A stretch of 64,000 nt of DNA from Alphaproteobacteria bacterium (GCA_964291285.2 OZ219787.1:672001-736000); one strand, 5' to 3'; counted from the first letter of the stretch, positions 1 through 64,000 are shown. Notes: a model not told the origin generated them from the letters alone. Program-made: numbers and translations.

Positions 1-170
1 AGGCCCCAGAAAATCGCCTGGATCGCAATCGCCATCGACATGATGTCCACCGGCCAGCCCAGGCCGGTGCTAACCGGGTCCAGGTAGATGCCGAAGGACT
101 GGCGCGACCCGAAGGTGAAGGCCAGCACAAGGCTCCCCGCAATGACGACCAACACGCGGTAACGAAGCAT
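1..170 (-). CDS. MFS transporter, N-terminal part (runs off window start)
   Basis: Manual translation from ATG at 170: MLRYRVLVVIAGSLVLAFTFGSRQSFGIYLDPVSTGLGWPVDIMSMAIAIQAIFWG, a typical MFS first-helix GxRQSFG motif. Confidence 0.75.
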   Translation of the reverse strand, partial: MLRYRVLVVIAGSLVLAFTFGSRQSFGIYLDPVSTGLGWPVDIMSMAIAIQAIFWG

Positions 171-237
171 CGCCGATTTCCCGAAGCGTTCCGTCTCGCT
201 TACAATCTGGCCCGCCCCGAGACAAGGAGATGCCGGA

Positions 238-1035
238 ATGGGCGACACGGTGCTTTGCGAGATCGACAAGGGAATCGCCTGGGTCACGCTCAACAACCCG
301 AAGGCGCGCAATGCGCTGAGTGCGCAGATGCGCATCGACATGCGGGACGTCATCGGCGACCTGGAGCATGACGGGTCCGTGCGCTGCGTGGTGCTGCGCG
401 GCGCGGGCGGGCATTTCATGGCGGGCGGCGACATCCGCGCCATGCAGGAGCGCCTCGAAATAGACAAGGAGACCCGCAAGCGCGTCGTGGTCGAGGGCAT
501 CCATGCGATCCATCTGCCGATCTTCGCCATCCGCCGGATGCGCAAGCCGGTGATCGCGAGCGTCCAGGGCGCCGCCGCCGGTTTCGGCCTCGGGCTGGTC
601 GCGGCCTGCGACCTCGCGCTCGCCGCCGACGACGCCTTCTTCACGCTCGCCTACTGCCATATCGGCGCGAGCCCGGATGGCGGCTCGTCTTATTTCCTCG
701 CCCGTACGCTCGGCATGAAGCAGGCCATGGAACTGGCGCTGCTCGGCGACCGTTTCGGCGCCGAGCGCGCGCTCGAACTCGGCATCGTGAACCGGGTCGT
801 GCCGGCCGCCGACCTGGAGGCCGAGACCCGGGCGCTGGCCGAACGCCTCGCCGCCGGGCCGACGGTCGCCTACGCCCAGGCCAAGTCGCTCTTCAACACC
901 GCCTTCCACACGCCCATGGAGCAGCAATTGCAGTGGGAGGGCGAGCATATGGCGATGTCGATGACCACGGACGACCATGCCGAGGGCGTCACCGCTTTCC
1001 TCGAAAAGCGCCGGCCCGTCTTCAAGGGCGCCTGA
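238..1035 (+). CDS. Enoyl-CoA hydratase/isomerase (crotonase family, PaaG-like)
   Basis: FMAGGDI, AAGFGLGL, GASPDGG motifs; C-terminal EGVTAFLEKRRPVFKG; GGAG SD. Confidence 0.9.
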   Translation: MGDTVLCEIDKGIAWVTLNNPKARNALSAQMRIDMRDVIGDLEHDGSVRCVVLRGAGGHFMAGGDIRAMQERLEIDKETRKRVVVEGIHAIHLPIFAIRRMRKPVIASVQGAAAGFGLGLVAACDLALAADDAFFTLAYCHIGASPDGGSSYFLARTLGMKQAMELALLGDRFGAERALELGIVNRVVPAADLEAETRALAERLAAGPTVAYAQAKSLFNTAFHTPMEQQLQWEGEHMAMSMTTDDHAEGVTAFLEKRRPVFKGA

Positions 1036-1077
1036 GCGCCCGCCGTCATTGCCCGAAAACGCTGCCACGGAGCGGAC

Positions 1078-2019
1078 ATGACCGAATTGCGGACCGTCAC
1101 CGACGGGCTGATGTTTCCCGAAGGGCCGATCGCCATGCCGGACGGCTCGGTGCTCCTCGTCGAAATCCGTCGCGGCACGTTGACGCGCGTCTTTCCGGAC
1201 GGGGGCAAGGAGGTCGTCGCAGAGACGGGCGGCGGGCCGAACGGCGCCGCGCTCGGGCCCGACGGGCGGGTCTATATCTGCAACAATGGCGGCAATGAAT
1301 GGCTCGACGAGGCGGGCGGGCGTATGCGCCCCGTCGGGCAGGGGAGGGACTACAGCGGCGGCCGGATCGAGGCGGTGGACCTCGCGACCGGCGCGGTCGA
1401 GATGCTCTACACCGAATGCGAAGGCCGCCGGCTCAAGGGGCCGAACGACCTCGTGTTCGACGGCGAGGGCGGCTTCTGGTTCACCGATCTAGGCAAGGTC
1501 CGCGACCGGGAGCGGGCCTGGGACCGCACCGGCATCCACTACGCCCACGCCGACGGCTCCTTCATCACCGAAGCGGCCTTCCCGCTCATCACGCCGAACG
1601 GCATCGGCCTCTCGCCCGACGACAGTGTGGTCTATGTCGCCGAAACGCAGACCGGGCGCATCTGGGCCTTCGACATCGAGGCGCCGGGCGTTCTGAAGAA
1701 ACATCCCTGGCCGAGCCCCCATGGCGGGCGGCTGGTCAACCAGACTCACGGCTACCGCATGCTCGACAGCCTGGCGGTGGATGCGGCCGGGAACATCTGC
1801 GTTGCCACCCTGATGGACCCCGGCATCTCCGTCGTCCGGCCCGACGGGTCGGGGCTGGAGCATGTTCCGATGCCGGACCCTTACACGACCAATATCTGCT
1901 TCGGCGGCCCGGACCTTCGCACCGCCTTCATCACAATGTCCCACACCGGCAGGCTGGTTTCCTGCGACTGGCCGGAAGCCGGCCTGCCGCTCCACTACCT
2001 GAACGAGCGGACCGGATAG
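1078..2019 (+). CDS. SMP-30/gluconolactonase/LRE family protein
   Basis: FPEGP, GPNGAA, GPNDLVFD, PNGIGLSPD, DSLAVD, TNICFGG beta-propeller motifs. Confidence 0.9.
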   Translation: MTELRTVTDGLMFPEGPIAMPDGSVLLVEIRRGTLTRVFPDGGKEVVAETGGGPNGAALGPDGRVYICNNGGNEWLDEAGGRMRPVGQGRDYSGGRIEAVDLATGAVEMLYTECEGRRLKGPNDLVFDGEGGFWFTDLGKVRDRERAWDRTGIHYAHADGSFITEAAFPLITPNGIGLSPDDSVVYVAETQTGRIWAFDIEAPGVLKKHPWPSPHGGRLVNQTHGYRMLDSLAVDAAGNICVATLMDPGISVVRPDGSGLEHVPMPDPYTTNICFGGPDLRTAFITMSHTGRLVSCDWPEAGLPLHYLNERTG

Positions 2020-2045
2020 CGCCGGACGGAGCACGGAACGCGCCC

Positions 2046-2813
2046 ATGCGGGAAGAGCTGCTCGAATCCGTCTGCCGGGTTGCGCGCGAGGCGGGCGAAA
2101 CGATCATGCCCTGGTTCCGCGCGCCGAGGCTGGAGACGCGCCGCAAGGCGGACCGCAGCCAGGTGACGGCGGCGGACGAGGCGGCCGAACGCCTGATCCT
2201 CGAGCGCCTCGCCGCATTGACCCCGGAAATCCCTATCGTGGCCGAGGAAAGCGTTGCGGCGGGGCGGGTGCCGGAAATCGGCGACGGGCCGTTCTGGCTG
2301 GTGGATCCGCTCGACGGCACCAAGGAGTTCATCCACAAGGTTCCCGAGTTCACGGTCAATATCGCGCTCATCGAGCAAGGACGCCCGGTGCTGGGCGCCG
2401 TCTATCTGCCCGCTTCGAATGAGCTTTATGCCGGCCGGAAGGACGCCGGCGCCTTCATGGAAGACAGCGGCGGGCGGCGGAAAATCGCCATCCGGCCGTT
2501 CCCCAGCACGGGCATCACGGTCACGGTCAGCCGCACTTACGGGGCGGGCCGGGACATCGACCGCTTCCTCGCGCGCTACGATGTCGCCCGGCAGATCGAC
2601 GCCGGCTCGTCGCTCAAATTCTGCCTGATCGCGCGCGGCGAGGCGGACGTCTATCCGCGCTACGGCGGCAGCAACGAGTGGGACACGGCCGCCGGCCATG
2701 CCGTGCTGGCGGCTGCCGGCGGCTCCGTGCGCGAAATCGACGACGGCCCCGAACTGCTCTACGGCAAGGCGCGCTTCTCGAATCCTTGGTTCATCGCCTG
2801 GGGCGGGTCGTGA
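2046..2813 (+). CDS. cysQ: 3'(2'),5'-bisphosphate nucleotidase CysQ
   Basis: EE and WLVDPLDGTKEF, GSSLKFC, EWDTAAGHA inositol-monophosphatase motifs; start reassigned to ATG 2046. Confidence 0.88.
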   Translation: MREELLESVCRVAREAGETIMPWFRAPRLETRRKADRSQVTAADEAAERLILERLAALTPEIPIVAEESVAAGRVPEIGDGPFWLVDPLDGTKEFIHKVPEFTVNIALIEQGRPVLGAVYLPASNELYAGRKDAGAFMEDSGGRRKIAIRPFPSTGITVTVSRTYGAGRDIDRFLARYDVARQIDAGSSLKFCLIARGEADVYPRYGGSNEWDTAAGHAVLAAAGGSVREIDDGPELLYGKARFSNPWFIAWGGS

Positions 2814-3733
2814 GGTCCGGGGCGGCTGTCAAGGACGCCGCCCGGTCGATCCGCGCCGGCAGGCTCGTCGCCTTCCCGACCGAGACCGTTTACGGGCTCG
2901 GGGCCGACGCGACCGACGACCGCGCCGTCGCCGCCGTGTTCGAGGCCAAGGGCCGGCCGCGCTTCAACCCGCTCATCGTGCATGTTGCGGACCGCGGCGG
3001 GGCGGAGGCGCTGGCGGTCTTCGACGACCGCGCCCGCCGGCTCGCAGACCGGTTCTGGCCCGGCCCGCTGACCCTGGTGTTGCCGCGCGCGCCGGCCTCG
3101 CCCGTCTCGTGGCTCGCGTCGGCCGGCCTCGACACGCTGGCGCTCCGCTGGCCGGCGCATCCGCTGGCGGAAGCGTTGATCCGCGCCGCCGGGCGGCCGC
3201 TGGTGGGCCCGAGCGCCAACCGCTCCGGGCGGCTCAGCCCGACGACGGCGGCCCATGCCGCGGCGGAGCTCGGGCAGAGCGCGGCCATGGTGCTCGACGG
3301 CGGCCCCTGCCGGCTCGGCCTCGAATCGACCGTGGTCGCGCTCGGCGCCGGCCCGCCGGCCCTGTTGCGGCCGGGCGCTCTCGACGCCGACGCAATCGAG
3401 GCGGAGACCGGCCCGCTCGCCGAACCCGCCCCGTCGGCAGGCGGCGATGCGCCGCGCCCCGCGCCGGGGATGCTGCTGCGGCATTATGCGCCCGGCAGCC
3501 CGCTCCGCATGGAGGCCAACGCGGCCCGCCCGGGCGAAGCCATGCTCGGCTTCGGGGCCGTGGACGGCGACCTGAACCTCAGCCCGTCCGGCGATCTCGC
3601 GGAGGCCGCCGCCAACCTGTTCGCCATGCTGCGCCGGCTGGACGGCGGGGGCGGCATCGCCGTGGCCCCGATTCCCGGGCGCGGCCTCGGCCGGGCGATC
3701 AACGACCGCCTGCGCCGCGCCGCCCGGGGGTAG
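2810..3733 (+). CDS. tsaC: L-threonylcarbamoyladenylate synthase (Sua5 type)
   Basis: VAFPTETVYGLGADA, KGRPRFNPLIVH, PSANRSG, PGMLLRHYAP, AINDRLRRAA; GTG start overlaps cysQ stop. Confidence 0.9.
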   Translation: MRSGAAVKDAARSIRAGRLVAFPTETVYGLGADATDDRAVAAVFEAKGRPRFNPLIVHVADRGGAEALAVFDDRARRLADRFWPGPLTLVLPRAPASPVSWLASAGLDTLALRWPAHPLAEALIRAAGRPLVGPSANRSGRLSPTTAAHAAAELGQSAAMVLDGGPCRLGLESTVVALGAGPPALLRPGALDADAIEAETGPLAEPAPSAGGDAPRPAPGMLLRHYAPGSPLRMEANAARPGEAMLGFGAVDGDLNLSPSGDLAEAAANLFAMLRRLDGGGGIAVAPIPGRGLGRAINDRLRRAARG

Positions 3734-3739
3734 CCCGGC

Positions 3740-4228
3740 TCACGCCGCGGCCTCCTCCGCGTGGAAGCGGATGGCGAGGCGGGGGCCGACGGGCCAGGGC
3801 TGGCGGCGGTGCGCCTCGACGATCTGCCGCGCCCGCGCGGCCGCCGCTTCGGGAAACGGCACGCCCCGGCGCAGCCCCAGGTCCACATGCATGCACAGGC
3901 ACTCGTAGGCGGCGAGCGCCGGACCCTCCGCCGTGCGGTGGAGCGTCTGCAGATAGTGGACGCGCTTCTCGTCCGCATCGGCGAAATGGAACCGGCAGAG
4001 CAGCCGCTCGCCGGCCCTGGCGTCGTCCAGATAGACGACGTGGCTCTCCAGCGCGAAAGTGCTGCAATTGGTCCGCGCGAGATAGTCCGGCGGCAGACCG
4101 AGCGCGCGCCCGAACGGCTCCAGCACCGCCTCGAACAGCTCCAGATAGCGCACCCGCGGCACGAGGCCGTCCGGCCCCGCCCAAGCGGCCGGAATCTCCG
4201 GCGCGAACCCTTCCGGCCAGATGCTCAA
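3740..4228 (-). CDS. Thioesterase-like (hotdog fold) protein
   Basis: FALESHVVYL and DADEKRVH 4HBT-like pattern; 4-bp overlap with asd stop. Confidence 0.65.
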   Translation of the reverse strand: MSIWPEGFAPEIPAAWAGPDGLVPRVRYLELFEAVLEPFGRALGLPPDYLARTNCSTFALESHVVYLDDARAGERLLCRFHFADADEKRVHYLQTLHRTAEGPALAAYECLCMHVDLGLRRGVPFPEAAAARARQIVEAHRRQPWPVGPRLAIRFHAEEAAA

Positions 4229-5235
4229 AGCCAGGTGTCGGCGAGTTCGTGGGCGATCTGTACGGCGTTGGTCGCCGCCCCCTTGCGCAGATTGTCCGAA
4301 ACGACCCAGAGGTTGAGGCCGTATTCGACGGTCGGGTCGTGGCGGATGCGCGAGACGAACACGGTGTCGTCGCCGGCGGCCTCCTTCGGCGTGACATAAC
4401 CGCCGTCCTGGCGCCGGTCCACCACCTCAACGCCGGGCGCCGCGCTCAGCAGTTCGTAGGCCTCTTCCTCATCCATCGGCCCGTCGAACTCGACATTCAC
4501 CGCCTCGGCATGGCCGACGAAGACCGGCACCCGCACGCAGGTCGCGGTGACCGCGATGTCGGCGTCGAGGATCTTCCGGGTCTCGTTGACCATCTTCCAC
4601 TCTTCCTTCGTCGAGCCGTCCTCCATGAAGACGTCGATATGCGGCACGACATTGAAGGCGATCTCCTTGGTGAACTCGGCGGGCTCCGCGTCCTCCAGCT
4701 GATAGACCCCGCGCGTCTGGCCCCAGAGCTCGTCCATGCCCTTCCGGCCCGCGCCGGAGACCGACTGGTAGGTGGAGACCACGATCCGCCGGATCGGCTG
4801 CGCGTCCTGCAGCGGCTTCAGCGCCACCACCATCTGTATGGTCGAGCAATTGGGGTTGGAGACGATGTTGCGCGCCGAAAAACCCGCCAGCGCCTCCCGG
4901 TTCACCTCCGGCACCACCAGCGGCACGTCGCTGTCCAGGCGGAAGGTCGAGCTGTTGTCGATCACGACACAACCGGCGGCGGCGGCGCGCGGCGCATGCA
5001 CCTTCGAGACCGCGCCACCCGGCGAGAACAGCGCAATGTCCCAGCCCGAGAAGTCGAACTCGTCGAGCACCTGCACGTCGAGCTCGTCGTCGCCGAAGGA
5101 CACCTTGCGGCCATGACTTTTTCGCGACGCCAGCGCCGCAATGTCGTCCACGGGGAAGGATGTCTCGTGCAACCCTTCCAGAAGCTGGTAGCCGACGGCT
5201 CCGGTCGCGCCGGCTACGGCGACCCTGTAGCCCAT
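4225..5235 (-). CDS. asd: Aspartate-semialdehyde dehydrogenase
   Basis: VAGATGAVG, VIDNSS, NPNCST, TYQSVSGAG, CVRVPVFVGH, DNLRKGAATN. Confidence 0.97.
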   Translation of the reverse strand: MGYRVAVAGATGAVGYQLLEGLHETSFPVDDIAALASRKSHGRKVSFGDDELDVQVLDEFDFSGWDIALFSPGGAVSKVHAPRAAAAGCVVIDNSSTFRLDSDVPLVVPEVNREALAGFSARNIVSNPNCSTIQMVVALKPLQDAQPIRRIVVSTYQSVSGAGRKGMDELWGQTRGVYQLEDAEPAEFTKEIAFNVVPHIDVFMEDGSTKEEWKMVNETRKILDADIAVTATCVRVPVFVGHAEAVNVEFDGPMDEEEAYELLSAAPGVEVVDRRQDGGYVTPKEAAGDDTVFVSRIRHDPTVEYGLNLWVVSDNLRKGAATNAVQIAHELADTWL

Positions 5236-5268
5236 GAGCTCGTGTCCTTCGCAAATGGCCGGCGAGAC

Positions 5269-5826
5269 TTACGGCGCGCCCGCCCGCTTTTCAATCCCCC
5301 GCTCCCGTTTGCCGGATCCATGCGCCCTGCTGCGCCAACGGGACTCGGCCAGGACCACGGAGGTCTCGATCTGGCGCTCGGGAACGGTCCAGTAGCGCCG
5401 CAACAGCCTTGTTTTCTCCGGCTCCGGAACCGTCTCGAACCCATACCGGCGATAGAACGCAATCGCCCAATCGGCGGCTGCCCAGGTGCCGATAAGGACC
5501 GGACGGTCCTGACGCGCGAGCAATCCTTCGAGCAGCGCCGACCCGATGCCCGACCTCCGGTGCGCCGTCGCCACATAGGCATGGCGGATCAGCGTCACAT
5601 CCTCGACCGGCTGGATGCCCATTACCCCGACCAGTCCCGCTCCTGCTATCTCGTATCCGTCGAAGCTGATATCAGCCGCAAGCTCTTCGGCCAGCTCCCC
5701 GGCGGGCATGTAAGGCTCCTTCCACCGATCGTCCGGTATGACCCCGCGATAGGCCTGGGCGGCATCGTTGATAATCGTGAGGATGCGGTCGAAGTCGTCC
5801 GCCGTGCAGTGCCTGATCATGGCCAT
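5269..5826 (-). CDS. GNAT family N-acetyltransferase
   Basis: IRHAYV..HRRSGIGSALL acetyl-CoA motif and FYRRYGF; start reassigned to ATG 5826 (or 5820). Confidence 0.85.
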   Translation of the reverse strand: MAMIRHCTADDFDRILTIINDAAQAYRGVIPDDRWKEPYMPAGELAEELAADISFDGYEIAGAGLVGVMGIQPVEDVTLIRHAYVATAHRRSGIGSALLEGLLARQDRPVLIGTWAAADWAIAFYRRYGFETVPEPEKTRLLRRYWTVPERQIETSVVLAESRWRSRAHGSGKRERGIEKRAGAP

Positions 5827-5875
5827 CTCCGTTCGTTGCGCCGCTTCGCCGCCAGCCAATGCGCTCTTCCCGGCT

Positions 5876-7525
5876 TCAGGCGGCCAGAAGGCGTTCCGCC
5901 AATTCTCGGGCCTCGTCGAGTTCGCGGACAATCCGGCCTTCGGGAACACGACGCAACACATCGAATGCTTCCAGGATGACCCTGACTTCCCCGGACATGC
6001 CCATGATGATCGTTTCCGTATCCTCCTTGCCGGCGCGTTCCATGAGAAGCGCAACCACATGCGCGGCGCTGTCGTCGATATGAGTCACGCGCGAGAGGTC
6101 GAAGATGACGACTTCGTGTTCCCTGATATCGGCGCCGACCATCCGGACCAGCTTGCGGGATGAGGCGACGGTGAACGCGCCCCGGAACGCCAGAAGCCCG
6201 ACGCGGGCGTCAAAGGGGTCGGCATCCGCCTCTTCGCCGTCGGCCGCGAGAAAGGTCCGGTCCAGCAGGGGCACCGAAATCACGCTGTCCAGCTCCATCC
6301 TCTCGAGCCGCGACGCATGGACGATGCCGGCCGCCACCAGTCCGAACGCGATTGCCGTCAGGGGCCCGGCGAACACCGCCAGGACGAACGTCAGCACCAT
6401 CACCACCGCATAGCCGCGAGGCATTCGACGGAGGCTCCGGACAAACCGCCAGTCGATAAGCTCCCAGCCTATCTTCAGGAGGATGACAGAGAGCGCGGCA
6501 AGGGGGATCGGCTCGGCAAACCGTCCGAGACCGAGCAGCAGCGCAAGAAGGCACGCCGCGCGCACGATGCCGGCCATGACGGTACGGCCGCCGAGATTCA
6601 GGTTGATGAGGGTGCCCGGATTGGCGGCGCCGGGCATGGCTCCGAGTACGCCCGCAGCCATGTTGCCGATGCCCTGCCCCACCAACTCGCGGTTCGGATC
6701 GTGCTGCGCTCCGGTGATCGCGTCCGCGGTAAGCGACATCATCAGGCTGTAGATCGACGCGACCAGGGCGATCAGGAGGGCCGGCTCGACCGCAGACAGC
6801 AGGAAGTCGAGCGATGGCAGGCTCAGGACCGGAGCCGGAAGTCCGCTCGGCAGAGCGCCGAGCACGGCAATACCGTCCAGCAAGAAGACGCCGAGAGCGG
6901 TCGCGACGGCCATCGCTGCCAGCGGCCCCGGAGCCCACCTGTCCACAGCCCGCGGCCAGAACACCAGAACAGCCATGGTCGCGGCCGAAAGGATGACGGT
7001 TTCGGGATCCGCCAGGGAAACCGCCTCCGGCAGCGCCAGAAGCGTGTTGACCGCGCCCCGGGCAGGCAGGCCGGTTCCGAGAGCGGTCTGGATCTGGGAC
7101 AGGATCAGGATGACGCCGACGCCGGAAATGAAGCCGGACAGCACGACATGCGGCATGTAGGAGACGAAGCGCCCCACCCTGAACAGCCCGAACAGGATCT
7201 GGAATCCGCCCGCCATCGCGGCGATGAGGCCGATTTCGGCAAGGCTGGCCCCGCCCGTGGCGAGGACCACGGAAACCATGACGGCGATGGCCGCGCTCGG
7301 GCCGCTGGACTGGGCCTTGGTGCCGCCGAAAAGCGCCGCGAAGAAACCCACTATGACGACGCAATAGAGACCGGCCAGCGCCCCCATGCCGGACGCAACC
7401 CCCAGAGCCATGCCGCCGGGAACCCCGACTGCCAGCATGGTCACGCCGCTGCGGGCGTCGGCCCGGAATGTTCCCCAGGTGTAGGGTTCGGAGTCCGGTG
7501 ATCTCCAGCGGCCCAGCATCGGCAT
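5876..7525 (-). CDS. SulP family anion transporter with C-terminal STAS domain
   Basis: ALFGGT..SGP, NRELVGQGIGN, many TM helices, STAS-like DLSRVTHIDDSA. Confidence 0.9.
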   Translation of the reverse strand: MPMLGRWRSPDSEPYTWGTFRADARSGVTMLAVGVPGGMALGVASGMGALAGLYCVVIVGFFAALFGGTKAQSSGPSAAIAVMVSVVLATGGASLAEIGLIAAMAGGFQILFGLFRVGRFVSYMPHVVLSGFISGVGVILILSQIQTALGTGLPARGAVNTLLALPEAVSLADPETVILSAATMAVLVFWPRAVDRWAPGPLAAMAVATALGVFLLDGIAVLGALPSGLPAPVLSLPSLDFLLSAVEPALLIALVASIYSLMMSLTADAITGAQHDPNRELVGQGIGNMAAGVLGAMPGAANPGTLINLNLGGRTVMAGIVRAACLLALLLGLGRFAEPIPLAALSVILLKIGWELIDWRFVRSLRRMPRGYAVVMVLTFVLAVFAGPLTAIAFGLVAAGIVHASRLERMELDSVISVPLLDRTFLAADGEEADADPFDARVGLLAFRGAFTVASSRKLVRMVGADIREHEVVIFDLSRVTHIDDSAAHVVALLMERAGKEDTETIIMGMSGEVRVILEAFDVLRRVPEGRIVRELDEARELAERLLAA

Positions 7526-7560
7526 CCCCTGGCAGGGCGGTCGAGACGGCTCCCGCTGCC

Positions 7561-8298
7561 CTAGCCGCGCCCGATGAACGGCATGCCGTTCGCCATCACG
7601 GTCAGGAACGGCACATTGGCGTCCGGCGAGAGGCCCGCCATGTAGAGCACAGCGTCGGCCACATGGCGCACGTCCATCACCGGCTCGACCTTCGTGGAAC
7701 CGTCAGGCTGCAGCACGCCCTTTTTCATCCGCTGCGTCATAGGGGTCTCGGCATTGCCGATATCGATCTGGCCGCAGGTGATGCCGCAGGCCCGCCCGTC
7801 GAGGATGGTCGAGCGCGTGAGCCCGGTGACACCGTGCTTGGTCGCAGTGTAGGGCGCCGAGTTGGGGCGCGGCACATGGGCCGAGATCGACCCGTTGTTG
7901 ATGATCCGCCCGCCGGAGGGGTCCTGCGCCTTCATCACCCGGAAGGCTTCCCTCGTGCACAGGAAACTGCCGGTGAGGTTTGCGTCCACCACCGCCTGCC
8001 ACTGCGCGAGCGTCAGCTCCTCCAGCGGCACCGGAGGCGCGCCCGAGCCTGCATTGTTGAACAGGAGATCGACACGGCCGAACCGGGCAACCACCGCCTC
8101 GAACAGCGCTTTCACCTGCGCCTCGTCGCCGACATCGGTCGATTGCACCAGCGTGCGCTCCGGCCAGCGCCGGGCGACCTCCTCCAGCGGCTCCGCGCGC
8201 CGCCCGGCGAGCGCCACCTCATAGCCTGCACCCAGGAGCGCCTCCGAAGCGGCCTGCCCGACGCCCGTCCCGGCGCCGGTAACTATTGCAACCGGCAT
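7561..8298 (-). CDS. Short-chain dehydrogenase/reductase
   Basis: [18 protein letters not shown] (YxxxK). Confidence 0.9.
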
Positions 8299-8407
8299 CG
8301 CGCTTTCCTCTCCCTCCTCGTCGAGCGGGGCACTCTAGAGCCTTTCTGCGCCGCACGGAAACGGTCTAGGCTAAGGGCCTGCACGGCATGACGGAGGCAG
8401 CGACCAG

Positions 8408-9298
8408 ATGAGTTCCGAGCAATTGGCGGCCCTGAAGGCCCTGCTTCGGGAACGCGGCAAACCGGAGAACCCGACAGTGCCCGAAATGCGCGCGCGCATC
8501 GCGGAAGTGGGCGAGCGGTTCCCCGCGCCGACGGAAGCGGAGGTAGCGCCGGTGACCGTCGCCGGCCGCTATGCGGAATGGATTGCCGCACCCGGCTGCT
8601 TCGCGGACCGCGCCGTGCTCTACCTGCATGGTGGCGGCTATGTCATCGGCTCCTGCGATTCGCACCGCAACCTGGCCTACAACATTGCCGCGGCGTCGAA
8701 AGCGAAAGTCCTGCTCCTCGACTACCGCCTCGCGCCGGAATCGCCCTTTCCCGCGGCGGTGGACGACGCGGTCGCCGCCTATTGCTGGCTGCTCGACGAG
8801 GGCTTTGCGCCAAGCCGGCTCTCGATAGCGGGCGACTCGGCGGGCGGCGGGCTCACCGTCGCTGCGCTCGTCGCATTGCGCTATCGCGGCCAGCCGATGC
8901 CGGCGGCGGGGCTGTGCCTGTCGCCCTGGGTGGATATGGAAGGCGTCGGCGCCTCGATGACGGCCAAGGAAGACGAGGACCCGACCCTGAACCACGAGGC
9001 GCTGCTCTGGTTCTCCGAGCGCTATCTTGCGGGCGCCGATCCGCGCGCGCCGCTCGCTGCGCCGATCTACGCCGACCTCGCGGGCCTGCCGCCGCTGCTG
9101 GTCTAGGTGGGCACCGCCGAAGTGCTGCTCGACGACTCGCTCCGGCTCGCCGAGCGCGCCCGCGCGGCGGGCGTCGATGTCAGCCTCGATGTCGCTCATG
9201 ACATGATGCATGTCTGGCACCTGTTCGAGCCGGTGCTGGACGAAGCGGGCGAGGCGATTGCCCGCGCCGGGGCCTTCCTGCGCGGGCGCATGCGGTGA
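8408..9298 (+). pseudogene. Alpha/beta hydrolase (HSL-family esterase) with in-frame TAG
   Basis: HGGGY, GDSAGG motifs; the same frame continues after TAG at 9104-9106 (LPPLLV*VGTAEVLLDD...MMHVW). Confidence 0.8.
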
Positions 9299-11547
9299 TC
9301 GGGGAAAGCCTCCCGCGCCTTGAAGATGCGGCGCTGCTGACCGGCCGGGGCCGCTTCATCGACGATATAGACCTTGCCGGCCAGGCATGGGTGCGTTTCC
9401 TGCGCTCGCCCCACGCCCATGCCGACATCCTCGGCGTGGACGACGGCGAGGCGCTGAAGGCGCCGGGCGCGATCGCCCTGCTGCGCGACGGCCTGGAAAC
9501 CGGGCCGCTCGACAACCGCTCGCCGGTACGACGGCGCGACGGCGCGCCGCTGGCACCGCCGCCCTTCCCCGCGTTCGCGCGGGATCGGGTGCGCTATGCG
9601 GGCGAGATCGTCGCCATGGCGGTGGCGGAGACGGCGGCGGCGGCGCGCGACATGGCGGAAGCCGTCGCCGTGGATTACCGCCCGCTGGACGCGGCCGAAA
9701 CCGAAGAACTGTTCGAGTGGGAGAGGGGCGACGCCGCGGAGGTCGAGGCGCTGTTCACGGGCGCCGCGCACCGGGTCGGCATAAGCCTTGCGAACAACAG
9801 GATCAGCGCGGCGCCGCTGGAAACGCGGGGCGCGCTTGCCGAGTGGGACCCGCGGGACGGGCGCTACACGCTCATTGCGCCGACCCAGGGGCCGGGCCAG
9901 GTGCAGGAGGCGCTGGCGAAGGCGCTCGGCGCGGCGCGCGCCGACGTGCGCGTCATCACGCCCGATGTCGGCGGCGGCTTCGGCATGAAGAACGGCATCT
10001 TCGCCGAGCAGGTCCTGCTCGCCCAGGCAGCCCGGCTGCTCGGGCGGCCGCTGAAATGGATCGACGATCGCACCGAGGCTTTCCTCTCCGACTACCATGC
10101 CCGCGACCACGACACGGTGGCCGAGCTTGCGCTGGATGCCGAAGGGACTTTCCTTGCCATCCGCACCTCGACCCGGTCCGACCTCGGCGCCTATGCCACG
10201 GGCGCCGGGCCGATCATCCCGACCGACGGCGGCTCGCGGATGCTCGCCAATGTGTACCGCATCCCGGCGGTCCATGCCGAAACGGTCTGCCGCCTCAGCC
10301 ACACGACCCCGATCACGGCCTATCGCGGGGCAGGCAAGCCGGAATACGGCTATATCGTCGAGCGCCTTGTGGACGAGGCGGCGCGCCGGTTGGCCATCGA
10401 CCCGGCGGAGCTCCGCCGGCGCAACATGATCCGCCCCGAGGAGATGCCCTGGCGCACGCCGACAGGCCTCGTCTATGACAGCGGCGATTTCGCCGGCAAT
10501 CTCGACGCCGCGCTGGAACTGGCGGACCGCGCGGGCTTTGCCGGGAGGCAGCGCGCAAGCGAGGCCGCCGGGAAGCTGCGCGGCTTCGGCTTCGCCTCCT
10601 ATACGGAACCCGATGGCTACAAGGACGGGCGCGTGACGATGCGCTTCGACGAGGAGGGTCTGCTCACCGTCACGCTCACCGCCGCCAGCAACGGGCAGGG
10701 CTTCGCGACCACCTTCTCGCAGATCGCGGCGGCGCAATTGGGCCTGCCGGTCGATGCCGTTCGGGTGCTGACCGGCGACAGCGACATCGTCGGCCGCGGC
10801 AGCGGGGCGGGCGGCTCGCGCGTCACCACGGTGGCGGGCGCGGCGATGGTGCGGGCGAGCGAGCGCATCGTGGAGAAGGGCCGGCGCATCGCCGCCGCCA
10901 TGCTGGAGGCGAGCGAGGACGATATCGCCTTCGGGCAGGGCGCCTTCGAGGTCGTCGGCACGGACCGGCGGGTCGGGCTCAGGGAAGTGGCGGGGGCCAG
11001 CTTCAACCCGGCGTTCCTCGGTGAGGATATGGATATGGGGCTCGACGCCGCCGGCCATTTCAATGCCCGCACCTACAGCTTCCCGAACGGGACCCATGTC
11101 GCCGAGGTCGAGATCGACCCCGAAACCGGTCGGGTCTCGCTGGAGCGCTACAGCCTGGTCAACGATGCCGGCGTCGTCGTCAATCCGATGCTGCTGGAAG
11201 GCCAGTTGCACGGCGGCATCGCGCAAGGCGTCGGCCAGGCCCTGATGGAGCACATGGTTTACGAGCCGGAAACGGGCCAGCCCCTCTCCGGCTCTTTCAT
11301 GGACTACGCCATGCCGCGCGCAGCCGACATTCCGTCCTTCGCGCTGGAGCGGAGCCGGACGCCCTGCCTGACCAACCCGCTCGGAGTGAAGGGCGTCGGC
11401 GAAAGCGGCACCACGGCCGCCCTGCCGGCGGCGATGAACGCGGTGGCGGATGCGCTCGCCTCGGCCGGGGCCGCCTGCGTCCAGATGCCTGCCACGCCGG
11501 AGCGGGTCTGGCGCGCCCTCAGGGACCGGGCGCAGGAGATGGGATAG
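9295..11547 (+). CDS. Xanthine dehydrogenase-family molybdopterin-binding large subunit (CoxL/CutL-like)
   Basis: LPRLEDAALLTGRGRF, DVGGGFGMK, AYRGAGKPE, GQLHGGIAQG, KGVGESG. Confidence 0.9.
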   Translation: MIGESLPRLEDAALLTGRGRFIDDIDLAGQAWVRFLRSPHAHADILGVDDGEALKAPGAIALLRDGLETGPLDNRSPVRRRDGAPLAPPPFPAFARDRVRYAGEIVAMAVAETAAAARDMAEAVAVDYRPLDAAETEELFEWERGDAAEVEALFTGAAHRVGISLANNRISAAPLETRGALAEWDPRDGRYTLIAPTQGPGQVQEALAKALGAARADVRVITPDVGGGFGMKNGIFAEQVLLAQAARLLGRPLKWIDDRTEAFLSDYHARDHDTVAELALDAEGTFLAIRTSTRSDLGAYATGAGPIIPTDGGSRMLANVYRIPAVHAETVCRLSHTTPITAYRGAGKPEYGYIVERLVDEAARRLAIDPAELRRRNMIRPEEMPWRTPTGLVYDSGDFAGNLDAALELADRAGFAGRQRASEAAGKLRGFGFASYTEPDGYKDGRVTMRFDEEGLLTVTLTAASNGQGFATTFSQIAAAQLGLPVDAVRVLTGDSDIVGRGSGAGGSRVTTVAGAAMVRASERIVEKGRRIAAAMLEASEDDIAFGQGAFEVVGTDRRVGLREVAGASFNPAFLGEDMDMGLDAAGHFNARTYSFPNGTHVAEVEIDPETGRVSLERYSLVNDAGVVVNPMLLEGQLHGGIAQGVGQALMEHMVYEPETGQPLSGSFMDYAMPRAADIPSFALERSRTPCLTNPLGVKGVGESGTTAALPAAMNAVADALASAGAACVQMPATPERVWRALRDRAQEMG

Positions 11548-11800
11548 CGGTCCGGAACGGGCGGCCCCGTGGCCTGGCTCCGACGAAGGCGCTCCGAACA
11601 CCCCTCGCGATGTGTCATGAGATGTCATGAGATGTCATGATCCGCATGCGGGCGGCGCATATCCTGTGGTCCTTTCGGGCATGAGGCCGTTTCGCCGGAG
11701 CTGTGTTCGTCTGCATCCCCAATGTCGTTCCTCCACCGCGTTTCGTTCCGATTCGTTCCGTTCTCCCGCCGACCGGCCTGCCCGAGTGGCGGGACCCTAA

Positions 11801-13814
11801 CCCGACTTCCGCAACTCGGCTTGAGAATCGACTGATTTGACGGTTTTCCGGCGCGAGAAGTGTCGGATTTCGGTGCAGTACCTCTCGGGACCGGCTTGTA
11901 GTGCCGACCTACCCCCTTGATCGGGCTGGCGAAGATCCGGACGCTGCGCTGATGTTCGTGCGCTGCAAGAGACGCTTCAAGGACGGCAAGGAGCACCGCT
12001 ACTGGAGCGTTGTGGAGAACGTCCGGGTCCACGGCGGTCGGGTTGTTCAGCGTCAGGTGCTCTATCTCGGGGAGATCAACGACAGCCAGCGAGCGGCGTG
12101 GTGCCGCTCGATCGAGGTGGTGGAGGGCAAGTCGCGATCACGGCAGATGGCGCTGTTTCCCGAGGACCGGGAGGCGCCGGCGCTGACTTGCGAAGTGGTG
12201 AAGATCGACCTCTCGCAGGTGGCGCTTCACGACCCGCGCCAGTGGGGGGCGTGCTGGCTGGCGCTGTCCTTGTGGGACCGCCTGGACCTGGACCGCTTCT
12301 GGGAAGAGCGGCTGCCGGCGAGCCGGCAAGGCACGCGGTGGCTGGACATCCTGAAGATCCAGGTCTGCTACCGGCTGATCGACCCGGGCAGCGAGTGGCG
12401 CCTTCACCGTCACTGGTATGAGCACAGCGCGCTTCGCGATCTTCTGGGTGGCGAGCGGGCGATCGCCGACGACACACTCTATCGCTGTCTCGACAAGCTG
12501 CTGGCGCACAAGCAGGGCTTCTTCTCGTTTCTGCGCGACCGCTGGGCGACGCTGTTCGAGGCGCGCTTCGACGTGCTGCTCTACGACCTGACCTCGACCT
12601 ACTTCGAGAGCGATCCGCCGTTCGATGACAAGCGCCGCTTCGGCTACAGCCGGGACAAGCGGCCCGACTGCGTGCAGGTGGTGATCGCCCTGATCGTTAC
12701 GCCGCAGGGCTTTCCGCTGGCCTATGAGGTGATGCCGGGCAACACCTCCGACGACACCACGCTGGCGGCGTTCCTCAAGAAGATCGAGGATCAGTATGGC
12801 CGCTCCGAGCGGGTGTGGATCATGGACCGCGGCATCCCCACCGAGGAGACGCTGGCCGCGATGCGCGAGGGCGAGGCGCCGGTGCGCTACCTGGTGGGCA
12901 CGCCCAAGGGCCGGCTGACGCGGCTCGAGAAGGTGTTCCTGGGCCTGCCCTGGCAGGAGGTGCGCCAGTCCGTGACTGTCAAGCTTCTGGTCGAGGATGG
13001 CGAGCTCTACGTCCTGGTGCGCAGCGAGGGGCGGCAGGTGAAGGAACGCGGCATGCGCCGGCGCCGGCTGAAGAGGCTGTGGCGTCGATTGGCCGAGTTG
13101 CAAGGGCAGTCGAACAGCCGGGATCAGTTGTTGCTCAAGCTCGGCGCCGCCAGGAAGGAGGCCGGCCGGGCCTGGAGCCTGGTCGACATCACCGTGCCCG
13201 GGACCGACAGCGAACTCGCCGCCAACGGCTTCTCATTCCGCCTGCAGCGCGACCGGCTGCGCCAGGTCCGCCGCCGCGAGGGCCGTTACCTGCTGCGATC
13301 CAACATGGTCGCCGAAGACCCCGCCACGCTGTGGCATCTGTACATGCAGCTCGTCGAGATCGAGCAGGCGTTCAAGGAACTCAAGCACGACCTCGCGATC
13401 CGCCCCATCTTCCATCAGCGCCAAGAGCGCATCGAGGCGCATATCTTCGTCTCGTTCATCGCCTACTGCCTGCTGGTGACCCTGAAGAACCTCGCCCGGC
13501 CGCGCGCCCCGGGCCTCACCCCACGCGCCATCCTTGAGGCCTTCGCCACCATCCAGATGGTGGACGTCCATCTGCCAACCACCGACGGCCGGCACCTCGT
13601 CCTGCCGCGCCACACCCGGCCGAACAAGGAGCACGAGCTACTGCTGCAACAGCTCGGCATGACCTGGCCGCAGCAACCCGCACCCCGGATCTCCGCCTGA
13701 CGGCACACGGCGCCGCCTCTCCGTTCGCCGCCTTGTAGTGCCGACCCTCGGGGAGACGATCAAGGCTATTCAATGAGTTAGCATCCTCATGACCCCCGAG
13801 TTGCGGAAGTCGGG
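11801..13814 (+). mobile_element. IS1634-family insertion sequence, intact copy (2014 bp)
   Basis: Perfect 19-bp terminal IRs CCCGACTTCCGCAACTCGG / CCGAGTTGCGGAAGTCGGG; 4-bp target duplication CTAA at 11797-11800 and 13815-13818. Confidence 0.93.
11952..13700 (+). CDS. IS1634-family DDE transposase (582 aa)
   Basis: YDLTSTYFE, GYSRDKRPD, IMDRG, IEQAFKELK, RPIFHQ..RIEAH; no SD, TTGATC-N17-GACGCT just upstream suggests a leaderless mRNA. Confidence 0.92.
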   Translation: MFVRCKRRFKDGKEHRYWSVVENVRVHGGRVVQRQVLYLGEINDSQRAAWCRSIEVVEGKSRSRQMALFPEDREAPALTCEVVKIDLSQVALHDPRQWGACWLALSLWDRLDLDRFWEERLPASRQGTRWLDILKIQVCYRLIDPGSEWRLHRHWYEHSALRDLLGGERAIADDTLYRCLDKLLAHKQGFFSFLRDRWATLFEARFDVLLYDLTSTYFESDPPFDDKRRFGYSRDKRPDCVQVVIALIVTPQGFPLAYEVMPGNTSDDTTLAAFLKKIEDQYGRSERVWIMDRGIPTEETLAAMREGEAPVRYLVGTPKGRLTRLEKVFLGLPWQEVRQSVTVKLLVEDGELYVLVRSEGRQVKERGMRRRRLKRLWRRLAELQGQSNSRDQLLLKLGAARKEAGRAWSLVDITVPGTDSELAANGFSFRLQRDRLRQVRRREGRYLLRSNMVAEDPATLWHLYMQLVEIEQAFKELKHDLAIRPIFHQRQERIEAHIFVSFIAYCLLVTLKNLARPRAPGLTPRAILEAFATIQMVDVHLPTTDGRHLVLPRHTRPNKEHELLLQQLGMTWPQQPAPRISA

Positions 13815-14104
13815 CTAATTCGCGCGTAATGTGCGCGCCCGCCCGCGCCTGCCCCCGCGCGCGTCTCGCGGCGGCGCGAATCGCGCGCCTGATTGCGCGC
13901 CCGCGCGCACGGGGCCCAAACGCAGGGCACACCTGTCCTGTCAGTTCCACAGAGGTCTTTGTTTCGCGCCGGCGCGACGCAGGAAATGAAGCAGCCCCGC
14001 GAATGCCGCTCCCCTCCTGCTGCCCTATTCTAACACAATTTATCTCAGATCAAGTATCTAAGGAGAAATATTTCAAAAATAATGAACAGGGAGAGATTAC
14101 GACA

Positions 14105-15814
14105 TTATCGCTCGTCGGCCTGGCGGGGGATCAGTTCCTCGCCGGCGCGGGAGTGGCCGATGATGCGGGTCAGCAACAGCACCGGCAGCACGCCCGCCAG
14201 CACGATGGCGAGCGCCGAGAGCGAGCATTCCTCCAGCAACTCGTCCGAAGCGAACTGATAGACGTTCGTCGCCAGTGTCTCGTAGTTGAAGGGCCGGAGG
14301 ATGAGCGTCATCGGCAGCTCCTTCATCGAATCGACGAAGACCAGCAGCGCCCCGGTCAGCACGCTGCCGCGCACGATGGGCAGATGCACGCGCGAGAGCC
14401 GCGAGAACGGCCCGTGGCCGAGCGTGCGCGCCGCGCTGTCGATATTGGGCGTCACTTTCGAGAGGCCCGCGTCGATGGTGCCATAAGCGAGCGCCAGGAA
14501 ACGCACGGTGAGCGCAGCCGAGACCGCGAACAGCGTTCCGCTGAAAACCAGCCCGGTGGAGGTGCCGAATTCGGCGCGCGCAAAGGCGTCGATGCCGCGG
14601 TCAAGGCCGGCGAGCGGGATCATCACGCCGAGCGCCAGCACCGCGCCCGGCACCGCGTAGCCGAGCGACACGAAGCGCGCCGCGCCCTGGGCGACTGGCG
14701 GCGCGCCGGCCCTGGCGCCATAGGCGAGCACAAGCCCGAACGCAGAAGCCGCCAGCGCGGCGATGCCGGCGAGGGTCAGGCTGTGCTCTGCATAGTTCAG
14801 GAAGTCGGACAATTGGTCCGGCTGCCAGGCCGTAACCGCATACCAGGCGAGCACCGCCGAGGGCAGGAGGAAGCCGAGCAGCACGGGCAGCGCGCAGGCC
14901 AGGAATGCGCCGGTGGCGACCCAGCCGGAAAGGCGGCGCGGCGCCAGCCGCCGGTAGCGCCCGCTCGTGTGGTGGAACCGCCGTTGGCGCCGGGCGGCGC
15001 GCTCCACCCAGATGAGACCGGCAATGACAACCAGAAGCACAAGCGCGAGCTGGGCGGCGCCGGCGGCATTGCCCATGTTCATCCAGATATCGAAAATGCC
15101 GACTGTGAAGGTGCGAAGCGCAAAGAATTCGACTGCGCCCAGATCGTTCAGGGTTTCCATGAGAGCGAGGATGACGCCGATGGCCACCGCCGGGCGGGCG
15201 AGCGGCAGCGCCACGCGCCGGAAGGCCTGCCAAGGCGTGCAGCCGAGCAGGCGGCTCGCTTCCAGCACGCAGATGTTCTGCTCGATGAAGGCCGCCCTGG
15301 AGAGCAGATAGACATAGGGGTAGAGCACCAGCGAGAACAGGGTGACGGCGCCGCCGAGCGAGCGTATCTGCGGGAACCAGTAGTCCTGCGCGCTGGTCCA
15401 GCCGAACGAGGCGCGCAGAAACACCTGCACCGCGCCGGCATATTCCAGCAGGTCGGTATAGACGTAGGCGACGACATAGGCGGGCATGGCGAGCGGCAGC
15501 AGCAGCAGCCATTCGAAGGCCCGGCTTCCCGGAAACCGGCACATGGTGACCAGCCAGGCCGTCGCGACGCCGATAGCCACCGTGCCGATCGCAACGCCGA
15601 GCGCAAGCAGGAAGGAATTCCATATGTAGTCCGGCAGCACCGTCGAGGCGAGGTGCCGCCAGATGTCGAGGGTCGGCGTGACGGCCGTCCAGATGACGGC
15701 GCAGATCGGCGCGGCCGCCAGCGCCGCCACCGACAAGGTTACCCAGGTCCAGCCGTCCGGTGTCGTGGTGCGCCAGGCCCGGCGCCGTGCGCTAGCTGCG
15801 CCGGCGACGGCCAT
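14105..15814 (-). CDS. fbpB: Iron(III) ABC transporter permease (FbpB-like)
   Basis: LLLPLAMPAYVVAY, EASRLLG, METLNDLG, VDSMKELP..LILRPFNYETLA. Confidence 0.88.
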   Translation of the reverse strand: MAVAGAASARRRAWRTTTPDGWTWVTLSVAALAAAPICAVIWTAVTPTLDIWRHLASTVLPDYIWNSFLLALGVAIGTVAIGVATAWLVTMCRFPGSRAFEWLLLLPLAMPAYVVAYVYTDLLEYAGAVQVFLRASFGWTSAQDYWFPQIRSLGGAVTLFSLVLYPYVYLLSRAAFIEQNICVLEASRLLGCTPWQAFRRVALPLARPAVAIGVILALMETLNDLGAVEFFALRTFTVGIFDIWMNMGNAAGAAQLALVLLVVIAGLIWVERAARRQRRFHHTSGRYRRLAPRRLSGWVATGAFLACALPVLLGFLLPSAVLAWYAVTAWQPDQLSDFLNYAEHSLTLAGIAALAASAFGLVLAYGARAGAPPVAQGAARFVSLGYAVPGAVLALGVMIPLAGLDRGIDAFARAEFGTSTGLVFSGTLFAVSAALTVRFLALAYGTIDAGLSKVTPNIDSAARTLGHGPFSRLSRVHLPIVRGSVLTGALLVFVDSMKELPMTLILRPFNYETLATNVYQFASDELLEECSLSALAIVLAGVLPVLLLTRIIGHSRAGEELIPRQADER

Positions 15815-16205
15815 AGAGCTCGAGACGATGGTCCACCAGGTCGAAGCCGAGGCGCTCGGCGATCCGGCTCTTCATCTCTTCGAGTTCGGCGTCGTAAAAC
15901 TCCTTCACCGTCCCGGTTTCCACATCGATCAGGTGGTCGTGATGCTCACCGGCCTCCTCGTAGCGCGCCCGGCCGCCGCCGAAATCGTGCCGGGTCAGCA
16001 CATTGGCGTCCTCGAAGAGCTTAAGCGTGCGATAGACGGTGGCGATGGAGATATGCGGGTCGATCCGGCTCGCGCGCCGATAGACCGTATCGACATCGGG
16101 ATGGTCGGCGCTGTCTGAGAGGACGCGGGCCACCGTGCGGCGCTGGCCCGTCAGGCGAAGGTTTCTTTCGCGGCACAGCCTTTCGATGCCGGTTTCCTCA
16201 GCCAT
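15792..16205 (-). CDS. fur: Fur-family transcriptional regulator
   Basis: LTGQRR, DHPD, SIATVYRTLKLF, HHDHLID, DHRLELYG; start at ATG 16205. Confidence 0.9.
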   Translation of the reverse strand: MAEETGIERLCRERNLRLTGQRRTVARVLSDSADHPDVDTVYRRASRIDPHISIATVYRTLKLFEDANVLTRHDFGGGRARYEEAGEHHDHLIDVETGTVKEFYDAELEEMKSRIAERLGFDLVDHRLELYGRRRRS

Positions 16206-16355
16206 TCCCTGCCGTCCGATATCCGCCTGACAGTGTTGAATACAGGCCGCAACCGGCCGGGTCAATCGGAACGGACCGCACGGCGGGGCGCGGCTTCGTT
16301 GACAACAAGCGTCCTTCCGACGCTTGATCGGGCAAACGGGGCGTTGGAGCGGCTC

Positions 16356-17234
16356 ATGTTCGAGGGATTCCAGAGGTCCAGGATCGACGCCGGAGAGTGC
16401 GGGATCCATGTCGTGCATGGAGGCGAGGGGCCGCCGCTGCTGATGCTGCACGGCTATCCCCAGACCCATGCGGAATGGCACAAGGTGGCGCCCCGCCTGG
16501 CGGAGCGGTTCACGGTCGTCTGCCCGGACTTGCGCGGCTACGGAGACAGCGACAAGCCGCGTTGCGAACCGGGCGACCACACGACCTACTGCAAGCGCAC
16601 CACCGCCGGCGACCAGGTGGCGGTCATGCGGGCGCTCGGCTTCGAGGCCTTCCACCTCGTCGGCCATGACCGGGGCGTGCGCGTCGGGCTCCGGCTCGCG
16701 CTCGACCATCCCGGGCGCGTCCTGAGCTTCACCAACCTCGACGTGGTGCCGTCACTGGAGGCGTTCGAGAACATGGACGCCTCGCTCGCATTTTCGTGGT
16801 TCCACTGGAACCTCATGCGCCAGCCTTCGCCGCTTCCGGAGACCGTGTTCTCGGCCAATCCGAAGCTGTTCCTGGATTTCTTTCTGGCCCAATGGACGGC
16901 GGCGCCGGGTGCTTTCGAGGAAGCGGCCTACGGGGAATATCTGCGCTGCTTTTCCGACCCCGAAACGGTGCGCGCCATGTGCGCCGACTACCGCGCGGTC
17001 GCGCTCGACATGGAGCATGACGCCGCCGACCGGGGCCGGAAGCTTGCCTGCCCGGTGCTGGTGCTCTGGGCCGGCAACATGCCGAAGCGGCCCGGCTGGC
17101 AGACCGGGGCCAAGCTGAACATGCTGGATGTCTGGCGCGCCCGCGCCGACGATGTGCGCGGCCGTGCGCTCGATTGCGGGCATTTCATCCCCGAGGAGGC
17201 GCCCGACGAACTGCTCGCTTTCCTACCGGGCTGA
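16356..17234 (+). CDS. Haloacetate dehalogenase-like alpha/beta hydrolase
   Basis: LHGYPQTH, DLRGYGDS, GHDRG, FHW, CGHFIPEEAP. Confidence 0.85.
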   Translation: MFEGFQRSRIDAGECGIHVVHGGEGPPLLMLHGYPQTHAEWHKVAPRLAERFTVVCPDLRGYGDSDKPRCEPGDHTTYCKRTTAGDQVAVMRALGFEAFHLVGHDRGVRVGLRLALDHPGRVLSFTNLDVVPSLEAFENMDASLAFSWFHWNLMRQPSPLPETVFSANPKLFLDFFLAQWTAAPGAFEEAAYGEYLRCFSDPETVRAMCADYRAVALDMEHDAADRGRKLACPVLVLWAGNMPKRPGWQTGAKLNMLDVWRARADDVRGRALDCGHFIPEEAPDELLAFLPG

Positions 17235-17238
17235 GCGC

Positions 17239-17445
17239 CTATTCTAGGCCGATGGCGCCGCAGACGAGGGGGAAATGCTCCATCTGCCCGGTGCTCATGA
17301 GGTAGTAGAGATACCAGAGCCCGCCGACGGCGCCGGCCGTTGCCAGCCCCAGCAATGCGGCGCCGCGCAGGAACGACCGCAGGAGGTCGCCCCAGACCTC
17401 CGCTTCCTCCGCCTCGGGGGGCGAATATTCACGGTCCCGGCTAAT
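17239..17445 (-). CDS. Possible small membrane protein (start codon unclear)
   Basis: Hydrophobic segment FLRGAALLGLATAGAVGGLWYLYYL directly downstream of secB; no clear ATG outside secB. Confidence 0.35.
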   Translation of the reverse strand: MSRDREYSPPEAEEAEVWGDLLRSFLRGAALLGLATAGAVGGLWYLYYLMSTGQMEHFPLVCGAIGLE

Positions 17446-17953
17446 CGCCGCCTCCCTCCTCCTGCGCCGGCTGCCCGCCCGCCTCCTGCCGGCGCTCGTC
17501 CGTCTGCGCGGCCGCGGCGCGCTCGAACAGCACATCGAAGTCGATGGGGTCGATCAGGAAGGGCGGGAAGCCCCCGTCCCGCACTGCATTGGCGATGATG
17601 CCGCGGGCAAAGGGGAACAGCAGCTTCGGCACCTCGGACCCGACCACCCTGGTCCTCACTTCGTCCGGCAGGGGCGGCACGGCGGCAACCGCGCCATAGG
17701 ACAGCTCGACCAGGAAGAGGACCATCTCGCCGCGCTTGGCCCGCGCCGTGACATGCAACACCACCTCGAAGTGGTTGTCCTGCAGCGGGCGCGCCTCGAC
17801 ATTGAGATCGATGCCGATCTCGGGCCGCGTTTCCAACTCGTTGAAGCTCATCGGCGCGTTCGGGCTCTCGAAGGAGAGGTCCTTCAGATATTGCGCGCCG
17901 ATGGTCACTTGCGGCTTCGTGTCGGCCGCTCCGTTCGCGCCGTTCCCGTTCAT
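17441..17953 (-). CDS. secB: Protein-export chaperone SecB
   Basis: QYLKDLSFESPNAP, LLFPFAR, DGGFPP..DPIDF. Confidence 0.93.
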   Translation of the reverse strand: MNGNGANGAADTKPQVTIGAQYLKDLSFESPNAPMSFNELETRPEIGIDLNVEARPLQDNHFEVVLHVTARAKRGEMVLFLVELSYGAVAAVPPLPDEVRTRVVGSEVPKLLFPFARGIIANAVRDGGFPPFLIDPIDFDVLFERAAAAQTDERRQEAGGQPAQEEGGGD

Positions 17954-17963
17954 GGCCGCCCGT

Positions 17964-18515
17964 CTAGCACGGGGCGGCAAAGGGAGGAAGCGGGCCGGAG
18001 GGGTCGTGCTCGCGGATGGCGCCGTTCTCGACGGTCTCGCCGGTCAGCGCGCGGATGACGCCCCAATGGGTCACGGCGCAGATGCCATCGCGGTCCGGGC
18101 GCCCGGCCACGGCGGTACGGAAGGCGCGGGCGCGGGCCAGTACCCGTTCATGCGTTTCCCCGAGTTCGCACCACCACTGCTCGTCGAGGGCGGAGAAATC
18201 GAGGTCCTGCCACGCTCCGGCCAGCATGCCCGCGCGGGTCCCGACATCGCAGGAAAAGCCCGCCCGCTCGCGTAGCAACGGCTCCACCAAAATTGGGACA
18301 TCAAGGCGCCGGGCCACCGCCACCGCCGTTTCCAGCGTGCGCCGGTAGGGGCTCGCGAAGAGCAGCGAGATGCCGTGCCCGGCAAGCGCGGCCCCGGCCG
18401 CCTCGGCCTGCCGGCGGCCCTCCTCCGTCAGCCCCGGATCGGGGAGGCCCGGATCGATGCGCGTCTGGCCGTAGTGCAGGTTCCAAAGCGTCTGGCCGTG
18501 GCGCAGCAGGATCAT
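17964..18515 (-). CDS. Histidine phosphatase family protein
   Basis: LLRHGQT, SPYRRTLET, LRER, VTHWG; ATG 18515 overlaps fxsA stop. Confidence 0.88.
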   Translation of the reverse strand: MILLRHGQTLWNLHYGQTRIDPGLPDPGLTEEGRRQAEAAGAALAGHGISLLFASPYRRTLETAVAVARRLDVPILVEPLLRERAGFSCDVGTRAGMLAGAWQDLDFSALDEQWWCELGETHERVLARARAFRTAVAGRPDRDGICAVTHWGVIRALTGETVENGAIREHDPSGPLPPFAAPC

Positions 18516-18943
18516 CTGGGCTCTCCCGGCGTGTCGTCGCGATATTCGCCTTCGATAATTCCGGCCCCGCCCTGCCGGACGCGGAACCCCTCGCCCCAGC
18601 GCCGCCACGCCCATCCCGCCGCGAGGTCCCGGAAGGGCGGCAGCAGCAGCAGGAACCCGGCGGCGTCGGTGAAGAAGCCCGGCGTCAGCAGCAGGGCGCC
18701 CGCCACGATGAGGCAGACGCCGTCGAACATTTCCCGCAACGGCGCGCCGCCTCCGGCGATCGTCCGCCGGGCGCGCATCAGCACACCAACCCCCTGCGCG
18801 CGGATCAGCCAGGTCCCGACGACGGCCGTCAGCACGATGACGGCAAGCGTCGGCCACAACCCGATCCAGCCGCCGACCTCGATGAAAACGGCGATCTCGA
18901 CCAGGGGAACCCCGATCAGCGCCAAAAGGATTGCGAAGGCCAT
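18512..18943 (-). CDS. fxsA: FxsA family membrane protein
   Basis: PLVEIAVFI, GALLLTPGFFTD, IIEGEY. Confidence 0.88.
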   Translation of the reverse strand: MAFAILLALIGVPLVEIAVFIEVGGWIGLWPTLAVIVLTAVVGTWLIRAQGVGVLMRARRTIAGGGAPLREMFDGVCLIVAGALLLTPGFFTDAAGFLLLLPPFRDLAAGWAWRRWGEGFRVRQGGAGIIEGEYRDDTPGEPR

Positions 18944-19022
18944 ACTTGCCCTTTCCTAGACTTGGGCTTATCTCTGGTCAATCGAGTGAAGGGATCGGCT
19001 GCAAAGGCCGGTAGTGAGCGCC

Positions 19023-19691
19023 ATGGACGGCGGAATTCCGTTCTTCGACCTGTTGTTCTTCGCCATGGTGGCGGCGTTCCTCGTCTTCCGGCTGCGCAGC
19101 GTTCTGGGCCGCCGCCAGGGGCACCACCAGGCGCCTCCGCAGGCGGAGCCGAATGCCGCCGGCGATGCGAACTCCAACGACAATGTGATAGCGCTGCCCG
19201 ACCGCAACAAGGACGAGGACGAAGAGAGCGACGGCACGCCGCTCGGAGACGGCATACGGCAGATCCGGGGCGTGGACGCGAGCTTCGACCCGGAACTGTT
19301 CGCTTCGGGCGCGCGCGCGGCGTTCGAGATGATCGTCAATGCGTTTGCCGGCGGCGACCGGGACACGCTCCGGCCGCTGACCAGCGCCGAGGTGTTCGGC
19401 AATTTCGAGCGGACCATCGCGGACCGGGAGGAGAAGGGCCATATCCTCGAGGCGACGCTGATCGGCATCAAGGAAGCCGAGCTCACCGATGCCGGGCTCG
19501 ACGGCCATGAAGCCTGGGCGACGGTCCGCTTCGTCTCGGAGCAGGTCGGCGTGCTGCGCGATTCGGAAGGGCAGACGCTCTCCGGCGCAACCAACGCCAT
19601 CGAGGAGATCACCGACGTGTGGACCTTCGCCCGAGACACGCGGTCGCCCGACCCCAATTGGCGGCTGGTCGCAACCGGGGGCGAAAGCTGA
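19023..19691 (+). CDS. Tim44/TimA family protein
   Basis: LRSVLGRR, FDPELFASGARAAFEMIV, DVWTFAR..DPNWRL; divergent from fxsA-secB as is usual in Alphaproteobacteria. Confidence 0.88.
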   Translation: MDGGIPFFDLLFFAMVAAFLVFRLRSVLGRRQGHHQAPPQAEPNAAGDANSNDNVIALPDRNKDEDEESDGTPLGDGIRQIRGVDASFDPELFASGARAAFEMIVNAFAGGDRDTLRPLTSAEVFGNFERTIADREEKGHILEATLIGIKEAELTDAGLDGHEAWATVRFVSEQVGVLRDSEGQTLSGATNAIEEITDVWTFARDTRSPDPNWRLVATGGES

Positions 19692-19716
19692 GCCTGTCCC
19701 GACCCCGGAGAACACC

Positions 19717-20559
19717 ATGACCGGATCATCGACCGCCATGATCGGCAAGCGCGGGCTCGTCATGGGCATGGCGAACGACCGCTCCATCGCCTGGGGGATC
19801 GCGCAGGCGCTGGCGGAGAGCGGTGCCGAACTCGCCATCACCTACCAGACGGAGCAGCTTGCCAAGCGCGTCCGCCCGCTCGCCGAGTCGCTGGGCGCGG
19901 CGCTGGTGCTGCCGGCCGATGTCGCCGACGACGCCAGCATGGACGCCCTGTTCGAGACGCTGGCGGCCGAATGGGGCCGGCTCGATTTCGTCGTCCACGC
20001 CATCGCCTTTTCCGACAAAGACCAGCTCAAGGGCCGCTATGTCGATACGACGCGCGAGAACTTCCGCATGTCGCTCGACATCTCCTGCTTCTCCTTCACG
20101 GACCTCGCCCGCAGGGCCTCGGCGCTGATGGAGCCGGGGGCGGCGATGCTGACGCTCACCTATTACGGCGCCGAGCAGGTGATGCCGCACTACAATGTCA
20201 TGGGCGTCGCCAAGGCCGCGCTGGAAGCGAGCGTGCGCTACATGGCGGCCGATTTCGGCAATGACGGCATCCGCGTCAACGCCATATCGGCCGGGCCGGT
20301 CAAGACCCTCGCAGCGTCCGGGATCGGCGATTTCCGTTTCATCCTGAGGTGGAACGAGCTGAACTCGCCGCTGCAGGCCAATGTCACCCTGGAGCAGATC
20401 GGCCAGTCCGCCCTATACCTGCTCAGCCCGATGAGCGCCGGCGTTACCGGCGAGGTGCATCATGTGGATTGCGGCTACCACACCGTCGGCATGATGAACC
20501 CGCACCGGGCGGGGGACACGTCGGACCTGCTGGCGAGCTTCAAGCCGAAATACGGCTGA
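19717..20559 (+). CDS. fabI: Enoyl-ACP reductase FabI
   Basis: [46 protein letters not shown]. Confidence 0.95.
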
Positions 20560-21632
20560 TGGCCTCCAACGGGTTCGGACAGGCCTTTCGCTTCACCACA
20601 TGGGGAGAGAGCCACGGGCCGGCCATAGGCTGCGTCGTGGACGGCTGCCCGCCCGGCATTCCGCTCGCCGAGGACGACCTCCAGGTCTGGCTCGACAAGC
20701 GCCGGCCCGGCCAGTCGCGCTTTACGACACAACGCCGGGAGCCGGACAGCGTGCGCATCCTCTCCGGTGTGTTCGAGGGGCAGACGACAGGCACCCCCAT
20801 CGGCCTCGTGATCGAGAATGTGGACCAACGCTCCCGGGACTACTCGAAAATCGCCGACCGCTTCCGCCCCGGCCATGCCGACTACACCTACTGGCGGAAA
20901 TACGGCATTCGCGACTATCGCGGCGGCGGGCGGTCGTCGGCCCGCGAAACCGCCATGCGGGTGGCGGCCGGAGGCATCGCGCGCAAGGTTCTCGGCGACG
21001 GAGTGTCGATCCGCGGCGCGTTGGTCCAGATCGGGGAAAAGCGCGTGGACGGCGCGCGCTGGGACTGGAACGCCGTCGGGGACAATCCCTTCTTCTGCCC
21101 GGACGCCGCCGCAGCCGAGGAATGGGCGGACTATCTGGATGCGGTGCGCAAGGCCGGGTCGTCGGTGGGCGCGGTCATCGAGGTCGTCGCGGAGGGCGTG
21201 CCGGCCGGCCTCGGCGAGCCGGTCTATGGCAAGCTCGACGGGGACCTTGCCGCCGCGATGATGAGCATCAATGCCGTAAAGGGCGTCGAGATCGGCGACG
21301 GCTTCGCTTCGGCGGCGAAGCGCGGCGAAGATGCGCATGACGAGATGGCCCCGGACGGCGAAGGCGGCATCGCCTTCCTCTCCAACAATGCCGGCGGCGT
21401 GCTGGGCGGCATTTCCTCGGGCCAGCCCGTAGTTGCGCGTTTTGCTGTCAAGCCGACCAGCTCGATCCTGCTTCCGCGCCGGGGCGTCACCGAGGCGGGC
21501 GAGGCCGTCGAGATCGTCACCACGGGCCGCCACGACCCCTGCGTCGGCATCCGCGCCGTGCCGGTCGGTGAAGCGATGATGGCGCTGGTGCTCGCGGACC
21601 ACCTGCTCCGGCACCGCGCCCAGACAGGCTGA
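20559..21632 (+). CDS. aroC: Chorismate synthase
   Basis: [28 protein letters not shown]. Confidence 0.96.
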
Positions 21633-21694
21633 CGCCGGCACTTCCCCGCTTCCGGCCTGCGGGCCAGAATATGCGAAACAGCCGGAGGATCAGG

Positions 21695-22900
21695 ATGTCC
21701 GGACCGCTTGCCGGATTGCGCGTGATCGACCTCACCACCGTGATGTACGGCCCCTACTGCACCCAGTTGATGGGCGACTACGGAGCCGATGTGGTGAAAG
21801 TCGAGCCGCCGGGAGGCGATATAAGCCGGCAGGTAGGGCCGCGCCGCAACGGGGGCATGGCGGCCGGCATCCTCACCAAGGCGCGCAACAAGCGCAGCCT
21901 CGTGCTCGACCTGAAGCGGCCCGCCGGGCGCGACGCGCTTTACCGGCTGGCCCGGACGGCCGACGTGTTCATCCACAATATGCGCCCGAAGCCCGCCGCC
22001 CGGCTCGGGATCGACTATGCGGTGATCGCCGGGCATCGGCCCGATATCGTCTATTGCACCGCCGTCGGCTTCGGCAAGGACGGCCCCTATGCCGACAAGC
22101 CTGCCTATGACGACCTGATCCAGGGCGTCTCCGGGCTCGCCTGGCTGGAGGGCGCGCAAACCGGCGGCGCGCCGCGCTACGCCCCCTCCGTGCTCGCCGA
22201 CAAGACCAGCGGCCTGTTCGCGCTCTTCTCGATCCTGATGGCGCTCCACCATCGCGCCCGGACCGGCGAGGGACAGGAAATCCACTGCGGCATGTTTGAG
22301 TGTTTCGCCTCCTTCGTGATGAACGAGCACCAGCAGGGGCGCACCTTCGACCCGCCGCTCGGGCCCGCCGGCTACGAGCGCCTGCTGACGCCCTGGCGCC
22401 GGCCGCACGAAACCGCCGACGGGCATCTCTGCGTGCTGCCCTACAACGACCGCCACTGGCGCCGTTTCTTCGAGATCGCCGGGCAGCCGGAGCTCGCGGA
22501 AGACGAGCGGTTCGCGAACATGACCGCCCGCTCGCGGAACATCGAGGCGCTCTACCGGATCCTCGCCGACATCATGCGGGGCCGGACGACGGCGGACTGG
22601 CTGGCGGAACTGGAAGGCGCCGACATTCCCTGCATGCCGATGCACTCCCCCGAAACGCTGTTCGACGACCCGCATCTGCAGGCCGTGGATTTCTTTAGGA
22701 CCTTCGACCACCCCTCCGAAGGCCGCCTCGTGCATATGCGGCCTCCCGTCTCCTTCTCGAAGACGCCGGGTTCGATCCGCCTCCAGGCGCCGCAGGCCGG
22801 CCAACACAGCGAGGAAGTGCTGCGCGAGGCGGGGCTCGACGCGGCGGAAATCCGGGCGCTGGTCGAGGCGGGCGTGACGGCGACGGCCGCAGAGCCATGA
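21695..22900 (+). CDS. Family III CoA transferase (CaiB/BaiF)
   Basis: PLAGLRVIDL, GADVVKVEPPGGD, NKRSLVLDLK, PAYDDLIQ. Confidence 0.9.
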   Translation: MSGPLAGLRVIDLTTVMYGPYCTQLMGDYGADVVKVEPPGGDISRQVGPRRNGGMAAGILTKARNKRSLVLDLKRPAGRDALYRLARTADVFIHNMRPKPAARLGIDYAVIAGHRPDIVYCTAVGFGKDGPYADKPAYDDLIQGVSGLAWLEGAQTGGAPRYAPSVLADKTSGLFALFSILMALHHRARTGEGQEIHCGMFECFASFVMNEHQQGRTFDPPLGPAGYERLLTPWRRPHETADGHLCVLPYNDRHWRRFFEIAGQPELAEDERFANMTARSRNIEALYRILADIMRGRTTADWLAELEGADIPCMPMHSPETLFDDPHLQAVDFFRTFDHPSEGRLVHMRPPVSFSKTPGSIRLQAPQAGQHSEEVLREAGLDAAEIRALVEAGVTATAAEP

Positions 22901-24030
22901 ACGACGCCGTCCGGAGTCCGCTCTTCAACGACAACCGCATCAAGCTCGGCGTGATGGCGTTCAACTGCTCGCACGGCTCCACCGTGACGACGGCGGACGG
23001 CGCCTGGCCGATGACATGGGAGGACAACCGGGCGCTCGCCCGCATGGCGGACGCCGCCGGTTTCGAGGCGCTGCTGCCGGTCGGGCGCTGGAAGGGCTAT
23101 GGCGGCGAGACCAATTTCAACAACCGGACCTTCGAGAGCCTGACCTGGGCGGCCGGCATTGCGGCCGAGACCTCGCACGCCACCGTCTTCTCGACCGTCC
23201 ATGCGCCGCTCGTCCACCCGGTCGCGGCCGCGAAGATGGGCGCGACCGTGGACCATATTTCGGGAGGCCGCTTCGCGCTCAACCTCGTAGCCGGATGGTT
23301 CAGGAACGAGTTCGACATGTTCGGCATCGAAATGCGCGCCCATGACGACCGCTACGCCTATGCCGAGGAATGGCTTTCGCTGGTGAAGCGCCTCTGGAGC
23401 GAGCGGGAACCTTTTGACCTCGACGGACGCTTCTTCAGCGGCAGGGCGCTCTGGAGCGAGCCGAAACCCCTCCAGCGTCCGAGGCCACCGATCATGAACG
23501 CCGGCAGTTCGTCCGCCGGACAGGCATTCTCCGCCGCCCATGCCGACATGAATTTCGTCATGCTGCGCCAGAAGGACGAGGGCAGCGACCGCGCGCAGAT
23601 CGCGCACCTCAAGGCCATGGCCGCCGACCTCGGCCGGGCCTCGCAATGCTGGATCCACGGCTATGTCGTCTGCCGGCCGACCCGGCGCGAGGCCGAGGGC
23701 TATCTCCACCACTATGTCGTCGAGCGCGGCGACGACGTGGCGGTCGCCAACATGCTGGACATCTTCGGGCTGCAGTCCGGCACCCTGGAGCCGGCGGTGA
23801 TGGACGCCTTCCGCTTCCACTTCAAGGCGGGCCACGGCGGCTATCCGCTGGTCGGGGCGCCGGAGGACATTGTGGAAGAGTTGGAGCGGCTTTCGGACAT
23901 GGGCGTGGACGGGCTGCTGCTCTCCTGGGTGGATTATCTCGGCGAGTGCCGCCAGTGGATCGAGGAGGTGATGCCGCTGATGGAGGCGGCCGGCCAGCGC
24001 CGCCCGTTCACGGCCCGCGCGACCGCATAG
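22897..24030 (+). CDS. LLM-class flavin-dependent monooxygenase (RutA/SsuD-like)
   Basis: RWKGYGG, HPVAAAKMGATVDHISGGRF, GWFRNEF, NAGSS. Confidence 0.88.
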   Translation: MNDAVRSPLFNDNRIKLGVMAFNCSHGSTVTTADGAWPMTWEDNRALARMADAAGFEALLPVGRWKGYGGETNFNNRTFESLTWAAGIAAETSHATVFSTVHAPLVHPVAAAKMGATVDHISGGRFALNLVAGWFRNEFDMFGIEMRAHDDRYAYAEEWLSLVKRLWSEREPFDLDGRFFSGRALWSEPKPLQRPRPPIMNAGSSSAGQAFSAAHADMNFVMLRQKDEGSDRAQIAHLKAMAADLGRASQCWIHGYVVCRPTRREAEGYLHHYVVERGDDVAVANMLDIFGLQSGTLEPAVMDAFRFHFKAGHGGYPLVGAPEDIVEELERLSDMGVDGLLLSWVDYLGECRQWIEEVMPLMEAAGQRRPFTARATA

Positions 24031-24076
24031 GCGCAGCCGTTATAATGCGCCCGGACACCTGCCCCGGAGGACCCCG

Positions 24077-24466
24077 ATGACCCGCGACGAACTCAAGGAA
24101 ATCACGCTCCAGTTTACCGACGCCTTCAACCGCGACGACCTCGACGGCGTCATGGCCTGGTTCGCCGACGACGCGGTCTATGACGAGTTCCACGGCGCCC
24201 GGCACGAGGGCAAGGAGGCGATCCGCGCGGCATTCGAGCCGATGTTCGCGGGCAAATTCGGCAAGGTGCGCTTCGAGGAGGAGGACCTGTTCCTCGACCC
24301 GGAGGACGGCAAGGCAATGATTTCCTGGTCCTGCGTGCTCACCACGCCGGAACGGTCGAGCGCCTGGCGCGGCCTCGACCTGCTGCATGTCGAGGGCGGC
24401 AAAATCACCGCCAAGCACACCTACGCCAAGACAGCCCGCCCCCTGTTCGAGGCCCGGGCCGCCTGA
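24077..24466 (+). CDS. NTF2/SnoaL-like protein
   Basis: FTDAFNRDDLD..FADDAVY..GKEAIR pattern; GGAGG SD. Confidence 0.8.
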   Translation: MTRDELKEITLQFTDAFNRDDLDGVMAWFADDAVYDEFHGARHEGKEAIRAAFEPMFAGKFGKVRFEEEDLFLDPEDGKAMISWSCVLTTPERSSAWRGLDLLHVEGGKITAKHTYAKTARPLFEARAA

Positions 24467-24521
24467 CCGGATCCGGTAGGGCTCGGAACCGAACGGCTTC
24501 CTGCCCCCCGGACCTGTCGCG

Positions 24522-24845
24522 CTATTGTGCCACCGAGCGCGCCGTCGGAACCACGCGGGTGACCTGGATCAGGTCGCGGTCGATGAGGTCCACGACCTTG
24601 GGCGCGACCTCGTTCTTCCAGAAATCGCTCTCGTAAACGGCGGCGTAGAGCGCTTCGCGGCTCTCTTCGCTCTCGAAACGGCGCGTCCAGAAATAGACCG
24701 AGTCGTCCTCCTCGCCGCGGTAGCTGCCGGTGATGACCATGCCCTTGGAGACCTGAAACGGGATGATCGTCCCCTCCATGAACTCGAGCCACTGTTCCAT
24801 CTTGCCGGGCCGGACCGTGTACCGGCGAAGCTCGTAAAACGCCAT
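24522..24845 (-). CDS. NIPSNAP family protein
   Basis: YELRRYTVRPGK, WTRRFES. Confidence 0.8.
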   Translation of the reverse strand: MAFYELRRYTVRPGKMEQWLEFMEGTIIPFQVSKGMVITGSYRGEEDDSVYFWTRRFESEESREALYAAVYESDFWKNEVAPKVVDLIDRDLIQVTRVVPTARSVAQ

Positions 24846-24989
24846 TCGGATGCTCCCTTCTCTTCCGGAAATGCCGGGCGATCCTGCATCGATACCCCGG
24901 CGGAAGGAGCGCGACAAGCGGCATAGGATGGGGCAACCGCTTCCGCGGCCGTTCTGCTATGCTTGCCCGCAAACGACGGGAGACGGGCC

Positions 24990-25328
24990 ATGACGAGAAT
25001 AATCGCCGTAGTCACCTACGGATTGCCGGAAGGCACCGACCGGGAAACGGCCGTGCAGATGTTCCGCGATTCGATCCCGCGCTACATGGCCACCGAGGGG
25101 CTGATCCGCAAGAACGTCCTCTACAGGGACGGCCTCGGCGGGGGAATCTATCTCTGGGAGTCCCGCGAAGCAGCGGAGAAGGGCTACAACGCCGAATGGG
25201 TCGCCTACATGACGGCGAAATACGACCACCCGCCGCAGATCGAGATGTATGAGATGCCCATCACGATGGACCGGGAATACAACACGGTTTACGACGAGGG
25301 CGCGGCCTACGACGAAGCGGCCGAGTAG
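24990..25328 (+). CDS. YdhR-like monooxygenase / dimeric alpha-beta barrel protein
   Basis: GLIRK..GGIYLWESREAA motif. Confidence 0.7.
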   Translation: MTRIIAVVTYGLPEGTDRETAVQMFRDSIPRYMATEGLIRKNVLYRDGLGGGIYLWESREAAEKGYNAEWVAYMTAKYDHPPQIEMYEMPITMDREYNTVYDEGAAYDEAAE

Positions 25329-25349
25329 CCGCCCCGCCATAGTTTCCCC

Positions 25350-25384
25350 AAAGCCGGCGCCGGTGAGGCCGCGCCGGCTTTTTT
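25350..25384. terminator. Probable bidirectional intrinsic terminator
   Basis: AAAGCCGGCGC...GCGCCGGCTTTTTT hairpin between convergent genes. Confidence 0.7.
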
Positions 25385-25394
25385 CTTCAGCGCG

Positions 25395-26243
25395 CTACTC
25401 CGCGGCCAGCGTGTCCGCTGTGGCCGGCGCGTCGGCCTGCGCGCGGTCCATTGCTTCCCAGTCGAACAGCGCGGGCTGCTTCTCGACGAAGCGGGCAACC
25501 GCCGCCGCGTGGTACTCGGAGCCGGACGCGACCGACTGGGCGAAGGCCTCCATCTCCAGCATGGTGCGGTGGTCGAGGTTGAAGGACTGGTTGAGGATGG
25601 TCTTGGAAAGGCCGATGGCGGTCGTCGAGGCCTTCGTGAAACGCCCCGCCAGCTCTCGCGCCGCGTCCATGAGCGCGTCTTCCTCGTGCAGCTCATGGAC
25701 GATGCCGTATTCCCTGGCCTCGGCCGCGCCGAGCTTGCGGGCGCTGAAGATCAGTTCCTTCGCCCTTTGCAGCCCGACGATGCGCGGCAGCAGGTAGAAG
25801 CCCGACCAGTCGGGCACCAGCCCGATGCGCCCGAAAGCCTGCATGAAGATCGAACGCGGCGTGGCGAGGATGAAGTCACAAGCGAGCGCAAGGTTGCAGC
25901 CGGCCCCGGCGGCCGCGCCGTTGACCGCAGCAATGACCGGCATTTCCAGGTTCATGAGGTCGTAGAAGCGGTTGTGGCCCTCGCGCATCCGCCGGCGATT
26001 GAACTCGGCGCCCTTCTGGCGCGACTGCATCGCCTTCACATCGCCCCCGGCGCAGAACGCCCGGCCCGCCCCGGTGACGATCGCCGCCTTGATGCTGCGC
26101 CCGCCCTCGCGCTTGAGCTCGGCCAACACGGCGTCGAGCTCGGACCGCATGGGCTCCGAGAGCGCATTGCGCGCCTCCGGACGGTTGAGCGTAATCGTCG
26201 CAATCTCGTCGGCCACATCGAAGATCAGATGCTGAAATGCCAT
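25395..26243 (-). CDS. Enoyl-CoA hydratase/isomerase
   Basis: FCAGGDV, AAGAGCNLALACD, GLVPDWSG. Confidence 0.9.
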   Translation of the reverse strand: MAFQHLIFDVADEIATITLNRPEARNALSEPMRSELDAVLAELKREGGRSIKAAIVTGAGRAFCAGGDVKAMQSRQKGAEFNRRRMREGHNRFYDLMNLEMPVIAAVNGAAAGAGCNLALACDFILATPRSIFMQAFGRIGLVPDWSGFYLLPRIVGLQRAKELIFSARKLGAAEAREYGIVHELHEEDALMDAARELAGRFTKASTTAIGLSKTILNQSFNLDHRTMLEMEAFAQSVASGSEYHAAAVARFVEKQPALFDWEAMDRAQADAPATADTLAAE

Positions 26244-26343
26244 CGGGGCGTTCCTCTGTCAGGTCGTTGCATTCCTCGCGAACATAGCGGACGCGGCGCG
26301 GCGGGCAATCTGCCGGCGCCCCCGCCGGCAACGCCTGTCCACC

Positions 26344-27498
26344 TCAATGCCCGAAGGCGGGCATAACGTCCTCCGCCACGCGGTCGAACTGCTCCAGCAT
26401 CTGGGCGGTCGGCGTGCCCATGCTGGTGGAGACGTTGATGTGCTCCATGCCGGGGTAGCGTTCTTCCAGCTGCTTCAGGCGCTCGACCAGCTCCTCGGCG
26501 GTGCCCGCGAACCAGGCGCCGAGGTCCATGAAATGCTCCAGCCTCGGCACGCCGTTTCCGTACCAGCCGCCCCGGCGCGATGCCGCCTTCACGCCTTCGG
26601 GCGAAATGCCCGGCACGAAGCCCAGCGGTGCGAATATCTTCACATGCTCCTCATAGAGCGGTGTCATTTCGCGGACCGCCTGTTCCTTCGTGTCGGCGAG
26701 ATAGAAGAAAATCCCGATCGTCAGGTTCTCGCCGAGCTCTAGGTCGAGGCCGGCGCGGGCCGCCGCGTCCCGGTAGCCCTGGATCGGTCCTTCCGCCATG
26801 GTCGCCGCGCCGCCGCCGACGGCGCCCTTGATGCCGTGCCGGACCATGAAGTCCAGCCCGCGCGGATTGGCGCTCACCACCGGTTGCCAGCATTCCACAG
26901 GCAGATTGACCGGGCGCGGCACGAGCGTGATCTCCTCCAGGTCGTAGCCGCGATAGGGCACACGCGGCGGCAGGGTGTAGTGGCTGCCCTCATGGCGGAA
27001 GCTCTCCTCGTTGAACGCTTTGAACATGATCTCGACCTGCTCCTCGAACAGGTCCCGGTTGGCGGTCTGGTCCTGCATCGGCGCGCCGAAGGTCTCGACC
27101 TCGCGGGTGTGGTAGCCGCGCCCGACGCCGAACACGGTGCGCCCCTCTGTCAGGATGTCGGCTGTGGCGAAATCCTCCGCAAGCCGCAGCGGATGCCACA
27201 TCGGCGCGATGTTGAAGCCGCAGCCGATCCTGAGCGAGCGGGTGATATGAGCCAGATGCACCGCGCACATGAGAATGTTCGGGATGCACTCATAGCCCTC
27301 ATGCTGGAAATGGTGCTCAGCCAACCAGAGCGTGTCGAAGCCGATCTCGTCCAGCTTCTGCGCCACCGCGTCGGTCTTGGCGAAGACGGACGCGAGCGCC
27401 TCGTTGGAGTAGCGGCGCTCGTCGGCGGGGGTCGCATCCTGCCCCCGGTCCGGCAGGTCGATATGGCCGGGATAGACGGTGGTGAACTTGCGGATCAT
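26344..27498 (-). CDS. LLM-class flavin-dependent oxidoreductase
   Basis: WLAEHHF, WHPLRLAED, GVGRGY; start at ATG 27498. Confidence 0.88.
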   Translation of the reverse strand: MIRKFTTVYPGHIDLPDRGQDATPADERRYSNEALASVFAKTDAVAQKLDEIGFDTLWLAEHHFQHEGYECIPNILMCAVHLAHITRSLRIGCGFNIAPMWHPLRLAEDFATADILTEGRTVFGVGRGYHTREVETFGAPMQDQTANRDLFEEQVEIMFKAFNEESFRHEGSHYTLPPRVPYRGYDLEEITLVPRPVNLPVECWQPVVSANPRGLDFMVRHGIKGAVGGGAATMAEGPIQGYRDAAARAGLDLELGENLTIGIFFYLADTKEQAVREMTPLYEEHVKIFAPLGFVPGISPEGVKAASRRGGWYGNGVPRLEHFMDLGAWFAGTAEELVERLKQLEERYPGMEHINVSTSMGTPTAQMLEQFDRVAEDVMPAFGH

Positions 27499-27589
27499 GC
27501 AAACCTCCAGAAGAGCCGGGCGCCTGCGGCACCGGGCGGAAGGCAAGGCGGAAACGCTCTTTGCCGGGAGCCGGGCAAGCGGGGAAAGT

Positions 27590-27681
27590 TGGCGGACAGG
27601 GAGGGATTCGAACCCTCGGTACGCCTGTTGACGTACGACGGATTAGCAATCCGCTGGTTTAAGCCACTCACCCACCTGTCC
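27590..27681 (-). tRNA. tRNA-Ser(GCT)
   Basis: GGACAGG acceptor stem, anticodon loop TTGCTAA, long variable arm, GGTTCGAATCC T-arm, encoded CCA; TTGACG -35 at 27724-27719. Confidence 0.93.
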
Positions 27682-27819
27682 CGAAAGCCGGCGAGACTTA
27701 CAGAATCCGGGCCCCCGGCGTCAACGCCCAAACGGCGCTGAGAAACCCGCCGGTCGGTCTTCGAACCGGCTCGCGGGATGTGCTACACTCCCGCTGGCGT
27801 CAACCCCGCGAGAAGCCCC

Positions 27820-28350
27820 ATGATCCGTTCCTGTCTCGTCGCCGCCGCCATCGCCGGGCTCCTGGCTGGCTGCGGCGACGCCAAGGTAGAGCATGATTAT
27901 CCCGACCCGCTGTATCGGCACCTGCCGGGAAGCCAAGGCTCAAGCTACCTTCCGAAAGAAGGCGCACAGGGAATCTTCGGGGAGGGCGGCATCAATCTTC
28001 TTGGAGGAGAGGAGCAGCAGGGCGGCGGTTCCGGGATCGGCGTCAACAGTTTCCTGTGGCGCGCTTCGCTCGACACGCTGTCCTTCATGCCGCTGGCCTC
28101 GGCGGACCCCTTTGGCGGCGTCATCATCACCGAGTGGTTCGCGCCGCCCGAAACGCCGAACGAACGCTTCAAGGTCACGGTGTATATCCTCGACAGGCAG
28201 CTTCGGGCCCACGGCCTAAAAGTCGCGGTATTCCGCCAGGAGAAAGGCGAAGCCGGCTGGGTCGATGCGGCGGTGGACAGCGCCACCCTCACCGAAATCG
28301 AGAACAACATCCTGGTCCGGGCGAGGGAACTGCGCATCGCCAGCCTGTAG
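27820..28350 (+). CDS. DUF3576-type lipoprotein
   Basis: Lipobox LAGC; VNSFLWRASLDTLSFMPL..DPFGGVIITEW; usual position upstream of leuS. Confidence 0.8.
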   Translation: MIRSCLVAAAIAGLLAGCGDAKVEHDYPDPLYRHLPGSQGSSYLPKEGAQGIFGEGGINLLGGEEQQGGGSGIGVNSFLWRASLDTLSFMPLASADPFGGVIITEWFAPPETPNERFKVTVYILDRQLRAHGLKVAVFRQEKGEAGWVDAAVDSATLTEIENNILVRARELRIASL

Positions 28351-28374
28351 CATCCGGGGACACGGAGCGCCTTC

Positions 28375-30927
28375 ATGGCCCGATACGACCACCGCGAAGC
28401 CGAGCCTTACTGGCGCGGGCGATGGGAAGAAGCCGGCTGTTTCACGGCCCGCGAGGATGCTTCGCGCCCGAAATACTACGTGATGGAGATGTTCCCCTAC
28501 CCTTCGGGGCGCATCCATATGGGTCATGTGCGCAATTTCACGCTGGGCGATGTCGTCGCCCGCTACAAGCGCGCGCAGGGCTTCAACGTGCTGCACCCGA
28601 TGGGCTGGGACGCCTTCGGCCTGCCGGCGGAGAACGCCGCCTTCGAAGCCGGCGTCCATCCCGGCGTCTGGACGCGCCGGAACATCGCCACCATGAAGGC
28701 GCAGCTTTCGACCATGGGCCTCTCCTACGACTGGGACCGGGAGCTTTCGACCTGCGAGCCCGAATATTTCAAGCATGAGCAGGCGATGTTCCTCGACTTC
28801 CTGGAGAAAGGGCTCGCATACCGGCGCAAGTCCTGGGTCAACTGGGACCCGGTCGAGAACACCGTGCTCGCCAACGAGCAGGTGATCGACGGCCACGGCT
28901 GGCGTTCGGGCGCTCCGGTCGAACGGCGGGAACTGGCCCATTGGTTCCTGAAGATCACGGCTTATAGCGACGAATTGCTCGAGGCGCTCGACGGGCTGGA
29001 CCGCTGGCCGGACCGCGTGCGGCTGATGCAGGCAAACTGGATCGGCCGCTCGGACGGCGCGCGGGTCGGTTTCCGGCTCAAGGGACGCGCCGATACGCTC
29101 GAGGTCTTCACCACCCGGCACGACACGCTGTTCGGCGCCTCCTTCATGGCGATCTCGCCGGACCATCCGCTCGCGCAGGAAATCGCGGCGAAAGACCCGG
29201 ACATGGAAGCCTTCATCGCCGAATGCCGCAGCCTCGGCACCAGCGAAGCTGCAATTGAGCAGGCGGAGAAGCGCGGCCGGGATACCGGGCTGAGGGCCTT
29301 GCACCCGTTCGACGAAGGCGTGGAACTGCCTGTCTATGTCGCGAATTTCGTGCTCATGGACTATGGCAGCGGGGCCATTTTCGGCTGCCCCGGCCATGAC
29401 CAGCGGGACCTCGATTTCGCCCGCGCTTACGGCCTGCCGGTGCTCCCCGTCGTCTGCCCGCCCGACGCGGCCCCCGGGAGTTTCGAGATCGAGGCGGAGG
29501 CCTATACCGGCGAGGGGCGGCTCATCAACTCGTCCTTCCTGGACGGGCTCGACGTGCCGGAGGCCAAGCGCAGCATGGGCGAGCGGCTGGAGGCGCTGGG
29601 CATCGGCGAGCGCACGGTGCAGTACCGGCTGCGGGACTGGGGCGTCTCCCGCCAGCGTTACTGGGGCTGCCCGGTCCCGGTCATCCATTGCGGCGCCTGC
29701 GGCATCGTGCCCGTGCCGCGCGCCGACCTGCCCGTGACGCTGCCCGACGACGTGACCTTCGATGCGCCTGGCAATCCGCTGGACCGGCACCCGACCTGGA
29801 AGCATGTCCCCTGCCCGTCCTGCGGTGCCCCCGCCGAGCGCGAGACCGACACCTTCGACACATTCTTCGAGTCCTCCTGGTATTTCGCCCGTTACTGCTC
29901 GCCGGGCGTCGAGGACCGGCCGTTCGACCGCGAGGCCGTGGATTACTGGATGCCGGTGGACCAGTATATCGGCGGCGTCGAGCATGCCGTACTGCATCTG
30001 CTCTATTCCCGCTTCTTCAGCCGGGCCATGAAGGAATGCGGCTATATCGGGGTCGAGGAGCCCTTCGCCGGCCTCTTCACCCAGGGCATGGTTTGCCACG
30101 AGACCTACCGGGCCCAGGACGGGGGCTGGCTGCAGCCGAACGAGGTGGAAGACGACGGCCAGGGGGGCAAGCGGCGCTCCTCGGACGGGGCGCCGGTTTC
30201 GGTCGGCCGGTCCGAGAAGATGAGCAAATCGAAGAAGAATGTCGTCGATCCCGAGGAGATCATCGAACGCTACGGCGCCGACGTGGCCCGCCTGTTCATG
30301 CTCTCCGACAGTCCGCCGGCGCGCGACCTGGACTGGACCGAGGCGGGCGTGGAAGGCGCATGGCGCTATCTAAACCGGCTCTGGCGGCTGGTGGACGAGG
30401 CGCCGGACGCGCCGGGCGGGGCGGGGACGAGCGATGCGGCGGAGGCGCTGAGGAACGTCGCGCACAGGACCGTGGACGCGATGACCGGCGATCTCGAGCG
30501 CTTCCATTTCAACCGGGCGGTGGCGCGGGTCCGCGAGCTGACAAATGCGCTGGCGGATGCCCTGCCCGCTGCCGACCCGGCGATGGCGGCCGCATATCGC
30601 GAGAGCGTCGGGACGGCCGTGCGCCTGATCGCCCCGATGACGCCCCATCTGGCGGAAAGCTGCTGGCGAAGGCTCGGCGGGGAGGGCCTGCTTGCGGACC
30701 AGCCCTGGCCGGTCGCCGACCCTCTGCGGCTCACCGAAGACATCGTGGTGCTGCCCGTACAGGTGAACGGCAAGCTGCGCGGCCAGCTGGAGGTGGCGCG
30801 CGGTTTGGAGGCGGCGGATGTCGAGGCGGCGGCGCTCGCGCTTGCCGGCGTGCAACGGCAGCTCGAAGGCCGGCCGCCCCGCCGGGTCGTCGTCGTGCCC
30901 GACAAGATCGTCAATGTCGTGGCCTGA
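28375..30927 (+). CDS. leuS: Leucyl-tRNA synthetase
   Basis: MFPYPSG.IHMGH (HIGH), KMSKS, QVNGKLR. Confidence 0.98.
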
Positions 30928-31432
30928 GAAGCTTGTGGCCGCCGTCGCCGGGCTGCTGCTCGGCGCCATGCTCGCCGGCTGCACCCTCGAGCCCGTCCAT
31001 GCGCGGCGGCCCCAGCAGGGACCCGATGTCACCGCGGCCATGGCGCAGGTCGAGGTGGAGCCGATTCCGGACCGGGTCGGCGTGTTGCTGCGCCGCCGGC
31101 TGGAGGAGCGCCTCGCTCCGGGTGGACCCCGCCTTCCTGCGGAATACCGGCTGCGCGTGCGGCTGCGTTCGTCTTCGGCCGGCTCGCTCATCGGCAAGAG
31201 CGAGAGGGTGACCCGCTCCGACCTGACGCTGACTGCCGAGTTCCAACTCTTCGAGCGTGGCGACGAACAGCCGGTGCAGCAGGGCTGGGCGCGCTCGGTC
31301 CACAGCCACGACGTGCTGGACTCCGCCTTTGCGACGCGGGCGGCGGAACGCGCAGCGCGCGACCGCGGCGTCGATGCGTTGAGCGCCCAGATCGCGCGCC
31401 GCCTCGCGCTCTTTTTCCGCAACGGGAAATAG
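30914..31432 (+). CDS. lptE: LPS assembly lipoprotein LptE
   Basis: Lipobox LAGC; conserved leuS-lptE-holA order. Confidence 0.75.
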
Positions 31433-31437
31433 GCCGG

Positions 31438-32532
31438 ATGAAGCTCGCCGGCCGGCAGATTGCCGCGTTCCTGCGCGATGTGCCGCCGCCCGAACTGCTC
31501 GCCGTCCTTCTCTACGGACCCGACGAAGGGCTGGTGCGGGAACGCGCGCGCCTGCTGGCCGGCAAGGTCGTCGAGGACATCCGGGACCCTTTCCGGGTCG
31601 CGACACTCACCGGGCCGGACCTGAAGGCGGACCCGGCGCTGCTGGCCGACGAGGCGGCCGCCATTTCGCTCACCGGCGGCAAGCGGCTGGTGCGGCTGCG
31701 CGCCGCCGGCGACGATTGCGCGAAGGCGCTTGAGGCCGTTCTGGAAGGGCCCGCCGCCGATGCGCTCATCGTGGTCGAGGCGGGCGATCTTCCGCCGCGC
31801 TCCGGGCTGCGCAAGCTGGCCGAATCGCACAGCCGGGCCGCCGCCCTGCCCTGCTACGCGGATGACGACGACGCCGTCTCCCGGCTGGTGGAGCACGCCG
31901 TGCGGAGCGTCGGCGCGAAAATCGAGCCGGACGCGCTCGCCTTCGCCGCGGACCATCTCGGCAACGACCGGATGACGACCCGCATGGAGGCGGAAAAGCT
32001 CGCGCTCTATGCCGGCGAGGGAGGCACGATCTCGCTCGAGGACGCGATGGTCTGCATCGGCGATTCCGCCGTGCTTTCGCTGGACGATATCGCCTTTGCC
32101 GTGGGCGCGGGCGACGTCCCCGCGCTCTCGACCGCGCTTGACCGGGCGGCCGCCGAGGCCGCGGCTCCGGTTTCGGTCCTGCGCGCCGTGGGGCGCCACT
32201 TCCAGCGGCTGGATTCAGCGCAGGCGGTCATCGCCGCCGGAACGGATGAGCGAAGCGCCGTGACACGGTTGCGGCCTCCGGTCTTCTTCCGGCGCCGGGA
32301 GGCCTTCGGCAGCCAGCTCCGCCGCTGGCCGCAGGCCCGCATCCTCGCGGCGCTTGCCCGGCTCAACCGGGCTGAAATCGACTGCAAGACGACCGGCCTG
32401 CCGGACCGGGCGATCGCCGAGCGCACCCTGTTCGAGCTGGCCCGCGCGGCCGCTCAGGCGGCGCCGGCAATGGCGAGGAAATCGGCGGCGGAGAGGCTCG
32501 CGCCGCCTACCAGCGCGCCGTCCACATCGTAA
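31438..32532 (+). CDS. holA: DNA polymerase III delta subunit
   Basis: [34 protein letters not shown]. Confidence 0.92.
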
Positions 32533-33188
32533 GGCGCCAGCAAGGCCGCCGCGTTGTCGGGCTTGACCGAGCCTCCGTAGAGGATGCGGGTCCCTGCGCC
32601 GCGCTCGCCGAGCGCAGCGCGCAATGCGGCATGGACGGCGGCGACTTCATCCACGGTCGGCGTGCGCCCGGTGCCGATGGCCCAGACCGGCTCGTAGGCG
32701 ACCACCGTGTTCTCCGGCCGGGCGCCGTCCGGCAGCGAGCCCAGAAGGCTTGCGGCCACGACTGCCTCCGCCCGGCCCGCATCCCGCTCCTCGGCGGTCT
32801 CGCCGACGCAGACAATGGCGATGAGGCCCGCCCGGTGCGCCGCCGCCGTCTTCGCGCGCACGACGGCATCGGATTCACCGTGGTCGGCGCGACGCTCGGA
32901 ATGGCCGGCAATGACATGAGAGCAGCCGGCATCGGCCAGCATCCCGGCCGATATGTCGCCGGTATGCGCGCCGGCCTCCTCCGCATGGCAGTCCTGCCCG
33001 CCGAGCGCAACCCGGCTGCCCGACAGCGCGGACGCCACCGGCGCCAGCAGTGTCGCCGGCGGGCAGACAAGCAGTTCCGCTGTTCCTCCCGGCGCCGCGG
33101 CCAGCGACCGCGCGAGCGCGAGGCCGTCGGCGGCGAGGCCGTTCATCTTCCAGTTGCCGGCAATCAGCGGGCGGCGGGCGGCGGTCAT
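32454..33188 (-). CDS. tpiA: Triosephosphate isomerase
   Basis: [37 protein letters not shown]. Confidence 0.96.
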
Positions 33189-34537
33189 CGGGTCTTCTTC
33201 TCCTGCTTTCCGGCCAGCGCGCGCACGGACGACGACATGGCGATCCGCCCCTCGCCCTTGTAGGCCTCGTGGTTCGCCTCGATCATGTCGCTTCTGTAGA
33301 GGTAGTTGATCATGACGCCGGCGGACTGGGCGCGCCCGTCCTCGGAGACATTCGCCAGCCAGTTCAGCCGTTCCATGCGCGCCCCGTTGGAGAGGTGGAA
33401 ATGCGCGACCGGGTCGGCCGCCCGGCCCCTGCGCCTGGCGTGGACGAGATAGCGCGCAACCGCCCGCAGAACCGGCCCCTTCGCCGCTTCGGCAGCCTCC
33501 GGTTCCTCCCACCATCCCGGCTTCGCCAGCGCGGCCTCTACCACACGGTCGGGATTGTCCTTCAGCCAGCGCCCGAAGCCCGGTATCGGCGAGAGCGTGG
33601 CGAAGGTCTTCAGGTTGGGCAGTTCCGCGCGCAGATCGTCCACCACGCGCTTGATGAGGAAATCGCCGAAGGCGATGCCGGCAAGGCCGCGCTGGGCGTT
33701 GGAGATCGAATAGAAGACCGCCGTGTCCGCCCGCGACGCATCGCCGACCGGGCTCTCCTCGTCGAGCAGCGCGTGGACATTGTCCGCGAGCCCCGTCTCC
33801 AGCGCGACCTCGACGAAGATCAGCGGTTCGTCCGGCATGCTCGGATGGAAGAAGGCGTAGCAGCGCCGGTCCGAGTCGAGCCGGTTCTTGAGGTCCTGCC
33901 AACTCCGTATGGCATGCACCGCCTCGTAGTCGATAAGCTTCTCCAGGAGCGAGGCCGGGGCGTTCCAGTCGATCCGCCTGAGCTCCAGGAAGCCCGCATC
34001 GAACCAGCTCGCGAGCAGGTGCTTCAGGTCCTTCTCGAGGCCCGAGAGCGCCGCATCCTCGCGCGCGAAACGCATCAGGTCGTAGCGCAGGTCCACCAGG
34101 AACTTCACGCCGTCGGCCAGCGCATTGAACTGCCGCAGCAGGCGTTCGCGCGGCGCATTCAGCGCATCCCGGAGCGCCTCTTCCACAGCCGCCCGGCCGT
34201 CCGGCGGCGCCGCTTCCAACGCCGCTACCGCCTGCCCGACCGCCACCGGGTCCCGGTCGAACTCGGTCGCCAGAATGGTGAGGTAGCGCCGGCGGCCGGT
34301 CTCCGACAGTTGCAGGTAAGCCCTGCCGAGCTCGGCGGCGCGGCCGCGCGCCGAGACCTCCCCGCCCCGCCCCTCCAGGCAGGCCCAGAAGCGCTCGCGT
34401 ATGCGCTCCGCATCGCCCTTCGTCAGGTCCGGGTCGGGGTCGAGGCCGTCGCTGCCGATGAGTCCGCGCACGGCTTCCTTCAGCCCCGCGAGCGTGCGGT
34501 CGAACAGCCGGGAGACTTCTGCTTCGGACTGGCTCAT
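33185..34537 (-). CDS. Malonyl-CoA decarboxylase
   Basis: [37 protein letters not shown]. Confidence 0.9.
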
Positions 34538-36006
34538 GTCGCGTGCATCCTGCGGAGAACGGCCGGCAACATGTCCGGCAGGTCTTCGGCAATCAAGCCC
34601 GGCCCGAAGGCTGTCGCTGCCTCTCCATGCAGCCACGTTGCCGCAGCCGCCGCCTCGAAGGCGAGCATGCCCTGCGCCATCAGTCCAAGCGCCATGCCGG
34701 CCAACACATCGCCGCTGCCGGCGGTCGCCAGCCAGGGCGGCGCATTTGCCGAAATGGCGGCGCGTCCGTCGGGCGCGGCGACCACGCTGTCGGCGCCCTT
34801 GAGCAACACGGTCCATCCGCTGGCCGCCGCCGCCGCGCGCGCCCTGGCGAGCCGGTTGCCGCCGAACGCAAAGAGGCGCGCGAACTCGCCGTCATGGGGC
34901 GTCAGCAGCCCGGCGCCGCCCCGGCCTTCGGGCAGCCGCCCCGCCATGGCGGTCAGGGCGTCGGCGTCGAGCACGACCCCTCCGGCGCGCGCGCAGGCCG
35001 CTTCCACGGCGGCGGCGGTTTCCGCGCCGAGGCCGGCGCCGGGCCCGACCAGCACGGCGTTCCTGCGCGCATCCTCCAGCAGGCGCCGGAAGTCCTCCGG
35101 CCCGCTCCGCCCCACGACCAGCGCCCCCGGCAGCGAGGCGGCATAGACCGGCCAGGCTTCGCCCGGCGCGGAAACGGTGACGACGCCCGCGCCCGCGCGC
35201 ATCGCGCCCCGCGCCGCCAGCCGGGCCGCTCCGGTCGTTTCCGCCCCGCCCCAGACGACCGCATGGCCGCGCGTATATTTGTGGCTCTCCGGCCCCGGAA
35301 ACGGCAGCGTCCACAAATCCGGCCCGTTCCCGAATGCAGCGGGGCCGATCTCGTCCAGCACCGCCTCCGGAATGCCGATATCGGCCACCTCGACCTCGCC
35401 GCAATGCAGCCGCCCCGGCAGCAGCAGATGGCCCGGCTTCCTGCGGAAGAAGGTGACCGTGAGCGCCGCGCGGGGCGCGTGGCCCAGCACCGCGCCCGTG
35501 TCTCCCGCAATGCCGCTCGGCAGGTCCACGGCGACCAGCGGCAGGCCCTCCGCCGCTTCCAGAACCTCCCTTGCGGCGCCCGAGACCGGCCGTTTCAGCC
35601 CGGCCCCGAACAGGGCGTCGATGACGAGCCGGGCGTCGGCCAACGCCTCGGACCCGAGCGGTTCGACCGGCCCCGGCCAGCTTCGCGCCGCCTCGGCCGC
35701 ATCGCCCGCGAGCGCCTCGCGGCTGCCCGACAGCGCCACCCGCACCGGCCAGCCGGCGGCTCTCAGACATTCCGCCGCGATGAAGCCGTCGCCGCCATTG
35801 TTGCCGGGTCCCGCCAGCACCAGGACCGGCCGCGGGCTCCAGCGCCGGCGCACCGCACCCGCGATGGCGGCGCCGGCATCGCGCATCAGCTCGAAGCCCG
35901 GATGCCCGCGGTCCGCCGCCAGCCGGTCGGCCCGGCCCATCTCCTCGACCGTCAGCAGGGCCGAGCGGCCGCGCATTGCGGGAGCGGTCGGTTCGTTCAG
36001 TCCCAT
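34534..36006 (-). CDS. nnr: Bifunctional NAD(P)H-hydrate epimerase/dehydratase
   Basis: [39 protein letters not shown]. Confidence 0.92.
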
Positions 36007-36686
36007 TCCATGACGCGCCTGCCGTAGAGCGTCTTCACGACCGGCACCGGGCGGCTCATGTCGTGCAGCCTGTCCCCGGCGAGGCGGGACTCGATTTCCT
36101 TCAGCACGAGCGCCGTGATTGGTCGGAGCTTTAGGCGCTGCGCGTCGGCAAGCCGGACCCAGTGCAGCTTCAGCAACTCGCCCGAACCTTCGCTCAGGTC
36201 GCCGCGCACATGCTCGGCGTCGATCACGAAGAACCTTGCGTTGAAACGACGCGGACGGCCAGGCGGCGTCACCGCCCGGTGGATGTAGGTGAGCCTGTCC
36301 AGCGCCGGGGCGTAGCCGCTGTCGTAGAAATGCCGCCAGTCGTCCGAAAGCCCGTCGGGCCGCAAGCCGTTGACGGGCTCGCCGACGATCAGCCCCGCTT
36401 CCTCGAAGGTCTCGCGCACCGCCGCCAGCGCCAGCGCCCTCGCCCGCCGTGCGGTCGCGGACGAGCGCAGCCTCCGTTCGACCTCGGGGCGCAACTCGCG
36501 GGCCGCAGGCGCATGGCCGTCCTGGCGGTCCACCCTGCCGCCGGGAAAGACATAGTGCTCCGGGTAGAAGACGTGGCCCTGCGAGCGCTCGCCCATCACC
36601 ACCTCGCCGGTCTCCCGGCGGAGGATGACGAGGGTGGCCGCGTCGCGGATCGGCGTCCTGGGCCGCCGGTCGCCGTTCATCTGCAT
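35997..36686 (-). CDS. NUDIX hydrolase
   Basis: VFPGGRVD, AAVRETFEEAG, TPPGRPRRFNARFF. Confidence 0.88.
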   Translation of the reverse strand: MQMNGDRRPRTPIRDAATLVILRRETGEVVMGERSQGHVFYPEHYVFPGGRVDRQDGHAPAARELRPEVERRLRSSATARRARALALAAVRETFEEAGLIVGEPVNGLRPDGLSDDWRHFYDSGYAPALDRLTYIHRAVTPPGRPRRFNARFFVIDAEHVRGDLSEGSGELLKLHWVRLADAQRLKLRPITALVLKEIESRLAGDRLHDMSRPVPVVKTLYGRRVMEWD

Positions 36687-36710
36687 CCGCGCTCCGTCCC
36701 GAACGGGCGG

Positions 36711-36788
36711 TGGGGTGCCCAACCGGATTTGAACCGGTGACCTCCTGGACCACAACCAGGCGCTCTAACCGACTGAGCTATGGGCACC
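36711..36788 (-). tRNA. tRNA-His(GTG)
   Basis: G-1 plus GTGCCCA acceptor stem, anticodon loop TTGTGGT, GGTTCAAATCC, C73 and CCA; promoter TTGACC-N17-CTAGAT from 36846. Confidence 0.93.
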
Positions 36789-36882
36789 ACGCGGAAAGCC
36801 TCGCAAGGAAGGACGCCATCTAGGCCGCCCACCCCCCGAAGGTCAAGACCGGGGCCGCCGCGACCGGCGCAAGGCTTACCTT

Positions 36883-37743
36883 TCGCGGATGTCATGAAAT
36901 GTCATGTTTTGTCATGAGGCCCGCCGGAAATGTCATGTTTTGTCATGGTCTGCTTCACCCTCTCGCCACCCCGGCTCCCGAGCCATTGCTGTCCGGTTTG
37001 GATTTGGCGAGCAGGACACATGGCCCGGGTTCGACCGGGTTTCGAAGGGTCCGGTGGGATCGAGGCTCGGATCGGCCGCCAGCGCCCCTCATCCTGAGTA
37101 GCGCCGGCCTTCGCCCCGCGAAGGCCGGCGCGTATCGAAAGCCCGTCCTGAGCCTGTCGAAGGGGACCTCCGCCCCCACCGCAGCCGTTCGGAGCAAGAC
37201 CGGACCGCCCGTGCCGGCCGGGAGTGTCAGGGATGGGCCCCGGATCGGGGTCCGGGGCGACGGTTGAAGGCCGGGATGGGAGGCCATCCTGTCCGCCCGG
37301 CGGTTGCCCCGGCCGCCGGCCCTCTCCCGGCCTCTCCCGCGAGCGGGGAGGCGGTTTCCCGTGTCCATCCGTATCCTGCATACCGTTCCTCCATCGCGTT
37401 TTGTTCCACTCCGTTCCGTTCGCCCCGCCGCCGCGCGGAACGCGGCGAACATTGCAGATGGCGGCGTTGGCGCCGCCGCCGGCCCGCCCGGCGCGGCGGG
37501 ACCCTGTTTCGCGCGTATCGCGTGCGGGCGCGGGCGGGTGTCGGCGCCGGCGCGGTTCGCGCGCCTGATTGCGCGCGCGAGCCGCAGGGCGCACTTCGCC
37601 TGTGCGTCGAATCAGGGTCGCTCCGCGCCGGGCCGGCGTGAAGGGAAACGGTCCGCGCGGACTTCGCCTCCCTCGGACCCATCATAACACAATTTTCTGT
37701 AGGTCAAGTATCATTTCAAGAATTATTTCTAAAATCGTGAACA
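36883..37743 (-). repeat. Dispersed promoter-bearing element, copy B (~860 bp, with REP-like hairpin inserts)
   Basis: Same block order and orientation as copy A at 11605-14088. Confidence 0.75.
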
Positions 37744-37895
37744 AACTGATCCAACAGGCAGGCCGTGACACCCTGCCTCCCGGTTCCGCGCCGGTCCGAA
37801 CGGGAGACAGCCCGAATCCGCCGCCGGGGCATTGCGGCGGATTCCGGTTTCGGACATAGTCCGGCGCCTTCCGCCAACAGGGGATACCGGCCGCC

Positions 37896-39059
37896 ATGCT
37901 CCGCCTTGCCGACAACCTGGACCGACTGGGAACCGAGACCGCCTTCGAGGTGCTCGCCCGGGCGGCGAAGCTGCAGGCGGAAGGCCGCGACATCGTCAAT
38001 CTCGGCATCGGGCAGCCGGACTTCAAGACGCCGCCCCATATCGTCGAAGCGGCGGCGCAGGCTTTGCGCGACGGGCATCACGGCTACACCCCGGCCAACG
38101 GCATCCCGGCGCTTCGCGAGGCGGTGGCGGCGGACATAGCGAGGTTCCGGGGCGTCGAGGTCGATCCCGACCTGGTGATGATCCTGCCGGGCGGCAAGCC
38201 GACCATGTTCTTCGCGATCATGATGTTCGGGGAGCCCGGCGCCGAGATCGTCTATCCGAACCCCGGCTTCCCGATCTACGAGTCGATGATCGACTATACC
38301 GGCGCCACGCCCGTCGCCATGGCGCTGCACGAGGAAAACGGCTTCGCCTTCTCCGCCGACGAGGTACTGGCGCAGATCGGCCCCGCGACCCGCCTGCTGA
38401 TCCTGAACAGCCCCGCCAACCCGACCGGCGGCGTCGTGCCGAAGGCGGAGATGGACAGGCTGGCGGCCGGGCTGGAGGACCATCCGCATGTCGCGATCCT
38501 CTCCGACGAGATCTACAGCCGGCTGCTCTACGAGGACAACGAGCATGTCTCGCTGCTCGGCTATGAGAGCCTGCGCGAGCGCACCATCCTGCTGGACGGC
38601 TGGAGCAAGACCTATGCGATGACCGGCTGGCGGCTCGGCTACAGCGTCTGGCCGAAGGCGCTCTTCCCGCTGGTGGAGCGGCTGGCCGTCAACTGCCATT
38701 CCTGCGTCAACGCGGCCACGCAACATGCCGGCATCGCCGCGCTGAACGGGCCGCAGGACGCCGTGGAAACCATGCGCCGGGCGTTCGATGCGCGCCGGCG
38801 CATCATCGTGCGCGCGCTCAACCAGCTTCCGGGCTTCCGCTGCGTCGATCCGGGGGGCGCGTTCTACACCTTCCCCAATATCGAGGGCACCGGCATGAGC
38901 GCACGCGAGCTGCAGAGCCGGATGCTGGAGGATGCCGGCGTCGCGACCGTGGCCGGCACCAGCTTCGGCGGGCATGGCGAGGGCTTCATCCGTTTTTCCT
39001 ACGCGGCGAGCGAGGAAGACATCGAGCGCGCGGTCGAACGCATCCGCACCGTGCTCTGA
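37896..39059 (+). CDS. Class I/II PLP-dependent aminotransferase (aspartate aminotransferase-like)
   Basis: GQPDF, NSPANPTG, SDEIY, SKTYAMTGWRLG. Confidence 0.92.
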   Translation: MLRLADNLDRLGTETAFEVLARAAKLQAEGRDIVNLGIGQPDFKTPPHIVEAAAQALRDGHHGYTPANGIPALREAVAADIARFRGVEVDPDLVMILPGGKPTMFFAIMMFGEPGAEIVYPNPGFPIYESMIDYTGATPVAMALHEENGFAFSADEVLAQIGPATRLLILNSPANPTGGVVPKAEMDRLAAGLEDHPHVAILSDEIYSRLLYEDNEHVSLLGYESLRERTILLDGWSKTYAMTGWRLGYSVWPKALFPLVERLAVNCHSCVNAATQHAGIAALNGPQDAVETMRRAFDARRRIIVRALNQLPGFRCVDPGGAFYTFPNIEGTGMSARELQSRMLEDAGVATVAGTSFGGHGEGFIRFSYAASEEDIERAVERIRTVL

Positions 39060-39084
39060 GCGCCCGTTCGGCAGGCATTCCAAG

Positions 39085-39579
<495 letters not shown>

Positions 39580-39626
39580 ACACCCGGCGCGAGCGCCTTC
39601 CGGAACAGAGAGGGAGCCCCTATCTC

Positions 39627-41048
39627 ATGTCGCTCAACTGCAAGACGCCCGAGGATGTGCTCAAGGCAATCCAGGACAATGATGTCCGCCATGTGGACCT
39701 GCGCTTCACCGACCCGCGCGGCAAGTGGCAGCATACCGCCCAGTATGTGACGACCATGGACGAGGATGTCTTCGTGGACGGCATCTTCTTCGACGGCTCC
39801 TCCATCGCCGGCTGGAAGGACATCAACGAGTCCGACATGATCCTGATGCCGGACCCGACCACGGCCACCATGGACCCGTTCATGGCGGAAAATACGATGG
39901 TGCTGTTCTGCGACGTGCATGAGCCGTCCACCGGCATGTCCTATGAGCGCTGCCCGCGCTCGGTCGCCAAGAAGGCCGAGGCCTATATCCAGGAAGCGGG
40001 TATCGGCGACACGGCTTATTTCGGCCCGGAAGCCGAGTTCTTCGTGTTCGACGACGTGCGCTTCGATGTGTCGATGAACCGGACCTTCTACATGCTCGAC
40101 AGCGCGGAAGGGCCCTACAACTCGGGCACGGAGTTCGAGGAGGGCAATCCCGGCCACCGGCCGGACGTGAAGGGCGGCTACTTCCCGGTCCCGCCCGTCG
40201 ACAGCGGCGCGGACATGCGCTCCGAAATGGTCTCGACCATGGCCGAGATGGGCCTCGACATGGAGAAGCACCATCACGAGGTGGCGCCCTCCCAGCATGA
40301 GCTCGGCCTCAAGTTCGGCACCCTGGTCGGGGCCGCCGACGCGTTGCAGATCTACAAATATGTGACCCACATGGTCGCGCACAGCTACGGCAAGACGGCG
40401 ACCTTCATGCCGAAGCCGGTGATCGACGACAACGGCTCCGGCATGCATGTCCACCAGTCGGTCTGGAAGGACGGCCAGCCGCTCTTCGCCGGCCACGGCT
40501 ATGCCGACCTCTCGGAGTTCGCGCTGCACTATATCGGCGGCATCATCCGGCACGCGAAGGCCATCAACGCCTTCTCCAACCCGCTCACCAACTCCTACAA
40601 GCGGCTGATCCCGGGCTTCGAGGCGCCGGTGCTGCTCGCCTATTCGAGCCGCAACCGCTCGGCCTCCTGCCGCATCCCCTATGTGGCGAGCCCGAACGGC
40701 AAGCGCGTCGAGGTGCGCTTCCCGGATCCGGGCGCGAACCCCTATCTGGCCTTTGCGGCCATGCTGATGGCGGGCATCGACGGGGTCATCAACAAGATCC
40801 ATCCGGGCGAGCCGATGGACAAGAACCTCTACGACCTGCCGCCGGAGGAGCTGGAAGGCGTGCCGACGGTCTGCGGGTCGCTGCGCGAGGCGCTGGAAAG
40901 CCTGGACGCCGACCGCTCGTTCCTCACGCGCGGCGACGTGTTCTCCGACGACCTGATCGACGGCTATATCGACCTCAAGTGGGGTGAGGTCTACGCCCTC
41001 GAGCACACGCCGCACCCGGTCGAGTTCAAGATGTATTACAGCGTCTGA
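39627..41048 (+). CDS. glnA: Glutamine synthetase type I
   Basis: FDGSSI, HHHEVA, FMPKP..NGSGMH, NSYKRL.PGFEAP, NLYDLP adenylylation site. Confidence 0.97.
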
Positions 41049-41062
41049 TCCGACCGCAGGCA

Positions 41063-41106
41063 GAAAACAGCGCGAAGCCCCGCCCCGGCGGGGCTTCGTC
41101 GTTTTC
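41063..41106. terminator. Probable bidirectional terminator after glnA
   Basis: CGAAGCCCCGCC/GGCGGGGCTTCG stem flanked by GAAAAC and GTTTTC. Confidence 0.75.
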
Positions 41107-41121
41107 GGCACAGCCCTCCTC

Positions 41122-42651
41122 TCAGGGGTCCGGCTGTCCGGCCTCCAAGTCGCGGAGTTCGGTCTTCACGACCTTGCCGTAATTGTTCTTCGGCAGCGCC
41201 TCCACGAAGCGGTAGGCCTTGGGCCGCTTGAAGCGGGCCATGCTGTCGAGGCAGTGGCGGTCGAGCGCATCCGCGGCGGGCGCGCCGCCGGCGGCGACGA
41301 CATAGGCGATGACATTCTCGCCCCATTCCGGGTCCGGCCGGCCGATCACCGCCACCTCGCTCACGCCCGAATGGGTCAGCAGCACCTCCTCGATCTCGCG
41401 CGGATAGATGTTGGTGCCGCCCGAGATGATCATGTCCTTCGAGCGGTCCTTGAGCGTCACATAGCCTTCCTCGTCCACAATGCCGACATCGCCGGTGTGC
41501 AGCCAGCCGCCCAGCAAGGCCGCTTCCGTCGCTTCGGGGTTGTCCCAGTAGCCGTTCATCACGACCTCGCCGCGCACCTGTATCTCGCCGATCTCGCCGG
41601 GCGGCAGGGTGCGTTCGTCCCGGTCGGCGATCCGGACCTCGACATTGGAGAAGGCCCGCCCGGCCGAAGCCAGCCGCTCCTCGTAGCGGGGATGGTCCAC
41701 CTCCGCGATTTCCTCGCGGCGCAGGCTCGTGATCGTCATCGGGCATTCGCCCTGGCCGTAGATCTGGATGAGCTTCGGACCCCAGAGCTCGAAGGCCCGC
41801 TTGGCGTCGGCCACATACATCGGCCCGCCGCCATAGATGATGGAGCGCAGGTTCGCGACATCGGCGTTTCCGGCCGCCGGGTGGTCGATCAGGCGCTTCA
41901 CCATGGTCGGCGCGGCGAAGAAACTGCTGCCCCTGTAGTGGCGGATCAGCGCGAAGATCTCCTCCGGCTCGAAGCCGCCCTCCGGCACGACCTGCGGGCT
42001 CGCGCGCGCGACATGGGGAATGTTGTAGCAGCCGGAGCCGTGGCTGAGCGGCGCGGGATGCAGCGCGGCGTCGCCTTCGGCGATGTCGTCCACATCGGAG
42101 AAATAGCCGAGCGTGCAGTGCAGCAGGTTGCGGTGCGAGAGCGCGGCGCCCTTCGGCCGGCCGGTGGTGCCGCTGGTGTAGAACAGCCAGGCGTTGTCCG
42201 TCGGCGCGACGTCCGCAAGCCCGACCCGCTCGCCTTCGTAAAGCGCCCGGAACTCCGCCTCGCCGGTGACGACCATCCGTTCCACATTCTCCAGGCCCTC
42301 GCAGACGGGCGCGAGCGCGTCCGCCAGGTCCGGCGTAACGGCCGCGAAGCGGGCGCCGGAATTCTCGAAGATGTAGGCGAATTCGTTCGGGTGGAGGCGG
42401 GCATTGACCGGCACGGCGCAGAGGCCCGCATGCCAGATGCCGTAAAGCAGTTCGAGGAATTCGGGGCAGTTCTTCATCGCGATCGCCACGCGGTCGCCCG
42501 GCCGCAGGCCCGCAGCCAGCAGCGAGCCGGCGATGGCGGCGGTGCGGTCCGCCAGCGTGCGGTAGTCGGCATGGGGCGCGAAGCCCTTCGCCAGCGCGAG
42601 ATTGTCCGGCCTCGCGCGGGCGGAGCGGATTATCAGGGCGGCAAGGTTCAT
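41122..42651 (-). CDS. AMP-dependent acyl-CoA synthetase
   Basis: YTSGTTGRPKG, YGQGE, HTGD, DRSKDMIISGG, PKNNYGK. Confidence 0.92.
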   Translation of the reverse strand: MNLAALIIRSARARPDNLALAKGFAPHADYRTLADRTAAIAGSLLAAGLRPGDRVAIAMKNCPEFLELLYGIWHAGLCAVPVNARLHPNEFAYIFENSGARFAAVTPDLADALAPVCEGLENVERMVVTGEAEFRALYEGERVGLADVAPTDNAWLFYTSGTTGRPKGAALSHRNLLHCTLGYFSDVDDIAEGDAALHPAPLSHGSGCYNIPHVARASPQVVPEGGFEPEEIFALIRHYRGSSFFAAPTMVKRLIDHPAAGNADVANLRSIIYGGGPMYVADAKRAFELWGPKLIQIYGQGECPMTITSLRREEIAEVDHPRYEERLASAGRAFSNVEVRIADRDERTLPPGEIGEIQVRGEVVMNGYWDNPEATEAALLGGWLHTGDVGIVDEEGYVTLKDRSKDMIISGGTNIYPREIEEVLLTHSGVSEVAVIGRPDPEWGENVIAYVVAAGGAPAADALDRHCLDSMARFKRPKAYRFVEALPKNNYGKVVKTELRDLEAGQPDP

Positions 42652-42733
42652 CCGGGGCCTCCGGCAAGGGTCCGCCGCCAGTCAAGCAAGCCCCGGCCCC
42701 TCACCGCAAGCCCCGGCTGCGCGCCCGGCGTCC

Positions 42734-43861
42734 TCAGCCGACCCCGAAGCGCAACAGCCTGCCCTCGGCGAGCACGGCAACGGGGCGGGGCACGGGCCCG
42801 GCGGGATCGACCAGAAGGATATCCGCTCGCGCCCCTTCGGTGAGCGTTCCCCGGTCGTCCAGCCCCGCCGCGCGGGCCGGGTTCGCGGAGACCAGCGGCC
42901 AGGCGTCCTCCAGCGCGAGGATGCCCTGTTCGGCCAGGCGGAACGGCGCCAGCAGCATGGCGGGATAGTAGTAGTCCGACGCGAGCACCGTGCAGAGGCC
43001 CTCGCGGACCATGTCGGCCGCTCCGGGACAGCCGGTGTGGCTGCCGCCCCGCAGCACGTTGGGCGCACCGAACACGACCGCCTCCCCTGCCGCAGCCGCT
43101 TCGCGCGCCACCGGCACGATCTCCGGGAACTCGGAAATCAGCGCGCCCAGGCTGCGGTAAAGGCTGCGGTCTTCGAGCGTCTCCTCGTCATGGGCGAGCC
43201 GGACGACGCCCGCCGCTTCCGCCGCCGCCGCAATCCGCCGCATGGCCGCGGGAACCTCGGGGGCCCCTTTCCGCACGTCCTCCAGCAGGTCGAGAAAGGC
43301 GGCGTGCGCGAGCCCCGCGCGCTCGGCATATTTCCCGATCTTCTCAGCGTCGCGGCACTGCTCGTAGATCTCCTCGAAATGGTCGTTGAAGGCGAGGAGA
43401 TCGACTTTCCCCGCTTCCATCCACTCGCAGAGCTCGTTCACCGCGCCCAGATTCCAGGTCTCGATGCGCAGGTGCAGGCGGGTGTCCACGACGAGGCGGC
43501 CTTCCAGCGCCTCCAGCGCCGCCATCAGCGCCACCAGCGTGCCGCGTCCCCGCAGCCCCGGCTCCCAGGACCATGTGACCGCGTGGTAGGCCGTGGTGAT
43601 GCCGTTGGCCGCCATCTGCCGGTCGGTGTCGAGCAGCGCCACGTCCAGCGGGAAATGGACGCCGGGGCGCGGCATGATCTGGCGTTCGAAGGCGTCGCCG
43701 TGGATATCCACGATTCCCGGCAGCACCAGAAGCCCGGCGGCGTCCAGAACCTCTCCGCTTGCGCCGCCGTCGGCAACGATCCGCCCGCCGGCGACGGCGA
43801 GGTCGCGCCGCTCGAAGCCGCCTTCCGGCGCCAGGACCCGTCCGCCGGAGATCGTCAGCAA
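42734..43861 (-). CDS. phnM: PhnM-like amidohydrolase (alpha-D-ribose 1-methylphosphonate 5-triphosphate diphosphatase family)
   Basis: PGIVDIHGDAFE, GITTAYHA, FNDH, GAPNVLRGGSH, LASDY; TTG start coupled to upstream stop. Confidence 0.82.
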   Translation of the reverse strand: MLTISGGRVLAPEGGFERRDLAVAGGRIVADGGASGEVLDAAGLLVLPGIVDIHGDAFERQIMPRPGVHFPLDVALLDTDRQMAANGITTAYHAVTWSWEPGLRGRGTLVALMAALEALEGRLVVDTRLHLRIETWNLGAVNELCEWMEAGKVDLLAFNDHFEEIYEQCRDAEKIGKYAERAGLAHAAFLDLLEDVRKGAPEVPAAMRRIAAAAEAAGVVRLAHDEETLEDRSLYRSLGALISEFPEIVPVAREAAAAGEAVVFGAPNVLRGGSHTGCPGAADMVREGLCTVLASDYYYPAMLLAPFRLAEQGILALEDAWPLVSANPARAAGLDDRGTLTEGARADILLVDPAGPVPRPVAVLAEGRLLRFGVG

Positions 43862-44724
43862 GCGCCGGCCGCCTCCCTGAAGCGCCCGAGGGCCTGGATG
43901 CGCTCGTCCACCGACTCGACCCGGTAGAGGGGGTAGAGCGTCAGCAGGCTTGCGCCGAGCCCACGCCAGCCCTCGGCAGCAGCGGCCCATTTCTGCACGT
44001 CGGGCGAAGAGGCGCGCAGCCAGGCGTCGATACCGAACGAAGCCGGGTCGCGGCCTTCCGCTTCCAGCAGCCCGTGCAGGGTCTCCACGAGCCGCTTGCC
44101 GCTGTCGTCCGGGCGCGCGATGGGAATCCAGCCGTCGCCCATCCTCGCTGCCCGGCGCAGCACGGCCGGATGCGTACCGCCGAACCAGACCGGGATCGGC
44201 CGCTGCACCGGCAGGGGATTGAGCCCGGCGTCGGCGAAGCCGTGCCAGCGGCCCCCGGTCGTCACCAGCTCCTCGGTCCAGAGCCGGCGCATCAGGGCCA
44301 CCTGCTCCGTCTGCCGGGCGCCGCGCGTCTCCCAGTCCTCGTTCAGCGCCTCGTATTCGACGAAGTTCCACCCGGTGCCGATGCCGAGCCGGAGCCGCCC
44401 GCCGGAGAGGATATCGACCTCCGCCGCCTGCTTGGCGACCAGCGCCGTCTGGCGCTGCGGCAGGATCAGCACGCCCGAGGCCAGCCCGATTCGCGTCGTG
44501 CAGGCGGCAAGGTAACCCATCGTGACGAAGGTCTCGTGGAACTGGTCCCGGTGGGTGTAGGGCGGCTTCCAGCCTTCGCGCGAGGCCGGGTCGGCGCCCA
44601 GCACATGGTCGGGCACGGTGATCCAGTCATAGCCCAGCTCTTCGGCCGCCTGCGCCCAGTCGCGTATCGCGGCGAAGTCGGAGCCGAAATCCCTGGTCGG
44701 AAAAAAGGCGCAAAGCCCGGCCAT
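43855..44724 (-). CDS. LLM-class oxidoreductase, F420-dependent type
   Basis: PDHVLG, LILPQRQTALVAKQAAEVD, GWNFVEY. Confidence 0.85.
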   Translation of the reverse strand: MAGLCAFFPTRDFGSDFAAIRDWAQAAEELGYDWITVPDHVLGADPASREGWKPPYTHRDQFHETFVTMGYLAACTTRIGLASGVLILPQRQTALVAKQAAEVDILSGGRLRLGIGTGWNFVEYEALNEDWETRGARQTEQVALMRRLWTEELVTTGGRWHGFADAGLNPLPVQRPIPVWFGGTHPAVLRRAARMGDGWIPIARPDDSGKRLVETLHGLLEAEGRDPASFGIDAWLRASSPDVQKWAAAAEGWRGLGASLLTLYPLYRVESVDERIQALGRFREAAGAC

Positions 44725-44910
44725 CGTTCATTCCCGTTGCTTCGGAGCCGCCAGTATAGAGCGGCCCGGCGGGGCGCGCCTTCAACTTTACGCGCCTGCC
44801 TTGCGTCCCTCGGGAACGATACCGGCATCCAAACCTCTCCGTTGACCGAGGATGCCCCACCCCGCCGCGATTGCTGCCATAATGGCGGTGACGGGACGGG
44901 AGGGAGACTC

Positions 44911-45681
44911 ATGGGCGTGCTGGACGGCAGGGCGATTCTGATTACGGGGGCGGCTTCCGGCATCGGGCGGGCGACGGCGATTGCCGCAGCCGCTGCGGGC
45001 GCTTCGGTGCTGGCGACCGATATCGACGAGGCGGGCGGGCGCGAGACCGCAGAGCGCACCGGCGGGCGCTTCATGCCCCAGGACGTGACCGACGAGGCGC
45101 GCTGGCGGGAGGTCGCCGCCGAAGCGGGGCCGCTGCACGGGCTGGTCAACAATGCCGGCATCGCCATCGTGCGCCCGCTGCTGGAGACCAGCCTCGAGGA
45201 CTGGCGCAGGCAGCAGGCGGTGAATGTCGAGGGCGTCTTCCTCGGCGTGAAGCACATCCTGCCGGTCATCCGCGATTCGGGCGGCGGCTCGATCGTCAAC
45301 CTCTCCTCGGTCGCCGGCCTGCGCGGCAACAGCGTCGGCCTTTCCTGCTACAGCGCGACCAAGGGCGCCGTGTGCCTGTTCACCAAGTCGGCCGCGCTGG
45401 AGAGCGCCCGGCGCGGCTGGAACGTGCGCGTGAACTCGGTCCATCCCGGCATCATCGACACGCCGATCTGGGACCGGATGGCGGAGAGCGGCCCCTCGCC
45501 CTTCAACGACCCGACCGCCTCCACCGACCCCGTGGAACGCGCCGCCAGCCGGGTTCCGGGCGGACAGCCCGGCAGGCCGGAGCATATCGCGGACGGCATC
45601 GTGTTCCTGCTTTCCGACGCCTCCACCCACATGACGGGCTCGGAGCTCGTCATCGACCACGGCATGACCGCCGGCACCTGA
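44911..45681 (+). CDS. Short-chain dehydrogenase/reductase
   Basis: TGAASGIG, NNAGI, YSATKG, VNSVHPG. Confidence 0.9.
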   Translation: MGVLDGRAILITGAASGIGRATAIAAAAAGASVLATDIDEAGGRETAERTGGRFMPQDVTDEARWREVAAEAGPLHGLVNNAGIAIVRPLLETSLEDWRRQQAVNVEGVFLGVKHILPVIRDSGGGSIVNLSSVAGLRGNSVGLSCYSATKGAVCLFTKSAALESARRGWNVRVNSVHPGIIDTPIWDRMAESGPSPFNDPTASTDPVERAASRVPGGQPGRPEHIADGIVFLLSDASTHMTGSELVIDHGMTAGT

Positions 45682-45710
45682 CAATCCCGACCCGGAAGGC
45701 CCGACCGACG

Positions 45711-46757
45711 ATGCGCATCCTGACGACCCTGCCGCAGAACGACCTGAACGAAGTGCCGGCGGCGGCCGCTGCGGCCGAGGCTGCCGGTTTCGACGGCGCG
45801 CTCACCATGGAGAACCGCCACGACCCGTTCCTGGCGCTCGGCGTCGCCGCGACCGCGACGGAAAAGCTGGCGCTCGGCACCGCGGTCGCCATCGCCTTCC
45901 CGCGCAGCCCGATGGTGGTGGCGAACGCCTGCTGGGACCTGCAGACCGCCTCGAAGGGCCGCTTCGCGCTCGGCATCGGGCCGCAGATCCGCCCGCACAA
46001 CGAGAAGCGCTTCTCGGTGCCCTGGACGGCGCCGGTGCCGCGGCTGCGCGAATATGTGCAGGCGCTCAGGGCGATCTGGCGGAGCTGGGAGACCGGCGAG
46101 CGGCTGCGCTTCGAGGGCGAGCACTACACCTTCACCCTGATGACGCCGAACTTCACCCCGGCATCGACGGGCCAGCCGATGGTGCCGGTCACCATCGCGG
46201 CGGTCGGCGACTATTCGCTCCGCCTTTCGGGCGAGGTGGCCGACGGGGTGCGGCTGCACGGCTTCTGCACGAGGCGCTACCTGGAGGACGTCTGCCTGCC
46301 GCGCATCGCCGAGGGCATGGCGCGGACGGGGCGCAGGCGCGAGGACTTCGAGGTGACAGGCGGCGGCTTCATCGCCACCGGCGCGAACGACGAGGAAGTG
46401 GAGAAGGCCGTCGAGTGGGTGCGCTACCGCGTCGCCTTCTACGGCTCGACGCCGGGCTACTGGCCGGTGCTGGACCTGCACGATCTCGGCGACCTCGGGC
46501 GCAAGCTCAACCGCATGACCAAGGAGGGCGCCTGGGACCGGATCGCCGCCGAGGTCGATGACGACACGGTGCGCCTGTTCGCCGCCGTCGGCCGGCACGA
46601 CGAGCTTGCGGACGCAGTGGAGGAGCGCTTCGGCGGGGCGGCGGACGCCATCTATGCCAGCCTTTCCATGGACATGCGCCCGGACATCCCGTCCGACGTG
46701 ATCCAGGACATCCGCCGCCTGCCCACCGCCTTCAAGGGCTATGCCACGGCCTGGTGA
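45711..46757 (+). CDS. LLM-class F420-dependent oxidoreductase
   Basis: ENRHDPF, AIAFPRSPM, GRFALGIGPQ, FYGSTPGY. Confidence 0.82.
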   Translation: MRILTTLPQNDLNEVPAAAAAAEAAGFDGALTMENRHDPFLALGVAATATEKLALGTAVAIAFPRSPMVVANACWDLQTASKGRFALGIGPQIRPHNEKRFSVPWTAPVPRLREYVQALRAIWRSWETGERLRFEGEHYTFTLMTPNFTPASTGQPMVPVTIAAVGDYSLRLSGEVADGVRLHGFCTRRYLEDVCLPRIAEGMARTGRRREDFEVTGGGFIATGANDEEVEKAVEWVRYRVAFYGSTPGYWPVLDLHDLGDLGRKLNRMTKEGAWDRIAAEVDDDTVRLFAAVGRHDELADAVEERFGGAADAIYASLSMDMRPDIPSDVIQDIRRLPTAFKGYATAW

Positions 46758-48603
46758 CATCGGCGCGGTTTCCGCCGGTCCCTCCGCGGGACGGGGTGGA
46801 CGGAGCCGGCGGCTCTCGCTTTCCTGGCTTCTGGCGCTCAGTTTCGGCTCGCTGATCGCGGTCTCGATCCTCGTGGTGCTCGGCTTCGCCGTCTATGGCG
46901 CGGCCCGCAACACGGTGGACCTGTTGCGCGACCGGGCCGACCTCGGGATCGGGGCGCTGACCCGGGAGGTCGAGGGCCTGCTCGAATCGGCGGGCAACCA
47001 GGCCGGTTTCGTGGCGCGGGCGCTGGAGACCGGCCAGGCCGACCCCGGGAACCCGGAGCAGTTGACGGCGCTGCTGTTCGGCGCCATGGCCGCCGATCCC
47101 GCCATCGGCGCTCTCGCCTTTATGGGGGCCGACGGGCGGACGCTCATAGCCGAGAGAACGGAGACCTTGGCGAAGATACGGACTCCGGACTTCTCCAAGG
47201 ACCGGGCGGCGCAGGCCGCGCTCCGCTACGGCCGGGCGAACCGGAAGCCCGTCTGGGTGCCGCCGATCTACCGGCCGGACTACGATTCGTCCGTCCTTAC
47301 CCTCCAGATTCCCATCTACAGGAACGACCGGTTCGAGGGCATGCTGGCGGCGGTGCTGGGCATGAGGGCGCTGTCCGAGTTCCTCGAGCAACTGAGCACC
47401 GGCAGCGCGCCGAACACCTTCGTCCTCTACGGCAAGGACCGGGTACTGGCCCACCGCCTGATGGCGGCGGGCTATCCGGACCTGTCGCTGGAGAAACCGT
47501 TGCCCGAGCTTGCCGGGTTCGGAGACCCGGTGCTGGCCCGCATGTGGGACGAACACTGGATGCGAAGGTCCGGCATCCCACCGCGCCCGCCGCTGCAAAG
47601 CCATCTGGTGGAACTGGCGGGGACGCAGTACCTGTTCCTTTACCGCCAGCTCGACTCCTATACCGCGACGCCGCTCATCCTGGGGGCCTATTTCGATACC
47701 GACGTCATCAGCAGCGAGATAAACCGCCTGCTCAATTCCATGATCGTCGGCTTCGCTGCCCTGGTGCTTGCGGTCCTGCTGGCGCTGTTCATCGGCCGGC
47801 GTCTCTCGCGCCCCGTGCGGCGCCTGTCCTCGGTCGCGCGCCTGATCGGCGAACTCCGGCTGGACGATATCCGCGACCTGCCGGCGAGCCGGGTGCGCGA
47901 GCTCGACGAGCAGTCGAACGCCTTCAACTCGATGACGGGCGCGCTGCGCTGGTTCCAGGCCTATGTGCCGCGCTCGCTGGTCCATCAGCTCATGCGGGAA
48001 GGCGACCTCGCCTCGCTCGCTTCCGACCGGCGCAATGTCACCGTGATGTTCAGCGATATCGCCGGCTACTCGACGATCTCGGAAGGCAAGAGCGCGGCGG
48101 AAGTCGCGGACCTGCTGAACCGCCATTTCGACATACTGACCAGCGCCATCGAGGCGGAAGGCGGCACAGTGGACAAGTTCATCGGCGACAGCGTGATGGC
48201 CTTCTGGGGCGCGCCGGAGAAGCAGAAGAACCGCGCCGTCCGCGCCTGCCGGGCGGCGCTCGCCATCCGGGACGGCATCGCCGCCGACAACCGCGAGCGC
48301 GAAGCCCGCGGCGAGCCGCCCGTCCGCGTGCGCCTCGGCATCCATTCCGGGCAGGCGACCGCGGGCAATATCGGCACGCCCAGCCGGGTCAACTACACGG
48401 TCATCGGCGACGATGTGAACATCGCGCAGCGGCTGGAGCAGCTCGGCAAGGAGGTGTCGCCCGACGCCGGGGTCGCCATCACCGTTAGCGCCTCGACGGT
48501 GGCCGACCTGGACGGGCTGTTCGAGGTGGAGCCGGTCGGCGAGATGGAGGTCAAGGGCCGCGCCGCGCCCGTCGCCGTCTACCGGCTTGTCGGCACGGCA
48601 TAG
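46741..48603 (+). CDS. Membrane adenylate/guanylate cyclase (sensor domain, HAMP, class III cyclase)
   Basis: Two TM helices; VMFSDIAGYS, DKFIGDSVMA, YTVIGDDVNIAQRLE. Confidence 0.9.
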   Translation: MPRPGDIGAVSAGPSAGRGGRSRRLSLSWLLALSFGSLIAVSILVVLGFAVYGAARNTVDLLRDRADLGIGALTREVEGLLESAGNQAGFVARALETGQADPGNPEQLTALLFGAMAADPAIGALAFMGADGRTLIAERTETLAKIRTPDFSKDRAAQAALRYGRANRKPVWVPPIYRPDYDSSVLTLQIPIYRNDRFEGMLAAVLGMRALSEFLEQLSTGSAPNTFVLYGKDRVLAHRLMAAGYPDLSLEKPLPELAGFGDPVLARMWDEHWMRRSGIPPRPPLQSHLVELAGTQYLFLYRQLDSYTATPLILGAYFDTDVISSEINRLLNSMIVGFAALVLAVLLALFIGRRLSRPVRRLSSVARLIGELRLDDIRDLPASRVRELDEQSNAFNSMTGALRWFQAYVPRSLVHQLMREGDLASLASDRRNVTVMFSDIAGYSTISEGKSAAEVADLLNRHFDILTSAIEAEGGTVDKFIGDSVMAFWGAPEKQKNRAVRACRAALAIRDGIAADNREREARGEPPVRVRLGIHSGQATAGNIGTPSRVNYTVIGDDVNIAQRLEQLGKEVSPDAGVAITVSASTVADLDGLFEVEPVGEMEVKGRAAPVAVYRLVGTA

Positions 48604-48678
48604 CGGCTATCGCTTCCCTCGCCCTGCAATCGCTGCGATAAAGTCCCGACGACGGATGAAGGACAGGGAACGGAACCC

Positions 48679-48849
48679 ATGCCCGACGATCTTGCGGATA
48701 TCCGCAGCCATATCGGCAACCGGCACTCGGATGCCGATGTCGCGACGGCGGCTCCCGTGCTGCTGTTCCAGAAGACGCTCGGGCGCCGCGACCTGGAGCC
48801 GGAGGACGGCGCGGCGATCCCGCCCGGCTGGCACATGCTCCTGTCCTAG
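48679..48849 (+). pseudogene. Truncated 5' end of a MaoC/FAS1-like (HTD2 / mesaconyl-CoA hydratase-type) dehydratase
   Basis: Manual translation MPDDLADIRSHIGNRHSDADVAT...GAAIPPGWHMLLS*; stops just after the PPGWH motif where foreign-looking DNA begins. Confidence 0.6.
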
Positions 48850-48924
48850 CCACCACACCCGGCAGGCAATCAGCCTTTGGAGCCGGAGAATTGTGCTTGG
48901 CTAGCTTCATACAGTCAAGGGTTT

Positions 48925-49035
48925 AAAGAAAGCGGGCAGCGGAAGGCGAATTCCGCTGCCCGATCTTAGCCCGAAAATCGGACTGTAGCCTCAGTCCCCA
49001 CAAGCGCGTCAGGAACCTTCCGAAGCCATCATCAA
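48925..49035 (-). ncRNA. Candidate counter-transcribed antisense RNA upstream of repC
   Basis: Minus-strand TTGACT(49070-65)-N17-TACCTT(49047-42); 12-bp stem 48933-48962 followed by U-rich tail. Confidence 0.55.
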
Positions 49036-49128
49036 GCTCGGAAGGTAACCCCCCCGGTCTGCCTAGTCAAGCCGGGAAAGCGAAAAAAGTGGGGATCGAG
49101 GCATGGACGACGCCGAGCGTCAAAAATC

Positions 49129-50832
49129 ATGCAAGATCAAGGCACTACAGACCGCCTCAGAGGCGGCGACACCCCGCACGGCCCCTACCCAACAGGGTGC
49201 CGAATCCACAAACCCGAATACGACGCGGCTCGAGATGCCGCCGAGGCCTGGACCGGCCGGGAAGGCGGACTCGACCATTGGGCTCTTCTTGCTCTCCTCC
49301 AGGAGAACCAGCGCGTCAGGGAGCGCTTCGGCTTGAGGTCTCTCCACGTCGATTATCTCCGCGTGTCGTTCAAGAAGCTGCGCCGGGACGACTTCGAGCC
49401 GGGCGACTGCCCTCCCAGCGTCTGGATGAGCAAACGCAAGCTTGCCAGGAAACTGGGCGTCAGCCTGAGAACCGTCTCCAACATCGAGAAGGATCTCGCC
49501 CGGGCCGGTCTCCTCTACTGGAGCGACACGGCCAGCCGGCGCCGCGACGGCAAGCGCAGCAAGCAGGACAGCCGCATCAAATGGGCCCATGGCGTGACCT
49601 TCGCCCCTTTCGCCGCCAACGCCCAGGAAATCGAGGACGCAGCGAGCCAGGCTGAGGAGGAGGACATCGAAGGCGAGGGCCTGGTCCACGAGATCGCCAC
49701 AATCCGCTGCCATACCCGCATCATTCTAAAGGCAGCGCTTCGCTTCGACGAGGCGTCCGCAGCCGTGCTCCAGCCGCTTCTTGCCCGTGTCCTGGCGCTT
49801 CCGGACGCGAAGGGCATGGGCGGTTCCGACATCCACAGCCTCCGCTCCCTTGCGGTTGAGGCGCGGCATATCAAGAAGCAGGCCCGCGCGCTCACGGAAC
49901 CGGCCCTGGATGCCGTCAAACTGCCGACCGTGGAGGAGGTCGAGCCCCCTGAGTCGGCTTCGCCGGAACACCGGAAAGATGCTGAAATTTTCACCCTGGG
50001 GTACCCTCCGACGACAGGGTCCAATTCAATTACACACCAATTCCAAGAGAACACTCTTGTAGCGGCAGACCCACCGGCAGCGCCTTCCCCGCCCCCACCG
50101 AAACCGCCTGCCGCCCGCCTTTCGCCGGAAGGGGGAACCGGTAGTCCTGCGATCCTCGGCCGGTCGCCGGTCTCCGGAGGGCCGCCGGCGTGGCTCATCC
50201 TAGACTCCCTGAGCCCCCGTCTGGGCCGCTTCCTCCCGCCCGGCCGGCCTCCCACGGCCGACGATTTCTTCGAGGCCGCCAACATGACTCGCAGCGAGCT
50301 CGGGATATCCCCCGAAGCCTGGCGCGAGGCCTGCACCGCCCTGTCGCCCGCCTGGGCACTCATGGCGGTCGTCATCGTCGCCTCGCGGCACGATGTCGGC
50401 GAAATCCACACCAGCGCCGGCGGCTATTTCCGGAAGCTGATGGAGCGGGCCCGGCAGGGAACTCTCAACCTTGCCGGCTCGTTGTGGGGCGTGATCGAGC
50501 GCAGCGAGCAACTTCACGTCGCCCGGGTCGCGCCCGCAACAGAAGGAGAACCTTCCATCCCCGGTCCGGACCCGGGCCTTCAATCCTTGCCGTTGCGGGT
50601 CGGCGGGCGGCAGGCCGACCAGGCCACCATGGCAGCCATGTGCCGGACCGCCGCGGACCCGCAAGCCCTTCTCCTCGCCTGGAGCGAGCTGGTCGCCCGA
50701 TACCGCTGCTGGCCGTATCTCGATGAAGTCGAGCGCCTCTACGAACAACTCCTTGCGCCGCAAGCAACCGTCCGCGCCGGGCGGGACAACCGCCGCGCAG
50801 TCGAAAGCGACCCGGAGCCGCACCATGCCTGA
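49129..50832 (+). CDS. repC: Plasmid replication initiator RepC (repABC-type)
   Basis: N-terminal VWMS..LARKLGVSLRTV..LARAGLL..D....G..HGVTFAPF; C-terminal LGISPEAWREAC..IHTSAGGYFRKL..ARQG.LNL. Confidence 0.8.
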   Translation: MQDQGTTDRLRGGDTPHGPYPTGCRIHKPEYDAARDAAEAWTGREGGLDHWALLALLQENQRVRERFGLRSLHVDYLRVSFKKLRRDDFEPGDCPPSVWMSKRKLARKLGVSLRTVSNIEKDLARAGLLYWSDTASRRRDGKRSKQDSRIKWAHGVTFAPFAANAQEIEDAASQAEEEDIEGEGLVHEIATIRCHTRIILKAALRFDEASAAVLQPLLARVLALPDAKGMGGSDIHSLRSLAVEARHIKKQARALTEPALDAVKLPTVEEVEPPESASPEHRKDAEIFTLGYPPTTGSNSITHQFQENTLVAADPPAAPSPPPPKPPAARLSPEGGTGSPAILGRSPVSGGPPAWLILDSLSPRLGRFLPPGRPPTADDFFEAANMTRSELGISPEAWREACTALSPAWALMAVVIVASRHDVGEIHTSAGGYFRKLMERARQGTLNLAGSLWGVIERSEQLHVARVAPATEGEPSIPGPDPGLQSLPLRVGGRQADQATMAAMCRTAADPQALLLAWSELVARYRCWPYLDEVERLYEQLLAPQATVRAGRDNRRAVESDPEPHHA

Positions 50833-51643
50833 CCTCTCCAACGGACTGCCGAACAACACCGATCCCCGGGAACTTATCCGGCTCCTGCGGCGCCCCGGCG
50901 TGGCCGCGCGCATGGGACTGCACGGCAACCCCGAAGGGCCGATACGCCTTCTGGAATACTGGATCGGCGGTGTCGACGAGAAGGAATGGCTCGTGGGCGG
51001 TCGTCCCATATCGAGGGTCACGCCGCAGCAGGCCATGAACGATCTGGGACTGAGCAAAGCCGAGTTTCAGGACTACGCGCGACGGCTCCGCAAGATCGGC
51101 GCCTTCGCTCCGGTCGGATTCGATCTCGACGAAGACTCCGGGGTCTTCGATACCCCGCTCCTGGCGGCATCTCCCGCAACAGTCGACGATCTCCCATCCG
51201 TACCGGTTCGGGGACCCGACCGCATGCCTCCCTCAATCAGGGAAGCGCTCGCGCTGGTCGAGAAGATCGAAGCCATGACCGAAGCCGAGCGGAACGCGCT
51301 TTCGTCGGCAGAGAAGGACCTTTGGCTGGCCGCCACCGCAGTCAGCCGCATGCCCGTGCCCCTCGCACGGTTCATGCCGCCACTCGGAGCGCTGGACTGC
51401 GACACCGTGATCGCGGCCACGAAACAGGCCTTGCCCGAGTTCCGGATGTCGCCGCGCGCCTGGAAGGACTTCTGCCGCCAACTGCCCGAATTCCACGCGG
51501 TTATCGCCGTATGCATCGTGGTCGGAGAAATCCTCGACCACCCCGGGCCGGTCCCGGAGGACCTGCCCGACAAGATCCTCAGGCAGCTTTCGACCCAAGA
51601 AAGCACGACCTCCTTCTTCAACTCCCGTAAGCACAAGAGCTGA
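50825..51643 (+). CDS. Shortened, divergent RepC-like protein (272 aa)
   Basis: ATG overlaps repC stop by 8 bp; EKEWLVGGRPI and FRMSPRAWKDFCRQL..AVIAVCIV resemble the RepC N- and C-domain motifs. Confidence 0.55.
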   Translation: MPDLSNGLPNNTDPRELIRLLRRPGVAARMGLHGNPEGPIRLLEYWIGGVDEKEWLVGGRPISRVTPQQAMNDLGLSKAEFQDYARRLRKIGAFAPVGFDLDEDSGVFDTPLLAASPATVDDLPSVPVRGPDRMPPSIREALALVEKIEAMTEAERNALSSAEKDLWLAATAVSRMPVPLARFMPPLGALDCDTVIAATKQALPEFRMSPRAWKDFCRQLPEFHAVIAVCIVVGEILDHPGPVPEDLPDKILRQLSTQESTTSFFNSRKHKS

Positions 51644-51649
51644 CCAAGC

Positions 51650-52309
51650 ATGAGCGAACCAGACATCTACGCCGTCATCAGCCAGAAGGGCGGGTCCGGC
51701 AAAACCACGATTTCCACGAACCTCGCCGTCGAGGCCTGTCTGGCCGGAAAGAGGGCGATGATCGTGGACACGGACCCCCAGGGGTCCTCCGGGACCTGGA
51801 GCGATATTCGCGACAAGCCCTTCCCCGAGGTCATCACGACGCAGCCGAGCCGGTTGCCCAGGGAGATCGGGCGAGCTGCCGAGAGCGGCTTCGAGGTCAT
51901 CGTCCTCGACACCCCCGGGCACACCGACATGTCGATGCTGACCGCGGCCCAGCACGCCCGCCTGGTCATCATCCCGTGCCGGCCGCAGGTGTTCGACCTC
52001 GCGTCGATCCGGATGAGCCTCGACGTCTGCCGCATGGCGCAGACTCCCGCAGTCATCGTCTTCTCCGCAGCACCTACACGCGGGCACAGGCCCATCGGCT
52101 CTGCGAGAGATCTTCTGGCCCACGAGGACGTTCCGATCCTGCCGGCGATGCTTCGTCAGCGGACCGCTTTCGCTCACGCATCCTCCTACGGTCTGGGAGT
52201 GAGCGAGTTCGCACCGCGCTGCCCCGCAGCGGTCGAGGCACAAGCGCTCGCCGCTGCCGTCTTCGCCTGGCCCGAACCCGCGCTCACTGTCGTTTCGGCC
52301 GCATCCTGA
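51650..52309 (+). CDS. parA: ParA family ATPase (short form, no N-terminal HTH)
   Basis: QKGGSGKTT deviant Walker A, VDTDPQGS, LDTPG. Confidence 0.92.
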   Translation: MSEPDIYAVISQKGGSGKTTISTNLAVEACLAGKRAMIVDTDPQGSSGTWSDIRDKPFPEVITTQPSRLPREIGRAAESGFEVIVLDTPGHTDMSMLTAAQHARLVIIPCRPQVFDLASIRMSLDVCRMAQTPAVIVFSAAPTRGHRPIGSARDLLAHEDVPILPAMLRQRTAFAHASSYGLGVSEFAPRCPAAVEAQALAAAVFAWPEPALTVVSAAS

Positions 52310-52327
52310 TCCCACCGGAGACCTTTC

Positions 52328-53311
52328 ATGAGCCGCGATACCAAGCTCGACAAGAAACTGGAGCGGGCCATGGCCACCGCCCCCAAGGGTCTAGCAGAGG
52401 CCGAAATCCCGAACGCCGTTCAACACCGGCGGTCCCTGCCGACGCCGCTCGACATGATCGAAGTCGAAGACCGGCTTCGAGCCGTCGACGAGGCCGCCGT
52501 CGAGCACATCGCGGAGTCCATGGAGCAGCGAGGGCAGATCTACCCGATCCAGATCACCACGATCGAGCCAGGCCAGTTCCGCCTGGTCAACGGCGCCCAT
52601 CGGATCGCCGCAGCCCGGAAGCTTGGCTGGACGCATATCGAGGCGTTCCTGGTCGATGGTCTGGAGGAGGAAGAGGTCCGGCTTCTGGAAATCGACGAGA
52701 ACCTGTGCCGGGCCGAACTCAATGCGATCGACAAGGCCCACTTCTTTGCCAAGCGCAAGGAGATCTACCTGCGCCTGTATCCGGAAACTCGGAACGGGGG
52801 AGACCGCAAGAGCTTGGAATACCGAAATAATATCAGATGGCCGAATCGGCCAACTGATCCCGGCAGCCCAAACTTGCCTGCGAGCCGTCCACGACCGTAT
52901 GCGGAGGATACCGCAGCTTCGACACCGTGGTCCCCCCGCGTCATTCGACGCTACACCCGTATTGGTGAGCGCCTCGACCCCGCGCTCCGCGAGGCTCTTG
53001 CGGCTACCCCAATCGGCCGTCGTACGCGAGACCTCGAGACCATCGCCGACATGAAGCCGGACAAGCAACAGGACGTGCTGCAGCGGCTGCAAACCGCGCA
53101 ACAGCCTCCGACGTCCCTGTCGGCTCTCATGGCGGACCCCTACCGGCCGTCCTCTCCCCGAAAGACGAACCTGGACCGGCTGACCGCGCTCTGGTCGGAG
53201 ACCTCCGCGAGCCACCGGCGCCAATTCCTCGAATATCTCTGCAACGAAGCTTCCGAAGCCGAACGCGACGAGCTCCGTAAAGCACTCACCAACCAGGGAG
53301 ACTCCTCATGA
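52328..53311 (+). CDS. ParB/Srx-domain protein 1
   Basis: LVNGAHRIAA, EIDENLCR.EL, YPETRNGGDRKS. Confidence 0.85.
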   Translation: MSRDTKLDKKLERAMATAPKGLAEAEIPNAVQHRRSLPTPLDMIEVEDRLRAVDEAAVEHIAESMEQRGQIYPIQITTIEPGQFRLVNGAHRIAAARKLGWTHIEAFLVDGLEEEEVRLLEIDENLCRAELNAIDKAHFFAKRKEIYLRLYPETRNGGDRKSLEYRNNIRWPNRPTDPGSPNLPASRPRPYAEDTAASTPWSPRVIRRYTRIGERLDPALREALAATPIGRRTRDLETIADMKPDKQQDVLQRLQTAQQPPTSLSALMADPYRPSSPRKTNLDRLTALWSETSASHRRQFLEYLCNEASEAERDELRKALTNQGDSS

Positions 53312-53586
53312 CCACCCTTGCCGAAATTGACGCACGCATTCACCAGCCGGGCCTGACCGTGCTGGACCAGGTCGAGCTGCTGATGCAGCGCAAGCGCGCC
53401 TACTACGCCCATTCCCCCACGATAACCCCTCACGAGCTGATCGAGGCCGTGGACAACCGTCCTGATCTGCAGCCTCTCGACGGCGCCCTGCTCCTGCGGC
53501 TGATGCGAAACGCATGCCGCGGCACCCTGACGTCCGCCGAGCTGGAAGAAATCCTCGACGAGCTCGAACGGGCAGAGAAAGACTGA
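53308..53586 (+). CDS. Hypothetical protein (92 aa)
   Basis: Translationally coupled on both sides (ATGA, TGATG); GGAG SD. Confidence 0.65.
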   Translation: MTTLAEIDARIHQPGLTVLDQVELLMQRKRAYYAHSPTITPHELIEAVDNRPDLQPLDGALLLRLMRNACRGTLTSAELEEILDELERAEKD

Positions 53587-54488
53587 TGGACGCCCCGGCT
53601 GCCACCCCCGTCGTCATGCGGGAGGAGCCGCGCCAGACGGTCCTCCTGGAGCTGGACCGCATCGATCTCGGCCAGCGTCTCCGGACGATAAACGGCGGCA
53701 CCGTCCAGCACCTTGCGGAAAGCATGAAGATCCACGGTCTCCAGTATCCGATCCAGGTGCGCATGGACGGCGACCGCTATGCGCTGGTCTCCGGCGCTCA
53801 CCGGCTTCAAGCCGCGCGCCACCTCGCCTGGCCGCATATCGAGGCTTTCGTCCTCGACCTGCTCGACGAGGACACGCTGGCGCTGCTGGAGATCGACGAG
53901 AACCTGATGCGCGCCGAGCTCAACCCGCTCGACCGCGGCGTCTTCCTCGCGCGGCGCAAGGAGATCTACGAGCGGCTCTATCCGGAGACCCGGCGCGGCG
54001 GCGACCGGCGAAGCTCCGCCTACCAGGGCCAGAACGACGACGGCTCACACCGCGGCTTCGTCGCGGAGACCGCGTCCTTCACGCCGTTCTCTCCCTGGAC
54101 GATCCGCCGGGCGCTGCGCATCGGAGAGAAGATCGCCCCCGAGCTCCGCGAAGAGATCGCCATGACGGCCATCGCCTACCGAGAAGGTGACCTCTTCACC
54201 ATTTCCGGAATGGACAGTGAAGAGCAGGACCGCCTTCTGGAGGACCTCCAGAGCGCCGAACAGGAAGTCCAGGCGCTGTCCGACGTGCATCCGCGAAGAG
54301 AGCCCACCGAAAACCCGAACCCGGCGCCTGACCCGTCCTCCAACGACGAGCCGGCGCCGGAAAAGACGACGCTCGAGCGCCTGCAGACGCTATGGATCGC
54401 AGCCAGCGAGGATGAACAGGCGCAGTTCATGGCCTGGCTCGAACACATGACCGGGCAGGGCAGCGCCGAGCAGCCCGCGGCGTGCTGA
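53586..54488 (+). CDS. ParB/Srx-domain protein 2
   Basis: LVSGAHRLQA, EIDENLMRAEL, YPETRRGGDRRS; start at ATG 53586. Confidence 0.85.
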   Translation: MDAPAATPVVMREEPRQTVLLELDRIDLGQRLRTINGGTVQHLAESMKIHGLQYPIQVRMDGDRYALVSGAHRLQAARHLAWPHIEAFVLDLLDEDTLALLEIDENLMRAELNPLDRGVFLARRKEIYERLYPETRRGGDRRSSAYQGQNDDGSHRGFVAETASFTPFSPWTIRRALRIGEKIAPELREEIAMTAIAYREGDLFTISGMDSEEQDRLLEDLQSAEQEVQALSDVHPRREPTENPNPAPDPSSNDEPAPEKTTLERLQTLWIAASEDEQAQFMAWLEHMTGQGSAEQPAAC

Positions 54489-54604
54489 CAGACGCACACC
54501 GGCCAGGCAGATCCATGTATTCACCCCTTGCATCCGCAGCCGCGACGCGCTATGGTCCCTTCCTGATCGAGGCGCCCTCCAGGTCCGCTGCGGACGCCGA
54601 AAAA

Positions 54605-54679
54605 ATCAAAGTAGGTAAAACCCTCACTTTGATTTTCTGGCCCCGACCCGATCAAAGTTGGTACAACCCTCACTTTGAT
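54605..54679. repeat. Two tandem palindromic sites ATCAAAGT-N13-ACTTTGAT
   Basis: 54605-54633 and 54651-54679, 46-bp period, spacers AGGTAAAACCCTC / TGGTACAACCCTC. Confidence 0.85.
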
Positions 54680-54828
54680 TTTTCCCGCGCGGGACGCGCC
54701 GGCCTTCCGGTATTGGAGACGCGCCTGTTCCGTTTTTGTGCTCGCCGATGCCGCCTGCCCGGGGCAGGATCCGGACACAACGACTTCACACGCAGGCCGT
54801 TCCCGGTGCGCTCATGGCCCGGGTCAGT

Positions 54829-55150
54829 TCACGTCAGCACGCGAAGCGCCGCCTCCGGCGCCTTGTCAAGCACCCGCAGCAGGGCGCGCGCTGCCCCGGT
54901 CGGGCAGCGCTTCCCCTGCTCCCAATTCCGGATCGTTTCCAGCGACACGTCGATGCGCCGCGCAAGTTCCGTCTGGCTAAGGCCCATCCGGCGCCGGACC
55001 CGGCGTGTGTAGCGTGCCATGTCCTGCAACGCTTCAGCCTCGTCTTCCCGCTCCTGCGCCGCAATCTCCGCTTCCGTGGTTCCGTCCACCCTGGCCGGAT
55101 CGATCCGCCCTTCGGGGAATGTGGATGGATCGTCGGGATCGATCCTGATG
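54829..55150 (-). CDS. Xre/HTH antitoxin-like protein, 5' end degenerate
   Basis: RRRMGLSQTELARRIDVSLETIRNWEQGKRCP; frame extends to RIDPDDP without ATG; internal GTG at 55089. Confidence 0.65.
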
Positions 55151-55195
55151 CACGTTGCGCTGACAGCCCGCGACCTCCCTGGGGTTCTTCCAGCG

Positions 55196-55774
55196 TCAGG
55201 GCCAGAGCGCGCCCAGCGGGAAGGTCACTGCCTCGAAGGGCGGAAAGCGTACCGGCTCGTCTTCCTGCGCAGCGCCCGTCGGCGTCCAGGCACCGTCCTT
55301 CAGCACGAATGCCTCCAGCGTCCTGGCCGCCGGATCGACGAACCAGAGGTGACGGACACCCTCCCGCGCATAGACCGGGCGCTTTTCTTCAAGATCGAAC
55401 GTCCGCGTCGAAGGGGAAAGAATCTCGCACACCCAGTCAGGCGCCAGGGTGATGTAGGCCTCGTCAGGCGGTTCGGGCATCCGCTCCCGCCGCCAGCCGG
55501 CAAGATCGGGCACCAGGACGTCCTCGCCGAAATGGAGCTCGGGCTCGTCGACGATCCACCATCCGCCAGGACCGCCACGCCCCCTCTGGAACGGGCCGCC
55601 GATTTCGATACCGAGCGAGGAACCGGCTATGGCGTGACGAAAGGCCGGCCTCGGCTGCATATGCAGGGCGCCTTCGACGATCTCCGCGACCATATGCGCC
55701 GGCGCGTCCAATACGTCCTGGTAGTTGGCCCTGCGGGCCGGACCGCGCCGTCGCAACGCCCCCTGGGCATTCAT
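55196..55774 (-). CDS. Uma2 family (PD-(D/E)xK) endonuclease
   Basis: AEIVEG, EPELHF, VPDLAGW, PDWVCEILSPST, EKRPVYA. Confidence 0.88.
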   Translation of the reverse strand: MNAQGALRRRGPARRANYQDVLDAPAHMVAEIVEGALHMQPRPAFRHAIAGSSLGIEIGGPFQRGRGGPGGWWIVDEPELHFGEDVLVPDLAGWRRERMPEPPDEAYITLAPDWVCEILSPSTRTFDLEEKRPVYAREGVRHLWFVDPAARTLEAFVLKDGAWTPTGAAQEDEPVRFPPFEAVTFPLGALWP

Positions 55775-56067
55775 GCCATCAACTCCGGTGGTGAGCGCCG
55801 ACCCCATGCTACGCCCGCATCGCCCGCCTGTCACGGTCACCACGATATCGCTGCGGCGTTCCGGGCCGGGCATTCATCCCCTCGGCCGGGAAGCTCTTCA
55901 AGCCCGGGCATTCCCTGTTTTCGCCAGCATTCCCACTCCCGACCGAAAGGGGAAGCGGACCGACACGCTACCTGGCATGACGTCAACGAACAGGCACCCA
56001 TGAACACGGAAACCGGCAGGCAGCCCTGCCCGCCACCACTCTCACGCCCTCCCAACAGGTACACCAG

Positions 56068-56550
56068 ATGTCCCGCAGCTTACCCCTCCCGGAATCCCCC
56101 GACTTCCCGTCGCGCTTCCGCCGCCTTACCGCCCTGCAGCAGGCACAGGCCCTTGCCCAGGGTAAACGCCGTCACGAACGCAAATACGGGACACCGCCCC
56201 GCGGCGGCGATCGCCAGTCCGCAGCGTTTCGTGCACTTCGAGAACAAGAGGGCCATCGGCCCGATTACTCCCGTCCCGACCGGTGCGGCTTCACCAACTT
56301 CGTCGCCTGGCGTCTCGGATGCACTCCACGATCCATCCAGATCGCCGTGCGAATGGCCGAACGGATCCCCACGCCGCTGCAGGCCGCGCTCGCCAAAACC
56401 GCCATTGGGAACCGGAAGAAGGACCTGGTCCGGATCACCGCCATGAGCCCGCGACAACACACCGACCTTCTCCAGAGGCTGAAGGACGGACCGGTAGCCC
56501 TCACGCTCGACGAGGCTCTCGCATCACCGAAAAGCGCCGAAGCAGCATGA
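56068..56550 (+). CDS. ParB-related protein 3 lacking the N-terminal ParB/Srx domain
   Basis: PRGGDRQS and following helical/HTH region align by eye with ParB-like 1 and 2. Confidence 0.6.
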   Translation: MSRSLPLPESPDFPSRFRRLTALQQAQALAQGKRRHERKYGTPPRGGDRQSAAFRALREQEGHRPDYSRPDRCGFTNFVAWRLGCTPRSIQIAVRMAERIPTPLQAALAKTAIGNRKKDLVRITAMSPRQHTDLLQRLKDGPVALTLDEALASPKSAEAA

Positions 56551-57119
56551 CCGTAACCACCCGCCTCACACCAGGGCCCCCACCAACGATGAACACGCCG
56601 GACCCCGTCGACATTCTGATTGCCGATGGCGTCGACCACGCATTCCGCCAGCTTTCGCTCGCGCTTGAACAGCGCGTCCCCGCGCTCCTGATCGCCATGC
56701 CCGGCGAAAGCACCCGCCGATGCTGGCAGATAGCCTCTGGCTGGGCCCAGGCAATCGGCGCTTCCTCCCATGACATCGACATTCCCACTCTTGGCGGCGT
56801 TGAGGCCTTGAAGGAAGCGGAACGCCAGGTCCCGGACAACCAGGTCCTCATTCTCAGCCGGCTGCACCTTGCCGAAGACAACGAGCGCGACGCCGCGTCG
56901 CGCCTTGCCAGCGGGCGCGCAATGCGCGGCGCCCCCGTCGTTCTCTCCGGTCGCCGCGACCTCACGGGCGCCTGGACAAGCGAAAGGGACGATTTCGTTC
57001 CCACCATCCGACACGCCTCCGATGACGACGATCCACGCTTCCCGGCCCCTACCGAACTCGTCCTGCCACCCGGCCCCCGGCCTGGCAGCGCTCCCCCGGA
57101 AGAGGAAGCGACATCATGA
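56547..57119 (+). CDS. Hypothetical protein
   Basis: ATGA overlaps at both ends. Confidence 0.55.
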   Translation: MTVTTRLTPGPPPTMNTPDPVDILIADGVDHAFRQLSLALEQRVPALLIAMPGESTRRCWQIASGWAQAIGASSHDIDIPTLGGVEALKEAERQVPDNQVLILSRLHLAEDNERDAASRLASGRAMRGAPVVLSGRRDLTGAWTSERDDFVPTIRHASDDDDPRFPAPTELVLPPGPRPGSAPPEEEATS

Positions 57120-57304
57120 GGTTCATAGCCCCGCCGAAGGAACCCCCACCGCCCGTGAGCGAGCTCCTCCTCGAGCTCATCAACGCATACCCCTTCATCT
57201 TCTACCCGACCCTTGTCATCGTCTTCCTGGCGGCCGCCGCGTTCGCGCTCACATTGCTCGACCAACGCCGCCGGCGCCGGGCCCAAGCGCGCGCCGATGG
57301 CTGA
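57116..57304 (+). CDS. Small single-pass membrane protein
   Basis: Hydrophobic FIFYPTLVIVFLAAAAFALTLL followed by RRRRR. Confidence 0.55.
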   Translation: MRFIAPPKEPPPPVSELLLELINAYPFIFYPTLVIVFLAAAAFALTLLDQRRRRRAQARADG

Positions 57305-57482
57305 CAAGACCCGGATCGAGCGGTCGGACGCGACCTGGAACGCCGGCGCGGATGCACTCGACGGACCGCACTGGTGGATCGAGGAGAACCTCTGCTCCGT
57401 TTGCGCCACGAAGATGCAGGCCGCAGCAGACCCCGCCTATGCGGGCCTCTATGCCGACGACGGTCCGCCGGAACTTCCGTGA
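57297..57482 (+). CDS. Small hypothetical protein with CxxC
   Basis: MADKTRIERS...NLCSVCA; ATG overlaps previous stop. Confidence 0.4.
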   Translation: MADKTRIERSDATWNAGADALDGPHWWIEENLCSVCATKMQAAADPAYAGLYADDGPPELP

Positions 57483-57552
57483 CCGGAAATCACCCGAACC
57501 CAGGAGTTTGAGGGAAGCCTCTTCGAGGCGAACCGAACAGACGGAGGCTATC

Positions 57553-58299
57553 ATGGACGCCGCGACACTGCCGGACACCGACGAGCTCCTCCCGCCCGTC
57601 GCCCACACCATCTGGGACATGAAATACCGCTTCAAGGAGCGGGACGGCACGCCGATCGACCGGACGATGAACGACACCCGCCTGCGCGTTGCCCGGGCGT
57701 TGGCCGCGAACGACACCGAAGTGGAGATGTTCACCGACGGCATGCGCGGCTGGAAATTCCTCCCGGCCGGCCGGATCCTCGCCGGCGCCGGCACCGACCG
57801 GCAGGTCACCCTCATCAACTGCTTCGTGCTGGGCCAGATCGACGACAGCCTCTCCGGCATCCTGGACGGACTGAAGGACGCGGCCACCACCATGCAGGCC
57901 GGAGGCGGCATCGGCCACGACTTCTCGACGCTGCGTCCGAAAGGCGCACCGGTGCAACGCGTCGGCGCCGATGCCTCGGGCCCGCTGTCCTTCATGAACA
58001 TGTGGGACTCGATGTGCCGGACAATCATGAGCGCCGGCAGCCGCAGGGGCGCGATGATGGGGACGATGCGCGTCGACCATCCCGACATCGAGGACTTCAT
58101 CGACGCCAAGCGCGAGGCTGACCGCCTGCGCATGTTCAACCTCTCCGTGCTGGTCACCGACCAGTTCATGGACGCGGTCAGGAAAGACGGACCGCACGCG
58201 CTCTTCTTCGGCGGCCAGGTCTATCGCACCGTCCGGGCCCGCGACCTCTGGGACCGCATCATGCGCGCGACCTATCCCGACTTCCGCAACTCGGCTTGA
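57553..58299 (+). CDS. nrdJ: Class II (B12-dependent) ribonucleotide reductase, N-terminal fragment
   Basis: GGAGG SD; IWDMKYR, FLPAGRIL, INCFV, GGGIGHDFS, RRGAMM; 241 native aa plus IS-derived PDFRNSA*. Confidence 0.9.
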   Translation: MDAATLPDTDELLPPVAHTIWDMKYRFKERDGTPIDRTMNDTRLRVARALAANDTEVEMFTDGMRGWKFLPAGRILAGAGTDRQVTLINCFVLGQIDDSLSGILDGLKDAATTMQAGGGIGHDFSTLRPKGAPVQRVGADASGPLSFMNMWDSMCRTIMSAGSRRGAMMGTMRVDHPDIEDFIDAKREADRLRMFNLSVLVTDQFMDAVRKDGPHALFFGGQVYRTVRARDLWDRIMRATYPDFRNSA

Positions 58300-58636
58300 G
58301 AATCGACTGATTTGACGGTTTTCCGGCGCGAGAAGTGTCGGATTTCGGTGCAGTACCTCTCGGGACCGGCTTGTAGTGCCGACCTACCCCCTTGATCGGG
58401 CTGGCGAAGATCCGGACGCTGCGCTGATGTTCGTGCGCTGCAAGAGACGCTTCAAGGACGGCAAGGAGCACCGCTACTGGAGCGTTGTGGAGAACGTCCG
58501 GGTCCACGGCGGTCGGGTTGTTCAGCGTCAGGTGCTCTATCTCGGGGAGATCAACGACAGCCAGCGAGCGGCGTGGTGCCGCTCGATCGAGGTGGTGGAG
58601 GGCAAGTCGCGATCACGGCAGATGGCGCTGTTTCCC

Positions 58637-60088
58637 GGTCGTGTCCCCAGGGGTGGTGTAGGAGCTGAAGCTTCCGGTGGTAGCTGTGGGTAAGTGGCCC
58701 GCCGCCGCGACCGTCTGGAGTCAGGCGGCGGCGGGCCACTTACCCACAGCGGAGGCCATCGCGGTGCCGGTTAGGGTTGGGCTGTCACAGTCCACCTGAC
58801 CGGAGGAGTACCACGATGACCACCACCGACATGATGACCCTGCGGGCGCTGTTGGAGAAGAGTTCCGACGCCGACCTGCTTCGCGAGATGATCGGGTTCA
58901 CGGCCGCGCGTCTGATGGCGCTTGAGGTTGAGGGCCTTGCGGGCGCCGCGCACGGCGAGCGCTCGCCGGACCGGATCACGCAGCGCAACGGCTACCGGGA
59001 CCGGGTCTGGGAGACGCGGGCCGGCACGGTCGAACTGAAGATCCCGAAGCTGCGCAAGGGGAGCTACTTCCCGGGCTTCCTTGAACCGCGGCGGATGGCG
59101 GAGAAGGCGCTGACGGCGGTGATCCAGGAGGCCTACATCAAGGGCGTATCGACCCGCTCGGTGGACGACCTGGTGCAGGCGATGGGCATGTCGGGCATCT
59201 CCAAGAGCCAGGTGTCGCGGCTGTGCGGCGAGATCGACGACAAGATCCGCGACTTCCTCGACCGGCCGCTGGAGGGCGACTGGCCGTATCTCTGGCTTGA
59301 CGCGACCTATGTGAAGATGCGCGAGGCCGGGCGCGTCGTCTCGGTCGCGGTCACCATCGCGGTGGCGGTCAACGATCAGGGCCGGCGCGAGGTGCTCGGC
59401 ATGGCGATCGGCGCGTCCGAGGCCGAGACCTTCTGGACCGACTTCCTGCGCTCGCTCGCCCGCCGCGGCCTGCGCGGCGTCAAGCTGGTGATCTCCGACG
59501 ACCACAAGGGCCTGAAGGCCGCCGCCACCCGCATCTTCGGCGCCACCTGGCAGAGATGCCGCGTCCACTTCATGCGCAACCTGCTCGCCCATGCCGGCAA
59601 GCAGGGCCGGCGCGTCGTCTCCGCCTTCGTCACTACCGCCTTCGCCCAGGAGGATGCAGACAGCGCCTCCGCCCAGTGGCGCCAGGTCGCCGACCAGCTC
59701 AGGCCCAAGGCGCCAAAGCTCGCCGCCATCATGGACGAGGCCGAGCACGATGTTCTCGCCTACATGACCTTCCCGGCCGCGCACCGCGCCAAGCTGCACT
59801 CGACAAACCCGCTCGAACGCCTCCACGGCGAGATCAAGCGGCGCACAAACACCGTCGGCATCTTCCCCAACGAGGACGCCATCACCCGGCTGATCGGCGC
59901 AATCCTGCTCGAGCAGAACGATGAATGGGCAGTCCAGAGAGCCAGATACATGACGCTGGAATCCATCGCTCCCGTGAGCGACAATACAACCGTCAAGTTG
60001 CCCGCCGTGGCAGCCTGAGCGTTCCGGCCCTACCCGCCGGACACCGCTACGGACGCCAGGCTCTTACACCACCCGCGGGGGCACGATC
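58637..60088 (+). mobile_element. IS256-family insertion sequence (1452 bp)
   Basis: Imperfect 28-bp IRs (23/28) GGTCGTGTCCCCAGGGGTGGTGTAGGAG; 9-bp duplication CTGTTTCCC at 58628-58636 and 60089-60097. Confidence 0.92.
58816..60018 (+). CDS. IS256-family transposase (400 aa)
   Basis: [57 protein letters not shown]. Confidence 0.95.
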
Positions 60089-61724
60089 CTGTTTCCCGAG
60101 GACCGGGAGGCGCCGGCGCTGACTTGCGAAGTGGTGAAGATCGACCTCTCGCAGGTGGCGCTTCACGACCCGCGCCAGTGGGGGGCGTGCTGGCTGGCGC
60201 TGTCCTTGTGGGACCGCCTGGACCTGGACCGCTTCTGGGAAGAGCGGCTGCCGGCGAGCCGGCAAGGCACGCGGTGGCTGGACATCCTGAAGATCCAGGT
60301 CTGCTACCGGCTGATCGACCCGGGCAGCGAGTGGCGCCTTCACCGTCACTGGTATGAGCACAGCGCGCTTCGCGATCTTCTGGGTGGCGAGCGGGCGATC
60401 GCCGACGACACACTCTATCGCTGTCTCGACAAGCTGCTGGCGCACAAGCAGGGCTTCTTCTCGTTTCTGCGCGACCGCTGGGCGACGCTGTTCGAGGCGC
60501 GCTTCGACGTGCTGCTCTACGACCTGACCTCGACCTACTTCGAGAGCGATCCGCCGTTCGATGACAAGCGCCGCTTCGGCTACAGCCGGGACAAGCGGCC
60601 CGACTGCGTGCAGGTGGTGATCGCCCTGATCGTTACGCCGCAGGGCTTTCCGCTGGCCTATGAGGTGATGCCGGGCAACACCTCCGACGACACCACGCTG
60701 GCGGCGTTCCTCAAGAAGATCGAGGATCAGTATGGCCGCTCCGAGCGGGTGTGGATCATGGACCGCGGCATCCCCACCGAGGAGACGCTGGCCGCGATGC
60801 GCGAGGGCGAGGCGCCGGTGCGCTACCTGGTGGGCACGCCCAAGGGCCGGCTGACGCGGCTCGAGAAGGTGTTCCTGGGCCTGCCCTGGCAGGAGGTGCG
60901 CCAGTCCGTGACTGTCAAGCTTCTGGTCGAGGATGGCGAGCTCTACGTCCTGGTGCGCAGCGAGGGGCGGCAGGTGAAGGAACGCGGCATGCGCCGGCGC
61001 CGGCTGAAGAGGCTGTGGCGTCGATTGGCCGAGTTGCAAGGGCAGTCGAACAGCCGGGATCAGTTGTTGCTCAAGCTCGGCGCCGCCAGGAAGGAGGCCG
61101 GCCGGGCCTGGAGCCTGGTCGACATCACCGTGCCCGGGACCGACAGCGAACTCGCCGCCAACGGCTTCTCATTCCGCCTGCAGCGCGACCGGCTGCGCCA
61201 GGTCCGCCGCCGCGAGGGCCGTTACCTGCTGCGATCCAACATGGTCGCCGAAGACCCCGCCACGCTGTGGCATCTGTACATGCAGCTCGTCGAGATCGAG
61301 CAGGCGTTCAAGGAACTCAAGCACGACCTCGCGATCCGCCCCATCTTCCATCAGCGCCAAGAGCGCATCGAGGCGCATATCTTCGTCTCGTTCATCGCCT
61401 ACTGCCTGCTGGTGACCCTGAAGAACCTCGCCCGGCCGCGCGCCCCGGGCCTCACCCCACGCGCCATCCTTGAGGCCTTCGCCACCATCCAGATGGTGGA
61501 CGTCCATCTGCCAACCACCGACGGCCGGCACCTCGTCCTGCCGCGCCACACCCGGCCGAACAAGGAGCACGAGCTACTGCTGCAACAGCTCGGCATGACC
61601 TGGCCGCAGCAACCCGCACCCCGGATCTCCGCCTGACGGCACACGGCGCCGCCTCTCCGTTCGCCGCCTTGTAGTGCCGACCCTCGGGGAGACGATCAAG
61701 GCTATTCAATGAGTTAGCATCCTC

Positions 61725-63278
61725 ATGACCCCCGAGTTGCGGAAGTCGGGCTATGACTGCGCCGAGCCCGGGGTGATCTTCATCGACCGGATCAACGCCA
61801 CGAACAATCTCCGGCACTGCGAGACGATCTACGCGACCAACCCCTGCGGCGAGCAGCCCCTGCCGGACTGGGGCTCGTGCCTGCTGGGCTCGATCAATCT
61901 GGCCGCCTTCGTCAACGCGCCCTTCGAGGACGGCACCCATATCAACGAAGCCGACCTCGCCTGGACGGTCGCCACGGCCGTCCGGATGCTCGACCGCGTT
62001 GTCGACCGGTCCTTCTATCCCCTCGAGCAGCAACGCGAGGAAGCCTTGTCCAAGCGCCGCCTCGGCCTCGGCATCACCGGCCTGGCCGACGCGCTCGCGT
62101 TCATGGGCATCCGCTACGGCTCGGATCTCGCCGTTGAACGCACCCGGGACCTCGTCTCCATGCTGCAGACGGCCGCATACCGCGCCAGCGCCGTCCTCGC
62201 CGGTGAAACGGAGCCCTATCCCTTATGGGACCTCGAGCGATTCCTGCAGACGGACACCGCGCAGCAGCTCGACGCGCAGACGCTGGACTTCATCCGGAGC
62301 AACGGCCTTCGCAACTCGCACCTCACCTCGGTCGCGCCGACCGGCACCATCTCGCTGATCGCGGGCAATGTTTCCGGCGGGATCGAGCCCGTCTTCGCGC
62401 ACAGCTACACGCGCCGGGTCCTGCAACCGGACGACAGCCACACCGAAGAGCAGGTCCTTTCGGCCTCGATGGCGCTCTGGCGCCGGATGAAGGGCGACGA
62501 GCCGCCTCCGGACCATTTCGTCAACGCCGGCACGATCACACCCAAGGAGCACATCCGGATGCAGGCCGCGGCGCAGGCCCATATCGACAGCGCCGTCTCC
62601 AAGACCGTGAACCTGCCCAGGGACATCTCCTTCGACGACTTCAAGGAAGTCTACCGCCTCGCCTATGTGTCCGGCTGCAAGGGCTGCACCACCTACCGGC
62701 CGAACGACATCACCGGCGCGGTCCTGGTCGCGGACGGCGACAGGCAGGACGGGCCAACCCCGACGATCATGGACCGGCCGCCGGTCCTGGACGGCCAGAC
62801 CCGCAAGGTCAGCTGGCCCGGAAGCGAGCACGCCTTCTACCTGGTCCTGAACCACTCGCAGGATGCGGACGGCACGAAGCGCCCCTTCGAGATCTTCATC
62901 AACACGAAGGACGCCCGCCACCATGCCTGGATCACCGCCATCACGCGGATGATCTCGGCCGTCTGGCGCCGGCAGGGCGATGTCGGCTTCGTTTCCGAGG
63001 AGCTGATGGCCATAGCGGACCCGAACGACGGCCAGTGGGTCCGGGGCCGCGGCTGGGTTTCCTCCCTGATCGCGCTGATCGGCATGGAGATCCGCGACTG
63101 GATGGTCGAGCTCGGCCATATCGATCCGGACGAGCCCCTGCCGCCGATCAAAGCCGGACCGGCGCCCGGCACCGAACGTCCCGCCGGCCCGGTCTGCCCC
63201 AAGTGCCACCAGCCCGGGATGATCCACCAGGAAGGCTGCGACGTCTGCCCGTCCTGCGGCCATTCGAAGTGCGGCTGA
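61725..63278 (+). CDS. nrdJ: Class II ribonucleotide reductase, C-terminal fragment with IS-derived start
   Basis: [43 protein letters not shown], terminal [14 protein letters not shown]; first 9 codons lie in the IS right end. Confidence 0.9.
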
Positions 63279-63326
63279 CCGCGTCCCCCGACGACGGGCG
63301 GCAGCCCTACAGGAGTTAACGATCCC

Positions 63327-64000
63327 ATGACATCCTTGCCCCGACATCTCCCATCCATCCTGGCCGCTACCGCACTGCTTGCCTTCGCTCTGCCGGCGCA
63401 AGCCGAAACACTGTCCGGCCAGGCCCGCGTTATCGATGGCGATACCTTCGCCGTGGCCGGCGAGCAAATCCGGCTCGACGGCATCGACGCCCCGGAGACC
63501 AGGCAGACCTGCACCCGCGACGGCCACCCCTGGGCATGCGGCAGGGCCGCCACACAGGCCATGCGCCAGCTCATCGGCCGGACCCCTGTCCGCTGCGAAG
63601 TGAGCGGCAGGGACAAGTACGGCCGCGCGATCGCCGCCTGCTTCGCAGCCGGCCGGGACCTGCAACAGCAGCTGGTCCGGCAGGGCCTTGCACTCGCCTA
63701 TCGGAAATACTCCACACGCTACGTACCGGACGAGGAGGCGGCCCGGGCCGAAGGAGTCGGCCTCTGGTCCGGAGAGTTCACCGCGCCCTCGGACTGGCGG
63801 AAGCAAAACCGAAATCGCCAGGCGAAGATACACCGGCGCCCGGGAGCGAACTCTTCTTCCCGCGCCGGCTCCCCCTGCCGCATCAAGGGCAATATCAGCA
63901 ACGCCGGCCGCATCTACCATGTCCCCGGAGGCAGGCACTACGAGCAGACCCGGATCAACACCTCCAAGGGCGAACGCTGGTTCTGCAGCGAGGCCGAGGC
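63327..64000 (+). CDS. Secreted thermonuclease (SNase-like), runs off window end
   Basis: AGGAG SD, signal peptide ending AQA; VIDGDT, IRLDGIDAPE, DKYGR, CRIKGNIS..IYHVPG..RWFCSEAEA. Confidence 0.88.
   Translation, partial: MTSLPRHLPSILAATALLAFALPAQAETLSGQARVIDGDTFAVAGEQIRLDGIDAPETRQTCTRDGHPWACGRAATQAMRQLIGRTPVRCEVSGRDKYGRAIAACFAAGRDLQQQLVRQGLALAYRKYSTRYVPDEEAARAEGVGLWSGEFTAPSDWRKQNRNRQAKIHRRPGANSSSRAGSPCRIKGNISNAGRIYHVPGGRHYEQTRINTSKGERWFCSEAE

Follow-up and report, generated by a model that had tools for sequence, protein, structure and literature searches.

The window analysed here, a stretch of 64,000 nucleotides from an alphaproteobacterial genome (G000), contains from position 48838 onwards the left end of a giant ICE, whose plasmid-type maintenance module probably works like a rearranged repABC replicon. 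The repC-par cluster is the left-end maintenance module of this element, which is inserted in a host gene. The ICE family, about 130–190 kb in size, occurs in one genus of uncultured Alphaproteobacteria.

Insertion junction and ends of the element

The junction lies between the following two features:

48679–48837, plus strand: 5′ fragment (53 codons) of a host gene for a MaoC-like/FAS1-type dehydratase, cut by the insertion
48838–48859: left end of the element, a CT dinucleotide followed by a 20-nt arm

The remainder of the interrupted dehydratase gene begins at C2:1049092 of the same genome, and the Pfam family FAS1_DH_region was found both on this part and on the homologue in the related genome G019. 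Homology to uninterrupted sites in relatives stops at 48837. Such a site is present in seven congeneric genomes: in G010, G011, G013 and G015, the sequence of C3:720837 is joined directly to that of C2:1049092, and in G005, G008 and G009 the two flanking genes are ~235 bp apart. In the seven loci with RepC, homology begins sharply at the element end and the flanks differ. The same insertion site is used by three genomes, and G019 and G007 show the same junction as G000. The first-pass annotation had placed the start of an inserted element at 48841, right to within 3 bases, and the insertion itself is supported by the uninterrupted sites and the defined ends. It had also named a chimeric join at 48.84 kb as a possibility. 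The join is bridged by contigs from three sequencing runs, which probably stem from the source organism and are thus not independent; short-sided joints in these contigs (sides of 20–30 letters) were taken as repeat artefacts. Since G019 and G007 share the junction, 48837/48838 is a true insertion junction and not an assembly chimera.

The left-end arm and the right end (C2:1049075–1049091) match as an imperfect inverted repeat of 15/16 nt, each member of the pair occurring once in the genome. A direct-repeat att site was not found: a 32-nt left-end probe, allowing up to seven mismatches, had no second copy. An ATGCT motif is present on both sides of the elements in G000 and G019, whereas the other four have imperfect flanking repeats (CCGCT/ACGCT, CCGCT/ATGCT, ATGCT/ACGCT and CCCCT/ACGCT), which leaves CT as the only sequence common to both junctions across the six elements.

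Judged by sequence, a large serine recombinase is most likely the integrase of the element. Its full-length gene is located at C3:738509–740098, 2.5 kb past the window end, and is syntenic in G014 and G019, that is, in three of the three elements examined beyond 15 kb. A serine recombinase fits this role because the ends are inverted and the junctions share the CT dinucleotide. Two observations count against it: the G019 recombinase is 5′-truncated, and attB of the amidohydrolase site shows little likeness to attP. Other candidates were rejected. The genes g498, g435 and g638 near the right end belong to a pilus operon, g498 being PilN-like (TIGR02520, E = 9e-43). A 200-aa tyrosine recombinase of G019 is not conserved in G014 and only partial in G000, and two tyrosine recombinases at C3:749075–752299 are absent from the G019 element and represent a separate 3.9-kb insertion.

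Transfer genes identify the element as an ICE

In G019, both element ends are found at the same site on one contig, 156.6 kb apart. Between them, we identified a MobF relaxase (146.9 bits, cut-off 100), a TraG/VirD4-type coupling protein, DotA/TraY (TIGR04346, 231.9 bits, cut-off 100), a DotB/TraJ-like protein (TIGR02524, 251.6 bits, below the cut-off of 463), T4SS_TraI and DotD (PF16932, 191 bits; PF16816, 89 bits), and PilN-, PilS- and PilV-like proteins of a type IVb thin pilus; the secretion genes are of the Dot/Icm-IncI-like kind. This Pfam scan took in 59 of the 148 called ORFs, omitting ORFs before 59 kb, those shorter than 90 aa, five ORF sizes of repeated IS and border-spanning ORFs. 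Genes were called by a third-position-GC script, which misses genes, the serine recombinase among them. In G000, the orthologous parts (C3:955–10496, C3:2075.5–2119.2 kb and C2:1047667–1049091) lie apart from the module.

None of 44 island proteins matched a virion category of PHROG (head, tail, connector, packaging, lysis), and Pfam scans of G000, G014 and G019 revealed no virion family either. With its relaxase, coupling protein and type IVB secretion genes between the ends in G019, and no virion gene among these 44 proteins or in the Pfam scans, the element is an ICE and not a phage-plasmid. The first-pass annotation had offered the latter as one option and held that the class could not be fixed; neither statement is supported.

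Organization of the putative replication and partition module

The module is a densely packed operon in the order repC-orf2-parA-parB1-orf92-parB2, followed by three further genes:

49129–50832, plus strand: repC, divergent RepC-family initiator of 567 aa
50723–51643, plus strand: orf2, paralogue of the RepC C-terminal domain only
51650–52309, plus strand: parA, small ParA-type ATPase of 219 aa with a deviant Walker A motif (KGGSGKT)
52328–53311, plus strand: parB1, ParB_N domain with a GAHR box and a C-terminal domain (phrog_3264, E = 1e-49)
53308–53586, plus strand: orf92, small ORF without a family match that overlaps both parB genes
53514–54488, plus strand: parB2, paralogue of parB1
54829–55089, minus strand: XRE-family regulator, between parB2 and the third ParB-related ORF
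55196–55873, minus strand: Uma2-family endonuclease, kept in L005, L009 and L010
56068–56550, plus strand: short third ParB-related ORF of 160 aa, C-terminal half only

The repC product carries the Pfam domains RP-C (65.6 bits) and RP-C_C (73.3 bits), both above the gathering threshold, and repC is the only RP-C gene in the whole genome. Against the NCBIfam model RepABC_RepC (NF040974), it scores 109.4 bits, below the cut-off of 150, with positions 35–392 of 393 covered; canonical RepCs show 28–33% identity to it. Its AlphaFold model has a mean pLDDT of 65.7, and a ~100-aa insert is predicted to be disordered. A Foldseek search of this model against the PDB gave no match at E ≤ 0.001; the weak, non-significant hits were MarR-like winged helices, the DnaD N-domain and a RepA_N initiator. 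The adjacent orf2 overlaps repC by 110 nt, and its likeness to RepC is confined to residues 365–431 (36% over 67 aa, E = 3e-7). It is shared with G019 (71%) and not kept in the other loci; ORFs of L006 and L010 considered as homologues were ruled out on alignment.

The partition proteins are only distantly related to those of repABC. ParA reaches 156 bits against NF041546 (cut-off 180) and 45.6 bits against TIGR03453 (cut-off 348), the latter alignment covering the P-loop alone. ParB1 and ParB2, which are 44% identical over 287 aa, score 46.4 and 36.0 bits against the RepB model TIGR03454 (cut-off 201.5). The nearest named relatives of ParB1 are ParB-like proteins of Mu-like phages (~29% identity), which are not known to bind centromeres. 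Canonical ParB has a GERR box where ParB1 has GAHR. Many of the island's entry and anti-restriction genes also encode ParB-domain proteins, such as a 737-aa ParB-HTH protein.

The order described in the first-pass annotation, with repC first, then a RepC-like paralogue, a short ParA and two ParB-like genes, was confirmed, and its view that this is a plasmid-type replication and partition module and not a repABC operon is borne out by gene order, ParA size and profile scores. For its third ParB-related gene, a short ORF indeed exists, but its likeness to ParB2 is limited to the C-terminal half (33% over 120 aa, E = 1e-14); homologous stretches occur in L007, L009 and L010. A longer ORF at 55019–56446 has no likeness to ParB2, looks like a wrong frame and was discarded. 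The two minus-strand genes between parB2 and this ORF had not been listed.

Candidate cis elements

Several conserved non-coding or overlapping elements accompany these genes:

48838–49128, plus strand: 291-nt leader upstream of repC with hairpins, kept in 7/7 loci
48890–48918, minus strand: outward promoter-like site TTGACT-17-CACAAT, hexamers in conserved leader columns
48923–49045, minus strand: candidate antisense RNA, at its end a 12-pair terminator-like hairpin (48962–48933) with a T-rich tail
49982–50067: 86-nt A+T-rich island in repC, candidate oriV, with palindromes at 49991–50004 and 50044–50059
54606–54632 and 54652–54678: two tandem 27-nt A+T-rich palindromes (TCAAAGT-N13-ACTTTGA), candidate centromere (parS)

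The antisense/leader region folds at –58 kcal/mol (z = –4.6), and none of 200 shuffles was as good. Of the 61 predicted pairs of the leader fold, 15 are changed on both sides in at least one sequence; of the 11 pairs of the island palindromes, 3 are changed on both sides. This covariation rests on seven related sequences and about two independent events. One outward promoter-like site was found, compared with 0.0 expected in shuffles. The search for promoters in the leader revealed none for the candidate antisense RNA, and an Rfam scan of 48000–57000 gave no ctRNA family at E ≤ 1 and a single chance-level match.

Within the A+T-rich island, third-codon identity is 0.80 compared with 0.10–0.61 in other windows of repC, the GC content of 0.50 is the lowest among the windows, and 90.9% of cells are paired compared with 35–49% when slid. 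The encoded part of the protein is a linker with pLDDT < 50, predicted to be disordered. The tandem palindromes are unique in the genome and located in a convergent, promoter-less gap after parB2; they are found at the same place in 5/5 relatives' loci with parB2 and are absent from L008. As far as sequence conservation can tell, the leader with its putative antisense terminator, the repC island and the palindromes parallel repABC biology.

Distribution of the module

In 7/7 loci, the module sits ~280 bp inside the left end. Its genes differ in history: in L009 and L010, RepC is 45–48% identical, yet ParA is 95–97% identical. For orf92, identity in these two loci is 86–95%. In a collection of 72,556 plasmid records, RepC matched 135, none of which reached 60% identity or extended over more than 80% of the length; the best plasmid RepCs show at most ~35% identity over partial lengths. 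ParB1 matched three records. No described plasmid or ICE family matching the module was found in the plasmid collection or in literature searches, in agreement with the earlier proposal of an undescribed type.

Decay of the element in this genome

Downstream of the module, the window contains the following genes and insertions:

56869–58271, plus strand: 5′ part of nrdJ, class II ribonucleotide reductase, with likeness to relatives from near 57286
58272–58637 and 60089–61757, plus strand: IS4-like element in nrdJ, interrupted by an IS256-like element
58638–60088, plus strand: nested IS256-like element inside the IS4-like element
61725–63278, plus strand: 3′ part of nrdJ, class II ribonucleotide reductase
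63327–64000 (running to 64034), plus strand: staphylococcal-nuclease homologue (SNase) with a signal peptide

The nrdJ gene is split at about 58272/61757, and a run contig joins 58627 to 60089 at the nested IS. In relatives, nrdJ is intact (748–877 aa), and the L009 homologue reaches 554.9 bits against TIGR02504 (cut-off 399.95). The element had been credited with its own ribonucleotide reductase, which is here an IS-split pseudogene; the gene for the Sno helicase is likewise split by an IS. The predicted secreted nuclease was verified as an SNase from 63327, whose N-terminus (...ALPAQA/ET) resembles a signal peptide.

In G000, pieces of the element are spread over at least three contigs (C3, C5 and C2); going by the gene order of G019, the start of C3 follows on from the end of C5. 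The apparent right border of the island in C3 is a rearrangement junction and not an element end. Other members of the genus are assembled in one contig each (3.9–5.6 Mb). In the X22 and X23 contigs, the element has the same depth as its flank, both being parts of one contig. Because the ends lie on different contigs in G000, there is at present no excisable element that the module could serve; it is probably a recently stranded relic and the ICE in this genome is probably immobile. Being fragmented, the element is here a fossil and not a working replicon. We also considered repC as the origin mark of a separate 2.2-Mb replicon and dropped the idea as the G000 contigs proved to be fragments; the cumulative GC skew of the five contigs is too noisy to place origins.

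A model for the function of the module and its alternatives

The data show how the element is built, that it is inserted, to which family it belongs and that its cis elements are conserved; from this, we infer how replication, antisense control, partition and integration would proceed. The element would insert by conservative site-specific recombination, most likely via the large serine recombinase. RepC would start theta replication at an A+T-rich origin within its own gene, its expression being limited by an antisense RNA from the conserved leader, and the small ParA with ParB1 and/or ParB2 may segregate the excised circle via the two palindromes after parB2. The products of nrdJ, the nuclease gene and downstream genes would be cargo or DNA-entry functions. 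Such a rearranged repABC-like module at the left end of a giant ICE is the explanation we consider likely. A bolder extension, which we put forward tentatively and regard as doubtful, is that the family consists of true ICE-plasmid hybrids of 130–190 kb that are either integrated, through the serine recombinase and its CT core, or persist as low-copy plasmids. The RepC replicon would then re-create the repABC logic in a new order, with antisense RNA, origin in repC, ParA/ParB and parS. Circularization would place the left-end outward promoter before the right-end pilN-like gene and thus before the pilus and secretion operon, so that transfer genes would switch on only after excision.

Some findings weigh against an ICE-borne replicon: the equal depth of element and flank, the RepC score of 109 bits below the equivalog cut-off of 150 together with the fold search lacking a significant match, the phage-like affinity of ParB1 and its scarcity among plasmid records (3/72,556), the Rfam and promoter searches, and the lack of orf2 conservation across the family. 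The RepC- and ParB-like proteins might instead be ICE regulators or DNA-processing factors that control excision or transfer or protect entering DNA. The weak resemblance of the RepC N-domain model to winged-helix regulators, none of it significant, would agree with this, as would the Mu-like relatives of ParB1/2, the frequency of ParB-domain proteins among the island entry and anti-restriction genes, and the occurrence of the RP-C_C domain alone in orf2 and a 673-aa protein of L005. This reading, which we regard as unlikely, explains neither the synonymous-site conservation of the repC island, nor the close coupling to parA, whose product is an ATPase with a deviant Walker A motif, nor the palindromes in a convergent gap devoid of promoters. 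Alternatively, the module could be the relic of a plasmid co-integrated or captured by a conjugative island, or a secondary-chromosome origin, with no role in the ICE life cycle. RepC-only plasmids of the RepC_soli type are described (PMC9025767); dnaA (C2), canonical parB (C1) and repC (C3) are on different contigs in G000, and RepC and the par genes differ in history. But the five contigs are fragments and not replicons, module and dnaA share a contig in G014 (its only one) and G019 (C1), the position near the left end is constant in 7/7 loci, and the plasmid collection holds no close relative, which makes a relic quite unlikely.

Insertion as a DDE transposon, with inverted ends and a 5-bp target duplication, would account for the inverted repeats and for ATGCT on both sides in G000 and G019. 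We consider it improbable, as the flanking repeats are imperfect in four elements with CT alone common to all, three genomes share one site, and the genes beside the right end are PilN-like and other pilus genes, not transposases. A phage-plasmid or prophage is hardly credible: phages commonly have nrdJ, DUF5131 (phrog_2045), ParB-like proteins, methylases and HNH genes, but virion proteins are missing from the 44 island proteins and the Pfam scans, and what relatives possess in their place is a relaxase with a type IVB secretion system.

Comparison with known systems

Among the closest parallels to the rearranged module is repABC. For p42d of Rhizobium etli, an oriV in the A+T-rich middle of repC, a cis-acting RepC and an antisense RNA before repC are described (PMC3155836). 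The module resembles repABC in a putative initiator of the RepC family, a conserved A+T-rich stretch in mid-repC, a structured candidate antisense element before repC, and a ParA/ParB pair whose operon also holds a palindromic site. In contrast to repABC, repC comes first, ParA has 219 aa compared with ~400 aa of RepA (type Ia ParA), two ParB paralogues and a fragment are only distantly RepB-like, and RepC, at 567 aa with a ~100-aa disordered insert, stays below the equivalog cut-off. Moreover, no ctRNA of Rfam was matched and the module is integrated within an ICE. The origin-in-gene and antisense features have apparently been retained despite a reversed gene order and swapped partition proteins.

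RepC_soli plasmids of Rhodobacteraceae (Birmes et al. 2021) likewise use a RepC-type replicase without RepA/RepB, as cited in PMC9025767. Unlike the module, they are free, small and promiscuous plasmids.

ICEs with replication and partition of their own make the distinction between plasmids and islands less sharp, and the known cases use other initiators. Tn4371-family ICEs carry repA-parA-parB. SXT/R391 ICEs show replication and active partition, as cited in PMC5704250. Like these, the elements described here are integrated and conjugative with initiator and partition genes, presumably for keeping the excised circle. They differ in that the initiator is RepC, secretion is of the IncI-like type IVB and not F or T, the likely integrase is a serine and not a tyrosine recombinase, and the size of about 130–190 kb is much larger. 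A RepC module on an ICE would carry the best-studied alphaproteobacterial replicon type over to integrated elements; the family is unusual also in its size, its type IVB transfer in Alphaproteobacteria and its integrase, probably a serine recombinase. In G000 itself, the region amounts to a decayed mobile element whose nrdJ is a pseudogene.

DotA/TraY, DotB/TraJ, DotD, the DotC-like TraI and a thin pilus of the PilN/PilQ/PilS/PilV type are known from the IncI1 plasmids R64/ColIb-P9 and Dot/Icm systems. Dot/Tra proteins and a PilN/PilQ/PilS/PilV-type thin pilus are likewise found here, but, unlike IncI1, the element is integrated, occurs in Alphaproteobacteria and combines a MobF relaxase with a RepC replicon.

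Insertion site and gene content

Core genes (leuS, lptE, glnB-glnA, two tRNAs, luciferase-like monooxygenases and an adenylate cyclase) fill the window up to 48603; the source genome comprises 6.13 Mb in five contigs (C1 to C5), with 68% G+C, and the window spans C3:672001-736000. In four congeners (G010, G011, G013 and G015), the sequence left of 48837 runs straight into the position of C2:1049092, and in three further genomes (G005, G008 and G009) the cyclase and dehydratase genes are spaced by ~235 bp. The insertion cuts the MaoC-like dehydratase gene after 53 codons. Based on this comparison with relatives, the boundary at 48838 is an insertion with exact ends. The left end reads CT CCTGTCCTAGCCACCACACC; with the right end (...GGTGTGGTGGTAGGAAA, at C2:1049091) it makes an imperfect inverted repeat of 15/16 nt, and neither arm has another copy in the genome. 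A chimeric join at 48.84 kb, raised in the first-pass annotation, was not seen: contigs of three sequencing runs span the left junction without differences, though the sequenced material was probably the source organism itself, so this support is not independent.

In seven loci, namely the window and six fetched from the genus, conservation sets in ~280 bp ahead of the repC start, and the flanks are of several kinds (cyclase/dehydratase, amidohydrolase, hydantoinase, a metallo-beta-lactamase-fold gene, porin). One run labelled sponge metagenome (X1) contains contigs that share 90-96% identity with the host flank (window 44001-48704) and end before the element, as well as a parA-like piece (51655-52286).

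Genes of the element, in order from the left end

repC, from 49129, plus strand: 567 aa, Pfam RP-C and RP-C_C
orf2, overlapping repC by 110 nt, plus strand: 306 aa, similar to RepC residues 365-431 only
parA, after orf2, plus strand: 219 aa, deviant Walker A motif
parB1, a 92-aa ORF and parB2, after parA, plus strand: the two ParBs are 44% identical
XRE regulator, then Uma2 nuclease, after parB2, minus strand
160-aa ORF, after the Uma2 nuclease gene: resembles the ParB2 C-terminal half
nrdJ (broken), then a signal-peptide nuclease, after the 160-aa ORF

The originally proposed order of repC, a RepC paralogue, ParA and two ParBs holds, with the XRE and Uma2 genes missing from it; of the "third ParB-related gene", nothing stands beyond the likeness of the 160-aa ORF to the ParB2 C-terminal half. 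A long ORF at 55019-56446 was rejected as a wrong-frame artefact.

The element carries a type IVB transfer system

In the related genome G019, the element occupies the same site and both ends lie on one contig, 156.6 kb apart. Between them we found the repC module, an intact nrdJ and the same accessory series as in the source genome: nuclease, HU, a 737-aa ParB-HTH protein, RadC, C5 methylase, Strawberry-notch helicase, YAcAr and NADAR proteins, Toprim primases (several in G019), DUF2201 and DUF7007. The G019 element also encodes a dnaN-like sliding clamp (16709-18082 of locus L027; TIGR00663, E 7e-27, below cut-off), two SSBs, a MobF/TrwC relaxase, a TraG/VirD4-type coupling protein, and DotA/TraY, DotB/TraJ-like, T4SS_TraI and DotD proteins. 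A thin-pilus operon (PilN-, PilS- and PilV-like proteins, PilQ-type ATPase) adjoins its right end, and seven copies of a 3.9-kb IS are present. In another relative, G014, 190.8 kb separate the two ends, and a second ICE is nested between them.

The first-pass annotation had considered a phage-plasmid and held that the class could not be fixed. None of 44 island proteins of the source genome matches a virion category of PHROGs, and the G019 ends enclose relaxase, coupling protein and secretion genes. Gene content thus places the element among ICEs, with a transfer system of type IVB (IncI / Dot-Icm-like), and not among phage-plasmids.

The insertion is flanked by short repeats: ATGCT/ATGCT in the source genome and G019, CCGCT/ACGCT in G014, CCGCT/ATGCT in G008, ATGCT/ACGCT in G007 and CCCCT/ACGCT in G009. 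A duplication made by a transposase could be suspected, but only CT is common to all six elements, which argues against it. Large serine recombinases use a 2-bp crossover, and their attP sites are imperfect palindromes; the CT core and the inverted ends fit such a crossover. A full-length large serine recombinase gene lies at C3:738509-740098, 2.5 kb beyond the window end. Its product resembles the TP901-1 integrase (E 2.4e-9) and the SPbeta recombinase (~1e-6); over 515 aa it shares 34% identity with a serine recombinase verified by Pfam. The gene is syntenic in G014 and G019 (5'-truncated in the latter), and we consider it the likely integrase of this ICE.

The element is fragmented in the source genome

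Judged by the G019 gene order, the element is split into four or more pieces in the source genome:

C3:720838 to ~783 kb: begins at the left end
C3:10496-955: runs on into the end of C5
C3:2075.5-2119.2 kb: secretion system, ending in the 3' part of pilN
C2:1047667-1049091: 5' part of pilN and the right end

The pilN break adjoins copies of a 2.4-3 kb MTase-HNH/IS1595 unit. This unit combines an N6 methylase-HNH gene with an IS1595-type transposase, and copies lie at C2:1045.1-1047.7 kb and at C3:2119.2-2121.7, 783.4-786.4, 662.5 and 1313.5 kb. Its presence at the break points suggests either recombination between copies or assembly mis-joins. Position C3:789144/789145 was rejected as the right border; it is a rearrangement junction, adjoining C3:22780 in G010. 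In G010 and G011, C3:789145 is adjacent to C3:22780, and C2:1036854 to C3:2043643, which indicates further large rearrangements beside the ICE pieces.

The Sno (Strawberry-notch) helicase gene is split by an IS21. A ~3.9-kb piece inserted at C3:748.9-752.8 kb carries two adjacent tyrosine recombinase genes (L001:13075-16299 = C3:749075-752299) and has no counterpart in the elements of G019 and G014. The nrdJ gene, previously taken as the element's own ribonucleotide reductase, is interrupted at ~58272-61757 by an IS4-like element (~2.0 kb) that itself carries an IS256-like element; the genome has two further ribonucleotide reductase genes at other positions. Genome-wide, the IS4-like element has ~46 copies and the IS256-like element 22-23; in contigs of three runs, word depth over the IS pair (window 58272-61757) is 40-100 times that of its flanks. 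The repC operon is still open-reading. In this arrangement, the element could hardly excise.

A second ICE, ~80 kb in length, is present in the source genome in at least four copies, full or partial (C5:10-89 kb; C2:1-13, 257-296 and 458-533 kb; C3:1880-1916 kb). Contig ends fall within copies, and C2 and C5 begin inside them. The second ICE encodes a 571-aa unknown protein, ParA, a ParB-like protein, nuclease, serine recombinase, Toprim and SSB, together with TrwC relaxase, coupling protein, type IVB system and a PilN-like protein. It is this type that is nested inside the G014 RepC element.

A divergent RepC restricted in distribution

Within the genus, RepC relatives occur in nine of 16 other genomes; a sample of 400 further genomes from across the class gave none. 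RepC aligns end to end with the RepABC_RepC profile, scoring 109 bits, below the curated cut-off of 150. Canonical RepCs are 28-33% identical to it, and 1.84 billion representative proteins include 17 matches at E <= 1e-30. By these searches, the window RepC represents a small, divergent RepC clade.

In two relatives' loci (L009 and L010), RepC is only 45-48% identical to that of the window, against 95-97% for ParA and 87% for ParB2; in a third (L005), RepC is 75% identical and ParB1 only 64%. These contrasts indicate recombination between the repC and par parts. The parB1 gene of G008 (L006:13130-14110) contains an in-frame stop codon.

Conserved cis elements

At the nucleotide level, three cis elements are more strongly conserved than the proteins. 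One is an 86-nt island within repC (49982-50067), where third-codon identity among four elements is 0.80, compared with 0.10-0.61 in the other stretches scored, and G+C falls to 0.50. It is still recognisable where RepC is only 45-48% identical. Its two palindromes show compensatory changes in three of 11 pairs (seven sequences, about two independent events), and 90.9% of cells are paired, compared with 35-49% when slid. Because an AlphaFold model of RepC places the island in a linker (residues 260-360, pLDDT <50), the constraint acts on DNA or RNA. Contigs of run X24 (window 50061-54925) break at 50061/50267, around the island, and word depth is 56-67 in internal contigs versus 151 in the flank contig; strain heterogeneity within run X24 is a possible cause.

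The 291-nt leader upstream of repC is conserved in all seven loci. Its minus strand contains a 12-pair terminator-like hairpin (fold z = -4.6), reminiscent of the repABC antisense RNA, and no Rfam family matches it. Just 3' of parB2, in the convergent gap, lie two tandem 27-nt A+T-rich palindromes, unique in the genome and present in all five relatives' loci with parB2, which we read as a candidate centromere. The nearest named relatives of ParB1 are ParB-like proteins of Mu-like phages (~29% identity) and only three plasmid records match it, which counts against a centromere/partition reading. The RepC initiator, the origin candidate in repC, the antisense-like leader, and ParA and the ParBs with the palindromes probably constitute a maintenance module of the ICE. 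More speculatively, circularisation would bring a promoter-like site that faces outward (48918-48890) to a position ~75 nt upstream of the start codon of the right-end pilN-like gene.

Comparison with known systems

In the literature covered, largely outside subscription journals, neither a RepC module carried by an ICE nor this RepC-bearing ICE family turned up; nor did a search for a described plasmid or ICE family give a match, the best plasmid matches to RepC being partial and below 60% identity. It is established that ICEs and IMEs can carry replication initiators and partition proteins (PMC5704250). In p42d, the origin maps to the A+T-rich central part of repC, and replication is lost when silent changes are made there (PMC3155836); the window repC likewise has a conserved A+T-rich stretch inside the gene. 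RepC without RepAB occurs on RepC_soli plasmids (PMC9025767), whereas the RepC module of the window resides on an ICE. ICEs with replication and partition genes and plasmids with RepC alone are thus already known, and what appears new here, from sequence comparison, is the RepC module on an ICE.
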